A stretch of 62,382 nucleotides of DNA, filler included, from Jimgerdemannia flammicorona (Eukaryota): the NCBI GenBank assembly GCA_003990765.1. It is 3 parts of 3 records of this genome, joined end to end, with 100 filler letters (N's around TTAATTAATTAA, not from the genome) between each part and the next. Parts side by side here need not be neighbours in the genome. Positions count along the whole stretch, not along the records: positions 1 to 20,734 come from RBNJ01001599.1; 2 more parts are not named here. The stretch is one strand, 5' to 3'. The notes below the pieces were generated by a model. It was not told the origin of the DNA, ran no database searches, and was given only the letters and a program-made list of their open reading frames with translations. Positions 1-62,382 of the stretch are shown one piece after another. Every line of letters begins with the position of its first letter. The first letter of the stretch is position 1. A program made the translations under genes and the position numbers.

Positions 1-598
1 TTACTCCTTGCAAGTGTGCTATAGCCCAGGGAATATGGCGGAAGATTTGATGGACACGGAGGGCTCTCTTGATTAGCCGGCTAGTGGTTAACATTTCGGC
101 AATGAGGTCTTCCTGGTCGCCTTCTTGAGTCTCATTGCGAAGGCGGTGTCCAATTTCATAGTCATGCCAGAGGGTCATTCGTTCGGTAGTGTCTTTGAGC
201 TGTTGGGTCATTATATACCGGTAGTTGATGAAGTGTCCAAGGTCCTCAGTGTAGAAGTTCAAGTGTTCGGAAGTATCTGGGCGCCAGATGGCCTTCTTGA
301 TAGCTTCAAAGATCAGAGTCTTTGGGCCAGGCAAAGGGGTAGAGTGGCAGGAGGTCTGGTTGGTTCGGCGAATAGGAGGCATTGTGTAGTGGGTACTTGG
401 TTCTTTGGTGCCAATCCTTGAGGCGGAGTAGGGTTCCTTAAATAATGTGGTCTTCATTTTGGCTCAGGTCATCTTGTCTTCTTTTGGTGAAATCACTTGA
501 CGGATTGGGCTGGTCACCAGTTATCGCACCATAATGTTGTCTGATCTTGTGGTCACAGGGTACTCCGAATTTGGGTAGGGTCAATTGTAGATGTCACA
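1..598 (-). mobile_element. Probable LTR-like segment beginning TGTGAC at 598 and running off the window start
   Basis: The minus strand starts TGTGACA at 598, with an abrupt composition change from the AT-rich flank. The same TGTGAC start occurs on the putative long LTR at 39577-41050. The other end lies outside the window. Confidence 0.35.
2..382 (-). CDS. Partial ORF of unknown function (MPPIRRTNQTSCHSTPLPGPKTLIFEAIKKAIWRPDTSEH...LIKRALRVHQIFRHIPWAIAHLQGV...)
   Basis: ATG at 382 and 127 codons open to the window edge by manual translation. Absent from the ORF track because it has no stop in the window. Confidence 0.45.
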   Translation of the reverse strand, partial: MPPIRRTNQTSCHSTPLPGPKTLIFEAIKKAIWRPDTSEHLNFYTEDLGHFINYRYIMTQQLKDTTERMTLWHDYEIGHRLRNETQEGDQEDLIAEMLTTSRLIKRALRVHQIFRHIPWAIAHLQGV

Positions 599-1419
599 CT
601 ATATATATATTCTTGGTGAAATTTAATATATCATATGAGGTGAGGAGCTCTACCTTTTTGGTGCTACAGCCTAGGGGGTTTCTGCAGCCTGGGGGGTTTC
701 TGCAGCCCAGAGAGTTTCTGTAACCAGGGAGTTTCTACCCCTCTGTATGTAAAAAGGACTGACAAAATATCATTTATTTTGGTAGAATTCTAAGCCAGAA
801 CTCCTGGGGCTAGATCAAGAGCAGGTATCTATCAGCATAGCCTAGCAGTATGAGGTTCTGGGCTAAGAGTTTACTCAACTATATGCTTATGTTATATTAA
901 AATACATCAGGTACAACATTTCGCTATCTATACATACAGACAACAATATAACCTCAGTAATGTTTTATATTCTGGAAAGAAGAGTCCAACTTAAGAGGAC
1001 AGTGGTAGAGTCTAGTATAATCTCACCTACAGTTTTGGGGTCCCATTTGTGATCAACATAGTTATCCTATTCTAACTATATGACTACTATAATACCATTA
1101 CCTTCAAGAAGAGCTTGGATACAATAGTTATTATACTCACAATAGATGATAGACTTATCAAGGCCTGAGACTGGCAGGTGGAGCCATTTTTGTAAGCATT
1201 AGGCAATCTTTTATAAGAGTTTGGCAGTCATTTTGTTTGGGTTGAGCAGTCTTTTGTAGGGGGTTGGGCTGATAGCCAGGCACCTCTTTCTGTAGTACTA
1301 GTTTAGCCATTATGCTAAACCCTACCAGCCCCTTAGCTCTACTCTGTAGTACTACTGGTATGGTACTGCAGTATAGAGCCAGGGTATCTATAAGGTAATG
1401 GGGCCCAAATCTGTAGTGG

Positions 1420-2110
1420 ACTTTGATCATCAGAAGTACCCTCTGACTATCAGAAATACTCTCTGACTGCTGGAAGTACCCTCTAATCACCAGAAGCACC
1501 CTCTGACCACCAGAAGTACCCTCTGATCTGGACTCAGACTCTTTGGCAGCTTGGGATTGCTCTTTTACTACTGGTAGAGAGCTGCAAATTTTGTGCACTC
1601 TCTCCATCAACTTCACTGACCCTCTGGACTGGGCACAGGCTGCTTAGGGATACTCCATACTGCTGACAGAGGGCTACAAATTTTATATACTCCCTTTACC
1701 AATCCCACCTCTCTGCCAGCTCTGCTGGCACTTCTGTCCCAGATACTAGTAGCTTGGGACTACTCCTTACTATCAGCAGAGGGCCACAAACTTTACACAC
1801 TTCCTCTGCTAATCCCCCAGCCCAGATATGGGCTGCTTGGAGTTTCCCCTTACTGCTAGCAGAGGGTTGCAAATTTTGCATACTCTCCCCACCTACCCTG
1901 CCCTCTCTGCCAACCCTCTCTGTCACAGATATGTACTTGTAGCTTAGGACTGTCCCTTACTGCTAGTGGAGGGTTACAAATTTTGCATACTCCCTCTACT
2001 GACCCCACTCACTGATCTGGATACTAATAGTATGGGGCTGCTCCTTGCTACTGGTGAAGGACTGTAAATTTTGCACACTCTCTCTACTGCTATCAACCCT
2101 ACTGACTACT
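1420..2110. repeat. Degenerate short tandem repeats
   Basis: CAGAAGTACCCTCTGA-type units at 1430-1530, and about five copies of ACTGCTAGCAGAGGGxTGCAAATTTTGCAxACTC roughly every 80-100 bp at 1565-2085. A similar ~19-bp repeat lies at 665-740. Confidence 0.6.
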
Positions 2111-2229
2111 GCTCTACTCAGACTGTAAACTCTGAGCCAAGTCTCTCTTTTTTTTTTTCTTTTTTTTTAAAAAATAATTAAATACTCTACAAGGCCAAAT
2201 AACTTATCTGTGAACCTCAGAACCTACTG

Positions 2230-5046
2230 AATTTTAGCAGCTCATATCCCACTAAGATTTCAAGTATATATATATCTGGATTATCTTAGCATTTAATATA
2301 CACCTCTTAGAAGTAATGAGATTTACCCCACCTGAGAACACCCACTCAATAAGAGTACTGGTGACAGGAATCACTAGATAGTCTCAAGTTATACTACATA
2401 GGCTGAGAAAGTCTATTTGATATAGCTGTAGCTATATGCCCTGGTAGGTAGAGCAGAGGTTAGAATAGTTGTTAGATTGGTAGATTAAATTAACCCAATG
2501 CAACCAACCACCTAACAATCCACCTTCTACCAGTTGAGTACCTCCATGCCTTTTAGCAGAATTATGTGGTCACTGGTAATATAAATGGTAAGTTTATTTA
2601 TTGACAATAGCTTTTCTACTGATAGCTCTCTCTTTCTCTTTTTGCTGAAGTAAATGTGAGATAGGAGAGATCTCTTGGTATATTTGTCTGGACTTTGGCC
2701 AGAACCTTGCAGTGGTGCATAGTTTTTTCAGTATGTTTTGATTATAGTCTGCTTGACTCCCTCAATATAGTACTGCTCCCAGTACTGTTCAGAAAAAGAG
2801 AGCGAGTTTTGTGAAGATTTCTCTATTTTGGAAGAGATAATGGCCATATGCTAATATACCTGTACTGATTGAGTATATGGTGGCATCTGTTTTGGAGTAG
2901 TATTTTCTGAGCTTGCTTAGAGCAATCTCCACAGTATTTCTCTGATCCAGGTTTAACTGTAAATCACCACAACCCTCTATCTATCCTCAAGCTTGTCCTC
3001 TAGCTGATCAATTAAAAGGTTATATATTATTATTGCAGAGCTTATTTTTGGGGTAGTTTGTTTGACTATATCCTTTATACAATCATCAAAATACTGGCAG
3101 TAAGATGTTATATTGTATAGAGGTAGATAAAATGAGTGTGGGGCCAGAGTAATTACTACTTATTTCTAAAACTCTGATAATATTTCTAAGTACATCCCAC
3201 TTGCTTTCATCTATAGCCTCACTCTGCATTTCTCTGTAGGCAGTAACCATTGAATCTATCAGCTTTTTTTAGTTTGTTTTTTTAAAAAAAAAAAAAGGAA
3301 AAAAAAAAAAAATTCAATCATCTGAAACAAGTTACTTCAGCTAACTAAAAAAAAGAATACATACTATAGCAAACTCTAGGATGTACTGGATCATTGCAAA
3401 TGTCAAGTTCCAATATATACAGATGTCCAATATTAGCTTTTTTAGGACTAAACTGATTGCCCTATACTGTATAGTAAATTTGTCTCATTATTGTAAAGAT
3501 GATCATACTGATACAATCAACTTATATAGTTTGGAAACTATACTCAGAGCCCTTTTTCTTTTGGATGTTTTGTCTATATATATGTATAAGATAGTCCTAA
3601 ATAGTAAGGTTCAGTATGTGGGCCTGGTATCATATATAATAGCTTTTTATACCAAAGGTTATTTAAGGCTAGCTGCTAAAACTTGGAAAAATGTTGAGTT
3701 ATTTGTTGTATTATCTGTCATAATGACCAAAATCTGTACTTAAAATATTCAGTCAGCAAATTTATGTGAAAATAAATAACTAATAAAATCTAGTTTGTTT
3801 TAAGACCTCTCTCAAAATACTGATCTGATAGTAAGCTCTCCTTTTTTATCTTAGTTGTGATCCTAAGCTCTTGGATACAACTAATAAAAGTATCTGTGAT
3901 GTTTTCTCCAGAATAAGAGCCAGCAAGTTTGATGAAGTTAAGGATGAGAGATTTAAGCTACCAATTAAGATCAATCTAATGATCAGTAATATCTAGAAAT
4001 GAAATTGTATTAGAGAATTCCATATATCAATTGTAAACAAAATTTTGTTTACCAAATTCTTTTATTGAATATAAAATTAAATTGGAGCTCTTTATAAATA
4101 TATATATATAATTTAGCTTGCAAAAGTTATAGTACTACTCTTATTTATTTATTTTATCTGAAATATCTTGTAAAGATTATTGTACTCCTTTCTATAGACC
4201 TCCAGGATATCTTTGTGAATAGTATCAGTACTTGGCAAATATAAATCATACTTGAGGAGGCTAAAAATACTATGTAATTGATTACTCTTAAAGGTTGTAA
4301 ATAGCTGGTCTGTGTATATAATCTAGAAAATGAGCTGATTTCGAAATTCTACCAAAGAGTATAATTAAATATTTTTGATTAAATAGGATTTTTGATATAG
4401 AAATAGTCAGGCAATTGGATAAATATACTCACTATAGCTTGGATACTGATTTTATTTATCTCTATATTCTTTTTGATTTTGTTGAAATACTTATCTTTTA
4501 TATATCAATATATATTCAAAGTTGAACTATCAAGTATTTTGAACTTTTGACTATATAGTTTATGAAGATAGATGAAATAGTATCATATGTATATCAAACA
4601 AAGTATTAATTATATCATAGATATATATATATATATATATATTTAATTTTTACCTATAATAGTTATAAACAATATTATCTCTTATCTTAATATAATGTTG
4701 CCAGATTTTAGAGTGAGGATTGTATAGAAGATATGGAACTATTGGAGATATTTAACTTAAAGTATCATCAGTACTGTAAACTATTGAAAACTGATCTATC
4801 AATATATATATTTGTATATATATATATTATATATGTATATATAGATATACATATCTGATATATAAGTCATATGGAGAGTTCAGATTGAAGAATTTAGTTG
4901 AAGAATTCAGATGAGAATTCAAATGTTGTGATTTGGATTAATCTAAGTTGATCTAGATTGCTTCAGATTTAATATTCAAATTAAACTATTATACATATAA
5001 TAAATCAAATCTAAATTTAATTTAAATTGACTTATTCAGAACACTA
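2230..5046 (-). mobile_element. Degenerate hAT (Ac-like) DNA transposon
   Basis: Minus-strand remnants: FTIDIW; SFLDITDH*ID.NW.LKSLILNFIKLAGSYSGENI; ILVIMTDNTTNN; LILDICIYWNLTFAMI (cf. LDVxTRWNST); and the hATC dimerisation motif LVIPVTSTLIEWVFSGG. Many stops. The right end GAACACTA at 5046 matches the TAGTG-type TIR of the MITEs. Confidence 0.85.
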
Positions 5047-5589
5047 GATACAATAGTAGAGACTTCAAAACATTGAGTTTACTGCTCTCTCATTGCTTTC
5101 CAGAAATTCAGTCAAAGTAATCTTCTAATATAAGATACCAAAGTCCAAAATAAATATATATTATTATAGTAAAGGTGATTTCTAGAGTTCAGAAGTAATT
5201 TGATTCAGAATTCTAGATACTATACTTTCTCAAACATTCAGCTCAGCCCAAAGTTGGTAAAAAGAGCAGACTCATCCTGTATGAATTTGTTATAGAAAAT
5301 GTATTCTGATTTTAGCTAATTAAATATGAGATATTTATAATATATTTATATTATTTATCAGAATATTACTACTATAAATATTATAGTGAATAATGAATAA
5401 ATTGTAATAATTAATATAATATTAATCTTTTCAGCCCATGGCTTTCCATAAAATATCTTGTTACAATGAAATATTTCTGAAGATATAATTGAGTTATATA
5501 GATGATAATATAATTATTTAAAAAAAAAAAAAAAAAAAAAAAATTCCAGATTTTTTCATCTATATAATATTAAATTTAATCATCTTGAC

Positions 5590-5946
5590 TAGTGCTCCAA
5601 AAACGAATATTCAAATCAATTCGAAGTGGTATTTGAATCGAATTGATTCGATTCGATTTGAACATTGTTTTGATTTCCAAATTAGAACACAAACATTTTC
5701 CTCAATACCTCCATGAGTTTTCATCCGATTTTGATGAAACCAGTGTGATTGGAAAGCTCTCTATAATGGCTTTCCAATGACACTAAGATCACTGAAATCA
5801 GATAAAAGCTCATGGAGTTATTGAGGAAAATGTTTGTGTTCTAATTTGGAAATCAAAACAATGTTCAAATCGAATTGAATCAATTCGATTCAAATACCAT
5901 ATATATCCACTTCGAATTGATTCGAATATTCGTTTTGGGAGCACTA
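5590..5946. mobile_element. Palindromic hAT-type MITE with 8-bp TSD
   Basis: TAGTGCTCC...GGAGCACTA termini and near-perfect inverted arms over most of the 357 bp. Flanked by ATCTTGAC (5582-5589) and ATCTAGAC (5947-5954). Confidence 0.9.
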
Positions 5947-6482
5947 ATCTAGACAGAATTATTTTGTAATGCTACAAAATTGGATCATCTTGAGAATGCG
6001 CACTTCTTAAATCTGTTGACCATCTCGACATGTTAGCACGTGATATTACGTCACACCTGTTACGTCATCAAATTACTACGCCACATATCAAAGTACACGA
6101 CTTACATATTATCAATAATAACACCCTTCTTTCTCCTCCGCTCCACTCCAGTACTCTGGCTATTACACAACATCTGATGTATGTTTCAGTTGCACTTTGA
6201 CAGAAACTTCATCTTTTATATCTTTTTCAGTGTTCAAAACATCCATGTGTATCCACCCCTGAAAGCATTCTTTTGAGGAAAGGACAGATTTTCAAAAGCG
6301 ATAATGTCCAACACCAATTGCTCCGGCTCCTTGTTGATATCAATTCCTGTCATATGTAGCAAAAGATACATTGAATAATGTATGCAAATCAACTGCAGAA
6401 ATTAAATGATGGAATAAAATTCACCACACGAATCTGTTTTTCCTTGGCCTTCTAGGCCTAGCCAGACGCTCTCCAATAGTTC

Positions 6483-6884
6483 CTAATTGAACACGCGATC
6501 TTCTTCGGCGAACTCTAGGTCTCCCAACCTGGCATCTATGGGAGGCCAAACAAGCACGCTGGTATCGCAACAAACCTCATAGGGTCGAATGCAAGCAAGT
6601 GGGACATTTTTCATCGGTAATACAGTCTCTGTGTCCTTTCCTGGTCGGAGGCCGCTCATAATATTATCGAGGAGGTCTGGATTGTAGTTGCCCTCAAAGG
6701 CACGCTTCTCATATAGAGTCTCCCACAACAGGATTCCAAGGCTGTAATTGTCGCTCTTCTCGAAATCCACCCGCACTCCATCGAGATAGTCCAGTTACTC
6801 TTGAGCTGCTGAATACACTCAGACTGAAGCCAGCCAGTGCCACTGAGTCATCTTTGCGGATGATAACATTTTGGCAATCCAACC
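6483..6884 (-). pseudogene. Protein kinase (TKL-like) C-lobe remnant
   Basis: LDCQNVIIRKDDSVALAGFSLS (degenerate subdomains VIb-VII), GLSRWSA (VIII), then a frameshift to EKSDNYSLGILLWE...DNIMSGLRP (IX-X). No intact HRD or DFG motif. Confidence 0.7.
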
Positions 6885-6974
6885 TTAATAAAATATACTA
6901 CTTTGTCACTAACAAACAAAGAAATGAGAAATATCCTTAATATCTAGAAAAATTCTATACCATTCCTTTGGCAT

Positions 6975-7790
6975 ATTCGCAATTTGACGTATCAGACGGT
7001 TTAGCTTATATCTCGGCGAATTGATGTTCGTTCGCGACGTATATACTTGGGTCTGTTTGAAACCGGTGATTTAGGGCTTTCAAAACCCCCCCCCATCCCA
7101 AGAACTTTAAGAACGGACGCTGTTTCGCCGAGATAAGCAAAAAATCGTCCAACATGTCAAATAGCGATTTCGATTTGAAGAATGGGGTTAAGTTCTGACA
7201 TAAAACCTGCTGTCCCAAACTTTAAAGCCCGCTATCCTCAATTTGAAGTCGGACTCTAGGTCGGACGGATTAAGTTATAAGTTGGGACAGGACATGCTTT
7301 AATTCGGAGACAACGGGCTTTAAAGTTGAATCGAAATTGGCGATTTAATATGTTTGACGTTTTTACTTATATTTCAGTGAAACGGCGTCCGATCTTGTGT
7401 ATCTTGGGCTTGTTTGAAGGCCATGAATCACAGACTCAAGTATGTCACAATTGGACATCAATTTGCCGAGATATAAGGAAACCCGTCTGACACGTCAAAT
7501 TGCGTATTTCGATTTTAATTTCTGACATAAACCCACTCTGTCCCCAACTTTAAAGCTCGCTGTCTTCGATTTTAAGTCGGACTGTAAGTCGGGACAGAAC
7601 GCTTCAAGTCGAAGACAGCGGGCTTTAAGTCAAGTCGAAATTCGCAATTTGACGTGTCAGACGGTTTTGGTTATATCTCGGCAAATTGATATCCGATAAT
7701 AATGTTCTTGGGCTTGTTGGAATGCCATAATTCAAGGCTTTCAAACAAGCCGTGATATAAACAAAACGTCCAATATATCTAATCATAAAT
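6975..7790. repeat. Foldback-like non-coding element built of nested inverted and direct repeats
   Basis: TTCGCAATTTGACGTxTCAGACGG...ATATCTCGGC at ~6977 is inverted at ~7455-7505 and direct again at ~7641. Internal hairpins AACTTTAAAGCxCG...CGGGCTTTAA at ~7218-7327 and ~7546-7630. Confidence 0.7.
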
Positions 7791-8308
7791 TTATATCAAG
7801 CCACTAATGGAACGGGTCTGAAAACAATAGCCATCAATATAAGGGGGCCGGCCACTAATACCTGCAGTCCTAAAATTTCAAGTAATTTTATAATTATCTT
7901 TAAAGCCAGAAATCAATTAAAATTAAAATTAAATCTAATAATTATGTTATATATATAATACGATATTTTTCAAATGATACAATAATTAAATATTAATGCT
8001 CTTTTATATAGAATAATTTCAAATTATATACTAAAAAATTTATATAATTTATATTTATTTAATTATATCTTATCTGAGAAAGTATATATATGGAAATTTT
8101 TAAATTCTTATTTTAAAATTTATAAAGTTATTAATTTTTATTATATTTTTATCTTAAAAATTTTTCTAACTACCATATTTGAAGAAAAAGTATCAACATA
8201 TACAATCAGCAAATCATATAACAGATCTGTTATTTAGAGGTCTTAGTTTTATACTTTGATAACGAGAGCCTTGCTTGCAGTTTTGAAGCAAGAGATGTTG
8301 TGTGATAG

Positions 8309-11300
8309 TTAACGTCTTAATAGAATGAGCTTGGCGCACCATTGCCTGATCAGTCCACCCACAGATTGGGGCCTATAACGGGATTTTTTCTCTGAAAAAT
8401 GCACAAATACTCACAGGTCAGCTGGATCGAATCACCCACATTCAAATAGTAACACACGGATTTCCGACATACCTTCGAGATTCAGCTGGGTAAGGGTCGT
8501 GTTCTGCTTCAGAGACTCGGCCAGAGCACGGGTACCGTCAGCGCCGATTTTGTTATCTATGAATATTCACAGGTCAGCTGGATCGAATCACCCACATTCA
8601 AACAGCCACACACTGACTTCCGACATACATCCGAGATTCAGCTGGGTAAGCGTCGCGTTCTGCTTTAGAGACTCGGCCATAGCACGGGCACCGTGATCGC
8701 CGACGCCATTCTCTGAAAAAGGCACAAGTCAGCTGAATCGAATCACTCACATTCAAACAGTCACACATTGATTGCCGACATACTTTCGAGATTCAGCCGG
8801 GTAAGGGTCGTGTTCTGCTTAAGAGTCTCGGCTATAGCGCGAGCACCTTTATCGCCGATACCATTCACTGAAAAATGAACAAATACGCAGTGGTCAGCTG
8901 GATCGAATCACTCACATTCAAACAGTCACACACCGATTTCCGACATACTTTCGAGATTCAACTGGGTAAGGGCTGTGTTCTGCTTCAGAGACACTGACAG
9001 AGGACGGGCACTATTGCGGCTGATGATGCTAAACCCTGAAAAATGCACAAATATAAACAGAATCAGCTGGATTGAATCACTCACATTCAAACAGTCATGC
9101 ACTGATTTCCGACATACTTTTACTTTTGCGATTCGACTGGGCATGGTTCATGTTCTGCTTCAGAGACTCGGCCAGAGCATGGGCACCCTCATAACCGATG
9201 TTATTCCCTGTAATATTCATAAATACGCATAGGTCAGTTGGATCGAATCACCCACATTCAGACAGACACACACTGATTTTCGACATACATTCGAGATTCA
9301 GCTGGGTAAGCGTCGTGTTCTCCCTCAGAGACTCGGCTAGAGCATGGGCACCCTTAGCGCCGATTTCGTTATCTAAATAAATATGCAAAGGTCAGCCGGA
9401 TCGAATCACCCACATTAAAACGGCCACACACTGATTTCCGACATACTTCCGAGATTCAGCTGGGTAAGGGTCGTATTCAGCTTCAGAGACTCGGCCAGAG
9501 CACGGGCACCCTCAGTGCCGATTTTGTTATCTAAATGAGTACACACAGGTCAGCTAGATCGAATCACTCACATTCAAACAGTCACACACTGATTTCCGAC
9601 ATACTCCCGAGATTAAGATGGGTAAGGATCGTGATCTGCTTCAGAGACTCAGCCAGAGTACAGGCACCCTCATCTTTGATACTATTCCCTGAAAAATGCA
9701 AAAATACGCACAGGTCAGCTGGATCAAATCACCTACATTCAAACAGCACACACTGATTTCCGACATACATTGGAGATTCAGCTGGATAAGGGTCGTGTTC
9801 TGCTTTAGAGATTCGGCCAGTGCACGGGCACCCACATCTTTGATGCTATTCCCTGAAAATGCACAAATACTTATAGGTCAGCTGGATCAAATAACCCACA
9901 TTCAAATTGCCACACGCTGATTTCCGACATACAGGAGAGATTCAACTGGGTAAGGGACGTGTTCTGCTTCAGAGACTCGGCTAGAGCACGGGCACCCTCA
10001 TCTTTGATGCTATTCCCTGAAAAATGAACAAATACACACAGGTCGGTTGGATTGAATCACACACATTCAAACACCACACACTGATTTCCGACATACCTTC
10101 GAGAATCAGCTGGGTAAGGGCCGTGTTCTGCTCCAGAGACTCGGCCAGAGCACGGGCACCCTCATAGCCAATGCCATTCCCTGAAAAAGTCACAAATACA
10201 CACAAGGTCAGCTCGATCGAATCACCCACATTCAAACAGTCACACACTGATTTCCGACATACAGAGGAGATTCAGATGGGTAAGGGTCGTGTTCTGCTTC
10301 AGGGACTCGGCCAGAGCACGGGCACCCTCATCTTTGATGCTATTCCCTGGAAAATGCACAAATACGCACAGGTCAGCTGGATCGAATCACCAACATCCAA
10401 ACAGTCACACTGATTTCCGACATACTTTCGAGATTCAACTGAGTAAGGGTGGTGTTCTGCTTCAGAGACTCGGCCAGGTCACGGGCGCCCTCATGTCCGA
10501 TGCTATTCCCTGGAAAATGAACAAACACGCATAGGTCAGCTTGATCGAACCACCCACATTCAAACAGCCACACACTGATTTCCGACATACCTTCGAGATT
10601 CAGCTGGGTAAGGGACGAGTTCTGCTTCAGAGACTCGGCCAGAGCACGGGCACCCCCAGCGCCGAATTTGTTATCTAAATGAATACGCATAGGTTAGCTG
10701 GATTGAATCAAACAGTCACACCCTGATTTCCGACATACCTTCGAGAATCAGCTGGGCAAGGGTCGTGTTCTGCTTCAAAGACTCGGCCAGAGCACGGGCA
10801 CCCACATGGCCGATGCTATTCTCTGAAAAAAAATGTACAAGTATGCATAGGTCAGCTGGATTGAATCACCTACATTCAAACAGTCACACTATGATTACCG
10901 ACATACTTGAGAGATTCAGCTGGGTAAGCGTCGTGTTCTGCTTCAGAGACTCGGCCAGAGCACAGGCACCCGCATTGCCGATGTTATTCACTGACAAATG
11001 CACAAAAGCGCACAGGTCAGCTGCCACGTTCAAACAGTCACACACTGAATTTCCGACATACCTTCGAGATGCAGCTGGGTAAGCGTTGTGGTTTGCTTCA
11101 GAGACTCGGCCAGAGCATAGGTACCCTCATGGCCGATATTATTCACTGAAAAATACACAAATACGCACAGGTCAGCTGGATCAATTCAATTCAAACAGCC
11201 ACACACTGATTTCCGACATACCTCCGAGATTCAGCTGGGTAAGGGTCGTGTTCTGCTTCAGAGACTTGGCCAGAGCACAAGCACCCTCAGCGCGGATTTT

Positions 11301-12289
11301 GTTATCTAAATGAATACGCACATGTGAGCTGGATCGAATCACCTACATTCAAACAGTCACACACTGATTTCCGACATACCTTCGAGATTCAGCTGGGTAA
11401 GGGCCGTGTTCTGCTTCAGAGACTCGGCCAAAGCACGGGCACCCTCATTGCCGATGTTATTCCCTGAAAAATGCACAAATACGCACAGGTCAGCTGGATC
11501 GAATCACCTACATTCAAAAAGTCACACACTGATTTCCGACATACCTTCGAGATTCAGCTGGGTAAGGGCCGTGTTCTGTTTCAGAGACTCGGCCAGAGCA
11601 CGGGTACCCACATTGTCGATGTTATTCTCTGAAAAATGCAAAAATACGCATAGGTCAGCTGGATCGAATCACCCACATTCAAACACTGATTTCCGACATA
11701 CCGTAGAGATTCAGCTGGGTAAGGGTCGTGTTCTGCTTCAGAGCCTCGGCCAGAGCACGGGCACTCTCATAGCCGATGCTATTCCCTATAAAATGAACAA
11801 ATACGCGCAGGTCAGCTGGATGGAATCACCCCATTCAAACAGTCACACAAATTTCGGTCATACATTCGAGATTCAGCTGGATAAGGGTCGTATTCTGCTT
11901 CAGAGACTCGGCCAGAGCACGGACCCCGTCATCGTCGATGCTATTCCCTGAAAAATGAACAAATACGCACAGTCAACTGGATGAATCACCAATATTCAAA
12001 CAGTCACACACTGATTTCTGACATACTGGAGAGATTCAGCTGGGTAAGCGTCGTGTTCTGCCTCAGAGACTCGGCCAGCGCGAGTACATCCTCAGCGTCA
12101 ATACGCCCGCCTGAAGTTGAATAGATGCATGAGCAGATACGCACAGATCGCCAGTTGGAACTCGTCATACAGCTGCAATCAACAGGTCACTCTGTTCAAA
12201 CATACCATAGAGATTCAGCGTAGACTGGGTCGTGAGTAGAGTCTTCATGTTTGTGTAAGAAGCGATAAGAGCAAAGCGATAAATGTCGC
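8309..12289 (-). CDS. Multi-exon RNase-inhibitor-like (NLRC3-type) 28-aa LRR protein, one LRR per exon; ~686 aa if started at ATG 12248
   Basis: Exons 5'->3': 12289(or ATG 12248)-12206, 12110-12027, 11947-11864, 11785-11702, 11628-11545, 11463-11380, 11305-11222, 11145-11062, 10990-10907, 10822-10739, 10674-10591, 10509-10426, 10346-10263, 10180-10097, 10016-9933, 9852-9769, 9688-9605, 9530-9447, 9372-9289, 9207-9124(or 9118), 9035-8949, 8867-8784, 8712-8629, 8556-8473, 8391-8309 (TAA). Introns are GTATG...YAG, mostly with a CTGAC-type branch site, all phase 1. No in-frame stop after splicing. Consensus xNxIGxEGARALAESLKQNTTLTQLNLx. Confidence 0.88.
8392..12110 (-). repeat. Tandem array of 23 exon+intron units of ~150-170 bp
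   Basis: The intron consensus GTATGTCGGAAATCAGTGTGTGACTGTTTGAATGTGGGTGATTCGATCCAGCTGACCTGTGCGTATTTGTGCATTTTTCAG recurs in every unit. Confidence 0.95.
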
Positions 12290-12353
12290 CTAGTAAAGAA
12301 CTTTATTCCTAACCCTAGCCCTGGTCATCTGATAGCCGTTCCACACAATCTAA

Positions 12354-12614
12354 GTCAACTGCACGCTAAACCTCAATAGCTCTCTCTCTGGTCTGTGCGC
12401 TCCCCCGCAAGAGGTCCTCGGGAACATTCACCTGCACATTGCCGCATGCCACGACTTCGTCTCCTTCGCCCTCACGAGTTGGTTCAACGCAAACGTTGCC
12501 ATTACCTTCTACATGCCGAAGCGGTGGTTTCGACCTCTGGATGCAAATACACTCTTACCGACGTGGCATCTGCGACAGATCTTGCAAGTGCCCAACCCCA
12601 CCACCATTACCTGA
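12354..12614 (+). pseudogene. Possible F-box-like fragment
   Basis: The frame reads LSGLCAPPQEVLGNIHLHIAACHDFVSFALTSWF, resembling the F-box consensus LPxEILxxIxxxLxxxDxxxxxxVS. No ATG before the motif, and stops downstream. Confidence 0.3.
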
Positions 12615-12967
12615 TATAGGTCGTCCAAAAGGCTGTCTGGTGCACCCAGTCGTACTTGTCATCAAGCTACAAAGAAATCTTTATGAAGTGCTCGAAGCTG
12701 TATCCCAAAATCATCATCTCTGCATCACTGACAAGGTCGTTGCCTTCGCCATGCTCGCCCTCTTACCGACATGAGATTCGCTTTGACGGGGAGTGGGCTG
12801 TCAGAGATCGTCATTCCCAGGGAAGTGAGGGTCGCGCTTTGTCATAGGTGCAATAACCCGATTGGGTATCATGCTATTTTGTTGGGTGCGCTTGTTAACC
12901 CAACCGTGGCCATGGGGACAGATGCAGGGGGGAAAGAAAATAGGGATTGAGGTATCGCCTGGAGACT

Positions 12968-13099
12968 GTGTTCCCGTACTGAGGCCATAATAACTTGACG
13001 GATGTTTTCTTCACACTGGACCCCAGAATACCTCCGTGTTCCCGTACTGAGGCCATATGATAACTTGACAGATGTTTTCTTCACGCTGGACCCAGAATA
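12968..13099. repeat. Two-copy ~69-bp tandem duplication
   Basis: TGTTCCCGTACTGAGGCCATA..ATAACTTGACxGATGTTTTCTTCACxCTGGACCC occurs at ~12968 and ~13037. Confidence 0.8.
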
Positions 13100-14699
13100 T
13101 CGCATTCTCTGACCCCACCCCACCATCTCCATCTCCAACCTGACTCCCTTCTCCTCTTCAACCCCTCCCCGTCACCACCAAGCCCCCTCCTTAGCCACGC
13201 CTCCTTCCGCATCGTCTTCCGCTACATCAAATATACAGTTTTGGCACACCCCTTAGATGCAATGATTTCGCGACTTTACTGAGCGCCATTTTCTGCTAGA
13301 CATAGACCTGACACGCGGGTTGCGGTGCTGTGTATAGCTGGATGTAGACAAGGTGATGGCTAGATCATGTTCTTTGAGGGAGCAAGCATCTGCGATATGT
13401 GATGTTTGATTACTATATCATTTTCATAAATCTTATTTAATAATATATATTAATTTACAATATAATATAATAATATTAAATTAGTAATTTTAAATAATAT
13501 ATTTAAATGAAATATTTTTAAATTTCTAAATATTCTTATTATAAATATATTAATATAAATGCTTAAAAGTTATATTTTATAATTAAAATACTTCAGAATA
13601 ATATATTTATTAATTATAAATTATAAACTTATAATTAATTAGTAAAAACCCTATAAAACTTACTAAACTTAATTAAGCTAATTAGAATATTATATTATTA
13701 TTTATAAATTTTAAAAAATATTAAGTTAATTATATTAAATTATATTTTAAAAATAATATTTTAGTTATTTTTTTATTTTAAATTTCTTTTATATACTCTT
13801 TTTAGCTATTTATATTTTATCTTTAGAAATATTATTGTTAAACTTTTTACACTTTTTATAAATCTATAATATTTATTATATCTTTATTATCTATATTATT
13901 TTAATTTTTATATATTTATTAATTATTATTATTATATATTATTATTATTTAAATTAGTAAAGTTGTTCAAATTCTGCCTATCCTATATTTAGTTGAAAAA
14001 CTACAATAATTAAAGATAGTACTCTCTGTAGTTGACATATTTCATAATCTCTTATAGAATACAGTAGTAGAATACTTTGGATCTTAGGATTTAGAAGACA
14101 TCTAACTAACTGACAGAAATAGTATACAATCAAATTACTTTACTTATATTATTATTATTATTATTATTATATAGAGTATAACTATAATATAACTAATTTA
14201 ATGATTTATTATTAAAAATATATTAATTAAATTATTAATCTATCTATTTGTTGAGATAACTTGTGATTTATATGTAGCGTCATTAATTGCCTACGTCACT
14301 AACTTTACGTCATCATTCATAACGCGTTACCTGCATATTATCCGCTCTTTATATACATCCCGCGTTATCATATAATTTACTTTATAATAATTTAGTATCT
14401 AAATTTCCTATTAGATATATATTAAGAAATAATATTAATAACAAATATAAAATTACAAAAATTAAATTACATTTGATATATTAAGAATACTAAAAGCAAA
14501 ATACTTTTATAATCAATTAATTCAAGTTAGGGTAAATTTCATTAGAAACTATATCATAATTTCTATTCCAATTAAATATATAATATTTATAAAAATCAGC
14601 ATATATCACTACAATCTAGTTTGAATTCCATAAATTCATCTGTATCTCTAGCAAGCAGTTGGCAAAGCTTATAGGAATTTGAACAAACTGCCTTAAGTT

Positions 14700-15000
14700 T
14701 TGACTACCAGATCGCCACCTTCTCCAATGTGCGCTTTTGGTCAGCCTGATGCGGTTCATTTCTGGGCACAATATGGTAGGTTATTACTATTATTTGTGTT
14801 GATTTTTTTTGATTTTTTGCTTGTTTGCTGACTCGAACCGGCAGAGTACATCAAGGGACCAGACATTGACCTACTGGGATTGCGATTTCGCCCAAAACTA
14901 CAGGGTCTGCAAATACATTGACGCCAGCGAGGGCGGCCCATACGTGATTGCAGAATCCGAGATTTTCAAACACCATTCTCCAATTTTAATACTAGGTGTA
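14700..15000 (+). pseudogene. Possible WD40-like gene fragment
   Basis: CpG-retaining island with an intron-like GTAGG...CAG (~14776-14844) followed by STSRDQTLTYWD, which resembles WD40 S-x-S-x-D-x-T-L-x-x-W-D. The upstream part has a stop. Confidence 0.2.
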
Positions 15001-15432
15001 ATTAGCATATCCGGCACGACGAATAACAGTGTCGCGTTCGCCTTCGTGTTAAAAAAGGGCAATAATACTCTCAGTTTCCCCACGAATATAAAATAAAATA
15101 AAATAAAATAAAAAGTGATGCGCTCTAAGGGTTTCTCCCCCAAGACCAATCCAAGTACAATGTCGGAACATGCCCTTGCAAATGAAAGCTATGGTGGTGC
15201 ACCGGTCTGATACCACAGTGAGGGGAGGATCAAACCATCGCGCTCCAACACTCCAAAAACACTATAATACTGATCCCCCCTAGGCTTGAACGATGTTTTC
15301 GTGAATCTATTAGTCGAAAAATTACATATTAAGCGATTCGATTACTAAGGATATAAAAAATTGGGACCCACAAAATTAAACGACGCAACGTACAAATAAC
15401 AGTGAAAATGGCTATATGTAAGCCAAACAAGC

Positions 15433-18400
15433 CTAATCAAATTTCACGTCGCCAGGTTTGTTCTCCTCCTCCCATTCGTGAATATCGTCAGGTTTCGCCT
15501 CATAGAATATATCGTCCGGAAAGTTGGTTTTGTTCCGACGTTCCCGAGGAAGCATCCAGAAACATTCTATTTCCGCAATGGCCTGCAGAATAAAGATTCA
15601 CAAGATGAGTGCCAGGCGTGATTGCGGCGCGAAAACTCCACGCTTGTAAAGTATGCCACATACCTTTGCCCGCTGCAACCTGAAGGATGCCCCAGCATCC
15701 TGGAACGCTTCAGCATAATTGTCACCCAGCATAGCAATGAGCAAGTTGAGAAGGTAAACCATTGCGACGAAGGTGAACATGAAGCGGAATATATCGGCCA
15801 TGTGGCTAAACCCATCCCAGGCCTGCAGCCCGGACATGTCGCCCGTGATCCCCCAGTAAGTGTTCTTGAGCGAGGTTGAGAAGCTGCTGAAGGCGTTGGG
15901 GTCACCTTTCGGGCCGGTATCGTAGTTTCCGAGTAGTGCCCAAGTCCCGTGCCCGAAACCCACGAGGATGACGAATACGACGGCCAAGAAAGGAATGATT
16001 TGTTTCACACCGCTGAGGAGGGTGTTGACAAAAATGCCGATGGCTTTGAAGACGCGTAGTTGCTGGAGGAAGTGCAGCCATAGCAACAAGATGGTCAGGG
16101 CCGTCAGGTCGGTCTGAGTGCCCACATACCCAGCCTGCAAGTTGTTGACAGATATAGTGATGGGCAGGATATAGCACAGAAGGTCGATGAAGTTGTACAC
16201 GTTGAGGAAGTATTTCTTCGGGCCGTGGTAGATCAGTTGCCTAATCTCGTGACAAAGGAACAAAGAGCCGAGGGAGATAGCGCCGATTTGGAACTGAACC
16301 GACCACGCAGGCCACGCTGGCGGGTCGGAATTAGCGGGATACCGCTGCACCATCGGGTTCGTAGAGACGAACCAGAGGACCATGTATATAATCTCAACCA
16401 ACCAAATCAAGAGCCAACGGAACGCGGCATACGAACGCCATTTGAAATCTAAGCGAGGTTTTCGTAAAGCGTTGATTAAGATCAGGATCAGAAAAAAAAA
16501 AAAAAAAATCCGTTTGCAATGGCAAAACTCCTGAGGGGGTATCGTGGGATTCATACGTACCCAAGACTACATCCCAAAAGTCCGCCTCGAAGACCTCTTG
16601 GGCATTTTCCGAGTGAACAATCTCGGTGAAAACGCTATGCGCTTTCCAAATACCGTTCTGGCGGATAGGTGGGTCTCCATATCTTGTAGGGCGAAAGCAG
16701 AATGAGGTATGTAAGTTTCAGGGCAGGGAGGAACACAAAAACGAGGCGCTGACAATCAAAGCGGAACGATCGATACAAATGAGAGTCGTCTTCTTCGTTA
16801 AGATACTCGAAGGCACAGATTCTCCTCAGCGGTACGATGCAAAGTGCATGAAGGGTCTTCGTCTTGTTTTCTTCCATCAATCTCATTTGGTAGAGGAGCC
16901 ACTTGAACGGCGACCGGTACCATGTCAAGCGTAAGTTGCGATCGAACGATACACGCCCGTACATGAAAGGGAATTCACTGAGCAACCTGAGCTGAACGAT
17001 ATTATGTTCGTCGCTACTAGATTTCCCAGGTTTCCTTTTTACAAGCGTAACCTTGGTATAACCAACGCGGCAGAGAACTTTCTGGGCGTATTTTGGATAA
17101 TGTGCGATGATGGTTGGGAAAACAGCGGATACGTCGATCATGAAATCTACAGGATAATCATGAAGTTCAATCGTTAAACTTGACACAATAAGGAACAGAA
17201 TTCGAATAGTGCACCAATGTAAACCTAACCTGTTGGCACGAGTTGATTGCTCTTTTCATCCACGATGAGAGGTTCCGGAGGTTTCTTCTCCTTCCCCTTC
17301 TTTGAGGTTTTCTTGGGCTCAGAAACCGTTTCTAGCGTATCCGATTTGGGTTTAGCAAACATACCACCTTTCGGATGGCGCCTTGTGTGGTTATTTTTCC
17401 CCTTATGCGACGTGGGCGACATTTTCTCCTCTTCCAAAAACGGCATGTCTTCCTCCTTCTTTTTCACATATAGGTACATTGACTCCTCCGGAATGGGTGT
17501 GGTGTTCAGCGTGAGGAGCCTGGCAACTTCTTTTCGCAGCGATACTTCCGCAACCCCGCGAAGAATATGTTTGTCCGCCGGGATGACGTCTCGATCCTTA
17601 TGCCGGTACTTGTGGCGGATGACGCTCTCCCAAACTGAGTGACTATACTTGATGTAACTTTTGTCGGTGATAGGCGGTAGCTGAGGACCTTGTGGAATTT
17701 GCTTGGCCAAGGGTTCTGAATGATTGAGAGGAAATTTTGCCGAGTTAGTTCACGCGTTGGGATTTAAGAATACCGCAAAAAAAAAAAAAAAAAATGATAC
17801 GTTACCTGCAGGTTCCAGTTCCGGTTCCGAATCCGGGATCGCATCAACCGTAATATCCACACCGTCCTCGTTGAATGGATGAAGTGCGACAAGGACAAGA
17901 TCGTCTACTACGTCCTCAACCGTGCTACTTAAACCAATCCGCTCGGTAATGTCGACGCTATCATCACGAGTAACCGACATATTGATGGCGACATGGTCGG
18001 GGACTGGTTTAGAAACCTCAACTTTTCTTGCTGACGGAGATCGACGCAACTCGCCGTCGCCAGGAGGCGTAGGCTTTACCGTCTGCTTCACTGGCGACAC
18101 AGGAGCCACATGTTCGTCATCGTGAGGCACTGTCTCCACCTGTTCGTCATCGTGAGGCACTGTTTCCACTTGTTCGTCATCGTGAGGCGCTGTCTCCATT
18201 GACTGCCTCACTGTCTGCCTCACTGGCCGCATACGAGCAACCTGCTCGCCATCACGCGGTGGTGCCTCCTCCGGCTGTCTTACTGGTCGCACTGGTCGCA
18301 CACGAGCCCCCTGTTCGCCATCACGCAGTGGTGCCTCCACCAGCTGTCTTACTGGTCGCATACGAGTCACCTGTACGCCATCGGGAGACGCCGCTTCCTC

Positions 18401-20716
18401 AGGTGGCGTCATTGATCGCTCAAGAACCACATTGCTATCACGCCGTAATGCCTTCAGCAACTGCCTCGCTGACCGAGCACTATCTTTTGTTGCAGTTCTC
18501 ACCGGACGCGGCCGAGGCTCAGCAACCATTGGTACCATTTCCAGAGTCCGATTCATTGCCTTTGTAAGGTCGTACCCGGGATCAATGCATTCCGTCACGA
18601 GGTCGTTCTCGATGGCATTGCTGTCGGCCCTACGGTCGATCTCCCCTTGCGGAGAGCGCGTGCCAGGAATCGTAGCACTCCCGCCCTCCCCCCCTTCAAC
18701 AAGTCCCCCCATGTCATTCCAGTCGGTGGTGGTGTTCTCTGTATCCTCTATGGCACTCGTGTGGGTGGTAGTGTTCTCTGCATCTTCTATGTTACTCGCG
18801 TGGGTAGTGGTGTTCTCTGCATCCTCTACGTCCCTCGTGTGGGTGATGATGTTCTCTGCATCCTCTTTATCACTCGTGTGGATGGCGGTGTTCTCTGCGT
18901 CACTCGTGTGGGTGGTGGCGTTCTCTGCATCCTCTATGTCACTCACGTGGGTTGCGGAGTTCTCTGCATCCTCCATGTCACTCGTGTGGGTGGTGACGGT
19001 GTTCTCGGCATCATCTATGTCACCTGTATGGGCGGCGGCGTAGACCTCGGTGTGGTTTTTGAAAAAGGAATCAATAGTTCCAGAGCGATTGTTCACTTTA
19101 TGCACGAAGTCGGGGCCAGGGTTCGAGATGACTAATTCTTCAGGTTCCTCTACTAGAGGCAAGCCGAAATAGTCATGCTCGCCGGTGAAAGCGCGGGCGG
19201 GCGTTGGGTAGGGATCTGATGAATGAATTGCGGATGGGCCGGGGAGGGTATCTTGTCTCAGCATTTGCCGGCTAATTGCTTCTGGCCACCCATAAACGGG
19301 CCCGGGGGTAGGGGTATATTGTGACCAGTAACCGGATTCGGTCGAAGGTTGGCGAAACAGAGGAGGCCTGCGCTTAGGGTTCCAAATCCCCGAGGGCTTG
19401 CGGATGTTCATGGGCGGCTCCGGGCGTGGGGTTTTGGGCTGCGCAGCGTTGTCTGTGCGTTTTTTGATGACGAACGTAGTTTGGGTCAGGGTGGCAATCG
19501 CGCAGTCAACCAATGTCACGACGGACCCTTCTTTAAGGGTTCTGAGAGTGGTGCCGATGGCAAGCCTGGGATTCGCCTGACTAGAGAAATAGCCTTTATC
19601 GGTGGCAAACCATTGTTGGTTTGGCGCGCCGCCCGCGGCCTTGCGTTCGATTCGCAGATTTCCGCCAGCCACCGGAGTCCCGATTACTACAAAAACGGAT
19701 GACAACACGAGTGAGATTTGAGCTGTAATTGTGTGGGCTACATGAGACGAGAAGAAGTGGGCATGAAAACGTACTAGTGACCACTCTGCTCGAATCCTTG
19801 TTGACCAAGTACCCGTTGCGGAAGGCCCACAGCTGTTTCTTGGCATGGTAGTTTTTCTCGACCGCGAACACAATCCCACCGTCCTCACTGGCTTCCCATA
19901 CGAAGTGAGTACGGAACCTGCGAATCACAAACCACTGTGCTTTGTGTTCGTTTGATGAAGGCGGCGGGACGATCTTTGATTCCTTGGTCATGACGTCTTC
20001 AATCACTATATCGTTAAGAATGTCAAATGTTAATTACGGCTGGTAACACAGCTAATACTCGAAAACGTCATGATGAATCTTATTGGTACGTGCCTTCGGT
20101 TGGTTGTTTACGTGGGGTGTCATTACCGGCTCTCATGGAGAAAGGACTCTCGACTATGGGACCAGTGGTTGAGAAAAACTCGTCGTCGATGGAAAGCCCA
20201 ACCTTGAAGTTCCAGCTTTGCCTTTGGCGCGCCGCTTTGCCCTGTTCGGCTTCGACGAGCTGGATGCGGCCGTCGAGGTCGTCCACAACTAGATAACAAT
20301 CCGCCTTGGTGAACAAGAGACCATCCGATGTGCAACCCCATTGTTGGTTGTGATAGTTGAAAGGGTTCTTGCACGAAATAATAATTGCCGCATCGGCTTC
20401 ACTGCGGCCTGTTGATACAAAAGAGAATTAAACGGTTAAAGCAAAATTATATGCATTATATATTGGCAAGCGCAGTTGGGAACCTGTTTTTATGTCACAT
20501 TACCATTTTCAACATCGAGCACATGGTCAGTCCCATCGTTGATCAGAACGCCGTTCTGCGCACGCCACAGCTGGGACTTGTAGTTAACCCTGATGTCACA
20601 TTCCTGCAAAACCAATTTGTCTTCCTTGACGCACAGGACCTTGCGTGTGGACCACTGTTCAATGAAGAAGGGTTCTTTCGGGAAATCGAAGAGCCCGAAA
20701 CGGAACGGTTTCTCAT
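15433..20716 (-). CDS. Ricin-B-type lectin domains + low-complexity linker + fungal TRP-like ion channel; >1,500 aa, 5'-truncated by the gap
   Basis: Phase-consistent exons 20716-20504, 20408-20094, 20005-19775, 19686-17806, 17715-17230, 17146-16777, 16682-16561, 16448-15664, 15582-15433 (TAG). Lectin-like motifs: FPKEPFFI..SQLWRAQNGVLIN..VLDV, NQQWGCTSDG, KQLWAFRNGYLVN, NQQWFATDKG. Channel motifs: LCIVPL, DFKW, six hydrophobic segments with YNFIDL, pore FSSFSTSLKNTYWGITGD, LLNLLIAMLGD, TRP-box-like FRLQRAK-AIAEIE. Confidence 0.85.
18107..19035 (-). repeat. Coding tandem repeats in the linker of the lectin-TRP gene
   Basis: About 8 copies of ~13-aa TTHTSDxEDAENT (~39 bp, 18725-19035), about 3 copies of ~20-aa RxRPVRQxxEAPxRDGEQ (18200-18400), and 3 copies of 10-aa ETVPHDDEQV (30 bp, 18107-18197). 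Confidence 0.9.
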
Positions 20717-20734
20717 CTACCCCGCAAAAAAAAA

Positions 20735-20834
20735 NNNNNNNNNNNNNNNNNNNNNNNNNNNNNNNNNNNNNNNNNNNNTTAATTAATTAANNNNNNNNNN
20801 NNNNNNNNNNNNNNNNNNNNNNNNNNNNNNNNNN
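20735..20834. other. Assembly gap with six-frame-stop linker
   Basis: 44 N + TTAATTAATTAA + 44 N. Confidence 0.97.
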
Positions 20835-22022
20835 TTTTTTTTAAGTAAATAATACTATAGATCATTTATTGAATAAATAATCAAAGCAGTTATATATCAA
20901 TTTAATTATACATACTTAGCCAGAAAACTACAAATTATTACTTAGTCAATATATATAAATACTCTAGCAATTATATTTGAAATAAACCAGCTCTTAGTTA
21001 AGTATCAAATATAAGAAGTTCTCTCTCTATACATATTCTTCTGAGTTTTTAATAATGATACCTAAGTTACTCTAATATTTCTGACTAAACTTCAGAAGTC
21101 TAGCTAACTTCTGCCAGAATTGAGAACTGATATATAAAGCTAAAAGAAAACTTCTTTGAATCTAAATTTTAAGATATTTAGTCTATATATAGTAAGAATA
21201 AGTCTTTTATAACTATGGTTACAAAAGAAGAGCAATATCTTTATTTTGCTATAAAGAATCTATACTTCCTTAATCTTAGTAAATACTACTAATTGAAAGA
21301 ATAATTAAAAGGCTTAATACATATATATTAAGTCTCTAAGTAATATATATCTTATTACTTAAGTTATCTAAAAATATAAGAGGAGTTGAAATAAGTATTA
21401 TTACAACTTAATAGTAGCAGAATTCTGAGTTAAGATAGTATCAGACTTTTTTATAAGTTGGAACCAAGATCCAATATTAGACAGAAGAAACTCAGAACTA
21501 ACTATAGATAATTCAAGAATTAACTTATAAACTAAAACCTATCTTATAATGACTATTAAGACTAGATATATTTAGGAAAATACCAATCAAGATCTCAATC
21601 AATAGCTAGTAGACCAAACTTACTAGAATTTATATAAGGTATTTAGAAACCACCATTCAGATCTTAGGAATATCTGCAGCTACCATAAGTTTAATATTCT
21701 TATTGAAAACTATACTAGTCACACTAGGACTTCAGAATTGATTACTATAATTAACTAGAAATTTTTAAATCATATCTTTGATTCTGAAGTATAAATAGTA
21801 GTCAAAGAGTAGATTGATTCAGACCAATATTACACTATTCTAATCTGAACATCTCTCTATTACTGGGTAGAAATCTACTATATAAACTCAATAATCAGAC
21901 TAGAATAAGAATGATTAGATCTACTTCTATGTATAAACTTCAGAATAAGAAGTAAGCCCAGCTACTCAACTTAGATTAGAAATTCTTTTTAAAGAACTAA
22001 GTTAATACTATAACATTCAGAC

Positions 22023-22373
22023 TAGTATTCTAAACAAATTATATTAATTCAAATCAAATCAAATTGAGAGTTATTGAATTGGAAATTTTTGAATTTAAAT
22101 CAAATTTAAATTAAATTGAGATCTGATTTAATTTGATTTGAAATATTTATCTCAAATTCAAAATATAATAACTTAATAAAAATATATCTAAATTTAATAT
22201 TCTTTATTGTACTAGATTCTCTATTATAAGATATATCGAATAAGCTGAAATTTATTAAATTTAGATATGTTTTGATTGAGTTATTAAATTTTGAGAAATT
22301 ATATTCAAATTGGACTTCAAATTAAATTGAATTAGAGGTAAATTTGATTCAATTCAATTTGTTCTAAGTACTA
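22023..22373. mobile_element. Second hAT-type palindromic MITE
   Basis: TAGTATT...AGTACTA termini, internal inverted arms, and 8-bp TSD ATTCAGAC (22015-22022) / ACTCAGAC (22374-22381). Confidence 0.8.
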
Positions 22374-24714
22374 ACTCAGACTAATTAAGACAGTAGACTC
22401 TAAGGAAGACCTAGAAGAATACCAATCTAATGATAGCCAACAGAGAACTATAGACCTAGGAATTTTTCAACTAATTATCTTTAGCAATTAAAAGAGCTAA
22501 GAACTTTAGATATCTGAACAATATCAGCCACCAGTCTAGAGATTTAGACTGCTCACTCTCACTAATCTATTTGATCTTCTTTCTAGAAACCAAGTAATCT
22601 TAAGTTATATAACACTTTAACTATATTAAGCAGAACTCTCATCAGAAGAATTAACCCTTATAGTACTATTATCTATAACTATAATGACTGACAGACACAT
22701 CCAAGCTCTGATCTAGTAGCTGGTAGCTCTGGTAGAAATAGTAGACCAGATAGTCAAATAGAATAAACCTACTAAGAAATTGTAAATTCCAACCTTTAGT
22801 AGAAAAAACAGTAATATTTAAAGTTTTATCAATATAGTTAATTAGAATATTATACTATTCAGTAGAATGATAATTGAGTACCTATCTGAATACTTATTAA
22901 TAATATTGATAGTATCCTTTAGTGACTATTTATTATATTAGTAGCCTAGGTAGAAATAGTTGTAACTGTTTTCATAAAAACAGTAGCTAAGTTCTAATAT
23001 ACTATAGAAGAACATCTAGTAATCTGAAAAGATTATCCTCAAGTTGATGAACAGAATCCAACCAATGTCAGACCAGAATAAGATGACCATAATATAGCCC
23101 CAGGACTCAAGACTCTTTTATTAAATAAATTTTGAAATATAGCCTATATTCAGAAAACCTAAAATAAGCTGGCCCATATAAAGTTTTATAAGAATGATAA
23201 GAAGGATCTCAAAACCTTTACTATCAGAATAGATGCTTATCTCAAGACTATGAGAATTACCTATCAGAAGAACAATTAAACTATCAATAGTACTAGAGTC
23301 AACTATCTCTTTATATATAGTCTTATCAGATTGACTCATTCAGAAGATCAAGAAATAGGGCCTTCTTTAAGGATACAGATACTACTCATAGTGTTTTGCT
23401 CAAGTGCAGCAAAAAGTCTACAAAATTCTAGCTACTCAGATCTCACAAAACTGAGAACTCAAGGAGGACTAATAAAATAAAAGAGCTATTACATCTGAGA
23501 ACAAGGACTAGAACAGCCAAAAGAACTATAGAAGAACTAAGTCATATAGTGATAATGAATAAAGACAACTTCAGAAAAAGGACCTGTACTTTATTTATAA
23601 GAAAAAAAGATAGATATTTTATAATTATCTAGAAAAAAAGAACAAAGGTTCTTCCAGTAACTTGAAAAAATATAATATCACTATAATTAGAGAAGATCCA
23701 GATAAGAGAAGCTTAGAAAATATTATCAAAGTATAGAAAATATTCTACAAGACCACCATCTCTACTAAGACATACTCAACCAATATAGACTATAATATTT
23801 ACAATAGTCAGAATCTCACTATTCTACTAAGCTCAAATATAGTAGTATAGATAGATATTGAAATGTAAGCCCTCAAATAAATCTACATCTATCTAGCTAA
23901 ACAAAGTAGCCTGACTAAAGAATTCAATATTAGTCTAAGAGGAGAAATTATTAATCAAGACTTTATAGAAGAAATTCAAGTCATTCTGCAAAATTTTGAT
24001 AACATATCCTTTAATATAAAGATTGATCAAAGGATTGCCCAAGTTATTATCAAAAAGATCCAAGAAAACCTCACTATCAAAGAAGTTTCTAAACTAGATA
24101 AGTCTGACTGAGGTAAGAAAGGATTTAGCTCTACTAAACAAACTTTCAACAAATAAAGAGTCAATATAGTTAATGAGAATAGTGATAAAACCTAGTATCA
24201 GAGAATTGTAAATAGTTATGTACTATGAAAATGATGCTCTCATTCTATCTGAATATATGTACTATATAGAATATATTAGTAAATACTATATATGTCTCTC
24301 TGAAGTTTTTAAGATCTAAACTGCAAGATGCTAAGCTAAAGAGATAATAGAAGAACCCAAACCAGACCACATTACTTATAAAGGATGAGATGAGACTGAC
24401 TTTAAGAAGAATGAAATAAATTGGGATAATAATAATAAACTCAATACTATTATAAAAGAAGACAGTTAGTTTGAAAGATAAGCCAAAAAAAAACTATATA
24501 ATAGTCTTATTAAATAGTAGTATCACAGAAAATTATATCAGCACTAAGATAGCTAAAAGAATTATAGTCCAAAATAAGTCAGTAGTTGAAAGAAATAAGT
24601 TATCTTTAGTAATAGAAAGACTTAGCCATTAATCCAAATTTGTAAAAATCTACTATTTAAGATTGATAAGTATCAAGAGAGGCTAGACTTTAGTATTGTA
24701 GATTTTTTAGAATA

Positions 24715-27700
24715 TATAATAATTTTACAGTTATATCTAGTTTTAGTATATTTTTACATCTTTTAGTTAGTCTTTTCTTATTATTTCTTGAACATTCTAC
24801 TATATTCTATCATCTTCTACTTATTTAGAAATCTTCTCTTAGTATCCAGATACTATTAGAACACTCTTGTCTTTCCTTAGTACCAAGTGTCTTGTCTTAG
24901 CTAGTCATAGAACCTTTTGGAACATTGTAGAACCATATTAGTCATCTTTGCTGAAAACTTATTTCTTGGCATTTCTCTTTCTTTCCAAGATCCTTCTGGA
25001 TCTTTCTTTCAGATCATATATAAATATTCTTGTTCTCTATCTAAATAAAGCTCAGAATATTTTCTCTCAGAAATTCTTCAAGAATACATAAACCTTTAAG
25101 TATCTCTTTAAGCTACTTTAGACTAACTAGAACTTCTATTAGCCACTTCCTCTTTAAAGAAACTAGAACTGTTACATTTGGTAGCAATAGTATTATTATA
25201 TCTTGCTATAGTTTCTTGATTTCCAGGTATGTGTATATTACCAGAGTTAGTAGAATATGTGTGAGCATAATACCATTTTGTTTTAGAACATGAGAGCAGA
25301 AGTTTAGTGGATATTGGAGAAATAACATAACTTTTTGCTCTTGGAAAAAAAAAAAAAAAAAAAAAAAAAAACATTATATCTTGCCTTATTAAGAAACCTC
25401 ACACAAATCCAGAAACCAGTCACAACTAGTTATATGAACTTGAAATGAGCCATGAAGAGTCAGCCTACCAGCCAGACCCCTCTACTACAGAAGAAGTAGG
25501 AGAACCACAGCTTGGCATAGAGGATATGATTAATGCTATGACTCATCAAATCTAAGAACTTCAAGTATAACTAGAATAGCAGAAATAAGAACTATAAGTA
25601 CATTATATTCTGCTATAATACTAGTTAGTTTCAAACCACTCAAGCCAGATATCTTTGATAGTCATTGAGGAGGACTATCTATAGATATATGGATCTTTCA
25701 GTTAGACCAATACTTTGAGCTTACAAGAATGGAAGAAGATATACAAGTTTAATTTGCCACTATACTTCTCTGAGAAAATACAGCTATCTAGTGGTGCAAT
25801 TATATTATAGTTACATCTATACACTCATATGCATGAATCAGAGACTGGGAAGCTTTTAAGAGAGCCCTTCATAAGCAGTTTAAGCCTGCTAATGCTACCA
25901 AGCTAGCTAGAGACAAGCTAGCAAACATTAAGCAACTCAAGTCTATATGAAGCTATAATGTATAATTCTTGTCAATCTTACTTAAGCTACCAGCAATATC
26001 TGAGAATGAAAAGATAGACTGCTATATCTAAGGCCTGAAGGGAAATATACAAGTTAAGGTTGAGCTAGAAGAGTCCAAAAACCTTAATGAAGCCATGAGA
26101 ATCACTGATAAGTTTGATGTCATCATCTTTAGTAACTATTTTGAACCAGAATACTATAAGAAGAACTACTTCAAGAACTGCCACAAGAACCAACCAAGGA
26201 CAGTTAGCCTGGTACCAATGGACTTAGACACTATAAATAAAAAGAATACCAAGCTCACCCCTGAAGAAAAGGACTATCTGAAGAAATCTGGAGTCTGTTT
26301 TTTCTGTTGCCAAATAAGACACATTGTAACCAAATATTCTAAGAAGACTAGTAAACTTCAAGATTAGTTACCATGTTGTCCAAGGATACATCCATCAACC
26401 CCACCACTAGTCAACCCAAGCTCAAGATCAAGAAGCTTCATCTGAAGGCCCAGGCCCCTCAATATCAAACAGAAGGAATTATTGGTATTGACCTACACTC
26501 TGCCAAACAAGTCACCATTTCAGCCAAGAGCTGAACTCTGGTGCCTACTGGAATTGCAGTTTAATGTCCTAAAGAATATTATGTTAGAATTGTACTATAA
26601 TCAAGACTCAGTATTAAATATCATTTAGATATAGATACTAGTGTCATTCACCCAGACTTTCAAGGACAAGTTCAAGTTCTACTTATCAACCAGAAGAATC
26701 AAAACTACATAGTCAAGGAAGGAGACTGAGTTATGCAAATGATCCTAGAAAAAGCCAGTTAACTTAAGATTACAGAAGTCTAAGAACTCCCTGAAACTAA
26801 GTGAGACCAAAAAGGTTTGAATAGCACTGATCAAGCAGCAAGTCTTACTGAAAATTGAGCTCAAGCTATACTTATTTTCAAAGGCCTAATTAAAGGAAAA
26901 GAAGTTCAAGTACTTATAGACAGCAGAGCTGCAGGGAACTTCATCAATCAGAACCTCATTGAAAGCCTCAAGATTCTTATCAAACCTGTATCTAAGAATA
27001 ATAGTATAGTAACTACAGATGGTACTCTACACCCCATTGAGTCAATTGTTACCAAACTACCTATCAAGATTCAGAAATATTGGAAATAAGTAGACTTCAA
27101 GATTATACCACTAGGAGATTATGATCTGATTCTAAAAAAACCCTGGCTTATGAAATATAACCCAGACATTAATTAGTGCAAGAATGAAGTCACCTTACTT
27201 AAAGATAGAGCCAACATCACTATCAAGATAGATAAGACCACAAGTAAGACCCAGATTGCAATACTGTCAGCTATATAGTATAAGAGAGCAAACAAGAAGG
27301 AAATGCATACCTTTATTATAATAGTCTGTCCCAAGAAAAAAGACAAGAGACTATTAGTCAATAAAAGCATTAAGTTACTGCTAGAAGAATTTAAGGATAT
27401 CTTTCCAGACAAGCTATCTGGCCTACCACCTATATGAGAAGTTGATCATGAAATTGAACTGACCCCAGAAACTGTACTACCCAAGAAATACATATACTAC
27501 ATATCACTACTCAAAATTAAAGTAGTTAAGAAGAAACTAGAAGAACTACTTATATAAGGAGTTATTCAGTCAAGCAAATCTCCTTATGGCTCACCAGTCT
27601 TATTCATTAAGAAAAAGTATAGTACTCTGTAAATATATATAGACTATCATATACTCAACAAACTCACTATCAAGAACCACTATCCACTACTTTTGATTGA

Positions 27701-30700
27701 TCAAATCTTTGATGCTCTCAAGAATACCAAGTACTTCACCAAGTTGGATCTTATGTCAGGATACCACCAGATCTGAATCAAGCCAGAAAACATTTCCAAG
27801 ACTATGTTTATGACCCCTTTTGGACTCTACAAATTCCTGGTCTTAGTATTTGATCTCACCAATGTACCTGTTATATTCCAGACCCTGATGAATAAGATAT
27901 TTAAGAACTAACTATATATTTTCCTATTGATATATCTTGATGATATCCTGATCTTTAGTATAACTAAAGAAGAATACCTCAAATACATTTGAATAGTCCT
28001 GAAGATCCTGTGAAAATACAAGCTTTACACTAAGCTCAAGAAGTATAAATTCTTCAAGAAACAAGTTGAATATCTTAGCTATATTGTCTCTGCATAAGAA
28101 ATTCAAGTAGACCCACACAAGATAGAAGTAATTGAAGAATGGTCCATTCTATTGAACCTCACAGAACTCTGATCCTTCCTTGGCCTAGCTGGCTAGCTGC
28201 TTTGTCAGAAACTTCTCTGGTATTACTAAGCCACTGAGTAACCTCATGAGGAAGGCCCCATACTCAGACCACTATATACTCTGTACCTGAGACCTCTTCT
28301 GTCAACAAGTTTTCAAGAACTCAAGAACTACCTGACCCATACTCTAGTCCTGTATAATGCAGATCAAGACCTAAAATTTATAGTCACCACTAATGTATCA
28401 AATTTTGCCATTGGAGTAGTTCTGTTACAAGATGATGGCAAAGGATATTGTCTTATTACTTTTAAGTCCCATAAGTTAGTCCTAGCTGAATAAAAGCTAA
28501 CCACCTATAAGAAAGAACTACTAGCAATAATATATATACTAGACTACTAGTGATACTATCTAGAAGGTATTGAGTTTGATATCATTACTGACTATCAATC
28601 TCTCAAGTATATCAACACCCAATATACTCTGTTATATCTACAAGCCAAGTGGAGTCTCAAGCTTCAAACCTTCAATCCAATGATCATTTATAAGCCTGGC
28701 AAGACACTTGTAGTATCAGATGTTTTATCAAAATACTCTGATCTCACCACAATTATACAAGTCACCTTGATATCAGAATTCCTAGACCAAATCAGACAAG
28801 CTTACAAAGAAGATACAGTTACTACTAGAGTTTTCTCAAATGAGCTCAAGGATACATATACTGTCAAGAACAATCTGATCTATTATTAAGACCAAGTATA
28901 TCTACCTAAAAACATGAACCTATACTATAAGGTTTTGCAAGAATACCATGACTCCCATCTTGCTGGTTACCTGAGAATTGAGAAGACTGTTAAGAATATC
29001 CAACACTGCTACTATTGACTAAGTATTGTCAAGGAAATCAAGAACTATATTGCTAGCTGTAATCTATGCCAGCACAACAAGTCTACCAACTAAGTGCTGG
29101 CCAGTTTACTACAACTACTGTTAATTTCCACTAAGAAATTTGAACAAGTTATTATGGACTTTGTAACTCAACTATGAACTCAATCTGATGCTGACACTAT
29201 CATCATATTCATTGATCACCTCACTAAGACTATAGTTGCTGAACCAACTACTACCAATGCTACTATACTTGAGATTATAAGAATCTTCTTCAAGTCCATC
29301 TTTTGTCACTATGGCCTATTATAAGTAATTATCAGTGATTATGACCTCAAGTTCACCAGTCACTTTTGGCAAACTCTCTTCAAGATTCTGAGAATCCAAT
29401 TGGCTATATCTACTATCTTTTACTTACAAACTGATAGACAAACCAAGTGTATAAACAGAACTCTAGAATAAAAGCTTAGAAACTATATTTCTTATAAGCA
29501 AGATGATTGGGACCACTATCTGACTTATGCAGAGTTTGCATATAATAATACCATCCAATCATCTACTGGTCTTTTCCCTTTTATGGTTAAGATTCTAAGA
29601 CTCCTATAAGTCTATTCTCTTTTAAGAAAAGCAGTTAAATATAAGTTCCTACTGCCAAGAACCTCACAGACAAAATGGATAAACATTCAAGATTACTACT
29701 GTAAATCTTCAGAAGACTCAATAGCATCAAGCTAAGTATACTGATAAGAAATACTGTAATATTATTTATACTATTGGAGATCAAGTCCTACTATCTACTG
29801 AGAACCTTAAGATATAATCTCAAGTCAACTATCCTTTGAACAAGTTCCAATCCAAGTATATTGGACCTTTCAAGATCACTGAATAAGTCTCTGCATCCTC
29901 CTACTGCCTCAAACTATCTGAAATCATGAGAGTATACCCAGTTTTTCATATATCACACCTCAAGACCTAGAACTAGTCACCACTCTACCCTGGTCAAATT
30001 CCTAAGCTATCTGTCTCTATAATTGTTGAAGACCATATTGAGTATAAAGCTGAGAAAATTCTTAACAAATGAATCTGCTACCACTGTCTTGAATACCTAG
30101 TCAAGTGGATGGGCTACTCTGAATATAATGCTACCTGGGAACCACTGGTCAACCTCAAGAACTCTCAAGATCTAGTTCAAGACTTCAAGACAAAATACAT
30201 TATCCAATCTCTGTAGTGACTTTCTTGAATTATTGATGACCTATAGTAATGATTAGTACCTTATGCATCAGAAGTTTACTTTGAGACCTCAGAATTAGTA
30301 AATATTTAATAAATAAGAAGTCTACTAAAATAAAGCTATTAGCTAGATTTGAACCCCTTCCAGTTAGTTAGTCTGATAATAGGCCTCTGCCCTATATAAG
30401 GATAGCCAATCTCCATCAATATACTAATACAAGTTTGAGAAATTTTGGTTAAGTATATCTAGTCTTATATTATCTAAGAACTCAATAAGGATATTGGTTC
30501 TTAAAGAGAGAGGGATGTAACAATTTCATAGTCATATCTAGTCTTAGTATATTTTTGTATCTTTAGTTAGTCTTTTCTTATCATTTCTTGAATATTCTAC
30601 TATGTTTTGCCACCTTCTACTTGCTTAGAAACCTTCTCTCAGTACTCAGATACTACTAGAACACTCTTGTCTTTTCTTAGTATCAAGCATCTTATCTTAG

Positions 30701-30958
30701 CTAGTCATAAAACTATATTAGTCATCTTTGTCAAGAACTTATTTCTTGGCATTTCTCTTTCTTTCCAAGATCCTTCTAGATCTTTCTTTCAGATCATATA
30801 TAAATATCTTTGTTCTCTATCTGAATAAAGCTCAGAATATTTTCTTCCAGAAATTCTTTAAAAATATATAAATCTTTATATATCTCTTTGAGCTACTTTA
30901 GACCAACTAGAACTTCCAGATTTAGCCACTTCCTTTTAAAGAAACTAGAACCATTACA
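24715..30958 (+). mobile_element. Full-length decayed Ty3/Gypsy chromovirus with dUTPase (copy 1)
   Basis: LTRs 24715-25176 and 30515-30958, 5-bp TSD GAATA, PBS TGGTAGCA, PPT AGAGAGAGGGA. Gag with CFFCCQIRH knuckle; dUTPase (GIDLHSA..PDFQGQVQVLLIN..GD*VMQMIL, ~26420-26830); protease LIDSRAAGNF; RT IYLDDIL (~27935); RNase H; integrase; chromodomain EYKAEKIL..EYLVKWMGYSEYNATWEP (~30040-30190). Many stops. Confidence 0.95.
25207..25371 (+). mobile_element. Short poly(A)-tailed retro-insertion (SINE-like or 5'-truncated LINE) inside Gypsy copy 1
   Basis: Ends in ~27 A and is flanked by the direct repeat ATTATATCTTGC (25195-25206 / 25373-25384). Absent from the equivalent site of copy 2 (~44970). 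Confidence 0.85.
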
Positions 30959-31539
30959 GAATATAATATTATTCTCAAAAAGACTTAGTTGACCAAGTAC
31001 AACTCAGATATCAACTAGAAGACAAATAAAGTCAATTTACTATATAAAGGAAGAAGGGTCACTCTAATGCTCTAGTAAAATAGAACCAACTACCAAGAAA
31101 TCAAACTCATCTCTACTATCCAAATAAAGAGACTATCATATAAGAAGAAAAATATCTATTACATCTGTATAGTAGAAGAAGTAATAGAAGCTCCAACTAG
31201 CCCAGTCTTATCAGAGGTCTAAAAACTCTTTGAGGAATTCTAAGATATTTTCTAGGAATCTACAGGTCTTCCTCTGAAGTATTAAGTTTAATATGGGATT
31301 GTTTATCCCAGAAGCTGAACTATTATATAAGAGTATCTATCAACTAGTCCAATCTGAGCTCAAAGTTCTCAAAGAAGAGCTGACCAAACTACTGACTTAA
31401 GTATATATCAAACCAAGCAGATTGCTCTTTTCAATTTAATTTAAACTTTATTTAAATTGAAAAATCATCAATTTAATTCAATTTAAATGACTTCAAATTT
31501 GATTTAATTTATATTAATTTGATTTATTTGAGAGCACTA

Positions 31540-34500
31540 GTCACTCCTAACTATTAGATAATAGCAAGAGCCTACTATCACTAAATATTATTCTAGTTCT
31601 CCTATACTAAGTAGTCTCTCTATCTTCCAATCTTACATAGTTTCCCCTTGTCTCTCTATATTAGAATTCCTATCTTATCTCTCTAAACTACTATACTACT
31701 CTACTAAAAACACCTTTTACTGGTAATATTCAGATGACACAAGACTCAGACAACACTTTTTACAATGTTTTTGATAAAAGAAGACTATCAACATAGACAG
31801 CAACAAGTATACTAGTAAGTATATCAGTCAGGGGAATAGTAGTGCCTTTGACTGATAGTATGTAGAGAGGAGGCAGAGAGACAGTTTGGGGATGCCAGAG
31901 CCTTCTATGGTTGGCCACAGTGTTGGTGGTAGAGAGAGGGGCAGACTGAGATAATAAGAAGAGAGAAGGATGATCTTTGCTAATAAGATCAAGATAGAGA
32001 GAATGACATCTGGTCTGGATAGTTGGTTGAGACTGGAGAAGGTATCAATGGCTTTAGTTGAGGGACAGGGAGGAGCCCCAATGGGAGAATTGGGCAGTAG
32101 GGGGGGGGGGGAAAGAGTAGGAGTGGGATATATAACTGCTGATGGAGCTGTGACTGAGGATCTGGCAAAAAATCTAGATGTGACAGTTGTTGGCAAATCA
32201 GGACAGAGAGAGGGCACAAGGTCTGGGGACCTGGCTGATGGCATGATAGGCATGGTATTAGCACTATTACTCAAAAAGTCAAGGTCAGAATTTGCCATCA
32301 CATTGTATTTCTGAGGCTTGACAGTGACTGCTAGGTGATTTTGGGACTGGTAGTGCAGGAGGTGAAGGGGGTGGCTTTGGTGAAGTTCTTGAAAGAGAAA
32401 AAAGGAGTTGAGGTTGAATTTGAAAAAGAGGCATTATTACTAAAGACTATGGAGAAGGGGGTAGTGGTGGACAGAATAGTGATCTCTATGACCAGGTGTA
32501 TGTACTGGAACCCCTGAGTGGTGTAGTTGATGGTGTTGGATCTTCCTATAGTATTGAGAGAGAAAGCCAGAGAGTTGATTATAGAGGTGGTCAAGGAATA
32601 TGGAGAAATCATAGATATCAGATTCAGAGTCTGGGAGGGTACTGAACTCCAGATAGGAGATATCAATATCAAAGTAAGACTGGCTAGGAGAGAGAATACT
32701 GGGAAGGTAAGAGATTGACTGGTAACCCTTAAGTAGAGTTTGGTTGAATACAAGGTTTTGTGGGTGAAGGAGATGCCAGAGAAAGAGGAGGACTTGCTGG
32801 AGGCTCTTGAGGATCTAGTAGAAGCAGTAGAGAGGAGGAGATTGGCTTGGAAAGAGTATGAAGCCAAGACAGTGGTGGAGATTGTGGATGGAAAAAAGAT
32901 CAGAATGGACCAGGTGGCCTGAGAGAAGATGCAGGGGAGGCAAATCAAGAAAGAGCTGTTGGGGAAGTTGGGAGAGGGTATAGCAGGCAGCAGTGCAGGA
33001 GAAGGGGGTACTGGACTGATGGAGAGTGCTTGGGCAGGGGAGTGTAGAATGGCTCAGGATGCAGCCCAGGGTGGATTGAGCAAGGAGAGACTGAGCAGTA
33101 TAGTAGAGGATACTAAAATGGGTGAGAAAGCATATCCTCAGTATGGTATCTTGAGTAGGGCAAGTGAGGAGGAGAAACTACTAGACATATTAGAAGAGAA
33201 GTAGGATGAGTTGGGGCAGAGGAGTGCCTTGGTGGATCCTGTGGTAGAGGTCAAAGGAGTTGCCTGGGGTATTGCTGAGGCAGTAGATGAAGAGAAGTGG
33301 CTGTGGAAGACTCTAGAAAGGGTGGTGGCTGAGGATCTGGGGGGAGAGAACTTCTAGATCCTAAGTAATAGGTATTGGGAGAAAATTCTCCATGAGGAGG
33401 AGGTGCCAAGGAAGATTAGGAATGAGATCCTGGTAGTGCTCTTGGAGTTGGAGGAATATCAAGTAGATGATCAGAGAGAGGAGGCCCTTTGAGGAATTGC
33501 AAATAACTAGACAGTATACTTATGGAACTTGAGAAAAGGGTTGAAGAAGTAAAGAGTAGTATAAATGAATTATTGGGCAGAAATGAAGGTTGTGGATAGA
33601 GTAGAGTGTCAGGAAATCTTGAAAGCACTGGATGCTCAGACTGTAGTGGAGGGTGAGTTAGAGACAGAGTAGTACTTGGATCTTGCTAGTGATGAGATGA
33701 GTATGGAATTCTAGACTAGACTCTCATTATCAACCATTATTCAATATAAATAGTACAACTAGAATCTTTTCTTTGAATGTGAATGAGTTGAGGAGAGTAG
33801 CATGGTACAGAAATATATTTGGCTAGTTGAAGGGACTGAATGCAGATCTCTTCTTACTATAAGATGTGTGGTATAAGGTAGACATGGACTTGCAGAACTG
33901 GACTAGAGAATGGAGTGGGGCAGCTGTGTGGACTGGGCAGGTGGGTATTCTGGTTCATAAGGGGATAGGGGACATTAGAGACATTGAATATTTGGGGAGT
34001 AGATTGGTATGGGGAGTGTGGAGGAGGTCTGGGTGGAATCCTTTGACTGTTGGATCATATTATTGCCCAGCTGAGAGGGGGGAATGTATAGATTGGATCA
34101 GAGACTTGAGGGAGACTGGTGTTATAGGGGAGACAGGAATTGATTGTCTGGGGGGAGATTTCAACATAGTTTGTAATAATGGAGTAGACAGAACTGATGG
34201 CAGGAGAGAAATGAGAGGCAGAAGCAGTGGATTGGACAATTGGATGGAGATTGAGAGGTTGAGCTCCTTGGTTGACTTGGGGTGACAGTTTTGGGTAGAG
34301 CACTGAATTTATACTCACTAAGTAGTAGGGCTGGGCTCCAGAATTGAGTGTTGATGGCAGAGTACTGGGGAGTGAATGTCTGGGACATATTAGAGGTAGT
34401 TTGGTGTCTGTGGTTGGATCACTAGGGTCTGATAGGAAGTGGGAGATTTAGGGGAAGTGGGGATGGGCCTGGACATTGGCAACTGAACTCTTCTTTGTTA

Positions 34501-37454
34501 GAGAATGACTCCTTATGGATGGACTGAGAGGTGGAAGTTATTGCAAAGATTAGCAGGTGGCAGGAACAGGGATTGGTGATTGGGGATTGCTGGTAGTGGC
34601 TGAAATCAAGTGCTCAGAGGTACTGGAGAGAGGCAGAAAAAGGAAGGAGTGTTCAGCAGTGGTAGTGGGTACTGTGGGCTTCACAGAGATTGGCAGTACT
34701 TCTGGAGAGGTGGGCCAGGTCACTGGAGGATTGGGGGCAGCCAATTGGCATATTTAGTAGATACAAAAAGAAGTCGATGAGCTAAAGAAAGTATTATAAA
34801 TGGAGGAAGAAGTTCAGCTGAAGGGGATGGTGGCAAGACTGTGGTGGCAGGAGTTGGAGGAGAGGGAGAGACCCACTAGGTTTCTTTTATGGTTACTCCA
34901 AGCTTAGAGAATCAGACAGTGGTGGGATGGTATTTTAGATGAGAATGGGGAGATGGTAGTCAGGACTCCTAAGATTTTGGATTTACTGAGGACTCACTGG
35001 GGGAATTTATAAAGTGATGAAGAACAGGGTGAGGATGTCCAGAATATTGAACAGTAGTTGGAGAATTGGTATCTAGAACCAGCTCTGGGTCTGGGGGCAC
35101 TGGGAGATCCAGTGAGAAGAGAGGAAGTATATGAGGTCTTGGCTTTAACAAGTAAGGGGACAGCTCCAGGAGAGGATGGGCTTCTCTGGGATTTTTGAAA
35201 GAAGATGGCTGGGGTGGAGATGGTATTAGAAGAGATGACAGCAATGAGTAATAAGGTCCTTCAATCTGGAACTTGGATTGGGGGCCAGTACCTAGGGCTG
35301 GTCTTCTTGCTCTATAAGAATAAGGGAAGGAGGGAAGATTGGAAGAACTGGTAGCCAATCATACTCCTGGACATGAACTGTAAGCTAGTGACAAAGATCT
35401 TAGTGGCTAGGCTTTAGGGGATTACTCAGCTGGTACTAGAAGTGGAACAGAGGATTTTTTGGTGGCTGGTTGATCTGAGATGGAACTGCTTGGGTCTATG
35501 AGATAATTGAAGGAGCTTGGGTAGCTGGAGTTGATGGCTGGTTAGTATTTCTGGATCAGAAGAATACATATGATAGAGTGAGGAGGGTCTGGCTAGAGGA
35601 AGTGCTGAAGTATATGGGAATTCCCCAAGAGTTTAGGAGGTCATTAATCAGTCTATTGGAAAACAGTCAAGCAGCATTGGTGGTGAATGGGCACAGGGAT
35701 GTGACTTTTCTGCTAGGTTGTAGGGTGCTACAAGGGGATCCTTTGTCATCCATTTTATATGCCCTTTTCTTGGAGCCTCTGTTGGATAGGATTTGGCATT
35801 GAATTGGGAGTTTGGATATTTTGAGAATTAACTAGAAGATGGGTGCTTTTGCAGATAATATGGTGGTTGGCCTGGGTTCATTGGAGGATGTGGAGGAATT
35901 AAGGAGGACTGTGGAATGGTATGAGAGGGGCTCAGGTGCTAAACTCAACTAGTACAAATGTGAGACTCTAGTGCTAAGTAGTGGAATAGTTGGCAGTGAT
36001 GTGATTGAAATAGTAGTTCCAACAGGAGAACCAGTCTGATACTTGGGAATCTACTTTTTGATGTATGGGTCCCTTCTGCCCCATATATAGTGGGAATAGC
36101 AGCTACTAGTATAGGGGAACATTCTCTTAAGGTGGGATAGTTGGCATATATCCTTGGCAGGAAGGGTAATGGTGCTGAATGTGTATTAGCTGCCAAAGCT
36201 ATAGTATGTGGAGTATCATTTGGACTTCTCAGTATGGGTGGTCAGGTGACTTCTGAAAATAGCAAGATCATGAATTTAGGCTTAGTGGCATAGTCAGATA
36301 GGCTGGGAGGTTCTGACTCTACCTGTTGACAGAGGCAGGCTGGGCTTAGTAGACTTCACCAAGCACCTATATTGTCTGAGAGCATAATAGCTGAAGAGGG
36401 CAAGTGAGTCAAGAGGCTGAGAGTGGGTGCTACTTCTATAGAGGGTGTGGGAAGTCCAGTATTCTCCCTATAAAGTGACCAGTGACCTGCTTGTAATGGT
36501 GGCCATAGATAGAAGCAAGAGGATATGGTTCAAAGGCTTTTGGTAGGGTGTGGTCAATAGTGTAAAGAGAATTGGACTTTGGTGAAGGGGTGATAAGAGG
36601 GAGGAGGACTGGGGACTATGGATATGGAGATGAGACTGGCTACTGCTGAGAGATACATTGATGGAGGATTTTTAGCTTGGCAATGGAATGGAATGTATGC
36701 AGGGGCTTGGGGAAGACATGTGGCCTGAAGCATGGCAAAGGGTAGAGATTGGTGAAAAGTGGGACTGAAATAGTGTTTGGCTTTGGAGCAAATGAGTGAT
36801 GTTATAGCTTCCCCCCAAGTTCTGGATAGTATAGTGGAGGTTTCTATGGCAAAATGTGATGCTGAACTATTAATCAAGGCACTTGGTGGCAGATGGCACA
36901 TTTGAGTATGAGGAATGCTTAGACATTGGTCAGGAGGGGGGAGTGATACAAATGCCTAGGAGAGTGTGAAGTTTTGAGAGAGTTTTGACACAGTATTATT
37001 AGTAGACTAGAATTGCAGTCCCTGGAGGAGAGAGAAGGAGGGAGATGGGGGGACCTCTGATATAGGTTAGTAGATAGAATTGGGAATGAATGGTTGATCT
37101 TGAGATGGACTCTGACAATCTGGATAGGGCTGGCCAGTCATTGGCTTTATGTCTTTGAGGAGGGCCAGTGGGTTGAAGTTGGAGCTAGGGTAGCATATTG
37201 AGAATGGTTACTACTTGTCATTTTGAATAGTTGGTAGAGAGGGTGGGGACTGGGTAGAGGGGGGCCATCAGAATCTGGTGAACTATATTTGCAAGAAGAG
37301 TATAGAGAGGGTTCAGGTGGTAGGTGGGTAGGTTGTCCTTTGGCAGAGAGGAATGAAGAGTAGGGAGAGGGATCTGAGGGGCATTGGCTGAGGGGTTGTG
37401 GGTATATGTGTATTATTATTTATAAATTAAGTAGTAATAAATTGAAGTCTGAGT

Positions 37455-37489
<35 letters not shown>

Positions 37490-39170
37490 ACTACTCCACT
37501 CTCTTATCTATATCTATCTATTCAATCTTTCTTTATAGTATATATTCTACAGCAAAAAAGATCTGCCTCCAAATCCTTCAGCTAAGCAAATATGTTTTGA
37601 TATTTCACAGAACTCTACAGACTATTTACATTTAATGAGAAAATATTAGTTATATTGTTTATAAAAAAAAAATTATTATATTGCAGTTCTATCTCCTTTA
37701 TAGTTCTACACTTATCTCCTCTTTAGCTATATTCAGATTATACTCTGCAATTACTTTCTTCTCCTCAATCTTCTTAGTATCTAATCTAGCCAGTATCTCA
37801 GCAATCTTCTCATCATTCTTAGCCTATATTTTATCTATTACTCTATTATCCCTCAACACTATTGGTCAGAGCTCCTCACTGATAATATATAAGTCTATCT
37901 CTCTCAACTCCTCTATAGTCAACTCATTTATCATTATACTTATCCATTATATATCACCTATATATTTTCTATCTAGAGTTCTAGGCTTCCCCTCTGTTAG
38001 TAGTATAGTATCAGCTCTAGTACTAGCAGACTTGTCCCACTTCTTCTCTGAAATGTTATATAGCTCATCCTCCTTCATCTCAATCATCTGTCCTCTCTTT
38101 GCCACATCTGGTACCCTAAACTGGACCCTATATATGTCTCTCATCTCCACATCCTCTACAACTCTTCTTTCTCAAACATCTGCCTATACTGAGTATTCCT
38201 TCTCTTACATTAATACTGAAGGCCAGTCTTTAGCCTTTTCAGTAATCTCTCTCTTAGCAAGCTAAAGTTATAGTCCACATCTCTTATTTTAAATAAGGTC
38301 TCCTCCTATACTTAGAATCCAACATCTGTTATCTCTCTATACTTCTTTATAATCTTCTCAACCCTCCTTCTTATTTTAATAGTTATCAATATGAGTACTC
38401 CTTTTATCAGAAGCTATATAACTCTTAAATCTCATCTCAGATATCAAGCTATTAGTACTATCATTTTATCAACTAGTAACTCAGTTCTCATAGACTCTAC
38501 TAATAATCTCTCTTTCTCAAACTCACCTCAACTCTCTCCAGCTTATACAGAAACTTCACCAAGACAGCTCTAGTCTACTAGTTTACAATTAGACCCAAGA
38601 CTATCTTGGCCATCACCACTAGCTTCAGAAATACAAAGTAACTGTGAATTTCAAAATTGACTTCTTGAGTAATAGGGCTACTACTAGGTCTATTATACTA
38701 TCTGCCAGATCTTTCTTCTCTATATACTCTATCTGCTCAGCCTTATTATCAATAGTTACATCTGGATTTTTTTTTTTCAGATCTATCATCACCTTTCCAT
38801 CAGTAGTCATACTCTGACTATTTATCTTAAATTCTCCAATCTCTATACTAACTCCACTAGACAATATCCCTCCAGCCCTCCTAGCTCTTGACTTCTCCTT
38901 CTCTTTCTATCATCTATATATCTCTAGTATCTCCAGACCAATCTCCCACCTTCATCTTATTGGCAAAACTCAACTACTCTAACCTCTTGCTACATATCTA
39001 TGCTAAACTGTAGTTCTCCTCCAATATCTCTCTGTCACTTGTACTACTAAAGAATTCCATCTCTATACCATATTCTCTCCTGACATACTGTCAGTCAAAT
39101 ATCCTATATCTACCCAACTCAGTATTCTATCAGATCTTCTCATTTATTAATATATTATTAATATATATAT
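31540..39170 (-). mobile_element. Older antiparallel LINE of the same family (ORF1 and start of endonuclease), split by the 31706-37485 insertion
   Basis: VVALLLKKSILKFTVTLYF (38625-38864) matches ORF1 of the plus-strand LINE. NITNIFSLNVN endonuclease start at ~37650. The reading continues at 31540-31690. Confidence 0.75.
31706..37485 (+). mobile_element. Full-length decayed non-LTR retrotransposon (L1/Tx1-like LINE)
   Basis: ORF1 remnant ~31900-33700. APE endonuclease IFSLNVN..GSYYCP..GGDFN..DH (~33750-34500). RT LQGDPLSSILYALFLEP and GAFADNMVV (~35730-35870). Poly(A) at 37461-37485. ~15-bp TSD CTATACTACTCTACT / TTATACTACTCCACT. Confidence 0.9.
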
Positions 39171-39576
39171 ATTTTTTAAAAACTATATAAAAAGTATTGT
39201 AAGTTATTTATATAATATGAGTTATATTAGATAAAGATATTGAGTTTAGACTCTCTCTACTACTATAATACTGAAATTAGATAATCTATCAATAGGCTAC
39301 TGAAGGATATTTAGAAATATTTTTATAATAATACAAATAACTATTTCTATATTAATGAGGATTTTTGTCTTTTGTTCTCTAATATCTCTATATAGATATA
39401 CTGATATATCTCTCTATAATCTATAGTAGTTAGTGCAGGTTCTTGTTATGAGATTGAAACTTAACCTATACTAGATCTAGTAGTCCTTAATAGTTTATTT
39501 CAAACTCCAGTAGATATTAATTATAAGAATTATAAGAGAGAGACTTCTATCTTGACTTTTTAAATTTTCTTTATAG

Positions 39577-41050
39577 TGTAACATGCCTGGCTCAATGGAG
39601 GCAAATTACAAGGTTGGGGGTTGATGTAGTTTGGCTTGAGCCTCCAGTTACTTTGTCAAAAAGCAATAAAATGTTCTAAGATTCCTGAGGTCTGTGGTGT
39701 TTAGTGATATAATAGTCAAAGCTAGATATCTGCAAGTGATTTGTATGTCAATTTCCTAATTGGGATAGTTCTATGGGTGTAGCGGCAATTCAGGTGTATG
39801 TGTGTGTGAACAGATTTTCTCCTTGGATCAACTGAGAATAGTAGAATTTCATGTATAGTATGATGATCTCTATGTGTAATAGTTTAGCAATTCAGCAGTT
39901 CTCCTTCTTGGGTGGTGGGCGATTTCTGTGTAGTACAATGATCTCATAACAGTCTGGCAATTTAGTAGTTCTCCTTCTTGGGTAGCAGGCAATTTCTGTA
40001 TAGCATGACAGGTTCCTTATGTAGGATGTTCTGATAATTTGGTGGATAACTCGATTTGGCTTACAGGAAATTATACTGGTAGTAGATATCTTAGTAACTC
40101 AGGCTCACTGAGAACAATGGATAACTTTGGATAGCATGGATAATTCAGACAATTGGGAATACTGCTCGAATGGTACAAGTTCTTCTGAATTGGGTTCTTC
40201 TGGGAATATGATGGTGCAGAATCTTCCTAAATTGGTGGCTTCAACTGGGAATGTGGCAGTTAACTTAGAAATGGCAGATGATGCAGATTCTTCTGAATTG
40301 GTGGCTTCAACTGAGAATTAACTAGGATTCTTGGCAAGTTACGTCAAAGACTGGCTTCATTTGTATGGGGTTATATTGTAGACTGGCTCCACTGTGAAGT
40401 TGCGTCAGAAAGACTGGCTTGTGGTAAGAATGGCAGCGAAAACTTAGGTTGTTCAAAAGGTGGCAAAGTTCTTCCTTGAACTTTGGCAGCAAATCTTCAG
40501 GCTTAGTCTGATAAGCATACCAATCAATCTTTGTATCAGAAAGTAGACCAGAGTGGAAAGGGGACCAATGCTCAATCTTTTGAGGCTTCTTTGGTGTTTG
40601 TATTTTAGACTTGTTCTTTGTATCAGAAAGTGGACTGGAGTGGGAAAATAAGCTCACAATCTCCTAGCAGTGGCTGTAGAGTTCCTCTTGCAGTGTGGTA
40701 GGCAGACTTGTCTTTTGCTTCAATTTTGGACTGAGGTTTATTCACTCTTGTCTCTGGGATAATTTATACAAGTTGGTTGCTATCTGGTTACTATGTGGCT
40801 AACTATAGATCTGCTACTTATGGTAGGTGTATAGAGTCTGTATGGTGTACAGGACCTGTACAGTATACAGAGTCTGTATAGTGTACAGAGTCTGTATAGG
40901 TAAACAGACCCTATCTGGTATGTTCAGCTAATTATACAGTTTCTGCAGCAATGGTTGCTGGTTACTATACTGTATGTTCATGTCATCTGGCTAATTGTTC
41001 ACATCATCTAGTTAAGGTATAATTCAGGTGGTATATCTTGGTTAGTCACA
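39577..41050 (-). mobile_element. Putative unusually long (~1.47 kb) 3' LTR with degenerate internal coding-like sequence
   Basis: On the minus strand a PPT-like GGGGGCTGA is followed by TGTGAC (41050) ... TGTTACA (39577). It contains internal duplications and ORF 40322-40657. Confidence 0.45.
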
Positions 41051-41061
41051 TCAGCCCCCAC

Positions 41062-41567
41062 TGTAATGGTTCTAGTTTCTAAATGAGGAAGTGACTAATT
41101 CTGGTAGTCCTAAGTAGCTTGAAGAGATACTAAGGATTCAAGTGTTCTCAAAGAATTTCTGGGAGAAAATATTCTGAGACTTTATTCATAAGGACAAAGG
41201 GGATATTTATACAAGATCTGAAAGAAGGATCCGGAAGGATCTGAGAAATCAAAGGAAAATGCCAAGAGGAAAGTTCTCGGCAAAGATGACAAATGATGAC
41301 AAATAAAGTTCTACAAGTTTCCAGGACATTCAGTGACTAACTAAATAAGTACTAGTTAATACTCGGTGCCAAGAAAGGATTTCTAAGCATTCGGAAAGTA
41401 CCAGAAGGTCATAGAATATTGGAGAAAGATAAAGAAAAGGAATAAACTATGCTAAAATGTTACATCTCCCCCTCCTTAAGAATCAATGTCCTCATTGAAT
41501 TCTCAAAGTTACACATGATAAACAATAAGACTAAAAGAAACTTCAAATTAAATATACTGACTCATTG
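41062..41567 (-). mobile_element. 3' LTR and PPT of a Gypsy related to copies 1 and 2, inverted, with its body lost in the gap
   Basis: LTR 41062-41464 is a reverse-complement homolog of the TGTAACA...CCATTACA LTR. It is preceded on the minus strand by TTCTTAAGGAGGGGGAGA. Confidence 0.85.
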
Positions 41568-41667
41568 NNNNNNNNNNNNNNNNNNNNNNNNNNNNNNNNN
41601 NNNNNNNNNNNTTAATTAATTAANNNNNNNNNNNNNNNNNNNNNNNNNNNNNNNNNNNNNNNNNNNN
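41568..41667. other. Assembly gap with six-frame-stop linker
   Basis: 44 N + TTAATTAATTAA + 44 N. Confidence 0.97.
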
Positions 41668-43210
41668 CCCCCTACTTCTTCCTGATGAAAGGCCACTTTG
41701 TCTAACACTATCTCTATTCTCCCACCACTCTGCTTACAGATTCTTGTCACCAAACCATGATATCACCCCACCTGAGGACTCCAATCCACCCATCATCCAG
41801 TCAGCAGATCCCCCAACCACTCCTCCCACTGTAATATCTTCTTCTGTAGTCCTATCTGCCACTCCTCCTTAAATACAAAAAGCCAATGTCCAGCCAGGCC
41901 CACCCACACTGCTAACACCCACCCTACAGTAAGCCAACTATCATCTACACCACCCACTAGCCAAGATCTCAAGTCCTCCCAGTGGTCTCCCTCACCCACT
42001 GGCCTTCACTCCACACCCAGTCTATTCTCTATTTCTACCCAAAAGTCCCCCAAAACCTCACACTCTCCCAGCCAATGTTCCAGTATCTGTATAAGTCCCC
42101 CTGCTTACCCTATATTATAATACTTCTTACAATCAAAATGGCCACCATCCACCAGATGCTCAGTACAGAAATTCAACATAACATTTCTCTGCAGCATTCA
42201 CCACTATACTACCCAGAACTTGAGAGGAAGCTACCACTGCACCTCAGCACTCCAAGACCAGATATCTGCCCAGTTCTACTCCTTGCCAATCCCTGCTACC
42301 TGCCAGCCACTTGGCCAAAGATTCTGACCAAGACCCTGCTGACACTCCACTCTATCCCCAATATCAAACTCAGCAAGTAAAGCACCCCCCAGGAGCAGTC
42401 TATCCCATTGCCACATATCTGGCCCCTACATCACCTCTCCCTCATTGCCTTGCCAGTATAGGCTAATTCAGTGTGCTCCATCTACCACTCTCTACCAAAA
42501 GCCCTTAAACCATAGCCGCCGATTTCCATTCAGCCCCACCAAAGAGAGCAGATCTCCCAAAGACCCTTAAGGGGAGGTTCTCATCTCCTACACCTTCTGC
42601 AGCAGTGGTACCCAACCCCCTCCCTGAAGTTCAGCAGCTCTCTTCAACCACCAGGATCACAAGCAGTACAACCTCTTAGGGAAATCTATAAGGCCAAGAC
42701 CTCTTCTAACTACCAGTGTTGCAAGAGTATCCCAACTGATCTGGGACCTCCTCTCTGCCCAAATCTAATCTCTAGCTACCTTTGTCAGCCTCTTCACCAC
42801 CCAAGCTGGGAAGTCTAGGTAATAGGCTATATACTATAGCTTGGGAAACTAGTAGACATTCAGAATTGACACCCACCCTATCAGAGAGATATAGCAGCCT
42901 CCCCAACCTCAAAGGGCCTCTCCCCAAATGGTCACTCTGCTCTCCCACCATACTTATGGTAAGACAGAACTATATACAGAAAGGAAGATGCCCAGATCCC
43001 ACACTACCTCGCCAGTAGAGACAATTGTTCCAATAATGTCCCCACCCACTAACCTATTCTCTAGCACCATTGTCTCACACTTATGCCAGTTGAGCTTCAT
43101 CTCAGAGTAAGCCTCATACTATTCCACTATCCTCTTAAGTGCCTTGACATCTGCCACAGACCTAAGTCCAACCACCATATTGTCAGCAAAGGCCCCCACC
43201 TTCCACACTA
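41668..43210 (-). mobile_element. LINE ORF2 fragment (RT C-terminal half)
   Basis: Minus-strand KVGAFADNMVVGL at ~43165-43203 and downstream homology to the 35850-37350 region of the plus-strand LINE. Confidence 0.8.
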
Positions 43211-43214
43211 TACT

Positions 43215-43930
43215 ATATATAGTTCTGAATACTCTCTTTGAACTTTATTTAGAGATTGAATAGTTGCATTTTCAAGAAGAATCTATTTGATGCAGATGCC
43301 TATTGGTAATAATTGTATAAGATCTTCCAGACTTCATTTACTATCATAGTATTGATGATAAGATTTATTTATATATATATTTGAAAGAGTAAATGTAATC
43401 TCTCTTAGTACTTTACAATCCTTTATAGTATTGTATCCTGTTATTTATACCTGTGACTTTTAGTAGTCCTCCAGATCATATTCTTTCAAGAGATTCTTCA
43501 TATAGTATACCTATATAATATAATCCTTATTGTTAAAAACAGGAATTATTCTATTTACTGTTATTGTTATTAGTACTACTGATAGTTATGACTATTGTAA
43601 TAGGTATACTCACAATGTCAGTACCCATTTCATGTCCCATTCTACTTATACTACTTGGCAGACTTGTGTTTGATGTATCAGGTAGGTTTGATATCTTCTT
43701 TATATATATAGTATAGCATATATATTAGAGAGATATATATCTACTAGTAGGACTCATAATATTTTATTTTAGAATACTTAAAATAAGGACAGGTAGAGAA
43801 GAAAGAAGTAGTAATTATTTATTGATAGCTTATATAGTTTTATATATATTAATAATATTTATAGAATGACTTAGTTAGACTACAGATATATCATCATATA
43901 TTGAGTTACTATAACTGAGATATTTCAATA
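43215..43930 (-). mobile_element. Truncated, older Copia relic (5' LTR, PBS and gag start) related to 51911-56903
   Basis: Translates IPVFNNKDY..MKNLLKEYDLEDY..., matching IPVFDSKDY..MKNLLEECGLEDY of the younger Copia. PBS remnant GACTCATAA at ~43752. LTR-like end ATTTCAATA at 43930. Confidence 0.75.
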
Positions 43931-44486
43931 TTTTATATTCTCTCAGACTTTCACATTTATTTCTAACAATCTAAACTCATAAGTATACAACAATTCCATC
44001 TCTCAATTCTCTCTTTACTCTGTTTACAAATATTCTCCACTAAGTATCAGTAATGACTATCTATCACTAGCTAGACAATATATCTCCCATTAACTACTTC
44101 CATCTTACCACTGTCTCCTTTAAGCTTAGTTACTGATTTTCCTTAAAATCATATAGCCAATAATTAGCCAACCTTACTTATAATGTCAAAGCCCACTATC
44201 AGTAAGCTATATACTCTATCAACCTTGCTCTCAAGTCTCTCTATCAATCTCCAATCTCATCTGCCCTCTTCTTTACTTCTAGATAACTCTTAGCTACCTT
44301 TCAGAAGTTATCAGTAACAATACATTTTACTTAGCTAATATTCAGATATCTACCTCCTACCCTATATTAAGGCACTCTTTATAATCAAAGCACCTGCCAT
44401 CAAATAAATAGTCTGAATAAAAGTTCAATATAATATTCTATCTTAGCAAATACTACCATATTACCCAAAATCTCAAAGAGAGCTAC

Positions 44487-47400
44487 TGTAACAATTTCAC
44501 AGTCATATTTAGTCTTAGTATATTTTCATGTCTTTTAGTTAGTCTTTTCTTATTATTTCTTAAATATTCTACTATGTTCCATTACCTTCTACTTGCTTAG
44601 AAACCTTCTCTTGGCATCCAGACACTACTAGAACATTCTTGTCTTTCCTTGGTACCAAGCATCTTATCTTAGCTAGTCATGGAACCTTTTGGAACATTGT
44701 AGAATAGTATTAGTCAGCTTTGCCAAGAATCTATTTCTTGGCATTTCTCTTTCTTTCCAAGATCTTTCTGGATCTTTTTTTTAGATCATATATAAATATC
44801 CTTGTTCTCTGTCTAAATAAAGCTCAGAATATTTTCTCTTAGAAATCCTTCAAGAATACTTGAACCTTTAAGTATCTCTTTGAGCTACTTTAGGTCAACA
44901 AGAACTTTCAGATTTAGCTGCTTCCTCTTAAAGAAACTAGAACTATTACACTTGATAACAGCAGTATCATTATATCTTGTCTTATTAAGAAACCTCACAC
45001 AAATTTGGAAACCAGTCACAACTAGTCACATAAACCTAAAATGAGCCACAAAGAGTCAGTCTACCAGCCAGATCTCTCTGCTATAGAAGAAGCAGGAGGA
45101 TTGCAGCTCAATATAGAAGATATGATTAATACTATAGCTCTCTAAATTCAAGAACTTCAAGTACAACTAGAATACCAGAAAACACAAACTATAGGAAAAT
45201 CACATTCTGCCATAGTATCAGTCAGTTTCAAGTCACTCAAGCTAGATACCTTTGATGGCTGTCAAGGAGAACTATCTACAGATGCATGGACCTTCCAATT
45301 GGACCAATACTTTGAACTTACAAGAATGGAAGATGACATGCAAGTTCAATTTGCCATCACACTCCTCTGAGAAAATGTAGCCATCTGGTAGTACAATCAT
45401 ATCATGGTTATATCTATACACTTATATATATGAATCAGAGATTAGAAAGCTTTCAAGAGAGCTCTTCACAAGTAGTTCAAGCCTGCTAATGCTACCAAGC
45501 TAGCCAGGGACAAGCTAGTGAACATCAAGTAACTCAAGTCTGTGCAAAGCTATAATATACAATTCTTGTCAATCCTACTTGAGCTACCAGTGGTATCTGA
45601 GGATAAAAAGATAGACTGCCATGTCTGAGGTCTGAAGGGAAACACATGAGTCAAGGTTGAGCTAGAAGAGTCCAAATCTCTAAATAAAGCCATAAGAATC
45701 ACTAATAGATTTGATATCATCACCTTTGACAACTGCTTCAAACCAGAATGCTACAAGAAGAACTACTTTGAGAACTGACACAGAAACCAACTAAGGAAGT
45801 TGGTCCAGCACTAATGGACTTAGATACTATGAATAAAAAGAACACCAAGCTCACTCCTGAAGAAAATAACTGCCTAAAGAAATCTGGAGCCTATTTCTTC
45901 TATCACCAAACAGGACATATTGTAACCAAATATCCTAGGAAGACTAGCAGACCCTCAAGACCAGTCACCATGTTGTTCAAGGATACACCTGTCAATCTCA
46001 CTACTAGTTAACTTGAGCTCAAGGTCAAGAAGCTTTATCCAAAGGCCGAGGTCCCTTAATATCAAACAGAAGTAGCCATTGGCCTTGACCTACACTCAGT
46101 CAAACAAGTCACTATTTCAGCCAAGAGCTGTACTCTGGTGCCTACTGAAATTATAGTTCAATGCCCTGAAGAATACTATACTAGAATTGTACTGCAATCA
46201 GGACTCAGTGTCAAACATCATTTAGATGTTAGTACTGGTATCATTGATCTAGACTTTGGAGAACAAGTTCAAGTCTTGCTTATCAACCAAAAGGATCAAG
46301 ACTATACAGTTAAAGAAGGAGACTGAGTCATGCAAATGATCCTGGAAAAAGCCAGTCAACTCAAGATTACAGAAGTCCAAGAACTCTCTGAAACTAAATA
46401 AGATCAAAATGATTTTGGCAGCACTGATCAAGCAGCAAGTCTTAGTGAAAATTGTGCTCAAGCTATGCTCATTTTCAATGGCCTAGTCAAAGGGAAAGAA
46501 GTTTAAGTACTCATAGACGGTGGAGCTGCAGAGAACTTTATCAATCAGAATCTCATCAAAAGCCTCAATATCCTCACCAAGCTTGTACCCAAGAACAATA
46601 GTATAGTCACTGCAGATGGTACTCTGCACCCATTGAGTCAATTGCCACCAAACTGCCCATCAAATCCAGAAATATTGGAAATGAGTAGACTTTAAGATTG
46701 TATCACTAGGAGATCATAATCAGATCTTAGGAAAACCCTGGCTTACAAAATACAACCCAGATATTGATTGGTACAAGAATGAAGTTACCTTACTTCAAGA
46801 TAGAGCCAACATTATGATCAAGACAGATAAGACTATGAGCAAGACCCAGATTGCAATACTGTCAGCTATATAGTATAAGAAAGTACTCAAGAAGACAATG
46901 TATACCTTTGTTATAATGATCTGCCCCAAGAAATAAAACAAGAGACTATCAGTCAACAAAAGCATCAAGCTACTGCTAAAAGAGTTCAAGAATGTCTTTT
47001 TAGACAAGCTACCTGGTCTACCACCTATATGAGAAGTTGATCATGAAATTGAACTGACCCCAGGAGCTGTACAACCTAAGAAATACATGTACTATATATC
47101 ACCACTCAAAATTGAAGCAGTCAAGAAGAAACTGGAAGAACTACTTATATGAAGAGCCATCCAGCCAAGCAAATCTCGTTATGGCTCACCAGTCCTATTT
47201 GTTAAGAAGAAGGATGGTACTCTGCAAATGTATATAGACTACTGTGTACTCAATAAACTCACTGTCAAGAACTACTATCTGCTACCATGGATTGATCAAA
47301 TCTTTAATGCTGTCAAGAATGCCAAGTACTTCACTAAGTTAGACCTCATATTAGGATCTTTAGTGTAACTAAAGAAGAACACCTCAAACACATTTGAATA

Positions 47401-50400
47401 GTCCTGGAGATCCTGTGAAAACACAAGCTTTATGCCAAGCTCAAGAAGTGTGAATTCTTCAAGAAACAAGTCAAATACCTTGGCCATATTATCTCTGCAC
47501 AAGAAATTCAAGTAGACTAACACAAGATAGAAGTAATTGAAGAATGGTCCATTTCATCAAACCTCACCAAACCCTGATCCTTCCTTGGCCTAGCGGGCTA
47601 TTACTGCTGCTTTGTCAGAAACTTCTCTGGCATTGCTGAGCCACTGACTAACCTCATGAGGAAGGCCCTGTACTCAGACCACTATGTACCCTTTACCTGG
47701 AACCTCTTCTGTCAACAAGCCTTTTAAGAACTCAAGAACCGCCTGACCCATACTCCAGTCCTGCATAATGCAGATCAAGGCCCAAAATTCATGGTCACTA
47801 CTGATGTATCAAATTTTGCCATTGGAGCAGTCCTATCATATGATGATGGCAAAGAACATTGCTCTATTGCTTTCAAGTCCCACAAGCTGGCCCCAGCAAA
47901 ACAAAATCTAGCTACTCATGAGAAGGAACTATTAGCAATAATATATGCACTACACCACTAGTGATGCTATCTAGAAGATGTTGAGTTTGATGTCATTACT
48001 GATCATCAATCTCTCAAGTACATTAATATCCAACCTACTCTGTTATATCTATAAGCCAAGTGGAGCCTCAGGCTTCAAACCTTCAATCTGATGATCATCT
48101 ACAAGTCTGGCAAGACACTTATAGTACCAGATGCCTTATTAAGATATCCAGACCTTACCACAATCATACAAGTTACCTTGGAATCAGAATTCCTAGACCA
48201 AATCAGGCAAGCTTATAAAAAAGATACAATTGCCACTAGAGTTTTCTTGAATAAACTCAAGAATATATATACTGTTGAGAACAATCTAATCTATCATCAA
48301 TATCAAGTCTACCTACCTGAAAACATAAACCTATGCTATAAGGTTTTGCAAGAACCCCATGACTCCCCTCTTGCTGATCACCTGAGAATCAAGAAGACTG
48401 TCAAGAACATCCAATGCTACTACTATTGGTCAAAAATGGTCAAGGAAATCAAGAACTATATTACCAGCTATAATCTATATTAGCACAATAAGTCTAACAA
48501 CCAAGTGTCTGCTGGTTTGCTACAACTACTACCAATTCCTACCAAAAAGTTCAAGTAAGTCACCATGGACTTTATAACTCAACTACTATGAACTCAATCT
48601 GGTGCTGATTCTATCATCATATTTGTTGACTGCCTGACCAAGACTATGGTTACTGAACTAACTACTACCAATGCTACCATATCTGAAATTGCAAGAATCT
48701 TCTTCAAGTCCATCTTCTATCACTATGGTCTACCCTGAGTAATTGTTAGCAATTATAACCCCAAGTTCACCAGTCACTTCTGAGAAACCCTCTTGAAGAC
48801 TTTGGGAACCCAATTGGCTATATCTACTGCTTTTCATTCACAAACTGATGGACAAACTGAGCACATGAACAGAACTCTAGAACAAATGCTTAGAAACTAT
48901 ATTTCTTATAAGTAAGATGATTGGGACATCTATCTGACTTATTTGGAGTTTGCATATAATAATGCTGTCCAATCATCTACTGGTCTTTCCCCTTTCCAGT
49001 TACTCCATGGTCAAGATCCTGAGACCCCTGCAAGTCTATTCTCTTTTAAGAAAACCAGTCAAATTTAAGTCTCAACTGCCAAGAACCTTACAGACAAAAT
49101 GGACAAACTACTTAAGATTGTTATCATAAATCTTCAAAAGACTCAATAGTATCAAGCCAAGTATGCTGACAAGAAATGCTGTAATGTCACTTACACTGTT
49201 GGAGATTAAGTCCTATTATCTACCAAGAACCTCAAGATACAATATCAAGTTAACCACCCTTTGAACAAGTTCCAACCCAAGTATATTGAACCTTTTAAGA
49301 TCACTGAACAAATCTCTGCATCCTCCTACTGTCTCAAGCTACCTGAAACTATGAGAGTACATCCAGTCTGTTATGTGTCACACCTCAAGACCTAGAACCA
49401 GTCACCACCCTACCCTGGTCAAATTCCTAAGCCTTTCATCCCTGTGATTATTGAAGACTATATTGAGTATAAAGCTGAGAAAATTCTTGACAAATGAATC
49501 TACTACTGCCATCTGGAATACTTAGTCAAGTGAATGAATTGTCCTGAATATGATGCTATCTGGGAACTACTGGTCAACCTCAAGAACTCTTAAGATCTAG
49601 TTTAAGACTTCAAGACAAAACACATTGCTCAATTCCTATAGTGACTTTCTTAGATTATTGATGACCTATGGCAATGACCAGTACCTTATGCATTAGAAGT
49701 TTACTTTGGAATCTCAGAACCAGCAGAATATTTAATGAACAAGAAGTTCACCAAAATGAAGCTACTAGCTGGGTTCGAACTCCTTCCAATTGGTTAGTCT
49801 GATAATAGGTCCTCTGCTCTATATGAGGATGGCTAATCTCCACCAATGTACTGATTCAAGTTTGAGAAATTTTGGTTAAGTATATCTAGTCTTGTGTTAC
49901 CTAAGAACTCAATGAAGATGTTGGTTCTTAAGGAGAGAGGGATGTAACAATTTCACAGTCATATTTAGTCTTAGTATATTTTCATGTCTTTTAGTTAGTC
50001 TTTTCTTATTATTTCTTAAACATTCTACTATGTTCTGTTACCTTCTACTTGCTTAGAAACCTTCTCTTAGTACCCAGACACTATCAGAACATTCTTGTCT
50101 TTTCTTGGTACCAAGCATCTTGTCATAGCTAGTTGGAACCTTTTGGAACATGTAGAATAGTATTAGTCAGCTTTGCTGAGAACCTATTTCTTAGCATTTC
50201 TCTTTCTTTCCAAGATCCTTCTGGATCTTTCTTTCTGATTATATATAAATATTCTTGTTCTCTGTCTGAATAAAGCTCAGAATATTTTCTCCCAGAAATC
50301 CTTCAAGAACACTTAAACCTTTAAGTATCTCTTTGAGCCACTTTAGGCTAACTAGAATTTCCAGATTTAGCTGCTTTCTCTTAAAGAAATTGAACCATTA

Positions 50401-50402
50401 CA
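44487..50402 (+). mobile_element. Full-length decayed Ty3/Gypsy chromovirus with dUTPase (copy 2)
   Basis: LTRs 44487-44950 and 49943-50402, TSD GCTAC/GTTAC. Collinear with copy 1. dUTPase QSGLSVKHHLDVSTGIIDLDFGEQVQVLLIN (46138-46326); chromodomain ~49460-49610; 190-bp deletion in RT. Confidence 0.95.
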
Positions 50403-51910
50403 GTTACTATCTTACCTTCAGACTCCAAGACCAGATACTAGTCCAGTTCTATTCCATATCAATCTCAGCCAACTATCAGCTAACTAGTTACAGATTCTGA
50501 CCAGCTCTTCTTTAGTATTCTACCCTAGTATCAATATCAAAGTCTATTAGTAGAGATCCACTCAAAAGCAGATAGTCTCACCTCTATATTACAGGGCCCC
50601 AAAATATCTCTCTCTCATCACTCTATTAGTATAAACTAATATAATGTACTCCCTCCACTACTCTCTATCAGAAGTCTCTATACTTAAGCATCAACTGCCC
50701 TCCAGACCAACTATCGATAGTAAATCTCCTGAAGAGCCTCTTAGAGAGAACAGTATCTCTCAGACCATCTTTATCAAGGCACCCACTCACCACCTCACAG
50801 CTTCACTGCTCACTTCAACTACTAAGCTCTTAAATAGTACAATAGTCTAGGAAAATTCACCAGATCAAGACCTCTCCTTTCTACTAATATTGTCTAGATC
50901 TTCTAATCAATTTAGTACTATCTCCTAGCCCAGATCTAATTCTTAGTCATCTTCAATAGTCACTTTACTATCTAGGCTAAAAAGTTTAAGTAATATACCA
51001 GATACTATAACTTGGGTATTTAATAAATATTAAGGATTGATATCTAGCCTATCAGAGAGATATAATATCTCTCCTAGCTCTGAAGAGCCTTACTAAGCAC
51101 CAACTCTCTACTCCAACCACATCTTGAGCAAGACAGAGCTATAAACTGATAGGAAGTTATACTGTGAAATAATTATTCTGATGATATTTCCACTTACTAG
51201 ACTATCTCTCAATATTATAGTCTCACACTTATATCAGTTGAGCTTAGTCCCAGAGTATCTCTTATATTATTTGACTGTCTTCTTTAAGGTATCAATATCT
51301 ACTACTGATTCAAGACCAACTACTATATCATCTGCAAAGGCTCTCACCTTTCAGATAATCTCAAAGATAGAGAGTCTAGCTATTCTATAGCAAATCCTAC
51401 CTATCAATAGTTTCAATAATGGAGTATACAAAATAGAGAAGAATGAATCCCCCAGTAGAATACCTTGCCCCAATGAGAAAGTAGGACTATAATAATTTGA
51501 TTATAGAGATCTGAAATTAGTAGAGAATACTAATTCTATCTAGCACATATCTCAGCCAGACTCAACAAACATGATCATAGGCCTTCTCCTGATCCAGAAA
51601 GACCAACTGCTCTTTCAGTCTACCAGCTCTTACTCTCTCAATAACTTCATATACTCAAGCTATGCTATCTCAAATCAATCTACTTCTACTAAAGCCCCAC
51701 TACTCTTCACTCAATATCTATTGAGCCACCTTCTGCAGTCTAGCTACAATCATCTTTATAACTAACTTTCTGTCTATATCCAGAAGAATGATTGGCCTCC
51801 AATTTCTCCAGTCCTCTCTCCTATCTATATCCTTATATTGAAGTATCACTAGACCAATATCCTGCCCCCCCACCCACTCTCTAGTAGGGAGAATAAGGTT
51901 AAAAAATTCT

Positions 51911-54900
51911 TGTTGTGGAATACTTGGAATGGAGGGAGCGAGAGAGAGTTTATTGATCCCAGCTTATGCACTTTTATGTGTTCTAGATTGATGACATATC
52001 CAAAGATTGACTGCACCACCACATATCGAGATATAACCCAAATTCTAGGAATTTCAACACTCCCGCTCAATGAGATATGTAAAGAAAAACTAAGTCATAA
52101 CTATTGCAGATCCTACCACAATGTTCAGATTGCTATCTAGAAACCGAAAAATGCTTGATTTCCCTGCTTAAAAGCTCGAAAATAGGTTGAAAAAGTAATA
52201 CAATGAACATACATAGATAAGGAATGTTGGTAGAAATTACCAATGCAGGAATCAATGTTAAAGAAGCTTGCTGTCACTCTATTATCCTATCTCATCCTGA
52301 ATTGTCCTTAATTACTAGTGTAGAGTCCCATAATACCCATTCCTTGTATGCATAAGTCAAACTTTGCCTTTGGAAGGGCTTTAGTTAATAAATCCACAGT
52401 CATATATTCTGTTGGGGTGTATTCAAGGTGTATAGTGCTGTTTTCCATGCATTTACGTATGAAATGATGCTGTATGTCAATGTGTTTCATTATGGCATAA
52501 TGTATAGGGTTCTTCGCCAAAGCTATCATAGACTGATTGTCTTGTTGGAGTAGTGTAGGGTTTCGTTCCTGAGAGAATCCCAACTCTTTTAACAGTTCCC
52601 AAAGCCATATAGCTTCCTTTGTTGCTGTTGACAATGCTTGATATTCCACTTATGTAGAGGATGTCACCACCAATGATTGCTTATGTGTTTGCCATGAAAT
52701 AGCTCCTTTTCCGTTTAGTTTAAAGATATATCCTGTCATAGACTATCTGTCATCCAAAACGCTGGCCCAATCAGTGTCACATGCACCGGAGAGATTTATG
52801 GTACTCCCGCTTACTCCTTTGCCATCATTGCCTAAGCTGAGCATATAATGTACTATATCTTTGATATACTGAAGAATGCACTTAACTGCTGTCCAATGTG
52901 AATTATCATAGCATGACAAGTATTGCGCCACTTTGTTGACTGCAAATGATATGTCAGGTCTCGTCCCGAGCATAAGATACATGAGAGATCCCACAGCTTG
53001 TCGATAGGGAATGTTGTTATTTTCAAGTGTAGTTCCAGACTTCTTTAACCTCACAGACGTCTCTATCGGTGTTCCAACTGGCTTGCACTCGCTCATACCG
53101 AATTGCTCGAGTATTGTCTGAATGTAGGCTTCTTGGCTTAGGTGTATAGTATACGCGCTCCTGTCATGTACGATAGATATCCCCAAAAGGAAAGACATGT
53201 CACCCATATCTGTCATCTTGAACTTCTTGCATAATGCCGCCTTTACTTCATTGATCTCACTTGTCATCCTGACCAGAATGATATTGTCAACCCAAATTCC
53301 CAGGTACACCGTTCCTGAGGATGTATGATGAGTATATACATGGGTCTGCTTCGCATCATTTGAACCCATTCTCTTCTATGAGATAATTGTCGATCTTTTG
53401 ATTCCACAGTCTCGCTGCCTATTTTATACCATAGAGGCCTTTGTATAGTCTGCATACTAACTCCTTCTTGTTGTCATAGAGTTCATATCCTTGTAGTTGA
53501 AGAATGTATAGTTCAGTATCCATGTCTCCATTTAGAAAGGCTGTCTTAATGTCCATTTGATGTATCTTATAGTCATACTTGGCTCCAATTGCAAGAAGTA
53601 TTCTAAGTGAAGTAAGCTTAAATACCGGGAAAAATGTTTCATCATAGTCGACTCCAAAGTCTTGTGAATACCCCTTTGCCATGAATTGGGCCTTGTATCA
53701 TTCTATGCTGTCATTGCTATTGCGCTTAATTTTATACACCCATTGGGATCCTATGGCTTATCGATTTGCCAGAAGAGGGACCAAGTTCCATGTGTCATTC
53801 TTGATGAGTGAGTTATACTCCTCCTCCATAGCCTTTTTCCACTCCTTTTTATCGTTCGAATGAATGACTTTATTGTAGTGTGCTGGCTCACCAGTTGTTG
53901 CTATGTAAGCGCATTCACAGGCTTAGTTCATGTAATGTTGTTTGCGATGAGATGACTTGGGTGGGTTCCAGTAATTTCCCAGATCTGCTTGGACTTTGTT
54001 ATCCATCCCAAATTTGCACTTCTTCTTACCCTTTGGAGAGATATCTTCCTCTTCATTATCCGAAATCTCTGTAATTCTCAGATCAGGAGGTCCCATAGGT
54101 ACTTGTGTCATTGATCTCATTGGCATAGGTTGTGCCATTGTTGTTGGAATCATTGGTGTAGTATTCGCACTCACTGTTGGCATAATTCCACTCACCATTG
54201 AATTGGTTATAGGTATAGGAATTTCCATGCAACCTTTCTTTGCTTTCTCTTTGAACTGAACATTGCGAGAGATAATTATACCGTGCTTTTGCATATTCTA
54301 CAGTCTATATACTGATCTGTCATATCCAAGGAATATATGCTTATCTGCCTTAGGCTCGAATTTTCCTCTATTTCCACTTTTATCCAATATATAAGCCTCG
54401 CTTCTGAATGTCTGTAAGTGTGAGACATTGGGCTTGGATCTGCTCCACAGTTCTTCAGGTGTAAGGTTATCATTCTTAGACTGTATGTTACTCTCTTTGC
54501 ATAAGGCTCGAGAAATGCATTGATTATGTATATACACCACTGTGTTCAATACTTCGGCCCAGAAGGATTGTGGCAGGCCAGCTGCATTCATCATTGTTCA
54601 GGCCATCTTGATGATTGTTTGATTGAACTGTTCTGCTACACCATTTTGTTGCAGTATATAGGGAGCCATTCTAATATATCATATTCCATGCTCTTTTAAA
54701 AAATGTTTAAAAGACTTATTTATGTATTCTGTCCCATTACCTGAGCATAGCATCCCTATCTGACATTTCATATCATTCTCCATACTCGCCTTGAATTCTT
54801 TGAATTTCTCGAATGCTTCGCTCTTTGCAGAGAGGAAGTATACGTGGGCCTTATGAGTATAGTCATCTATGAAAGTAATGAAGTACTTCTTCCCAGAGTA

Positions 54901-56903
54901 TGTTGCCATTCACATGGGGCCACAGATATCTGTATGTATCAGGTCAAGAATGCTGGCCACTCGCTCCATTCGTTCCTAAAAAGGTCGCCAGAAAGCCTTA
55001 TTTCCCACACATCTGTCACAAAAACTGAAATCTGGTGGCATATAGTCCGGTAAACCGTATATGGACTTGCTCCTTATCATCCATTCCAGGCTTGTCTTGC
55101 CGATATGTCCTAAGCAGTTGTGCCATATATACCAGAGATCCTCTCCAGTCATAGTTGTAGAATATGCGAATGATGCGCCACTCAGTGTACTGTCAATTGA
55201 GTATAAGTTCCCCTTCTTCGATGCATATATTAACTCCTTATTGTTCTTTAGATTGATTACTGTTACACTATTCGGGTGTATATTTACTCCTTTATCACCT
55301 CGAGCCATCATCCGGCCTATCGAGAAGAGATTTTTGCCTATATCTGGGGCATATAGTATGTCTGTAAAGGTGCCTAAGGGTTCATCAACATTCCTATGTA
55401 GATGTCTGCCAACGTTGCCTTTGCCTTGAGTGTAGATGACATTATTATCGCCTAACTTGATGGGTACGGGATGCTCGAATTGTTCATATGTGGAAAACCA
55501 CTCATGATGTGCCATCATATGCTGGGTTGCACCTGAATCCATGAGCCAGACTTCTTTACTGCATGTATAAGTACTGCTTGGTACATAACCCATATTGGCA
55601 CTTATGTCACCACTTTTCACTGTCAGAAAAGTGTTTTGTCAACCAGGATTTGTAGATGTCAAACTGGTGGAATTGCATCTACAACTGGCATTGGTGGAAC
55701 TGGCGGTTGGTTCCTATTTCAATGGTTTCTGCATATGGATAGGTCACCACTTCTGCGAAGAATAGACCTCTGCCACCACTGTTTTCATTGTTGGCATCCA
55801 CAATGTTTGCCTGCCATTGTTCTTGCTGTTGGCCACCCTTTTCCTTCTTCTTGTGGTTGCAGTCCTGCTCACGATGTCTATGCTTATTATAGTAAAAGCA
55901 TTTACTGTCAAATTTCTCGCGTTGCTGGCCTTGATCTTGTTTTGGCTTGCCTTTGCCTCATCCACATGCTCTGCCATAGAATGCTTTCTCGTCGTATTCC
56001 TCGTTGGCATTGTTGCTGCCTAGCCTTGTTTCCTCATTTAAAAGGCTTGTGATGACATGCTTATAATCTGATAATCTGCCGGATTCCCTCATAGCAGCAC
56101 AACCATGTTGTACACTTCAGGAAGGCCTCATATAAGAGCCAGGACCTTGTCTTCATCCTTGATGGTGTCTGCCAGCATAGATGTAAGAGAATTCACTTGA
56201 TTCGCCAGCTCATCAACTCGATTGGCATAGTCCCAGATGCTCTCCTTGGACTCAATTCAAAGATTGAATAGTTGCGCCTTTAAGTGGAATCTGTTTGACG
56301 TGGATGCCTATTGATGGTGATTGCGTAAAATCTCCCAGGTTTCATTCGCTATCGTAGCATTGATTACTAGCTTCATTTGCATATTTGAAAGGGTGAATAT
56401 AATCTCCCTTAGCACTTTGCAATCTTTCATAGCATCGTATGTCATTACTTGTGCCTGTGGCTTTCAGTAGTCCTCCAAACCACATTCTTCTAGGAGATTC
56501 TTCATATGGTATACCCATATGGCATAGTCCTTACTGTCAAAGACAGGAATCGTCCTCTTTACCGTTAACATTGGCACCACTGCTGGAATGTTCATCATCA
56601 TGGGAGCAAAATCCATTCCAGCTGTGTTTGTGTTTGTGTTACCAGAACTTAGTGGCATGCTGCTAGCACTGCTTGGACTAGTAGCCATTATATAGCATAG
56701 TGTAGCATATGTGTAAGAGGGGTGTATAGCTACTAAGCAGGGCTCATAACCTTTTGTTGTAGAATACTTGGAATGGAGAGAGTGAGAGAGAGTTTATTGA
56801 TCCCAGCTTATGCACTTTTACACGTTCTAGATTGATGACATATCCAAAGATTGACTGCGCCACCACATATCGAGATGTAACCCAAATTCTAGGAATTTCA
56901 ACA
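51911..56903 (-). mobile_element. Full-length Ty1/Copia retrotransposon, relatively young but with stops
   Basis: 149-bp LTRs 51911-52059 and 56755-56903, TSD ATTCT, PBS GGTTATGAGCCC, PPT GAGCGGGAG. Gag from 56688; protease WLMDSGATQHM; WHNCLGH; integrase YFITFIDDYT; RT HQMDIKTAFLNG and IWVDNI; RNase H EYQALSTATKEAIWL..DNQS. Confidence 0.96.
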
Positions 56904-59900
56904 ATTCTGCCATCTCCTCTAGCACTCTAGAAACTCCTGTCATCTTCTCTTAAAAGTCCTACAGCAGACTATCTTCACCTAGAGATATGTCTAACTTAAT
57001 CATCTCTAAGACTCTCATGATCTCCTCCTACTAGACTGATAGAGTCAGATTGCTAAGACAATCTACCTCCAGAGGATACTAATCCTCCAGAGTATATCTA
57101 ATAGTCACTCTCTTTTTCCTCACTCTACAGACCACTCCACCTTCTTCAGAGAGCCCAAGATCTGCTGAGTGCTATATACTAAGACTCTCTCCTCATCCAG
57201 TATCCCCTCTCATCACTGCCTCACTCTCTAGGCCTGAAGGAGCCTTGATAAATACTTAGCTGATCTCTCACTCTCTTCAAGCCCCTACTATCTCAACTGA
57301 GCAGCTATCTCCTATATCTGTGGTATATATCTTCTCTCTCAAGACTCTCTCTAGTTCTACCATCTCTAACTAGGCTCTCTCTAGCCACTAGTTATCAATA
57401 GCTCCTAGATCTAATCAACTGGTTCATTCCAGATATAATCTCTCGAACTGTCTAGGAGCCCACTGCACTCTTTGCCACAATTGAACTCCATGAGCTCTTC
57501 TAATCTTACTCCAATATATCCTAGTAGTCTTCTTCAATATCTCTCAGTAAACCTCCAAAGAGAATCTCTCTCAGTTCCAGACTACTATCTGTGACTCAAT
57601 ATCAGTTATCCATACCTCCTACAATTTCTTCTCTACTAACAGAGAAGAATTAAGTCATCAATATCCAGGCCCCTCCCTATTCTCCTCAAATCTTCCTCTC
57701 TCCTGCAGTTCCCAATAATATGACTACAGGCACTATTTCACCTTAAGCTCTATCCAAATATCTAAACCCCAGTAATCTGCAGTTAACATCCAGTCAATCT
57801 GAGTCTCAAGTTCATTTACTCAGTAAGTATAGACCCTTCTGTTTCTCCAAATTGACCTATAAGTATCCACTAAAGAACTCAACTGCTTAATCTGCTTTCA
57901 GATATTCAGACTACTACTTTAGCCTCCAGAATACCTCCCTCTATCAGTTCTGTTTAGCTCTATATCATATACTATATTAAAGTCTCCACCAAGTACATCT
58001 ATCCCAGTCTCAACTAGGATGCCACACTTATAAAGTCTAGTTAACTACTCCACTCTGTCTCTTTGAACTGCTGGATAGTAATAAGGGTGAACTACTACTG
58101 GCTCTTAACCTGATCTCTACCACTCCCCTCAAACCAATCTCTCTCTCTAACTACCAACTTCATTAAGATCTCCTTTGTTCTGCTATATTAATGTTTCTAT
58201 CTTACTATAATAGATAATTACTCCACTCTATTCATTTGTCCAATTCTGTCCCTCTAGATCCTTCTTACAATATATATTCTGTAATAGAAAAAGTTCTGCT
58301 TTCAAATTTATCAACTAAGCAATGTCTCATAGAACTTCTTAAGCTATTAACATTTAGTGAGAAAATATTAGTTATATTATTCATGGAGATAATATTATAA
58401 GAGTGACTCAACTCATTACAGTTATATACTCATCTCCTCATGAGCTAAGTTCAGACTATATTCTACTACTGCAGCCATCTCTGCAGCTTCTCTGTTCTCC
58501 AAACTGATCAAAATTTCAGCAATTACCTCATTATTCTTCTCCTCTATCTCCTTCTTATATTTCTTATAAGCCTCTTATCAGTACTACAGCTCATACCATT
58601 GCTTAAACCAGAATATATCTCTCTTTTGTAATAGTTGCTAATTCAGTCTCTCAAACTACATCAACCTTATATCCCTCCTCTTCCAATAGAACCATCAGTA
58701 TCTCTGTCTTCAGCTTCTCTATCAGTCCATCTCTCCTCAGTACTTACTCCCAATGTTCCTTACTTATTACTTACAAGTTTACCTCCCTTAGCTTCTCAGC
58801 TGTCAGGCTATTCATTATCTTAATTATCTATATCAGATCTCTAATTTTCTTTCCCCCAGGGATAACTGACCTCTTTTCTCTCAATATTGAGATATCTATA
58901 CCAGAGCTAGCAAACTCATCCCACTCCTCTTTTGAAATATCCTATAGCTTCTCTTCTATAACACCAACTATCTATCTCCTCTTTACTATTAGATACCCCA
59001 AACCAAACCCTATAGGTACTCCTTATTTCAACATCTATCTTATACTCTCCACTCTGAGCATCAGTCCTTACCTCTAGTCTCTCCTCTTTCTTCCAGACTT
59101 CCAGTATCCCTTTATTATAATACCACTAATCCCTAGCTTCCTGATACTCTACTTCACTCCCCAGTATCTCTCTAGCACTATCCTCAGCCCAAATACTCAC
59201 TATTGTTCTACTAGAGACTATATGTACTAGTTATATATATAAGCCTATTCTTTAGACCCACCAATAGCTTCTTCTACTACTTTCTCTTCTGAGCCTTCTC
59301 CTACAAAGTCTTATCAATCTGCTATCTTTTTCTATTTACTATTTCTAAGTATATTAAATTCTTATAAGTCCTCTATACTATTGCCCTATACTCTACTGCT
59401 CTACTGAGCTTCTTTAAGGCCTCCAATATATTCTCCTCCTCTTCTATATACTTTTTACTCTCAATATCTTATAGCTGAATACTTTCTACATTAATATCAA
59501 GAGCCAGTTTCAAGCCCTCTCAGTAGCCTCACTCTCAGCAAGTCAAAGCTAAATATCTATACTATTAGTTCAGAATAATATCTCCTCTTAGATCTGAAAA
59601 CTCATATCTACTATATCACTATACTCAGTTATTACCTCCTCTACTCTTCTTCTAGTCTCTACTACTGTCATAGTGGAAACTCCTTTTACTAAGAGCTCAA
59701 TCACCTGGGGATTATATTACAAGTACTATACTATTTATTATCTCACTAAATATCAAACTAATTTTCAATATTACCTCCAGTTGTTCCTCTTTCTCAAAGC
59801 CCACCTTCACTCTCTTCAGCTCCCTCAAGAACTTCACAGAAGCTGCATCAGTCATCTGCTTCAAGATCAACCCTAGTACTATCTGTACTATCACTACTAA

Positions 59901-61049
59901 TCCCTGAAAGTAAAATATGATAGTGAATTCTAAGATTGACTTTTTGAGCAATAGTATTACCATAGGTCCATTATACTATCTGCTAGATTCTCATTTCTAA
60001 TTCAGTCTATCTGTCTAACTTTATCATTTTGTTATATCTAGATTTTTTTTCAGATTCTCAGTCATACTATTATCAGTAGTCCCACATCTATCCTCAGCTA
60101 CAATCCCTTTAGTCTCTATATTAGCCTTACTAGCCAATACTTTACCAACTCTCTCAGTACTCACTAATGCTCTCTCATCAGTTCTACTACTAGATATACC
60201 TCTAGGCCAATCTTCAGCCTTCATCTTCTCAGCAAATCTCATCTGTCTTAGTCCTTCACCCCTTTCTCCAGATAGCTACCTCTCACTCTATTCTTCTTAT
60301 TTACTTCTACTACTAAAGAACCCTATCTCTAAGCTATGCCCCTGTCTGATATATTGTTAGTCAAAGGCACTAGGTCTGTCTAACTCAGTAAGCTCATCAG
60401 ATTGTATCTTTATTACTATATCACTATTATCTTTTCTTCAAATCTATATTAAAAATATGTATTGCCAGAAGTTTGCATAATGTGAATATTACTAAAGAAA
60501 GACTGAAAGCTATAAGTTTTCTTTAGAAGTTTAATTCTTATATATCTCACTCTAAAAATATATAGATTAAATAATATTTTACTTTTGAGAGATTATAAAA
60601 AAAAAACTTAAATAGTAGAGCTTAGTGTAATAAAAGTAGTCTTGTTAAGTTTGGAGAGATATATAACTATCGTTTTAGTAGAGTTTAGAAAGATTAAAGT
60701 ATATAATTTTTTAAACTTCTCTATAATAACTAAATTTTTTTTATAATGAAATTGGTATCACTTATTAAATTTGTCATAATTGCTTAAAGGAGTAATCAGA
60801 ATTATATTGATAAAAGTGAGATTGACTAATATATTGAACATTTTAAGCAGATACTCAATTGAGTATTAGAATAAGTAAAGCTCTTTACAATAGTATTTCA
60901 AAGTTCAAGAGAATATATTTTTATCCAGTTGAGGGTAATTAAAAAATTATCTTTTAAAGAATATATTCACATTCACTATATGCATTTTCACATTTGTATA
61001 TATTGTATAAATAAATTATATGCCATAATTGTAGTTTTCTGGATTGAAA

Positions 61050-61750
61050 TATCAGGCACCGATTTTGCTGGATTTGTGCTCAATTGAACAGGTCGTCGGA
61101 CGTGAAATTCCCTAGTAATCTTTTCAGCAAGTGCCTCAAAATTGACGCGTTCCTAATGGAACGATAGTCTAGAATCGAGAAGGAGGTTCTTAAACGGTTC
61201 TACGCAAAGATGAGACCTCCAGAAATACATCTCGGGCGAGCCAAAGGGCTTATATACAGACTTACGTGGGAGCCCCATATAGTTGTATTATTTTTAGTAA
61301 GGAAATTTTATATAAATACTGGATTCTTAGGATTGAAATAAAGGGGAGTTGAAGTAGTCTGAAATTTGAAAGCAGGTACATTCACGGATATCCCAGGAAT
61401 CCCCTTACAACAGGTCGCTTTTCAGGTTCTGTGAGTCGCTTCCAGACGTATTTCATAATGAATTCCTTAGTAAACACATCCATATAGATGCAACTGCATC
61501 CCCCTGAACCCAGTTCAGCTGAAACCCCATAAACGAATTCCTTAGCAAAACGCGTCATCCTAGATCCAACAATTTCACTCAGCCGGCAGTGTGACCCGCC
61601 TGCCCTCCTCTCACTTACATCCTCCTCTCCCCGACATCCACACACAAGCTCCACAAGTCAAAACACATACGTCTCCCCCCATAAATTTCCTCTGAATACT
61701 TTTCCACTCACCCTCCTGACCCACAATAAAATGTACCAACATGATCCCGT
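61050..61750 (-). other. Possible spliced gene or pseudogene fragment of unknown function
   Basis: CpG-retaining island, ORF 61382-61654, and an intron-like GTAAGT...TAG at ~61265-61200. No recognisable domain. Confidence 0.25.
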
Positions 61751-62280
61751 ACTGGAAACGCGATATATGAAATTGCAAACGTCATTGTAATAGATAAGGA
61801 GCTAAGTGAGCTGGTTTGAGAACCTATGCCCGTGTGCACAGAGGTACATAATCATTATGGCCCATAGCTCGGAAAAAACACCCTCAACGCCCCATTCATA
61901 AGAACACGTCATTCTCATTGCAATCGTTACAAAATGCGAATGGGTCAATAGTCACACAGGAGGCGAAGCATGTTCAGGCATATCGTTTTTCTGTAGCAAT
62001 AAGTGTGGTGCCACGCCTGGGATTGAATCAACCTTTGCGCTCCCAAATTGAGGGAAGATAAACATGCCATTTTGATACAGCATTGCAGTTTATAATTATT
62101 ATTATTTTTATTCAAATATATTATACCAACGTTTTTTAACCTCGTCCGCCCTGTATATACATTAATGGTCCGCTCCCCAATATATTAATGTGAGCTGACT
62201 TTATGAAACCAACAAATGTCATTACGCACCCAATACCTACTTAAACATGCTCAACAATTATCATAATATGCACATCTAAT

Positions 62281-62382
62281 ATGACCAACATCGACCCACC
62301 TCCTACTCTTAATCTATCAAACCCCACTACTCTCGGTCAACCACCTGCCACCACAGAACCTCAACTCGTACCTCCTGGAGCG
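62281..62382 (+). CDS. Possible start of a Pro/Thr-rich ORF running off the window (MTNIDPPPTLNLSNPTTLGQPPATTEPQLVPPGA)
   Basis: ATG at 62281 and 34 codons open to the edge. Confidence 0.2.
   Translation, partial: MTNIDPPPTLNLSNPTTLGQPPATTEPQLVPPGA

Follow-up and report, generated by a model that had tools for sequence, protein, structure and literature searches.

On the minus strand of the window (the whole stretch of 62,382 nucleotides analysed here, filler included), positions 8473-12110 carry 23 tandem exons, each encoding one leucine-rich repeat (LRR) with a nearly fixed core, in which a few codons per repeat – foremost the two at the splice junction, one of them assembled from two exons – show an excess of non-synonymous change. 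Diversifying selection at these variable codons is supported by the codon tests described below. The explanation that we consider probable is an LRR gene built of 23 cassettes, in which the scaffold has been kept while a stripe of residues was diversified by selection. Read in this way, the array would be a clean natural example of an invariant repeat-protein scaffold bearing a narrow variable surface stripe, and its most variable exon base – the one directly preceding the splice donor – is a noteworthy detail of the junction.

Anatomy of the array

Twenty-two of the exons measure 84 nt and one measures 87 nt (9035-8949), giving 28 codons in 22/23 units and 29 in the remaining one. An AG acceptor and a GT donor border each of the 23, and all 23 are stop-free. 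The array introns are 64-88 nt long, in phase 1 throughout and furnished with a CTGAC-like branch motif; the donor sequence starts with GTATG in 22/23 cases, exon 19 being the exception, and with GTATGTC in 21/23. With its 22 internal introns the array has a unit of about 165 bp, and TRF reports a 165-bp period at 8722-12078 (20.7 copies, 80% matches). By length and motif, each exon encodes a single 28-residue repeat of the RI/NOD type. As in the modular exons of NOD/NLRC genes, all 23 hold one repeat, preserve the frame and have their border at a constant position of the motif.

Read along the minus strand, exons 1 to 5 lie at 12027-12110, 11864-11947, 11702-11785, 11545-11628 and 11380-11463, with the junction codons G|GC (Gly), A|GG (Arg), T|GG (Trp), G|AG (Glu) and G|GG (Gly), respectively, the bar marking the splice junction. 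Exon 6 (11222-11305; G|AT, Asp) belongs to an AT-NK subfamily that also includes exons 10 (10591-10674; G|AT, Asp), 17 (9447-9530; A|AT, Asn), 18 (9289-9372; A|AT, Asn) and 23 (8473-8556; T|AT, Tyr). Between these members lie exons 7 to 9, at 11062-11145 (G|TG, Val), 10907-10990 (G|TG, Val) and 10739-10822 (A|AG, Lys), and exons 11 to 16, at 10426-10509 (G|GG, Gly), 10263-10346 (A|GG, Arg), 10097-10180 (T|GG, Trp), 9933-10016 (G|GG, Gly), 9769-9852 (T|GG, Trp) and 9605-9688 (T|GG, Trp). Units 19 and 20 are degenerate: exon 19 (9124-9207; T|GG, Trp) has a degenerate strand and an in-frame second GT donor 6 nt on, and the divergent exon 20 (8949-9035; A|GG, Arg) is the 87-nt unit with one extra codon. 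Exons 21 (8784-8867; A|TG, Met) and 22 (8629-8712; A|AG, Lys) precede the last repeat.

The ends of the gene are putative. Upstream, a 95-nt intron 0 (12111-12205, GTATGT...CAG) differs from the array introns and separates exon 1 from a candidate exon at 12206-12289, which may be a further 84-nt exon (candidate acceptor AG at 12291-12290) or a first exon starting from an ATG at 12248-12246; it ends with a degenerate ‘LNLY’ strand and gives the G of the first split codon, and a contig piece from the public run X1 runs over 12205-12288 with 6 mismatches. Downstream, intron 23 (8392-8472, 81 nt) belongs to the array-intron family and leads into a putative terminal coding piece of 26 codons (8309-8391; junction codon G|AG, Glu; TAA at 8311-8309), which is read from the sequence alone and would end the array abruptly in a non-LRR tail (8391-8309).

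A Pfam scan of the ORFs upstream of the array returned no family. Searches by tblastn with ten proteins, five of them with a NACHT domain (PF05729), gave 381 matches, all within the array, and no NACHT or NB-ARC domain in the roughly 1.1 kb of GC-rich sequence upstream; nor was a ROC-COR domain seen among the subset of window ORFs that was scanned. The N-terminal domains of related arrays (ankyrin in locus L001, an unnamed helical region in L002 and L005) have no counterpart in the window, all with E > 1, and homologue searches with an ion-channel ORF and a kinase-like fragment gave no match. Transposon remains are abundant in the window.

Repeat class and structural register

Judged by their length, their motif and their match to solved proteins, the repeats belong to the ribonuclease-inhibitor (RI)-type LRR class. 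They show the strand motif LxxLxLxxNxL followed by a helix-forming segment, with the L, N and I/L positions kept in at least 90% of units. A profile built from the translations of all 23 exons finds its best match in the rabbit NOD2 chains 5irm/5irl (E 2e-9) and also matches DRC5 (8glv, E 4e-6), and 6742 library proteins match the repeats at E<=0.001. Pfam LRR_6 reaches 18.3 bits (E 0.0023) against a cut-off of 23.4, the query being an ORF read through an intron.

When the motif is set in register with rabbit NOD2, codon 28 corresponds to LRR position 7 (W887, a pocket wall residue) and the split codon to position 8 (G888). In place of the spliced protein, a stand-in, P0028 (55% identical), was folded: its LRR part (pLDDT 76-92) is modelled as a 3-residue strand and a 10-11-residue helix every 28 residues, with the junction positions directly after the strand, and in the PDB it comes closest to ribonuclease inhibitors (4peq, 1a4y, 3tsr; E ~1e-15), NLRP3 and NOD2. 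A preliminary description of this DNA had placed the variable sites on the ligand-binding face of the LRR solenoid; the motif register fits the rim of that face, and the stand-in model places the junction at the strand exit.

Splicing in transcript-like contigs

Splicing was followed in contigs from X1 and a second public run, X2, which come from two studies and whose library type we guessed to be RNA. In X2, record 8 (346 nt) carries three pieces in direct succession (8949-9034, 8784-8867, 8629-8712), each matching with 0-1 mismatches, and in X1, record 2 (246 nt) has 8949-9034 joined to 8784-8867 without a mismatch. The joints between exons 20, 21 and 22 thus lie exactly at the predicted borders – 2/24 joints being confirmed in this manner – and the junction codons of exons 21 and 22 are seen assembled, the latter in the X2 contig. 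An unspliced X1 contig (9989-10125) spans the intron after exon 13. Contig cover is missing at 8250-8386 in all four runs and at 10990-11126 in X1 and X2, gaps that we do not read as a lack of transcription. Exact spliced contigs could also stem from an intron-less DNA copy. Taking the runs to be RNA, the minus strand here probably carries a eukaryotic gene that is transcribed, a judgement that forms part of the favoured explanation as a whole.

Variation among the repeats

Counted over 22 units, with the 87-nt unit left out, most codons show only 1-3 residue types, which bears out the nearly fixed core of the preliminary description. Variation is concentrated in six codons: codon 28, the split codon and codons 3 and 5-7. 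Codon 28, the last full codon of the exon, which follows ‘LNL’, has seven residue types (E11, G4, S3 and one each of Y, L, Q and K), and the split codon has ten (W5, G4, two each of R, D, V, K and N, and one each of E, M and Y). In the NxI motif, x takes 6 residue types and the next three codons 4, 6 and 7. The sites that had been named as variable, after LNL and after NxI, are therefore indeed so. The split codon consists, as described earlier, of the last base of one exon (G10, A8, T6, never C) and the first two bases of the following one (GG11, AT5, AG4, TG3 and GC1, the last being the sole acceptor pair that the earlier description had missed).

These codons vary more than the introns around them. 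Nucleotide diversity at positions 1 and 2 of the six variable codons is 0.49 vs 0.146 in the aligned introns, the third positions of the remaining codons having 0.159. The heterozygosity of the split codon (0.92, with 11 codon types) is reached by 0/62 intron triplets, as is that of codons 3 and 6, and that of codon 28 by 3/62. Right-anchored, unaligned intron ends were not used as a neutral yardstick, because indels inflate their diversity; the intron 3′ ends that adjoin codons 1-7 are variable and indel-rich. Along the exon, diversity rises to a spike of 0.52-0.69 over the last four bases, with neighbours on either side at 0-0.17, and peaks at the last base: splice donor position -1, a place where constraint by splicing is expected, has a diversity of 0.69, the maximum among the exon and the 25 donor-side intron bases scored.

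Column identity between units averages 78%, below an 85% cut, and single units are 63% to 89% identical with the first. The tree of the units is nearly a star, with one clade at 97% support. Even where units are most alike (the 25 closest pairs, with 8% divergence in the flanks), the split codon differs in 92% of pairs and codon 28 in 76%; for the split codon, the proportion of pairs that differ does not scale with flank divergence (0.92 of closest pairs vs 0.91 of all pairs).

Selection on the variable codons

With branch lengths taken from the introns, and with a fixed tree and gene conversion taken as absent in these codon tests, omega is 4.5 for the six variable codons vs 0.63 for the rest (LRT 57). 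When the local synonymous rate is used instead (codons 28 and 1-7), omega is 3.3 (LRT 15.8, p 7e-5), with 5.8 for the two junction codons, 2.3 for codons 3, 5, 6 and 7, and 0.71 for the core. Because the data had been inspected before the variable class was picked, corrected tests of single sites are the fair measure: four of the 28 codons pass Bonferroni – the split codon (omega 10.1), codon 28 (6.4), codon 5 (3.9) and codon 6 (3.6) – while codons 3 and 7 fail. Nei-Gojobori dN/dS is 0.77/0.37 for the variable codons and 0.11/0.24 for the rest, and a star tree of 20 units recovers the same sites. The evidence is weaker at codons 3 and 5-7 than at the junction, because the adjoining intron 3′ ends are variable and rich in indels; and omega cannot be taken literally as a ratio of rates if core and introns have been homogenised.

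The preliminary description had proposed diversifying selection together with junctional diversity, with dN/dS across units as a check. Its first half is supported, omega exceeding 1 at the split codon and codon 28 after correction; the second half, discussed below, is not. Residues that change faster than introns, as those of the junction do, usually indicate a binding surface whose diversity is favoured by selection, and the junction residues may form such a surface.

The same pattern might be thought to arise neutrally, if the x positions of the LRR motif were simply unconstrained and gene conversion homogenised the core and the introns, so that the variable sites would be fast only in relative terms. 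This account would fit the star-like tree, the lack of scaling of variable-site differences with flank divergence and the weak constraint implied by the core omega of 0.71, as well as the somewhat raised synonymous diversity of codons 1-7 (local alpha 1.68 vs 1.14 in the core). We nevertheless consider it unlikely, since omega exceeds 1 even against the local synonymous rate, and since the four-base spike is flanked by a core and a donor that hardly vary: a conversion tract homogenising the two would remove the spike as well, were it not maintained by selection. Its highest point, moreover, is the donor -1 base, where splicing should constrain rather than relax.

The favoured reading, a selected stripe on a conserved scaffold, can be put as follows. 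One exon and one intron make up a cassette, and 23 cassettes in tandem the body of the gene. In every repeat the phase-1 intron interrupts the codon for LRR position 8 behind its first base, and relatives show the same exon size and register. The cassettes are alike in scaffold and introns, probably through recent duplication and concerted evolution, while selection would keep or drive apart LRR positions 7 and 8, then 12-14 and, more weakly, 10 – residues that would leave the β-strand and lead into the helix. Stacked in 23 turns, they may form a variable rim along a concave ligand-binding face, the shape of the stripe, the binding function and concerted evolution being inferred. The diversity itself would lie in germline DNA, as point changes in the last base of one exon and the first bases of the next, and the split codon would be a by-product of the place of an inherited intron.

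Proposed junctional diversity

A split codon invites a different explanation, in which symmetric phase-1 exons are alternatively spliced into many solenoids and new exon pairings create new residues at the junction. Any skip of an array exon would keep the frame, because all 23 are frame-preserving; passages of the respective papers document alternatively spliced LRR modules for human NLRP3 (PMC6642158) and for brown-algal ROCO genes (PMC11378527); and 11 of the 15 combinations of donor base and acceptor pair are present in the linear order. The joints seen in contigs, however, are both in that order, and no clean skip of the array locus appears among the 15 of 229 joints listed (32 of about 7,900 pieces listed). 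The long skips among these carry unmatched letters between their two sides and fit transcripts of paralogues.

The sequence of the junctions points the same way. T|AG pairings, which would make a stop, are absent from the linear order, as the preliminary description had remarked, yet under random pairing this absence has a chance probability of 0.29; and 13 of the 276 possible skip joints (4.7%) would give TAG, against 4.2% expected from base frequencies, so that no depletion of T|AG junctions is seen. New pairings would indeed create a new residue, but exon skipping would add one type only, Leu, to the ten already found at the split codon. Junctional diversity is thus only a formal possibility, and alternative splicing is an improbable source of the variation seen here.

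A broader version of this idea would make the split codon a generator of diversity, and the array with its many paralogues a combinatorial recognition repertoire of a soil eukaryote, possibly an early-diverging fungus; we regard this, too, as improbable. Its appeal is that the residue under the strongest selection has its codon interrupted by the intron, so that a cassette shuffle or an unequal crossover within the conserved introns would yield a new residue without a point mutation; were it true, an exon skip in RNA would likewise make a new split-codon residue.

Related arrays

Metagenomes contain relatives of the array: 21 units, found at 8 distinct loci, share its register and its variable positions. 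Their exons are likewise 84 nt long and in phase 1, a size that is partly a matter of construction, because the search pattern demanded 84 nt and AG/GT. In the Atlas, the nearest cluster is commonest in Mucoromycota, a phylum being known for 9 of its 75 members. The contig data suggest that paralogues are many, in soil metagenomes as well as in the source organism; accordingly, the family may be a large recognition repertoire of an organism group with little-known immune-like receptors.

That the architecture is common to 8 other loci also tells against the view that the array is a decaying or non-functional product of recent tandem expansion with no role as a protein. Its abrupt end in a non-LRR tail, its degenerate units 19 and 20, its putative gene ends and the transposon remains nearby would suit such a view. 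All 23 exons are open and retain both splice sites, though, dN in the core is lower than dS, and exact spliced contigs occur in two runs from two studies, which makes decay very improbable.

Comparison with known systems

Literature searches returned no paper combining split codon, leucine-rich repeat and exon, and nothing specific on 84-bp LRR exons apart from PMC6642158. Among human genes, the NOD/NLRC group offers the nearest likeness, the LRR of NOD2 being the best solved sequence relative of the array repeats. In vertebrate NLR exons, repeats and introns are probably far less alike than they are in the array. According to passages of Hoss et al. 2019 (PMC6642158), human NOD/NLRC genes encode one 28-residue RI-type LRR per exon; the array shares with them the single repeat per frame-preserving exon and the exon–exon border at a constant place, at the β-strand. 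It differs in that searches of the window gave no NACHT domain and in that its border codons are its fastest-changing sites, a feature that those passages do not describe for NOD/NLRC genes.

The ribonuclease inhibitor has the 28-residue repeat length in common with the array, and its chains are the best match of the stand-in model P0028. In that protein, 28- and 29-residue repeats alternate, two per exon. The same alternation with two repeats per exon is stated for NLRP genes in passages of PMC6642158.

In brown algae, LRR-ROCO genes likewise have one LRR per exon, a constant phase and tandem arrays, and proposals for the source of their diversity include exon shuffling and alternative splicing (passages of Zambounis et al. 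2012, PMC3341825, and Teng et al. 2024, PMC11378527). In those accounts they resemble the array in giving each LRR its own exon, in a set phase and a tandem arrangement, and in showing positive selection at a few binding-face positions. Their exons, however, are 72 bp long, in phase 2 and part of ROC-COR genes with 24-residue repeats, and their selected sites (14, 16, 18 and 19) lie within the exon, whereas the array has 84-bp, phase-1 exons of the RI type with its top sites at the junction. The array is thus not a case of 72-bp phase-2 exons with ROC-COR.

Repeat domains of fungal NLRs with high internal conservation were reportedly described by Paoletti and colleagues in 2007. Passages of Dyrka et al. 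2014 (PMC4986451) name WD, ANK and TPR as the repeats of this kind and state that LRRs were not found in fungal NLRs. The array is like these repeats in its near-identical tandem units, its probable concerted evolution and its positive selection at a few fixed, probably binding-surface, codons per repeat, and unlike them in its mean column identity, which at 78% stays under the cut of that study, 85% across 100 residues or more. In the parts of these papers cited here, the general principle is already in print – LRR exons as modules, positively selected sites on the binding face and alternative splicing as a possibility; new are the present instance and the detail of its junction.

Organisation of the exon array

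The stretch 8473–12110, singled out in the preliminary description, corresponds exactly to an array of 23 minus-strand exons, each encoding a single leucine-rich repeat (LRR). Exon length is 84 nt in 22 cases and 87 nt in one, and all 23 combine an AG acceptor, a GT donor and an open frame. The introns – 64–88 nt long and uniformly in phase 1, splitting a codon between its first and second bases – belong to one sequence family and share a CTGAC-like branch motif; their donors begin with GTATG in 22 of 23 cases (exon 19 is the exception) and with GTATGTC in 21. TRF describes the same region as a 165-bp tandem period (20.7 copies, 80% matches, 8722–12078). Candidate gene ends lie on the minus strand at 12289–12206, where the array is preceded by an exon of 84 nt or by a start exon (ATG at 12248), and at 8391–8309, where a putative non-LRR tail may follow it. 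Many array introns are themselves open and in frame, giving intron-retaining ORFs of about 100 residues (e.g. 10376–10693, minus strand); long plus-strand ORFs across the array (e.g. 11328–11948) are likewise by-products of the repeat.

Repeat class and relatives

The 23 aligned exon translations share a mean column identity of 78%, and the best solved-structure match of their profile is the rabbit NOD2 LRR (5irm/5irl, E about 2e-9). A read-through ORF matched 6742 library proteins at E≤0.001. When ten relatives, five of them with NACHT, were used in tblastn, all 381 matches fell within the array, and neither a NACHT domain nor a second LRR array was found in the window. The related database protein P0028, 55% identical over the matched stretches, served as a stand-in for structure modelling: its LRR part was predicted to form a 3-residue strand and a 10–11-residue helix per 28 residues (pLDDT 76–92), and the model's best PDB matches were ribonuclease inhibitors, followed by NLRP3, NLRP14 and NOD2. 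Another database protein, P0001, is a gene-calling artefact that reads straight across the introns of a related array.

A metagenome scan, with a unit pattern that demanded 84 nt and AG/GT, yielded nine loci, eight of them distinct (L003 repeats L002), with 21 units. In every distinct locus the exons are 84 nt long, in phase 1 and in the register of the array; their donors resemble GTATGT, but the intron sequences differ. Variability recurs at codons 28, 3, 6 and 7 and is also seen at 10 and 24, and the residues at the junction codons are E, G, A, W, R, F, W, S and S. At one locus (L001, 40–1266, plus strand), LRR exons of the same type are immediately preceded by a 409-residue frame that contains ankyrin repeats (Ank_2, E 2e-62) and a weak hint of Sel1, an indication that the LRR cassette occurs together with differing N-terminal domains.

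Variable residues and the split codon

The earlier reading that hypervariable residues sit at the splice junction, one of them in a codon assembled from two exons, holds in all details. Across 22 units (the 87-nt unit being left out), this split codon (codon 1) takes 10 residue types, codon 28 – the last full codon – and codon 7 take 7 each, codon 3 (the x of NxI) and codon 6 take 6 each, and codon 5 takes 4, while the remaining codons mostly show 1–3. The split codon draws its first base from the end of one exon (G in 10, A in 8 and T in 6) and the other two from the start of the next (GG 11, AT 5, AG 4, TG 3 and GC 1).

Numbered by the motif L1xxL4xL6xxN9xL11, codon 28 corresponds to position 7, the split codon to position 8, codon 3 to position 10 and codons 5–7 to positions 12–14. 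Excerpts of PMC4906405 describe a proposed concave-face ligand pocket in rabbit NOD2, formed by R803, F831, W887 and V915 in a 28-residue series, with G888 adjoining W887; by profile alignment, W887 would occupy position 7 and G888 position 8. In the P0028 model, DSSP assigns strand to positions 3–5 and the helix begins at 12 or 13, so the variable residues are predicted to lie at the strand exit and in the ascending loop. In the middle of the strand, by contrast, the array conserves Q at position 3 and N at position 5. Given the periodicity of the solenoid, the variable residues would stack as one stripe over 23 turns.

Evidence for diversifying selection

Introns provided an internal yardstick against drift. 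Diversity at positions 1 and 2 of the six variable codons is 0.49, compared with 0.146 in the aligned introns; at third positions of conserved codons it is 0.159. In a model-free comparison, none of 62 intron triplets was as heterozygous as the split codon (0.92), and none reached codon 3 or codon 6; 3 of 62 reached codon 28. Nei–Gojobori dN/dS is 0.77/0.37 for the variable codons and 0.11/0.24 for the rest.

The tree of units is almost star-shaped, with support (97%) for one subfamily alone – units 6, 10, 17, 18 and 23, which have an AT start and a common, distinct intron end. A codon model with intron branch lengths gave an omega of 4.5 for the variable class versus 0.63 for the rest (LRT 57). 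Site by site, the tree-based model placed omega above 1, with Bonferroni significance, at the split codon (10.1, p 1e-10), codon 28 (6.4, p 3e-6), codon 5 (3.9, p 0.009) and codon 6 (3.6, p 0.011); codons 7 (2.8) and 3 (2.2) were not significant. A star tree of 20 units (1, 19 and 20 dropped), which over-counts shared states, returned the same sites plus codons 3 and 7.

The main neutral rival is gene conversion, which might homogenise core and introns so that the remaining sites merely look fast. However, omega is still 3.3 (LRT 15.8, p 7e-5) when the synonymous rate is fitted to codons 28 and 1–7 alone; with this local rate, the junction pair alone gives 5.8, and codons 3, 5, 6 and 7 together give 2.3. 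Moreover, the last four exon bases have diversities of 0.52–0.69, whereas the core codons and donor bases on either side have 0–0.17 each, and a homogenising tract covering both flanks would have to cross those four bases. Of the unit pairs, the 25 least divergent (8% in the flanks) differ at the split codon in 92% of cases and at codon 28 in 76%, the same rates as across all 231 pairs – a result that makes the omega values evidence of selection for diversity rather than exact rates. It fits a scaffold under concerted evolution, with selection opposing homogenisation of these two codons. The last exon base (donor −1) is the most variable among the exon bases and the 25 scored donor-side intron bases, at a position that should be constrained by splicing. 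The case is weaker for codons 3 and 5–7, because the adjoining intron 3' ends are variable and indel-rich. The diversifying selection proposed earlier is supported by per-site and local-rate omega, most firmly for the split codon and codon 28.

Splicing and the proposed junctional diversity

Parts of the stretch are present in six public runs, none recorded as RNA. Among run contigs placed on 8250–12350, one 346-nt contig (X2 record 8) carries 8949–9034, 8784–8867 and 8629–8712 contiguously with 0–1 mismatches, and a 246-nt contig (X1 record 2) fuses 8949–9034 to 8784–8867 with none. Exons 20, 21 and 22 are thus joined exactly at their predicted borders, and the contigs show A|TG and A|AG, out of 24 split codons, in assembled form. 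Spliced mRNA is the simplest reading, although an intron-less DNA copy could have left the same joints, the RNA status of X1 and X2 being a guess. One contig is unspliced (9989–10125). In hundreds more, the conserved cores match and the variable part differs in its letters, which points to many paralogues. Such paralogue-like contigs explain the long joints that skip or go back (15 of 229 joints listed), which were dropped as candidates for exon skipping.

Splice-level junctional diversity, also proposed earlier, found no support in the pairing counts or in the joints listed. Forward skip pairings yield TAG in 13 of 276 cases (4.7%, versus 4.2% expected), so that T|AG is not depleted, and skipping would add a single residue, Leu, in a count that takes in the putative terminal acceptor. 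If the 24 donors and acceptors were paired at random, a stop-free outcome would arise 29% of the time. Nothing in these counts suggests an array adapted to re-pairing. A milder form is conceivable: if cassettes were rearranged within the conserved introns in the course of evolution, new position-8 residues would result as a matter of course; 11 of 15 donor–acceptor combinations occur.

Surrounding sequence

The window is eukaryotic. Remnants of transposons, among them parts of reverse transcriptases and integrases, occur in it alongside GC-rich gene blocks and spacers with 5–15% GC. An extreme-AT spacer at 13400–14700 (5–17% GC per 100 bp), with several AT-rich tandem repeats at 13434–13951, borders the GC-rich block containing the LRR gene. 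On the minus strand, 15601–16566 is a 322-residue open frame matching Pfam Ion_trans (E 2e-15) and PKD_channel; a word-indexed homologue search returned no match, and its nearest Atlas cluster, commonest in Mucoromycota, offers a weak lead. A GC-rich frame of 724 residues with no Pfam family (17753–19924, minus strand) contains 39-bp (18711–19023) and 30/69-bp (18106–18360) tandem repeats. The 103-residue frame at 6486–6794 (minus strand) has a sub-threshold resemblance to a kinase C-lobe (PK_Tyr_Ser-Thr, E 0.012, 15.4 bits), with no upstream N-lobe and no homologues found, and is possibly a fragment.

A Ty1/copia-type retroelement has left pieces at 52746–55638 (minus strand) that are broken up over several frames and match RVT_2, a Pol beta-barrel, gag-pre-integrase and an SH3-like domain. 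Two similar plus-strand frames with RNase H-like and integrase zinc-binding matches (28554–28886 and 48055–48480) appear to derive from a Ty3/gypsy-type element present in two copies. Strong positive plus-strand GC skew (+0.28 to +0.51 in 2-kb windows) extends over 32001–38000, around an RVT_1 fragment at 35479–35799. The window holds 176 N; an unknown-residue run in the frame 20493–20786 indicates a gap in the assembly, at a good distance from the array.

Comparison with known systems

Our literature search found no paper joining split codon, leucine-rich repeat and exon, and the junction as the hottest spot may therefore be an unreported detail of a known type of system. Strict exon modularity of RI-type LRRs is described by Hoss et al. 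2019 (PMC6642158). Fungal NLR repeats, according to excerpts of PMC4986451, are WD, ANK and TPR – no LRR was found there – and are both highly conserved internally and under positive selection at a few codons. In brown-algal ROCO genes, as portrayed in portions of PMC3341825 and PMC11378527, each LRR is encoded by one 72-bp phase-2 exon, with exon shuffling, several splice variants and positive selection at four concave-face sites, whereas the exons of the present array are 84 nt long and in phase 1.

Follow-up and report, generated by a model that had tools for sequence, protein, structure and literature searches.

Twenty-three tandem units, each made of one short exon and its following intron, build the leucine-rich repeat (LRR) array of a gene of the root-associated fungus Jimgerdemannia flammicorona, and this array is probably the product of one past amplification or sweep of the exon+intron unit, followed by independent decay and diversifying selection. 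A single past event is consistent with both the site pattern of the introns and the Poisson spread of their ages, and equilibrium homogenisation is rejected at any tract length. The array reads as the relic of one amplification episode, not as an active shuffling machine. All positions refer to the window, which is the whole stretch of DNA that was analysed (62,382 nt, filler included).

Structure of the LRR gene

The LRR-only gene lies on the minus strand, with its start codon ATG at 12248 and its stop codon at 8311-8309. Its features are as follows.

8309..12248, minus strand: whole gene, 25 exons and 24 phase-1 introns, open frame throughout in our in-script translation
12206..12248, minus strand: exon 0 (43 nt), start codon and degenerate remnant of a repeat end
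12111..12205, minus strand: intron 1 (95 nt), divergent, at the array edge
8392..12110, minus strand: array of 23 units (exon plus following intron), ~165 nt each
10510..10590, minus strand: intron 11 (81 nt), inside the exon-frame ORF 10373-10693
8713..9288, minus strand: exons 19-22 and introns 19-22, splicing of four introns seen in RNA contigs
9288-9208, 9117-9036, 8948-8868 and 8783-8713, minus strand: introns 19, 20, 21 and 22, contig joints
8309..8391, minus strand: last exon, a short tail outside the repeats, opening with the decayed start of a repeat

The predicted spliced product has ~690 amino acid residues and consists of RI-type 28-residue LRRs, one encoded by each array exon. The array exons (E1-E23) are 84 nt long in 21 of 23 cases, E19 having 90 nt and E20 having 87 nt, and all 24 introns are in phase 1. 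Because the array exons have whole-codon lengths and phase-1 introns on both sides, the gain or loss of a unit keeps the reading frame, and the 23 one-repeat exons with same-phase flanking introns give the gene the architecture of exon-modular LRR genes. The gene model and the alignment confirmed the original prediction that introns 2-24, of 64-84 nt, follow a common consensus over their full length and that the repeat unit is exon plus intron. Tandem Repeats Finder detected 20.7 copies at a period of 165 (80% matches). Its period of 328 was rejected as a two-unit higher-order repeat, identity not being raised at lag 2. Intron 1 matches the array intron consensus in 65 of 100 aligned columns and, judged by its sequence, appears to be an old, divergent member of the array's intron family. 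Intron 11 is the only intron read through uninterrupted from one LRR exon to the next, and the 106-aa ORF that reads through it (10373-10693) was the natural unspliced query for homology searches.

The 28-codon period and the motif LxxLxLxxN-x-(I/L)xxxG in 20 regular repeats assign the protein to the RI-type LRRs (Pfam LRR_6, PF13516). LRR_6 matched 17 of the 23 single-exon peptides at E<=1, each alone under the 23.4-bit gathering score because one exon covers only half of two profile copies; the unspliced 106-aa ORF scored 18.3 bits, and the relative P0001 scored 33 bits. Five of the longer ORFs on both strands of the region upstream of the array (12250-15600, up to the next gene) gave no Pfam domain at E<=0.1, and an in-frame stop at 12303-12305 lies just upstream of the ATG. 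The NACHT or NB-ARC domain that NLR proteins carry N-terminal to their repeats was thus not found in the five scanned ORFs.

Splicing and expression

The gene is expressed. Sequencing runs X1 and X2 contain its RNA, since spliced contigs map to it, and these contigs confirm four of the 24 introns (19, 20, 21, and 22) exactly, with 0-1 exon mismatches. The joints 9206/9288, 9034/9117, and 8867/8949 are present in both runs, and record 8 of X2 links 8629-8712, 8784-8867, and 8949-9034 with 0-1 mismatches. Exons 20 and 21 follow each other in the same order in X1 and X2, and X2 adds exon 22, all in short contigs from two runs under the same organism label. For the remaining 20 introns, the prediction relies on GT..AG termini, on the open frame, and on the exon periodicity of 84 nt. 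An 88-nt intron with an alternative donor, proposed earlier, is not the form seen in the RNA: in X1 and in X2, one spliced contig each has the 9117 donor, and the exon then measures 90 nt and the intron 82 nt. Many other joints show skips of 133-3364 nt, a second side that goes back, or foreign letters at the joint; they resemble transcripts of paralogous LRR genes or graph artefacts on the shared exon core, and neither exon skipping nor rearrangement was read from them.

Introns are more alike than exons

Across the 23 units, mean pairwise identity is 86.8% in the introns vs 79.5% in the exons. The aligned introns show one consensus over their entire length, and their mean pairwise identity is still 85.4% when the donor, branch-point, and acceptor signals are removed. 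The introns had been described as homogenised about as strongly as the exons; their likeness is real, but they are in fact the more uniform part. The exons are less alike because six codons near the junction are hypervariable. These codons (repeat codons 28, 1, 3, 5, 6, and 7) flank the splice junction, and codon 1 alone shows 10 different residues over 20 repeats. The pairwise NG86 dN/dS is 2.54 at the six hypervariable codons vs 0.31 in 19 core codons, the pairs not being independent, and the gene therefore has the diversifying selection on few surface codons that marks HNWD-type genes. The hypervariable codons presumably form the ligand-facing part of each LRR, and the repeats may have a binding function.

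Two exon subtypes lie where they had been placed. Exons of the NSIKD(E/V)G type are E12, E14, E15, and E16, ending at 10263, 9933, 9769, and 9605, and E6, E10, E17, E18, and E23 are the N(K/E) exons whose preceding intron ends in a short TTTAG/ATAG acceptor. Subtypes had been called interleaved, not clustered. In tests of positional clustering this is true of the short-acceptor type (p=0.58) but not of NSIKD exons (p=0.007), nor of a GTGAG variant carried by introns 17, 20, 21, and 22 (p=0.014). Both exon subtypes are sharply bounded over ~14-30 nt, and the flanking introns are not more alike within the groups (p=0.33-0.66). Duplication of multi-unit blocks was considered and rejected: a shift-1 correlation of r=0.39 (p=0.0014) falls to r=0.14 (p=0.023) after centring and is gone for introns or exons alone, and it arises because the subtype block straddles the chosen unit boundary.

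Neutral divergence and genealogy of the units

The comparison of intron identity with exon synonymous-type identity, suggested along with the original prediction, gave no support to ongoing exchange. The p-distance is 0.146 (CI 0.110-0.182) in the intron interior vs 0.126 (CI 0.085-0.164) at 16 exon-core third positions; intron divergence thus stands at the third-position level, and the introns look neutral. Substitutions from the consensus of the 23 introns have a mean of 5.83 per intron and a variance of 5.33 (index of dispersion 0.92, p=0.57), which puts all introns at an equal distance from it and points to equal ages. Intron identity is flat at 0.86-0.88 over lags 1-14, with Mantel tests against position giving p=0.59 for introns and p=0.10 for exons. 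Divergence from the consensus climbs weakly toward the 3' end (rho=0.48, p=0.02), so the unit ages may not be strictly equal.

The 81 intron columns comprise 27 invariant and 54 variable ones, 36 of the latter singleton-only and 18 informative. Simulations on a star tree yielded 21-39 singleton-only columns; their pairwise distances had an SD of 0.034-0.036, against 0.035 in the real introns, and a minimum of ~0.05, against 0.038. Kingman genealogies, simulated as a stand-in for steady-state homogenisation, gave 5-8 singletons, an SD of 0.076, and a minimum distance of 0. When each site received a genealogy of its own, as a stand-in for very short conversion tracts, 8 singletons (range 4-14) and 47 invariant columns (range 39-56) were obtained. 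Weak purifying selection on the introns is another possible source of the singleton excess.

Separate exon and intron trees had been proposed for judging recombination. The three maximum-likelihood trees are star-like, with internal branches making up 9-15% of their length and 0 branches at UFboot 95, so congruence between exon and intron trees cannot be judged from them.

Related arrays

P0001 is an ORF read through four introns of a sister array, in which intron stretches are identical at 23/23 and 19/20 positions and exon stretches at 22-25/29. This array is younger than the LRR array at 8392..12110 and shows the same pattern of introns more alike than exons. Ten read-through ORFs, including the gene's own ORF 10373-10693 and representing fewer loci since P0001 and P0044 share one, have the exon core in common, whereas their intron stretches are 13-48% alike between different loci. 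In P0001, the sole ORF with several complete introns, those introns are 75-100% identical to each other. The start of the intron, and partly its middle, is recognisable in other arrays (P0001 and P0086), yet intron divergence between arrays far exceeds that of the exons. A metagenome scan with a degenerate exon-core pattern returned 1 locus, L001 (1489 nt), the terminal part of a further array whose introns are of a different type; this contig carries two near-identical introns of that further type. A scan with an exact 22-nt intron stretch returned 0 loci.

Origin of the array

In the origin that we favour, a single ~165-nt exon+intron unit would have been copied in tandem within a short past period, either as growth from one or a few units or as one unit sweeping through an older array, and the copying would most likely have proceeded by out-of-register recombination or replication slippage. 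The copying presumably took place in a single episode, with the 23 units diverging independently since. The introns would be neutral passengers, of the same age as the exons and free of diversifying selection, and for these two reasons they would look homogenised. Purifying selection would keep the exon core of 17-19 codons constant, while the six junction codons are driven apart. The introns may then serve as an internal neutral clock beside the exons, one that marks the differences at the six exon codons as driven by selection. Reading the array as a relic also tempers any view of its sister arrays as diversity generators.

Ongoing concerted evolution, in which exons and introns stay alike through recurrent unequal crossing-over or gene conversion between units, helped by introns that lengthen the homology tract, was the earlier inference and is rather unlikely. 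It is favoured by the whole-unit PHI test, which is significant at window 10 (p=0.0012; 0.053 at window 5) and speaks against a single burst, and by the subtype motifs, which are decoupled from their flanks and look mosaic, so that old short-tract conversion could have occurred. Intron 1 and both array ends are more diverged than the rest, which is the classic edge effect of unequal crossing-over and counts against the burst reading. The exon core common to the ten ORFs with locus-specific introns, the mutual likeness of the P0001 introns, and the near-identical intron pair of L001 point in the same direction, and iterated introns that aid homogenisation have already been proposed, in the part of the source consulted, for spider MaSp2 (PMC9779670). 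However, the singleton-rich pattern is incompatible with equilibrium exchange, and the intron ages are Poisson-spread, with no intron pair closer than 3.8%. PHI on neutral sites, as proposed with the original prediction, was not significant (introns p=0.38-0.77; exon-core third positions plus introns p=0.35-0.69). It became significant only with the hypervariable exon sites included (p=0.0006-0.05 overall; exons alone p=0.0006-0.01); the signal stems from exon sites that are under selection and lie close together. A scan for long identical tracts as a sign of exchange found a single exact tract of at least 48 nt, measuring 59 nt and shared by the adjacent units 4 and 5, and 34 exact tracts of at least 30 nt among 253 unit pairs. 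The near-identical units, long tracts, and neutral recombination signal of recent or ongoing HNWD-type exchange were not seen in these tests. What survives of the concerted-evolution inference is the unit of exon plus intron, with out-of-register recombination or slippage as its natural origin; the ongoing exchange and the resemblance to HNWD genes in this respect do not.

Selection on the intron sequence, for splicing signals around very short exons or for another function, would allow the array to be old, and we consider it improbable. The part from donor to branch point is 88.7% uniform vs 77.8% behind the branch point, purifying selection also leaves excess singletons, and parts of the intron are recognisable in the P0001 and P0086 arrays. 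On the other side, intron divergence is not under that of exon-core third positions, intron length ranges over 64-84 nt and the conserved part contains deletions of up to 11 nt, and the introns diverge far more than the exons between arrays. No structured or known RNA was found: the introns have no Rfam match at E<=0.1, and the 4 of 24 introns that were folded gave z +0.13 to +1.59, no better than their shuffles.

A one-time sweep is itself concerted evolution, so a burst and an episodic homogenisation are indistinguishable from one genome. It is a long shot that the star pattern records the most recent of many episodic renewals of whole arrays within a large Endogonales one-LRR-per-exon family, each by one exon+intron unit sweeping or re-expanding through an array, with the look-alike introns as pairing scaffold and the junction codons rediversified by selection after each. 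If so, a fungal recognition repertoire would pass through a germ-line cycle of 'reset and rediversify', and copy-number mosaicism would be possible among the nuclei of one mycelium.

A collapsed or mis-joined assembly is hardly credible: a 3.7-kb tandem array is of the type that short-read assemblers handle poorly, and many contigs of other runs map ambiguously (386 of the 681 placed X1 records fit two places), but the units differ by 13-20%, enough for unique assembly, the frame is intact across 25 exons, and three consecutive exons recur, at 0-1 mismatches and with their splice joints exact, in independent contigs of two runs.

Comparison with known systems

Precedents are known for look-alike introns, in spider silk genes, and for one-LRR-per-exon arrays, in NOD/NLRC and Ectocarpus genes. 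Fungal one-LRR-per-exon arrays with co-duplicated introns were described in none of the matches listed, judged by title and start of abstract, in the literature on Jimgerdemannia LRR genes and on fungal NLR/LRR genes, Mucoromycota, Rhizophagus, and Endogonales. The comparisons below draw on excerpts of the papers cited.

In Podospora anserina, the WD40 repeats of the HNWD/NWD genes reach up to 100% identity, vary in number among isolates, are exchanged between loci, and occur joined to a NACHT domain (Paoletti et al. 2007, PMC1805685). The Jimgerdemannia gene likewise has a fungal repeat domain of highly similar units in which few surface codons diversify on a constant scaffold. However, its units are 79-87% identical, it has no NOD domain, and the tests for ongoing exchange were negative.

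The LRR-ROCO genes of Ectocarpus encode one LRR per 72-nt exon and have been proposed to form a receptor repertoire open to diversification (Zambounis et al. 2012, PMC3341825). Both systems place each LRR in its own exon, string these exons in tandem, and have hypervariable residues on the ligand-facing side, a position presumed in Jimgerdemannia. They differ in LRR class and exon length, with 24 residues in Ectocarpus vs 28 in Jimgerdemannia, and the spare or inverted LRR exons inside introns, which are evidence of shuffling in the excerpted Ectocarpus account, were not seen in the Jimgerdemannia array. The RI-type LRRs of vertebrate NOD/NLRC/NLRP proteins and RNH1 have ~28-residue repeats and short repetitive exons in strict exon-repeat modularity (Hoss et al. 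2019, PMC6642158). The Jimgerdemannia gene differs from NOD/NLRC in having no NACHT domain; in both, whole repeats could be added, lost, or skipped in frame.

Iterated introns are found in Nephila Flag (Hayashi & Lewis 2000, as cited in PMC3563967 and PMC9779670) and in Argiope MaSp2, where they are homogenised to an average within-gene identity of 97.6% (range 94-99.7%; Baker et al. 2022, PMC9779670). The Jimgerdemannia gene is fungal, its introns reach 86.8% with no sign of recent exchange, and its protein is a folded LRR solenoid with site-specific hypervariability, whereas spidroin is a low-complexity fibre protein. Even so, the Jimgerdemannia introns are iterated in the spidroin manner, with full-length copies within the gene and different introns in the related arrays and in L001. 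As far as the excerpts describe them, the silk genes share with it a repetitive coding region, like-sized exons, and small, mutually copied introns that are more uniform than the exons and differ between genes.

Gene Model and Splicing of the Array

Tandem Repeats Finder describes the array (8392-12110, - strand) as 20.7 copies of a 165-nt period with 80% matches. For the gene model, a donor was set at every GTATG and the acceptor was picked to preserve an 84-nt exon.

Features of the array gene, all on the - strand
Whole gene: ATG at 12248 to stop at 8311-8309, from donor/acceptor parsing
Exon 0: 43 nt, from the gene model
Array exons E1-E23 (n = 23): 21 of 84 nt; E19, 90 nt; E20, 87 nt
Tail exon: short, closing the gene at the 3' end
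Introns (n = 24): phase 1 in 24/24
Intron lengths: introns 2-24, 64-84 nt; intron 1, 95 nt

The reading frame is open across the entire spliced model, and the predicted product, made of 28-residue ribonuclease-inhibitor-type repeats only, characterizes the gene as LRR-only at the level of sequence. Pfam LRR_6 is matched at E ≤ 1 by 17 of the 23 single-exon peptides, each alone falling under the gathering score because the intron sits mid-profile. Between the array and the adjoining gene, five of the longer ORFs were scanned and contained no Pfam family.

Contigs of two sequencing runs under one organism label (X1 and X2), whose RNA nature was assigned by guess, contain the exact splice joints 9206/9288, 9034/9117, and 8867/8949, and in a single X2 contig exons 22, 21, and 20 are linked, with 0-1 mismatches. 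This establishes introns 19-22 as real; the remaining 20 are predicted, and intron 14 is crossed unspliced by one X1 contig. The 88-nt intron with an alternative donor, as it was originally read, gives way in these contigs to a 90-nt form of exon 19. E19 and E20 (8949-9207, -) are degenerate, irregular repeats in which the LRR pattern is largely lost, and are still spliced into the mRNA contigs of both runs.

Intron 11 (10510-10590, -; 81 nt) lacks an in-frame stop, and its retention would add 27 residues in frame; hence, a natural 106-aa ORF comprises two exons and intron 11. Among the ORFs listed, no other exon-frame ORF passes unbroken between LRR exons. Searches using this ORF returned no protein identical to the LRR gene, which may therefore be unannotated and missing from public annotation, though the product of the adjoining gene is in NCBI. 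Antisense (+) open frames also run through array exons and introns, at 11328-11951 (207 aa), 10118-10534 (138 aa), 10693-11082 (129 aa), 8879-9232 (117 aa), and 8379-8696 (105 aa). They probably arise as a side effect of the repeat, likely because a 165-nt unit makes 55 codons and one of its antisense frames has no stops.

Introns as a Neutral Reference for Exon Selection

The aligned introns share a single consensus from donor through acceptor, as originally proposed, and are even more uniform than the exons. The exon+intron pair is thus supported as the duplication unit, and the positions first assigned to the unit subtypes are correct in the parsed gene model.

Mean pairwise identity among array units
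Introns, whole: 86.8%
Introns with splice signals (donor, branch point, acceptor) removed: 85.4%
Exons: 79.5%
Exon codon positions 1 / 2 / 3: 78% / 81% / 79%

Exon variation is focused on repeat codons 28, 1, 3, 5, 6, and 7, and codon 1, which is split by the intron, shows 10 different residues among 20 repeats. The pairwise Nei-Gojobori dN/dS is 2.54 in these six variable codons versus 0.31 in 19 core codons. The p-distance is 0.126 at exon-core third positions (bootstrap CI 0.085-0.164, 16 sites) and 0.146 in the intron interior (CI 0.110-0.182, 70 columns); the two being similar, intron divergence matches the unit's neutral rate and needs neither special homogenisation nor constraint. Introns had been described as homogenised about as strongly as exons; the comparison with synonymous exon change, run on third positions, upholds the likeness at a neutral level but not a special homogenisation. 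No Rfam family matched the array introns, and better-than-shuffled folding was absent in the 4 of 24 introns folded (z +0.13 to +1.59). The main value of the array is that its introns are a built-in neutral reference exposing diversifying selection at the junction codons.

Tests of Ongoing Exchange among Units

Unequal exchange probably built the array, whereas nothing indicates that homogenisation is still under way, contrary to the ongoing concerted evolution originally proposed. The proposed separate exon and intron trees, like the whole-unit tree, are star-like, with internal branches making up 15% (exon), 12% (intron), and 9% (whole unit) of tree length, and 0 of about 20 internal branches reach UFboot 95. 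In the PHI test, whole units (p = 0.0012-0.053) and exons alone (p = 0.0006-0.01) reach significance, but introns alone (p = 0.38-0.77), core third positions plus introns (p = 0.35-0.69), and the variable exon 5' part alone (p = 0.10-0.20) do not. The signal stems from selected, spatially clustered exon sites. PHI is also weakly powered on alignments as short as these (PMC5100051).

Unit identity does not drop with distance along the array. Substitutions from the consensus per intron have a mean of 5.83 and a variance of 5.33, and the index of dispersion (0.92, p = 0.57) is that expected if all intron copies are equally old. The 81 intron columns comprise 27 invariant, 36 singleton-only, and 18 informative ones.

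Observed and simulated intron site patterns (singleton-only columns; pairwise SD; minimum distance)
Observed introns: 36; 0.035; 0.038
Star tree: 21-39; 0.034-0.036; about 0.05
Kingman genealogy, standing for steady-state homogenisation: 5-8; 0.076; 0
A separate genealogy for each site, standing for very short conversion tracts: 8 (range 4-14); 0.031; 0.044

Under the site-by-site model, 47 columns (range 39-56) come out invariant versus the 27 observed, and by these comparisons equilibrium homogenisation is rejected at any tract length. Only one exact shared tract of at least 48 nt exists, 59 nt long, between the adjacent units 4 and 5; tracts of at least 30 nt number 34 among 253 unit pairs (14 junction-spanning, 10 intron-only, and 10 exon-only). 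Recombination drops steeply as divergence rises. The introns, proposed as a recombination substrate, do extend homology, but the present array, with 87% identity and short perfect tracts, is a poor substrate.

Some features do speak for exchange. Two subtypes, short-acceptor (units 6, 10, 17, 18, and 23) and NSIKD (units 12, 14, 15, and 16), are sharp across 14-30 nt, while the introns flanking them are no more alike than others (p = 0.33-0.66), which gives a mosaic look; this could reflect old short-tract conversion or rapid selected change at hypervariable codons. The subtypes had been called interleaved rather than clustered, which holds for the dispersed short-acceptor subtype (p = 0.58) but not for the clustered NSIKD subtype (p = 0.007); a sequence variant shared by introns 17, 20, 21, and 22 is clustered as well (p = 0.014). 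Intron 1 agrees with the consensus in 65/100 columns and the array ends are decayed, an edge effect expected of unequal crossing-over, and divergence climbs weakly toward the 3' end (rho = 0.48, p = 0.02). A single sweep is concerted evolution itself, and one genome therefore cannot separate a burst from one homogenisation episode.

Relatives and Neighbouring Sequence

Relatives were sought with the 106-aa intron-11 ORF in environmental and public assemblies. They are other read-through ORFs with the same exon core and different intron stretches, the latter 13-48% alike between ORFs of different loci. P0001, the only such ORF with several complete introns, has intron stretches identical at 23/23 and 19/20 positions and exon stretches at 22-25 of 29, and so shows the same greater likeness of introns than of exons in a younger array. 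The array's intron aligns in part with introns of P0001 and of another relative, P0086; therefore, the exon+intron unit predates individual arrays. A further array ends in the metagenome contig L001, where two near-identical introns belong to still another type. A J. flammicorona MYND-domain LRR protein (P0105 / P0164) occurs in both public assemblies, which are very close at its locus: its 8 less uniform repeats keep the same order, and the shared part differs by only 2 residues.

Other features of the window
15598-about 20000 (-): adjoining gene, Ion_trans / PKD_channel-type ion-channel protein
17750-19924 (-): open frame of 724 aa carrying short internal repeats (DAEN-type, PVRQ/DDEQVE-type runs), no Pfam match
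About 20700-20790: N run (assembly gap), read as X in ORF translations
32001-37000: extreme GC skew along 5 kb, +0.40 to +0.53
52743-55638 (-): Ty1/copia-type retroelement fragments (RVT_2, Pol_BBD, gag_pre-integrs matches)
57001-60000: extreme GC skew along 3 kb, -0.45 to -0.50
3001-6000, 13001-15000, 21001-25000: AT-rich intergenic blocks of 22-30% GC, bearing short AT-rich tandem repeats; surrounding genes about 45-55% GC

Over the 82% of the query that aligns, the 322-aa exon of the ion-channel gene shares 100% identity with BC938DRAFT_473573 of J. flammicorona, an Endogonales (Mucoromycota) fungus, and paralogues or alleles under the same species label show 90%, 77%, and 74% identity. The 724-aa frame may be part of the N-terminal region of the channel gene.

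Comparison with Known Systems

The WD40 repeats of HNWD genes, the analogue originally invoked, can be 100% identical, differ in copy number from isolate to isolate, and are exchanged between loci (PMC1805685); such near-identity is absent from the array units. Human NOD/NLR and RNH1 genes show strict exon-repeat modularity of RI-type LRRs (PMC6642158), and Ectocarpus ROCO genes carry one LRR per exon, with shuffling (PMC3341825). In the silk genes Argiope MaSp2 and Nephila Flag, iterated introns of small size are strongly homogenised inside a gene and diverge between genes (PMC9779670; Hayashi & Lewis 2000, via PMC3563967); the hypothesis for these silk genes is that iterated introns ease homogenisation of the coding repeats (PMC9779670).
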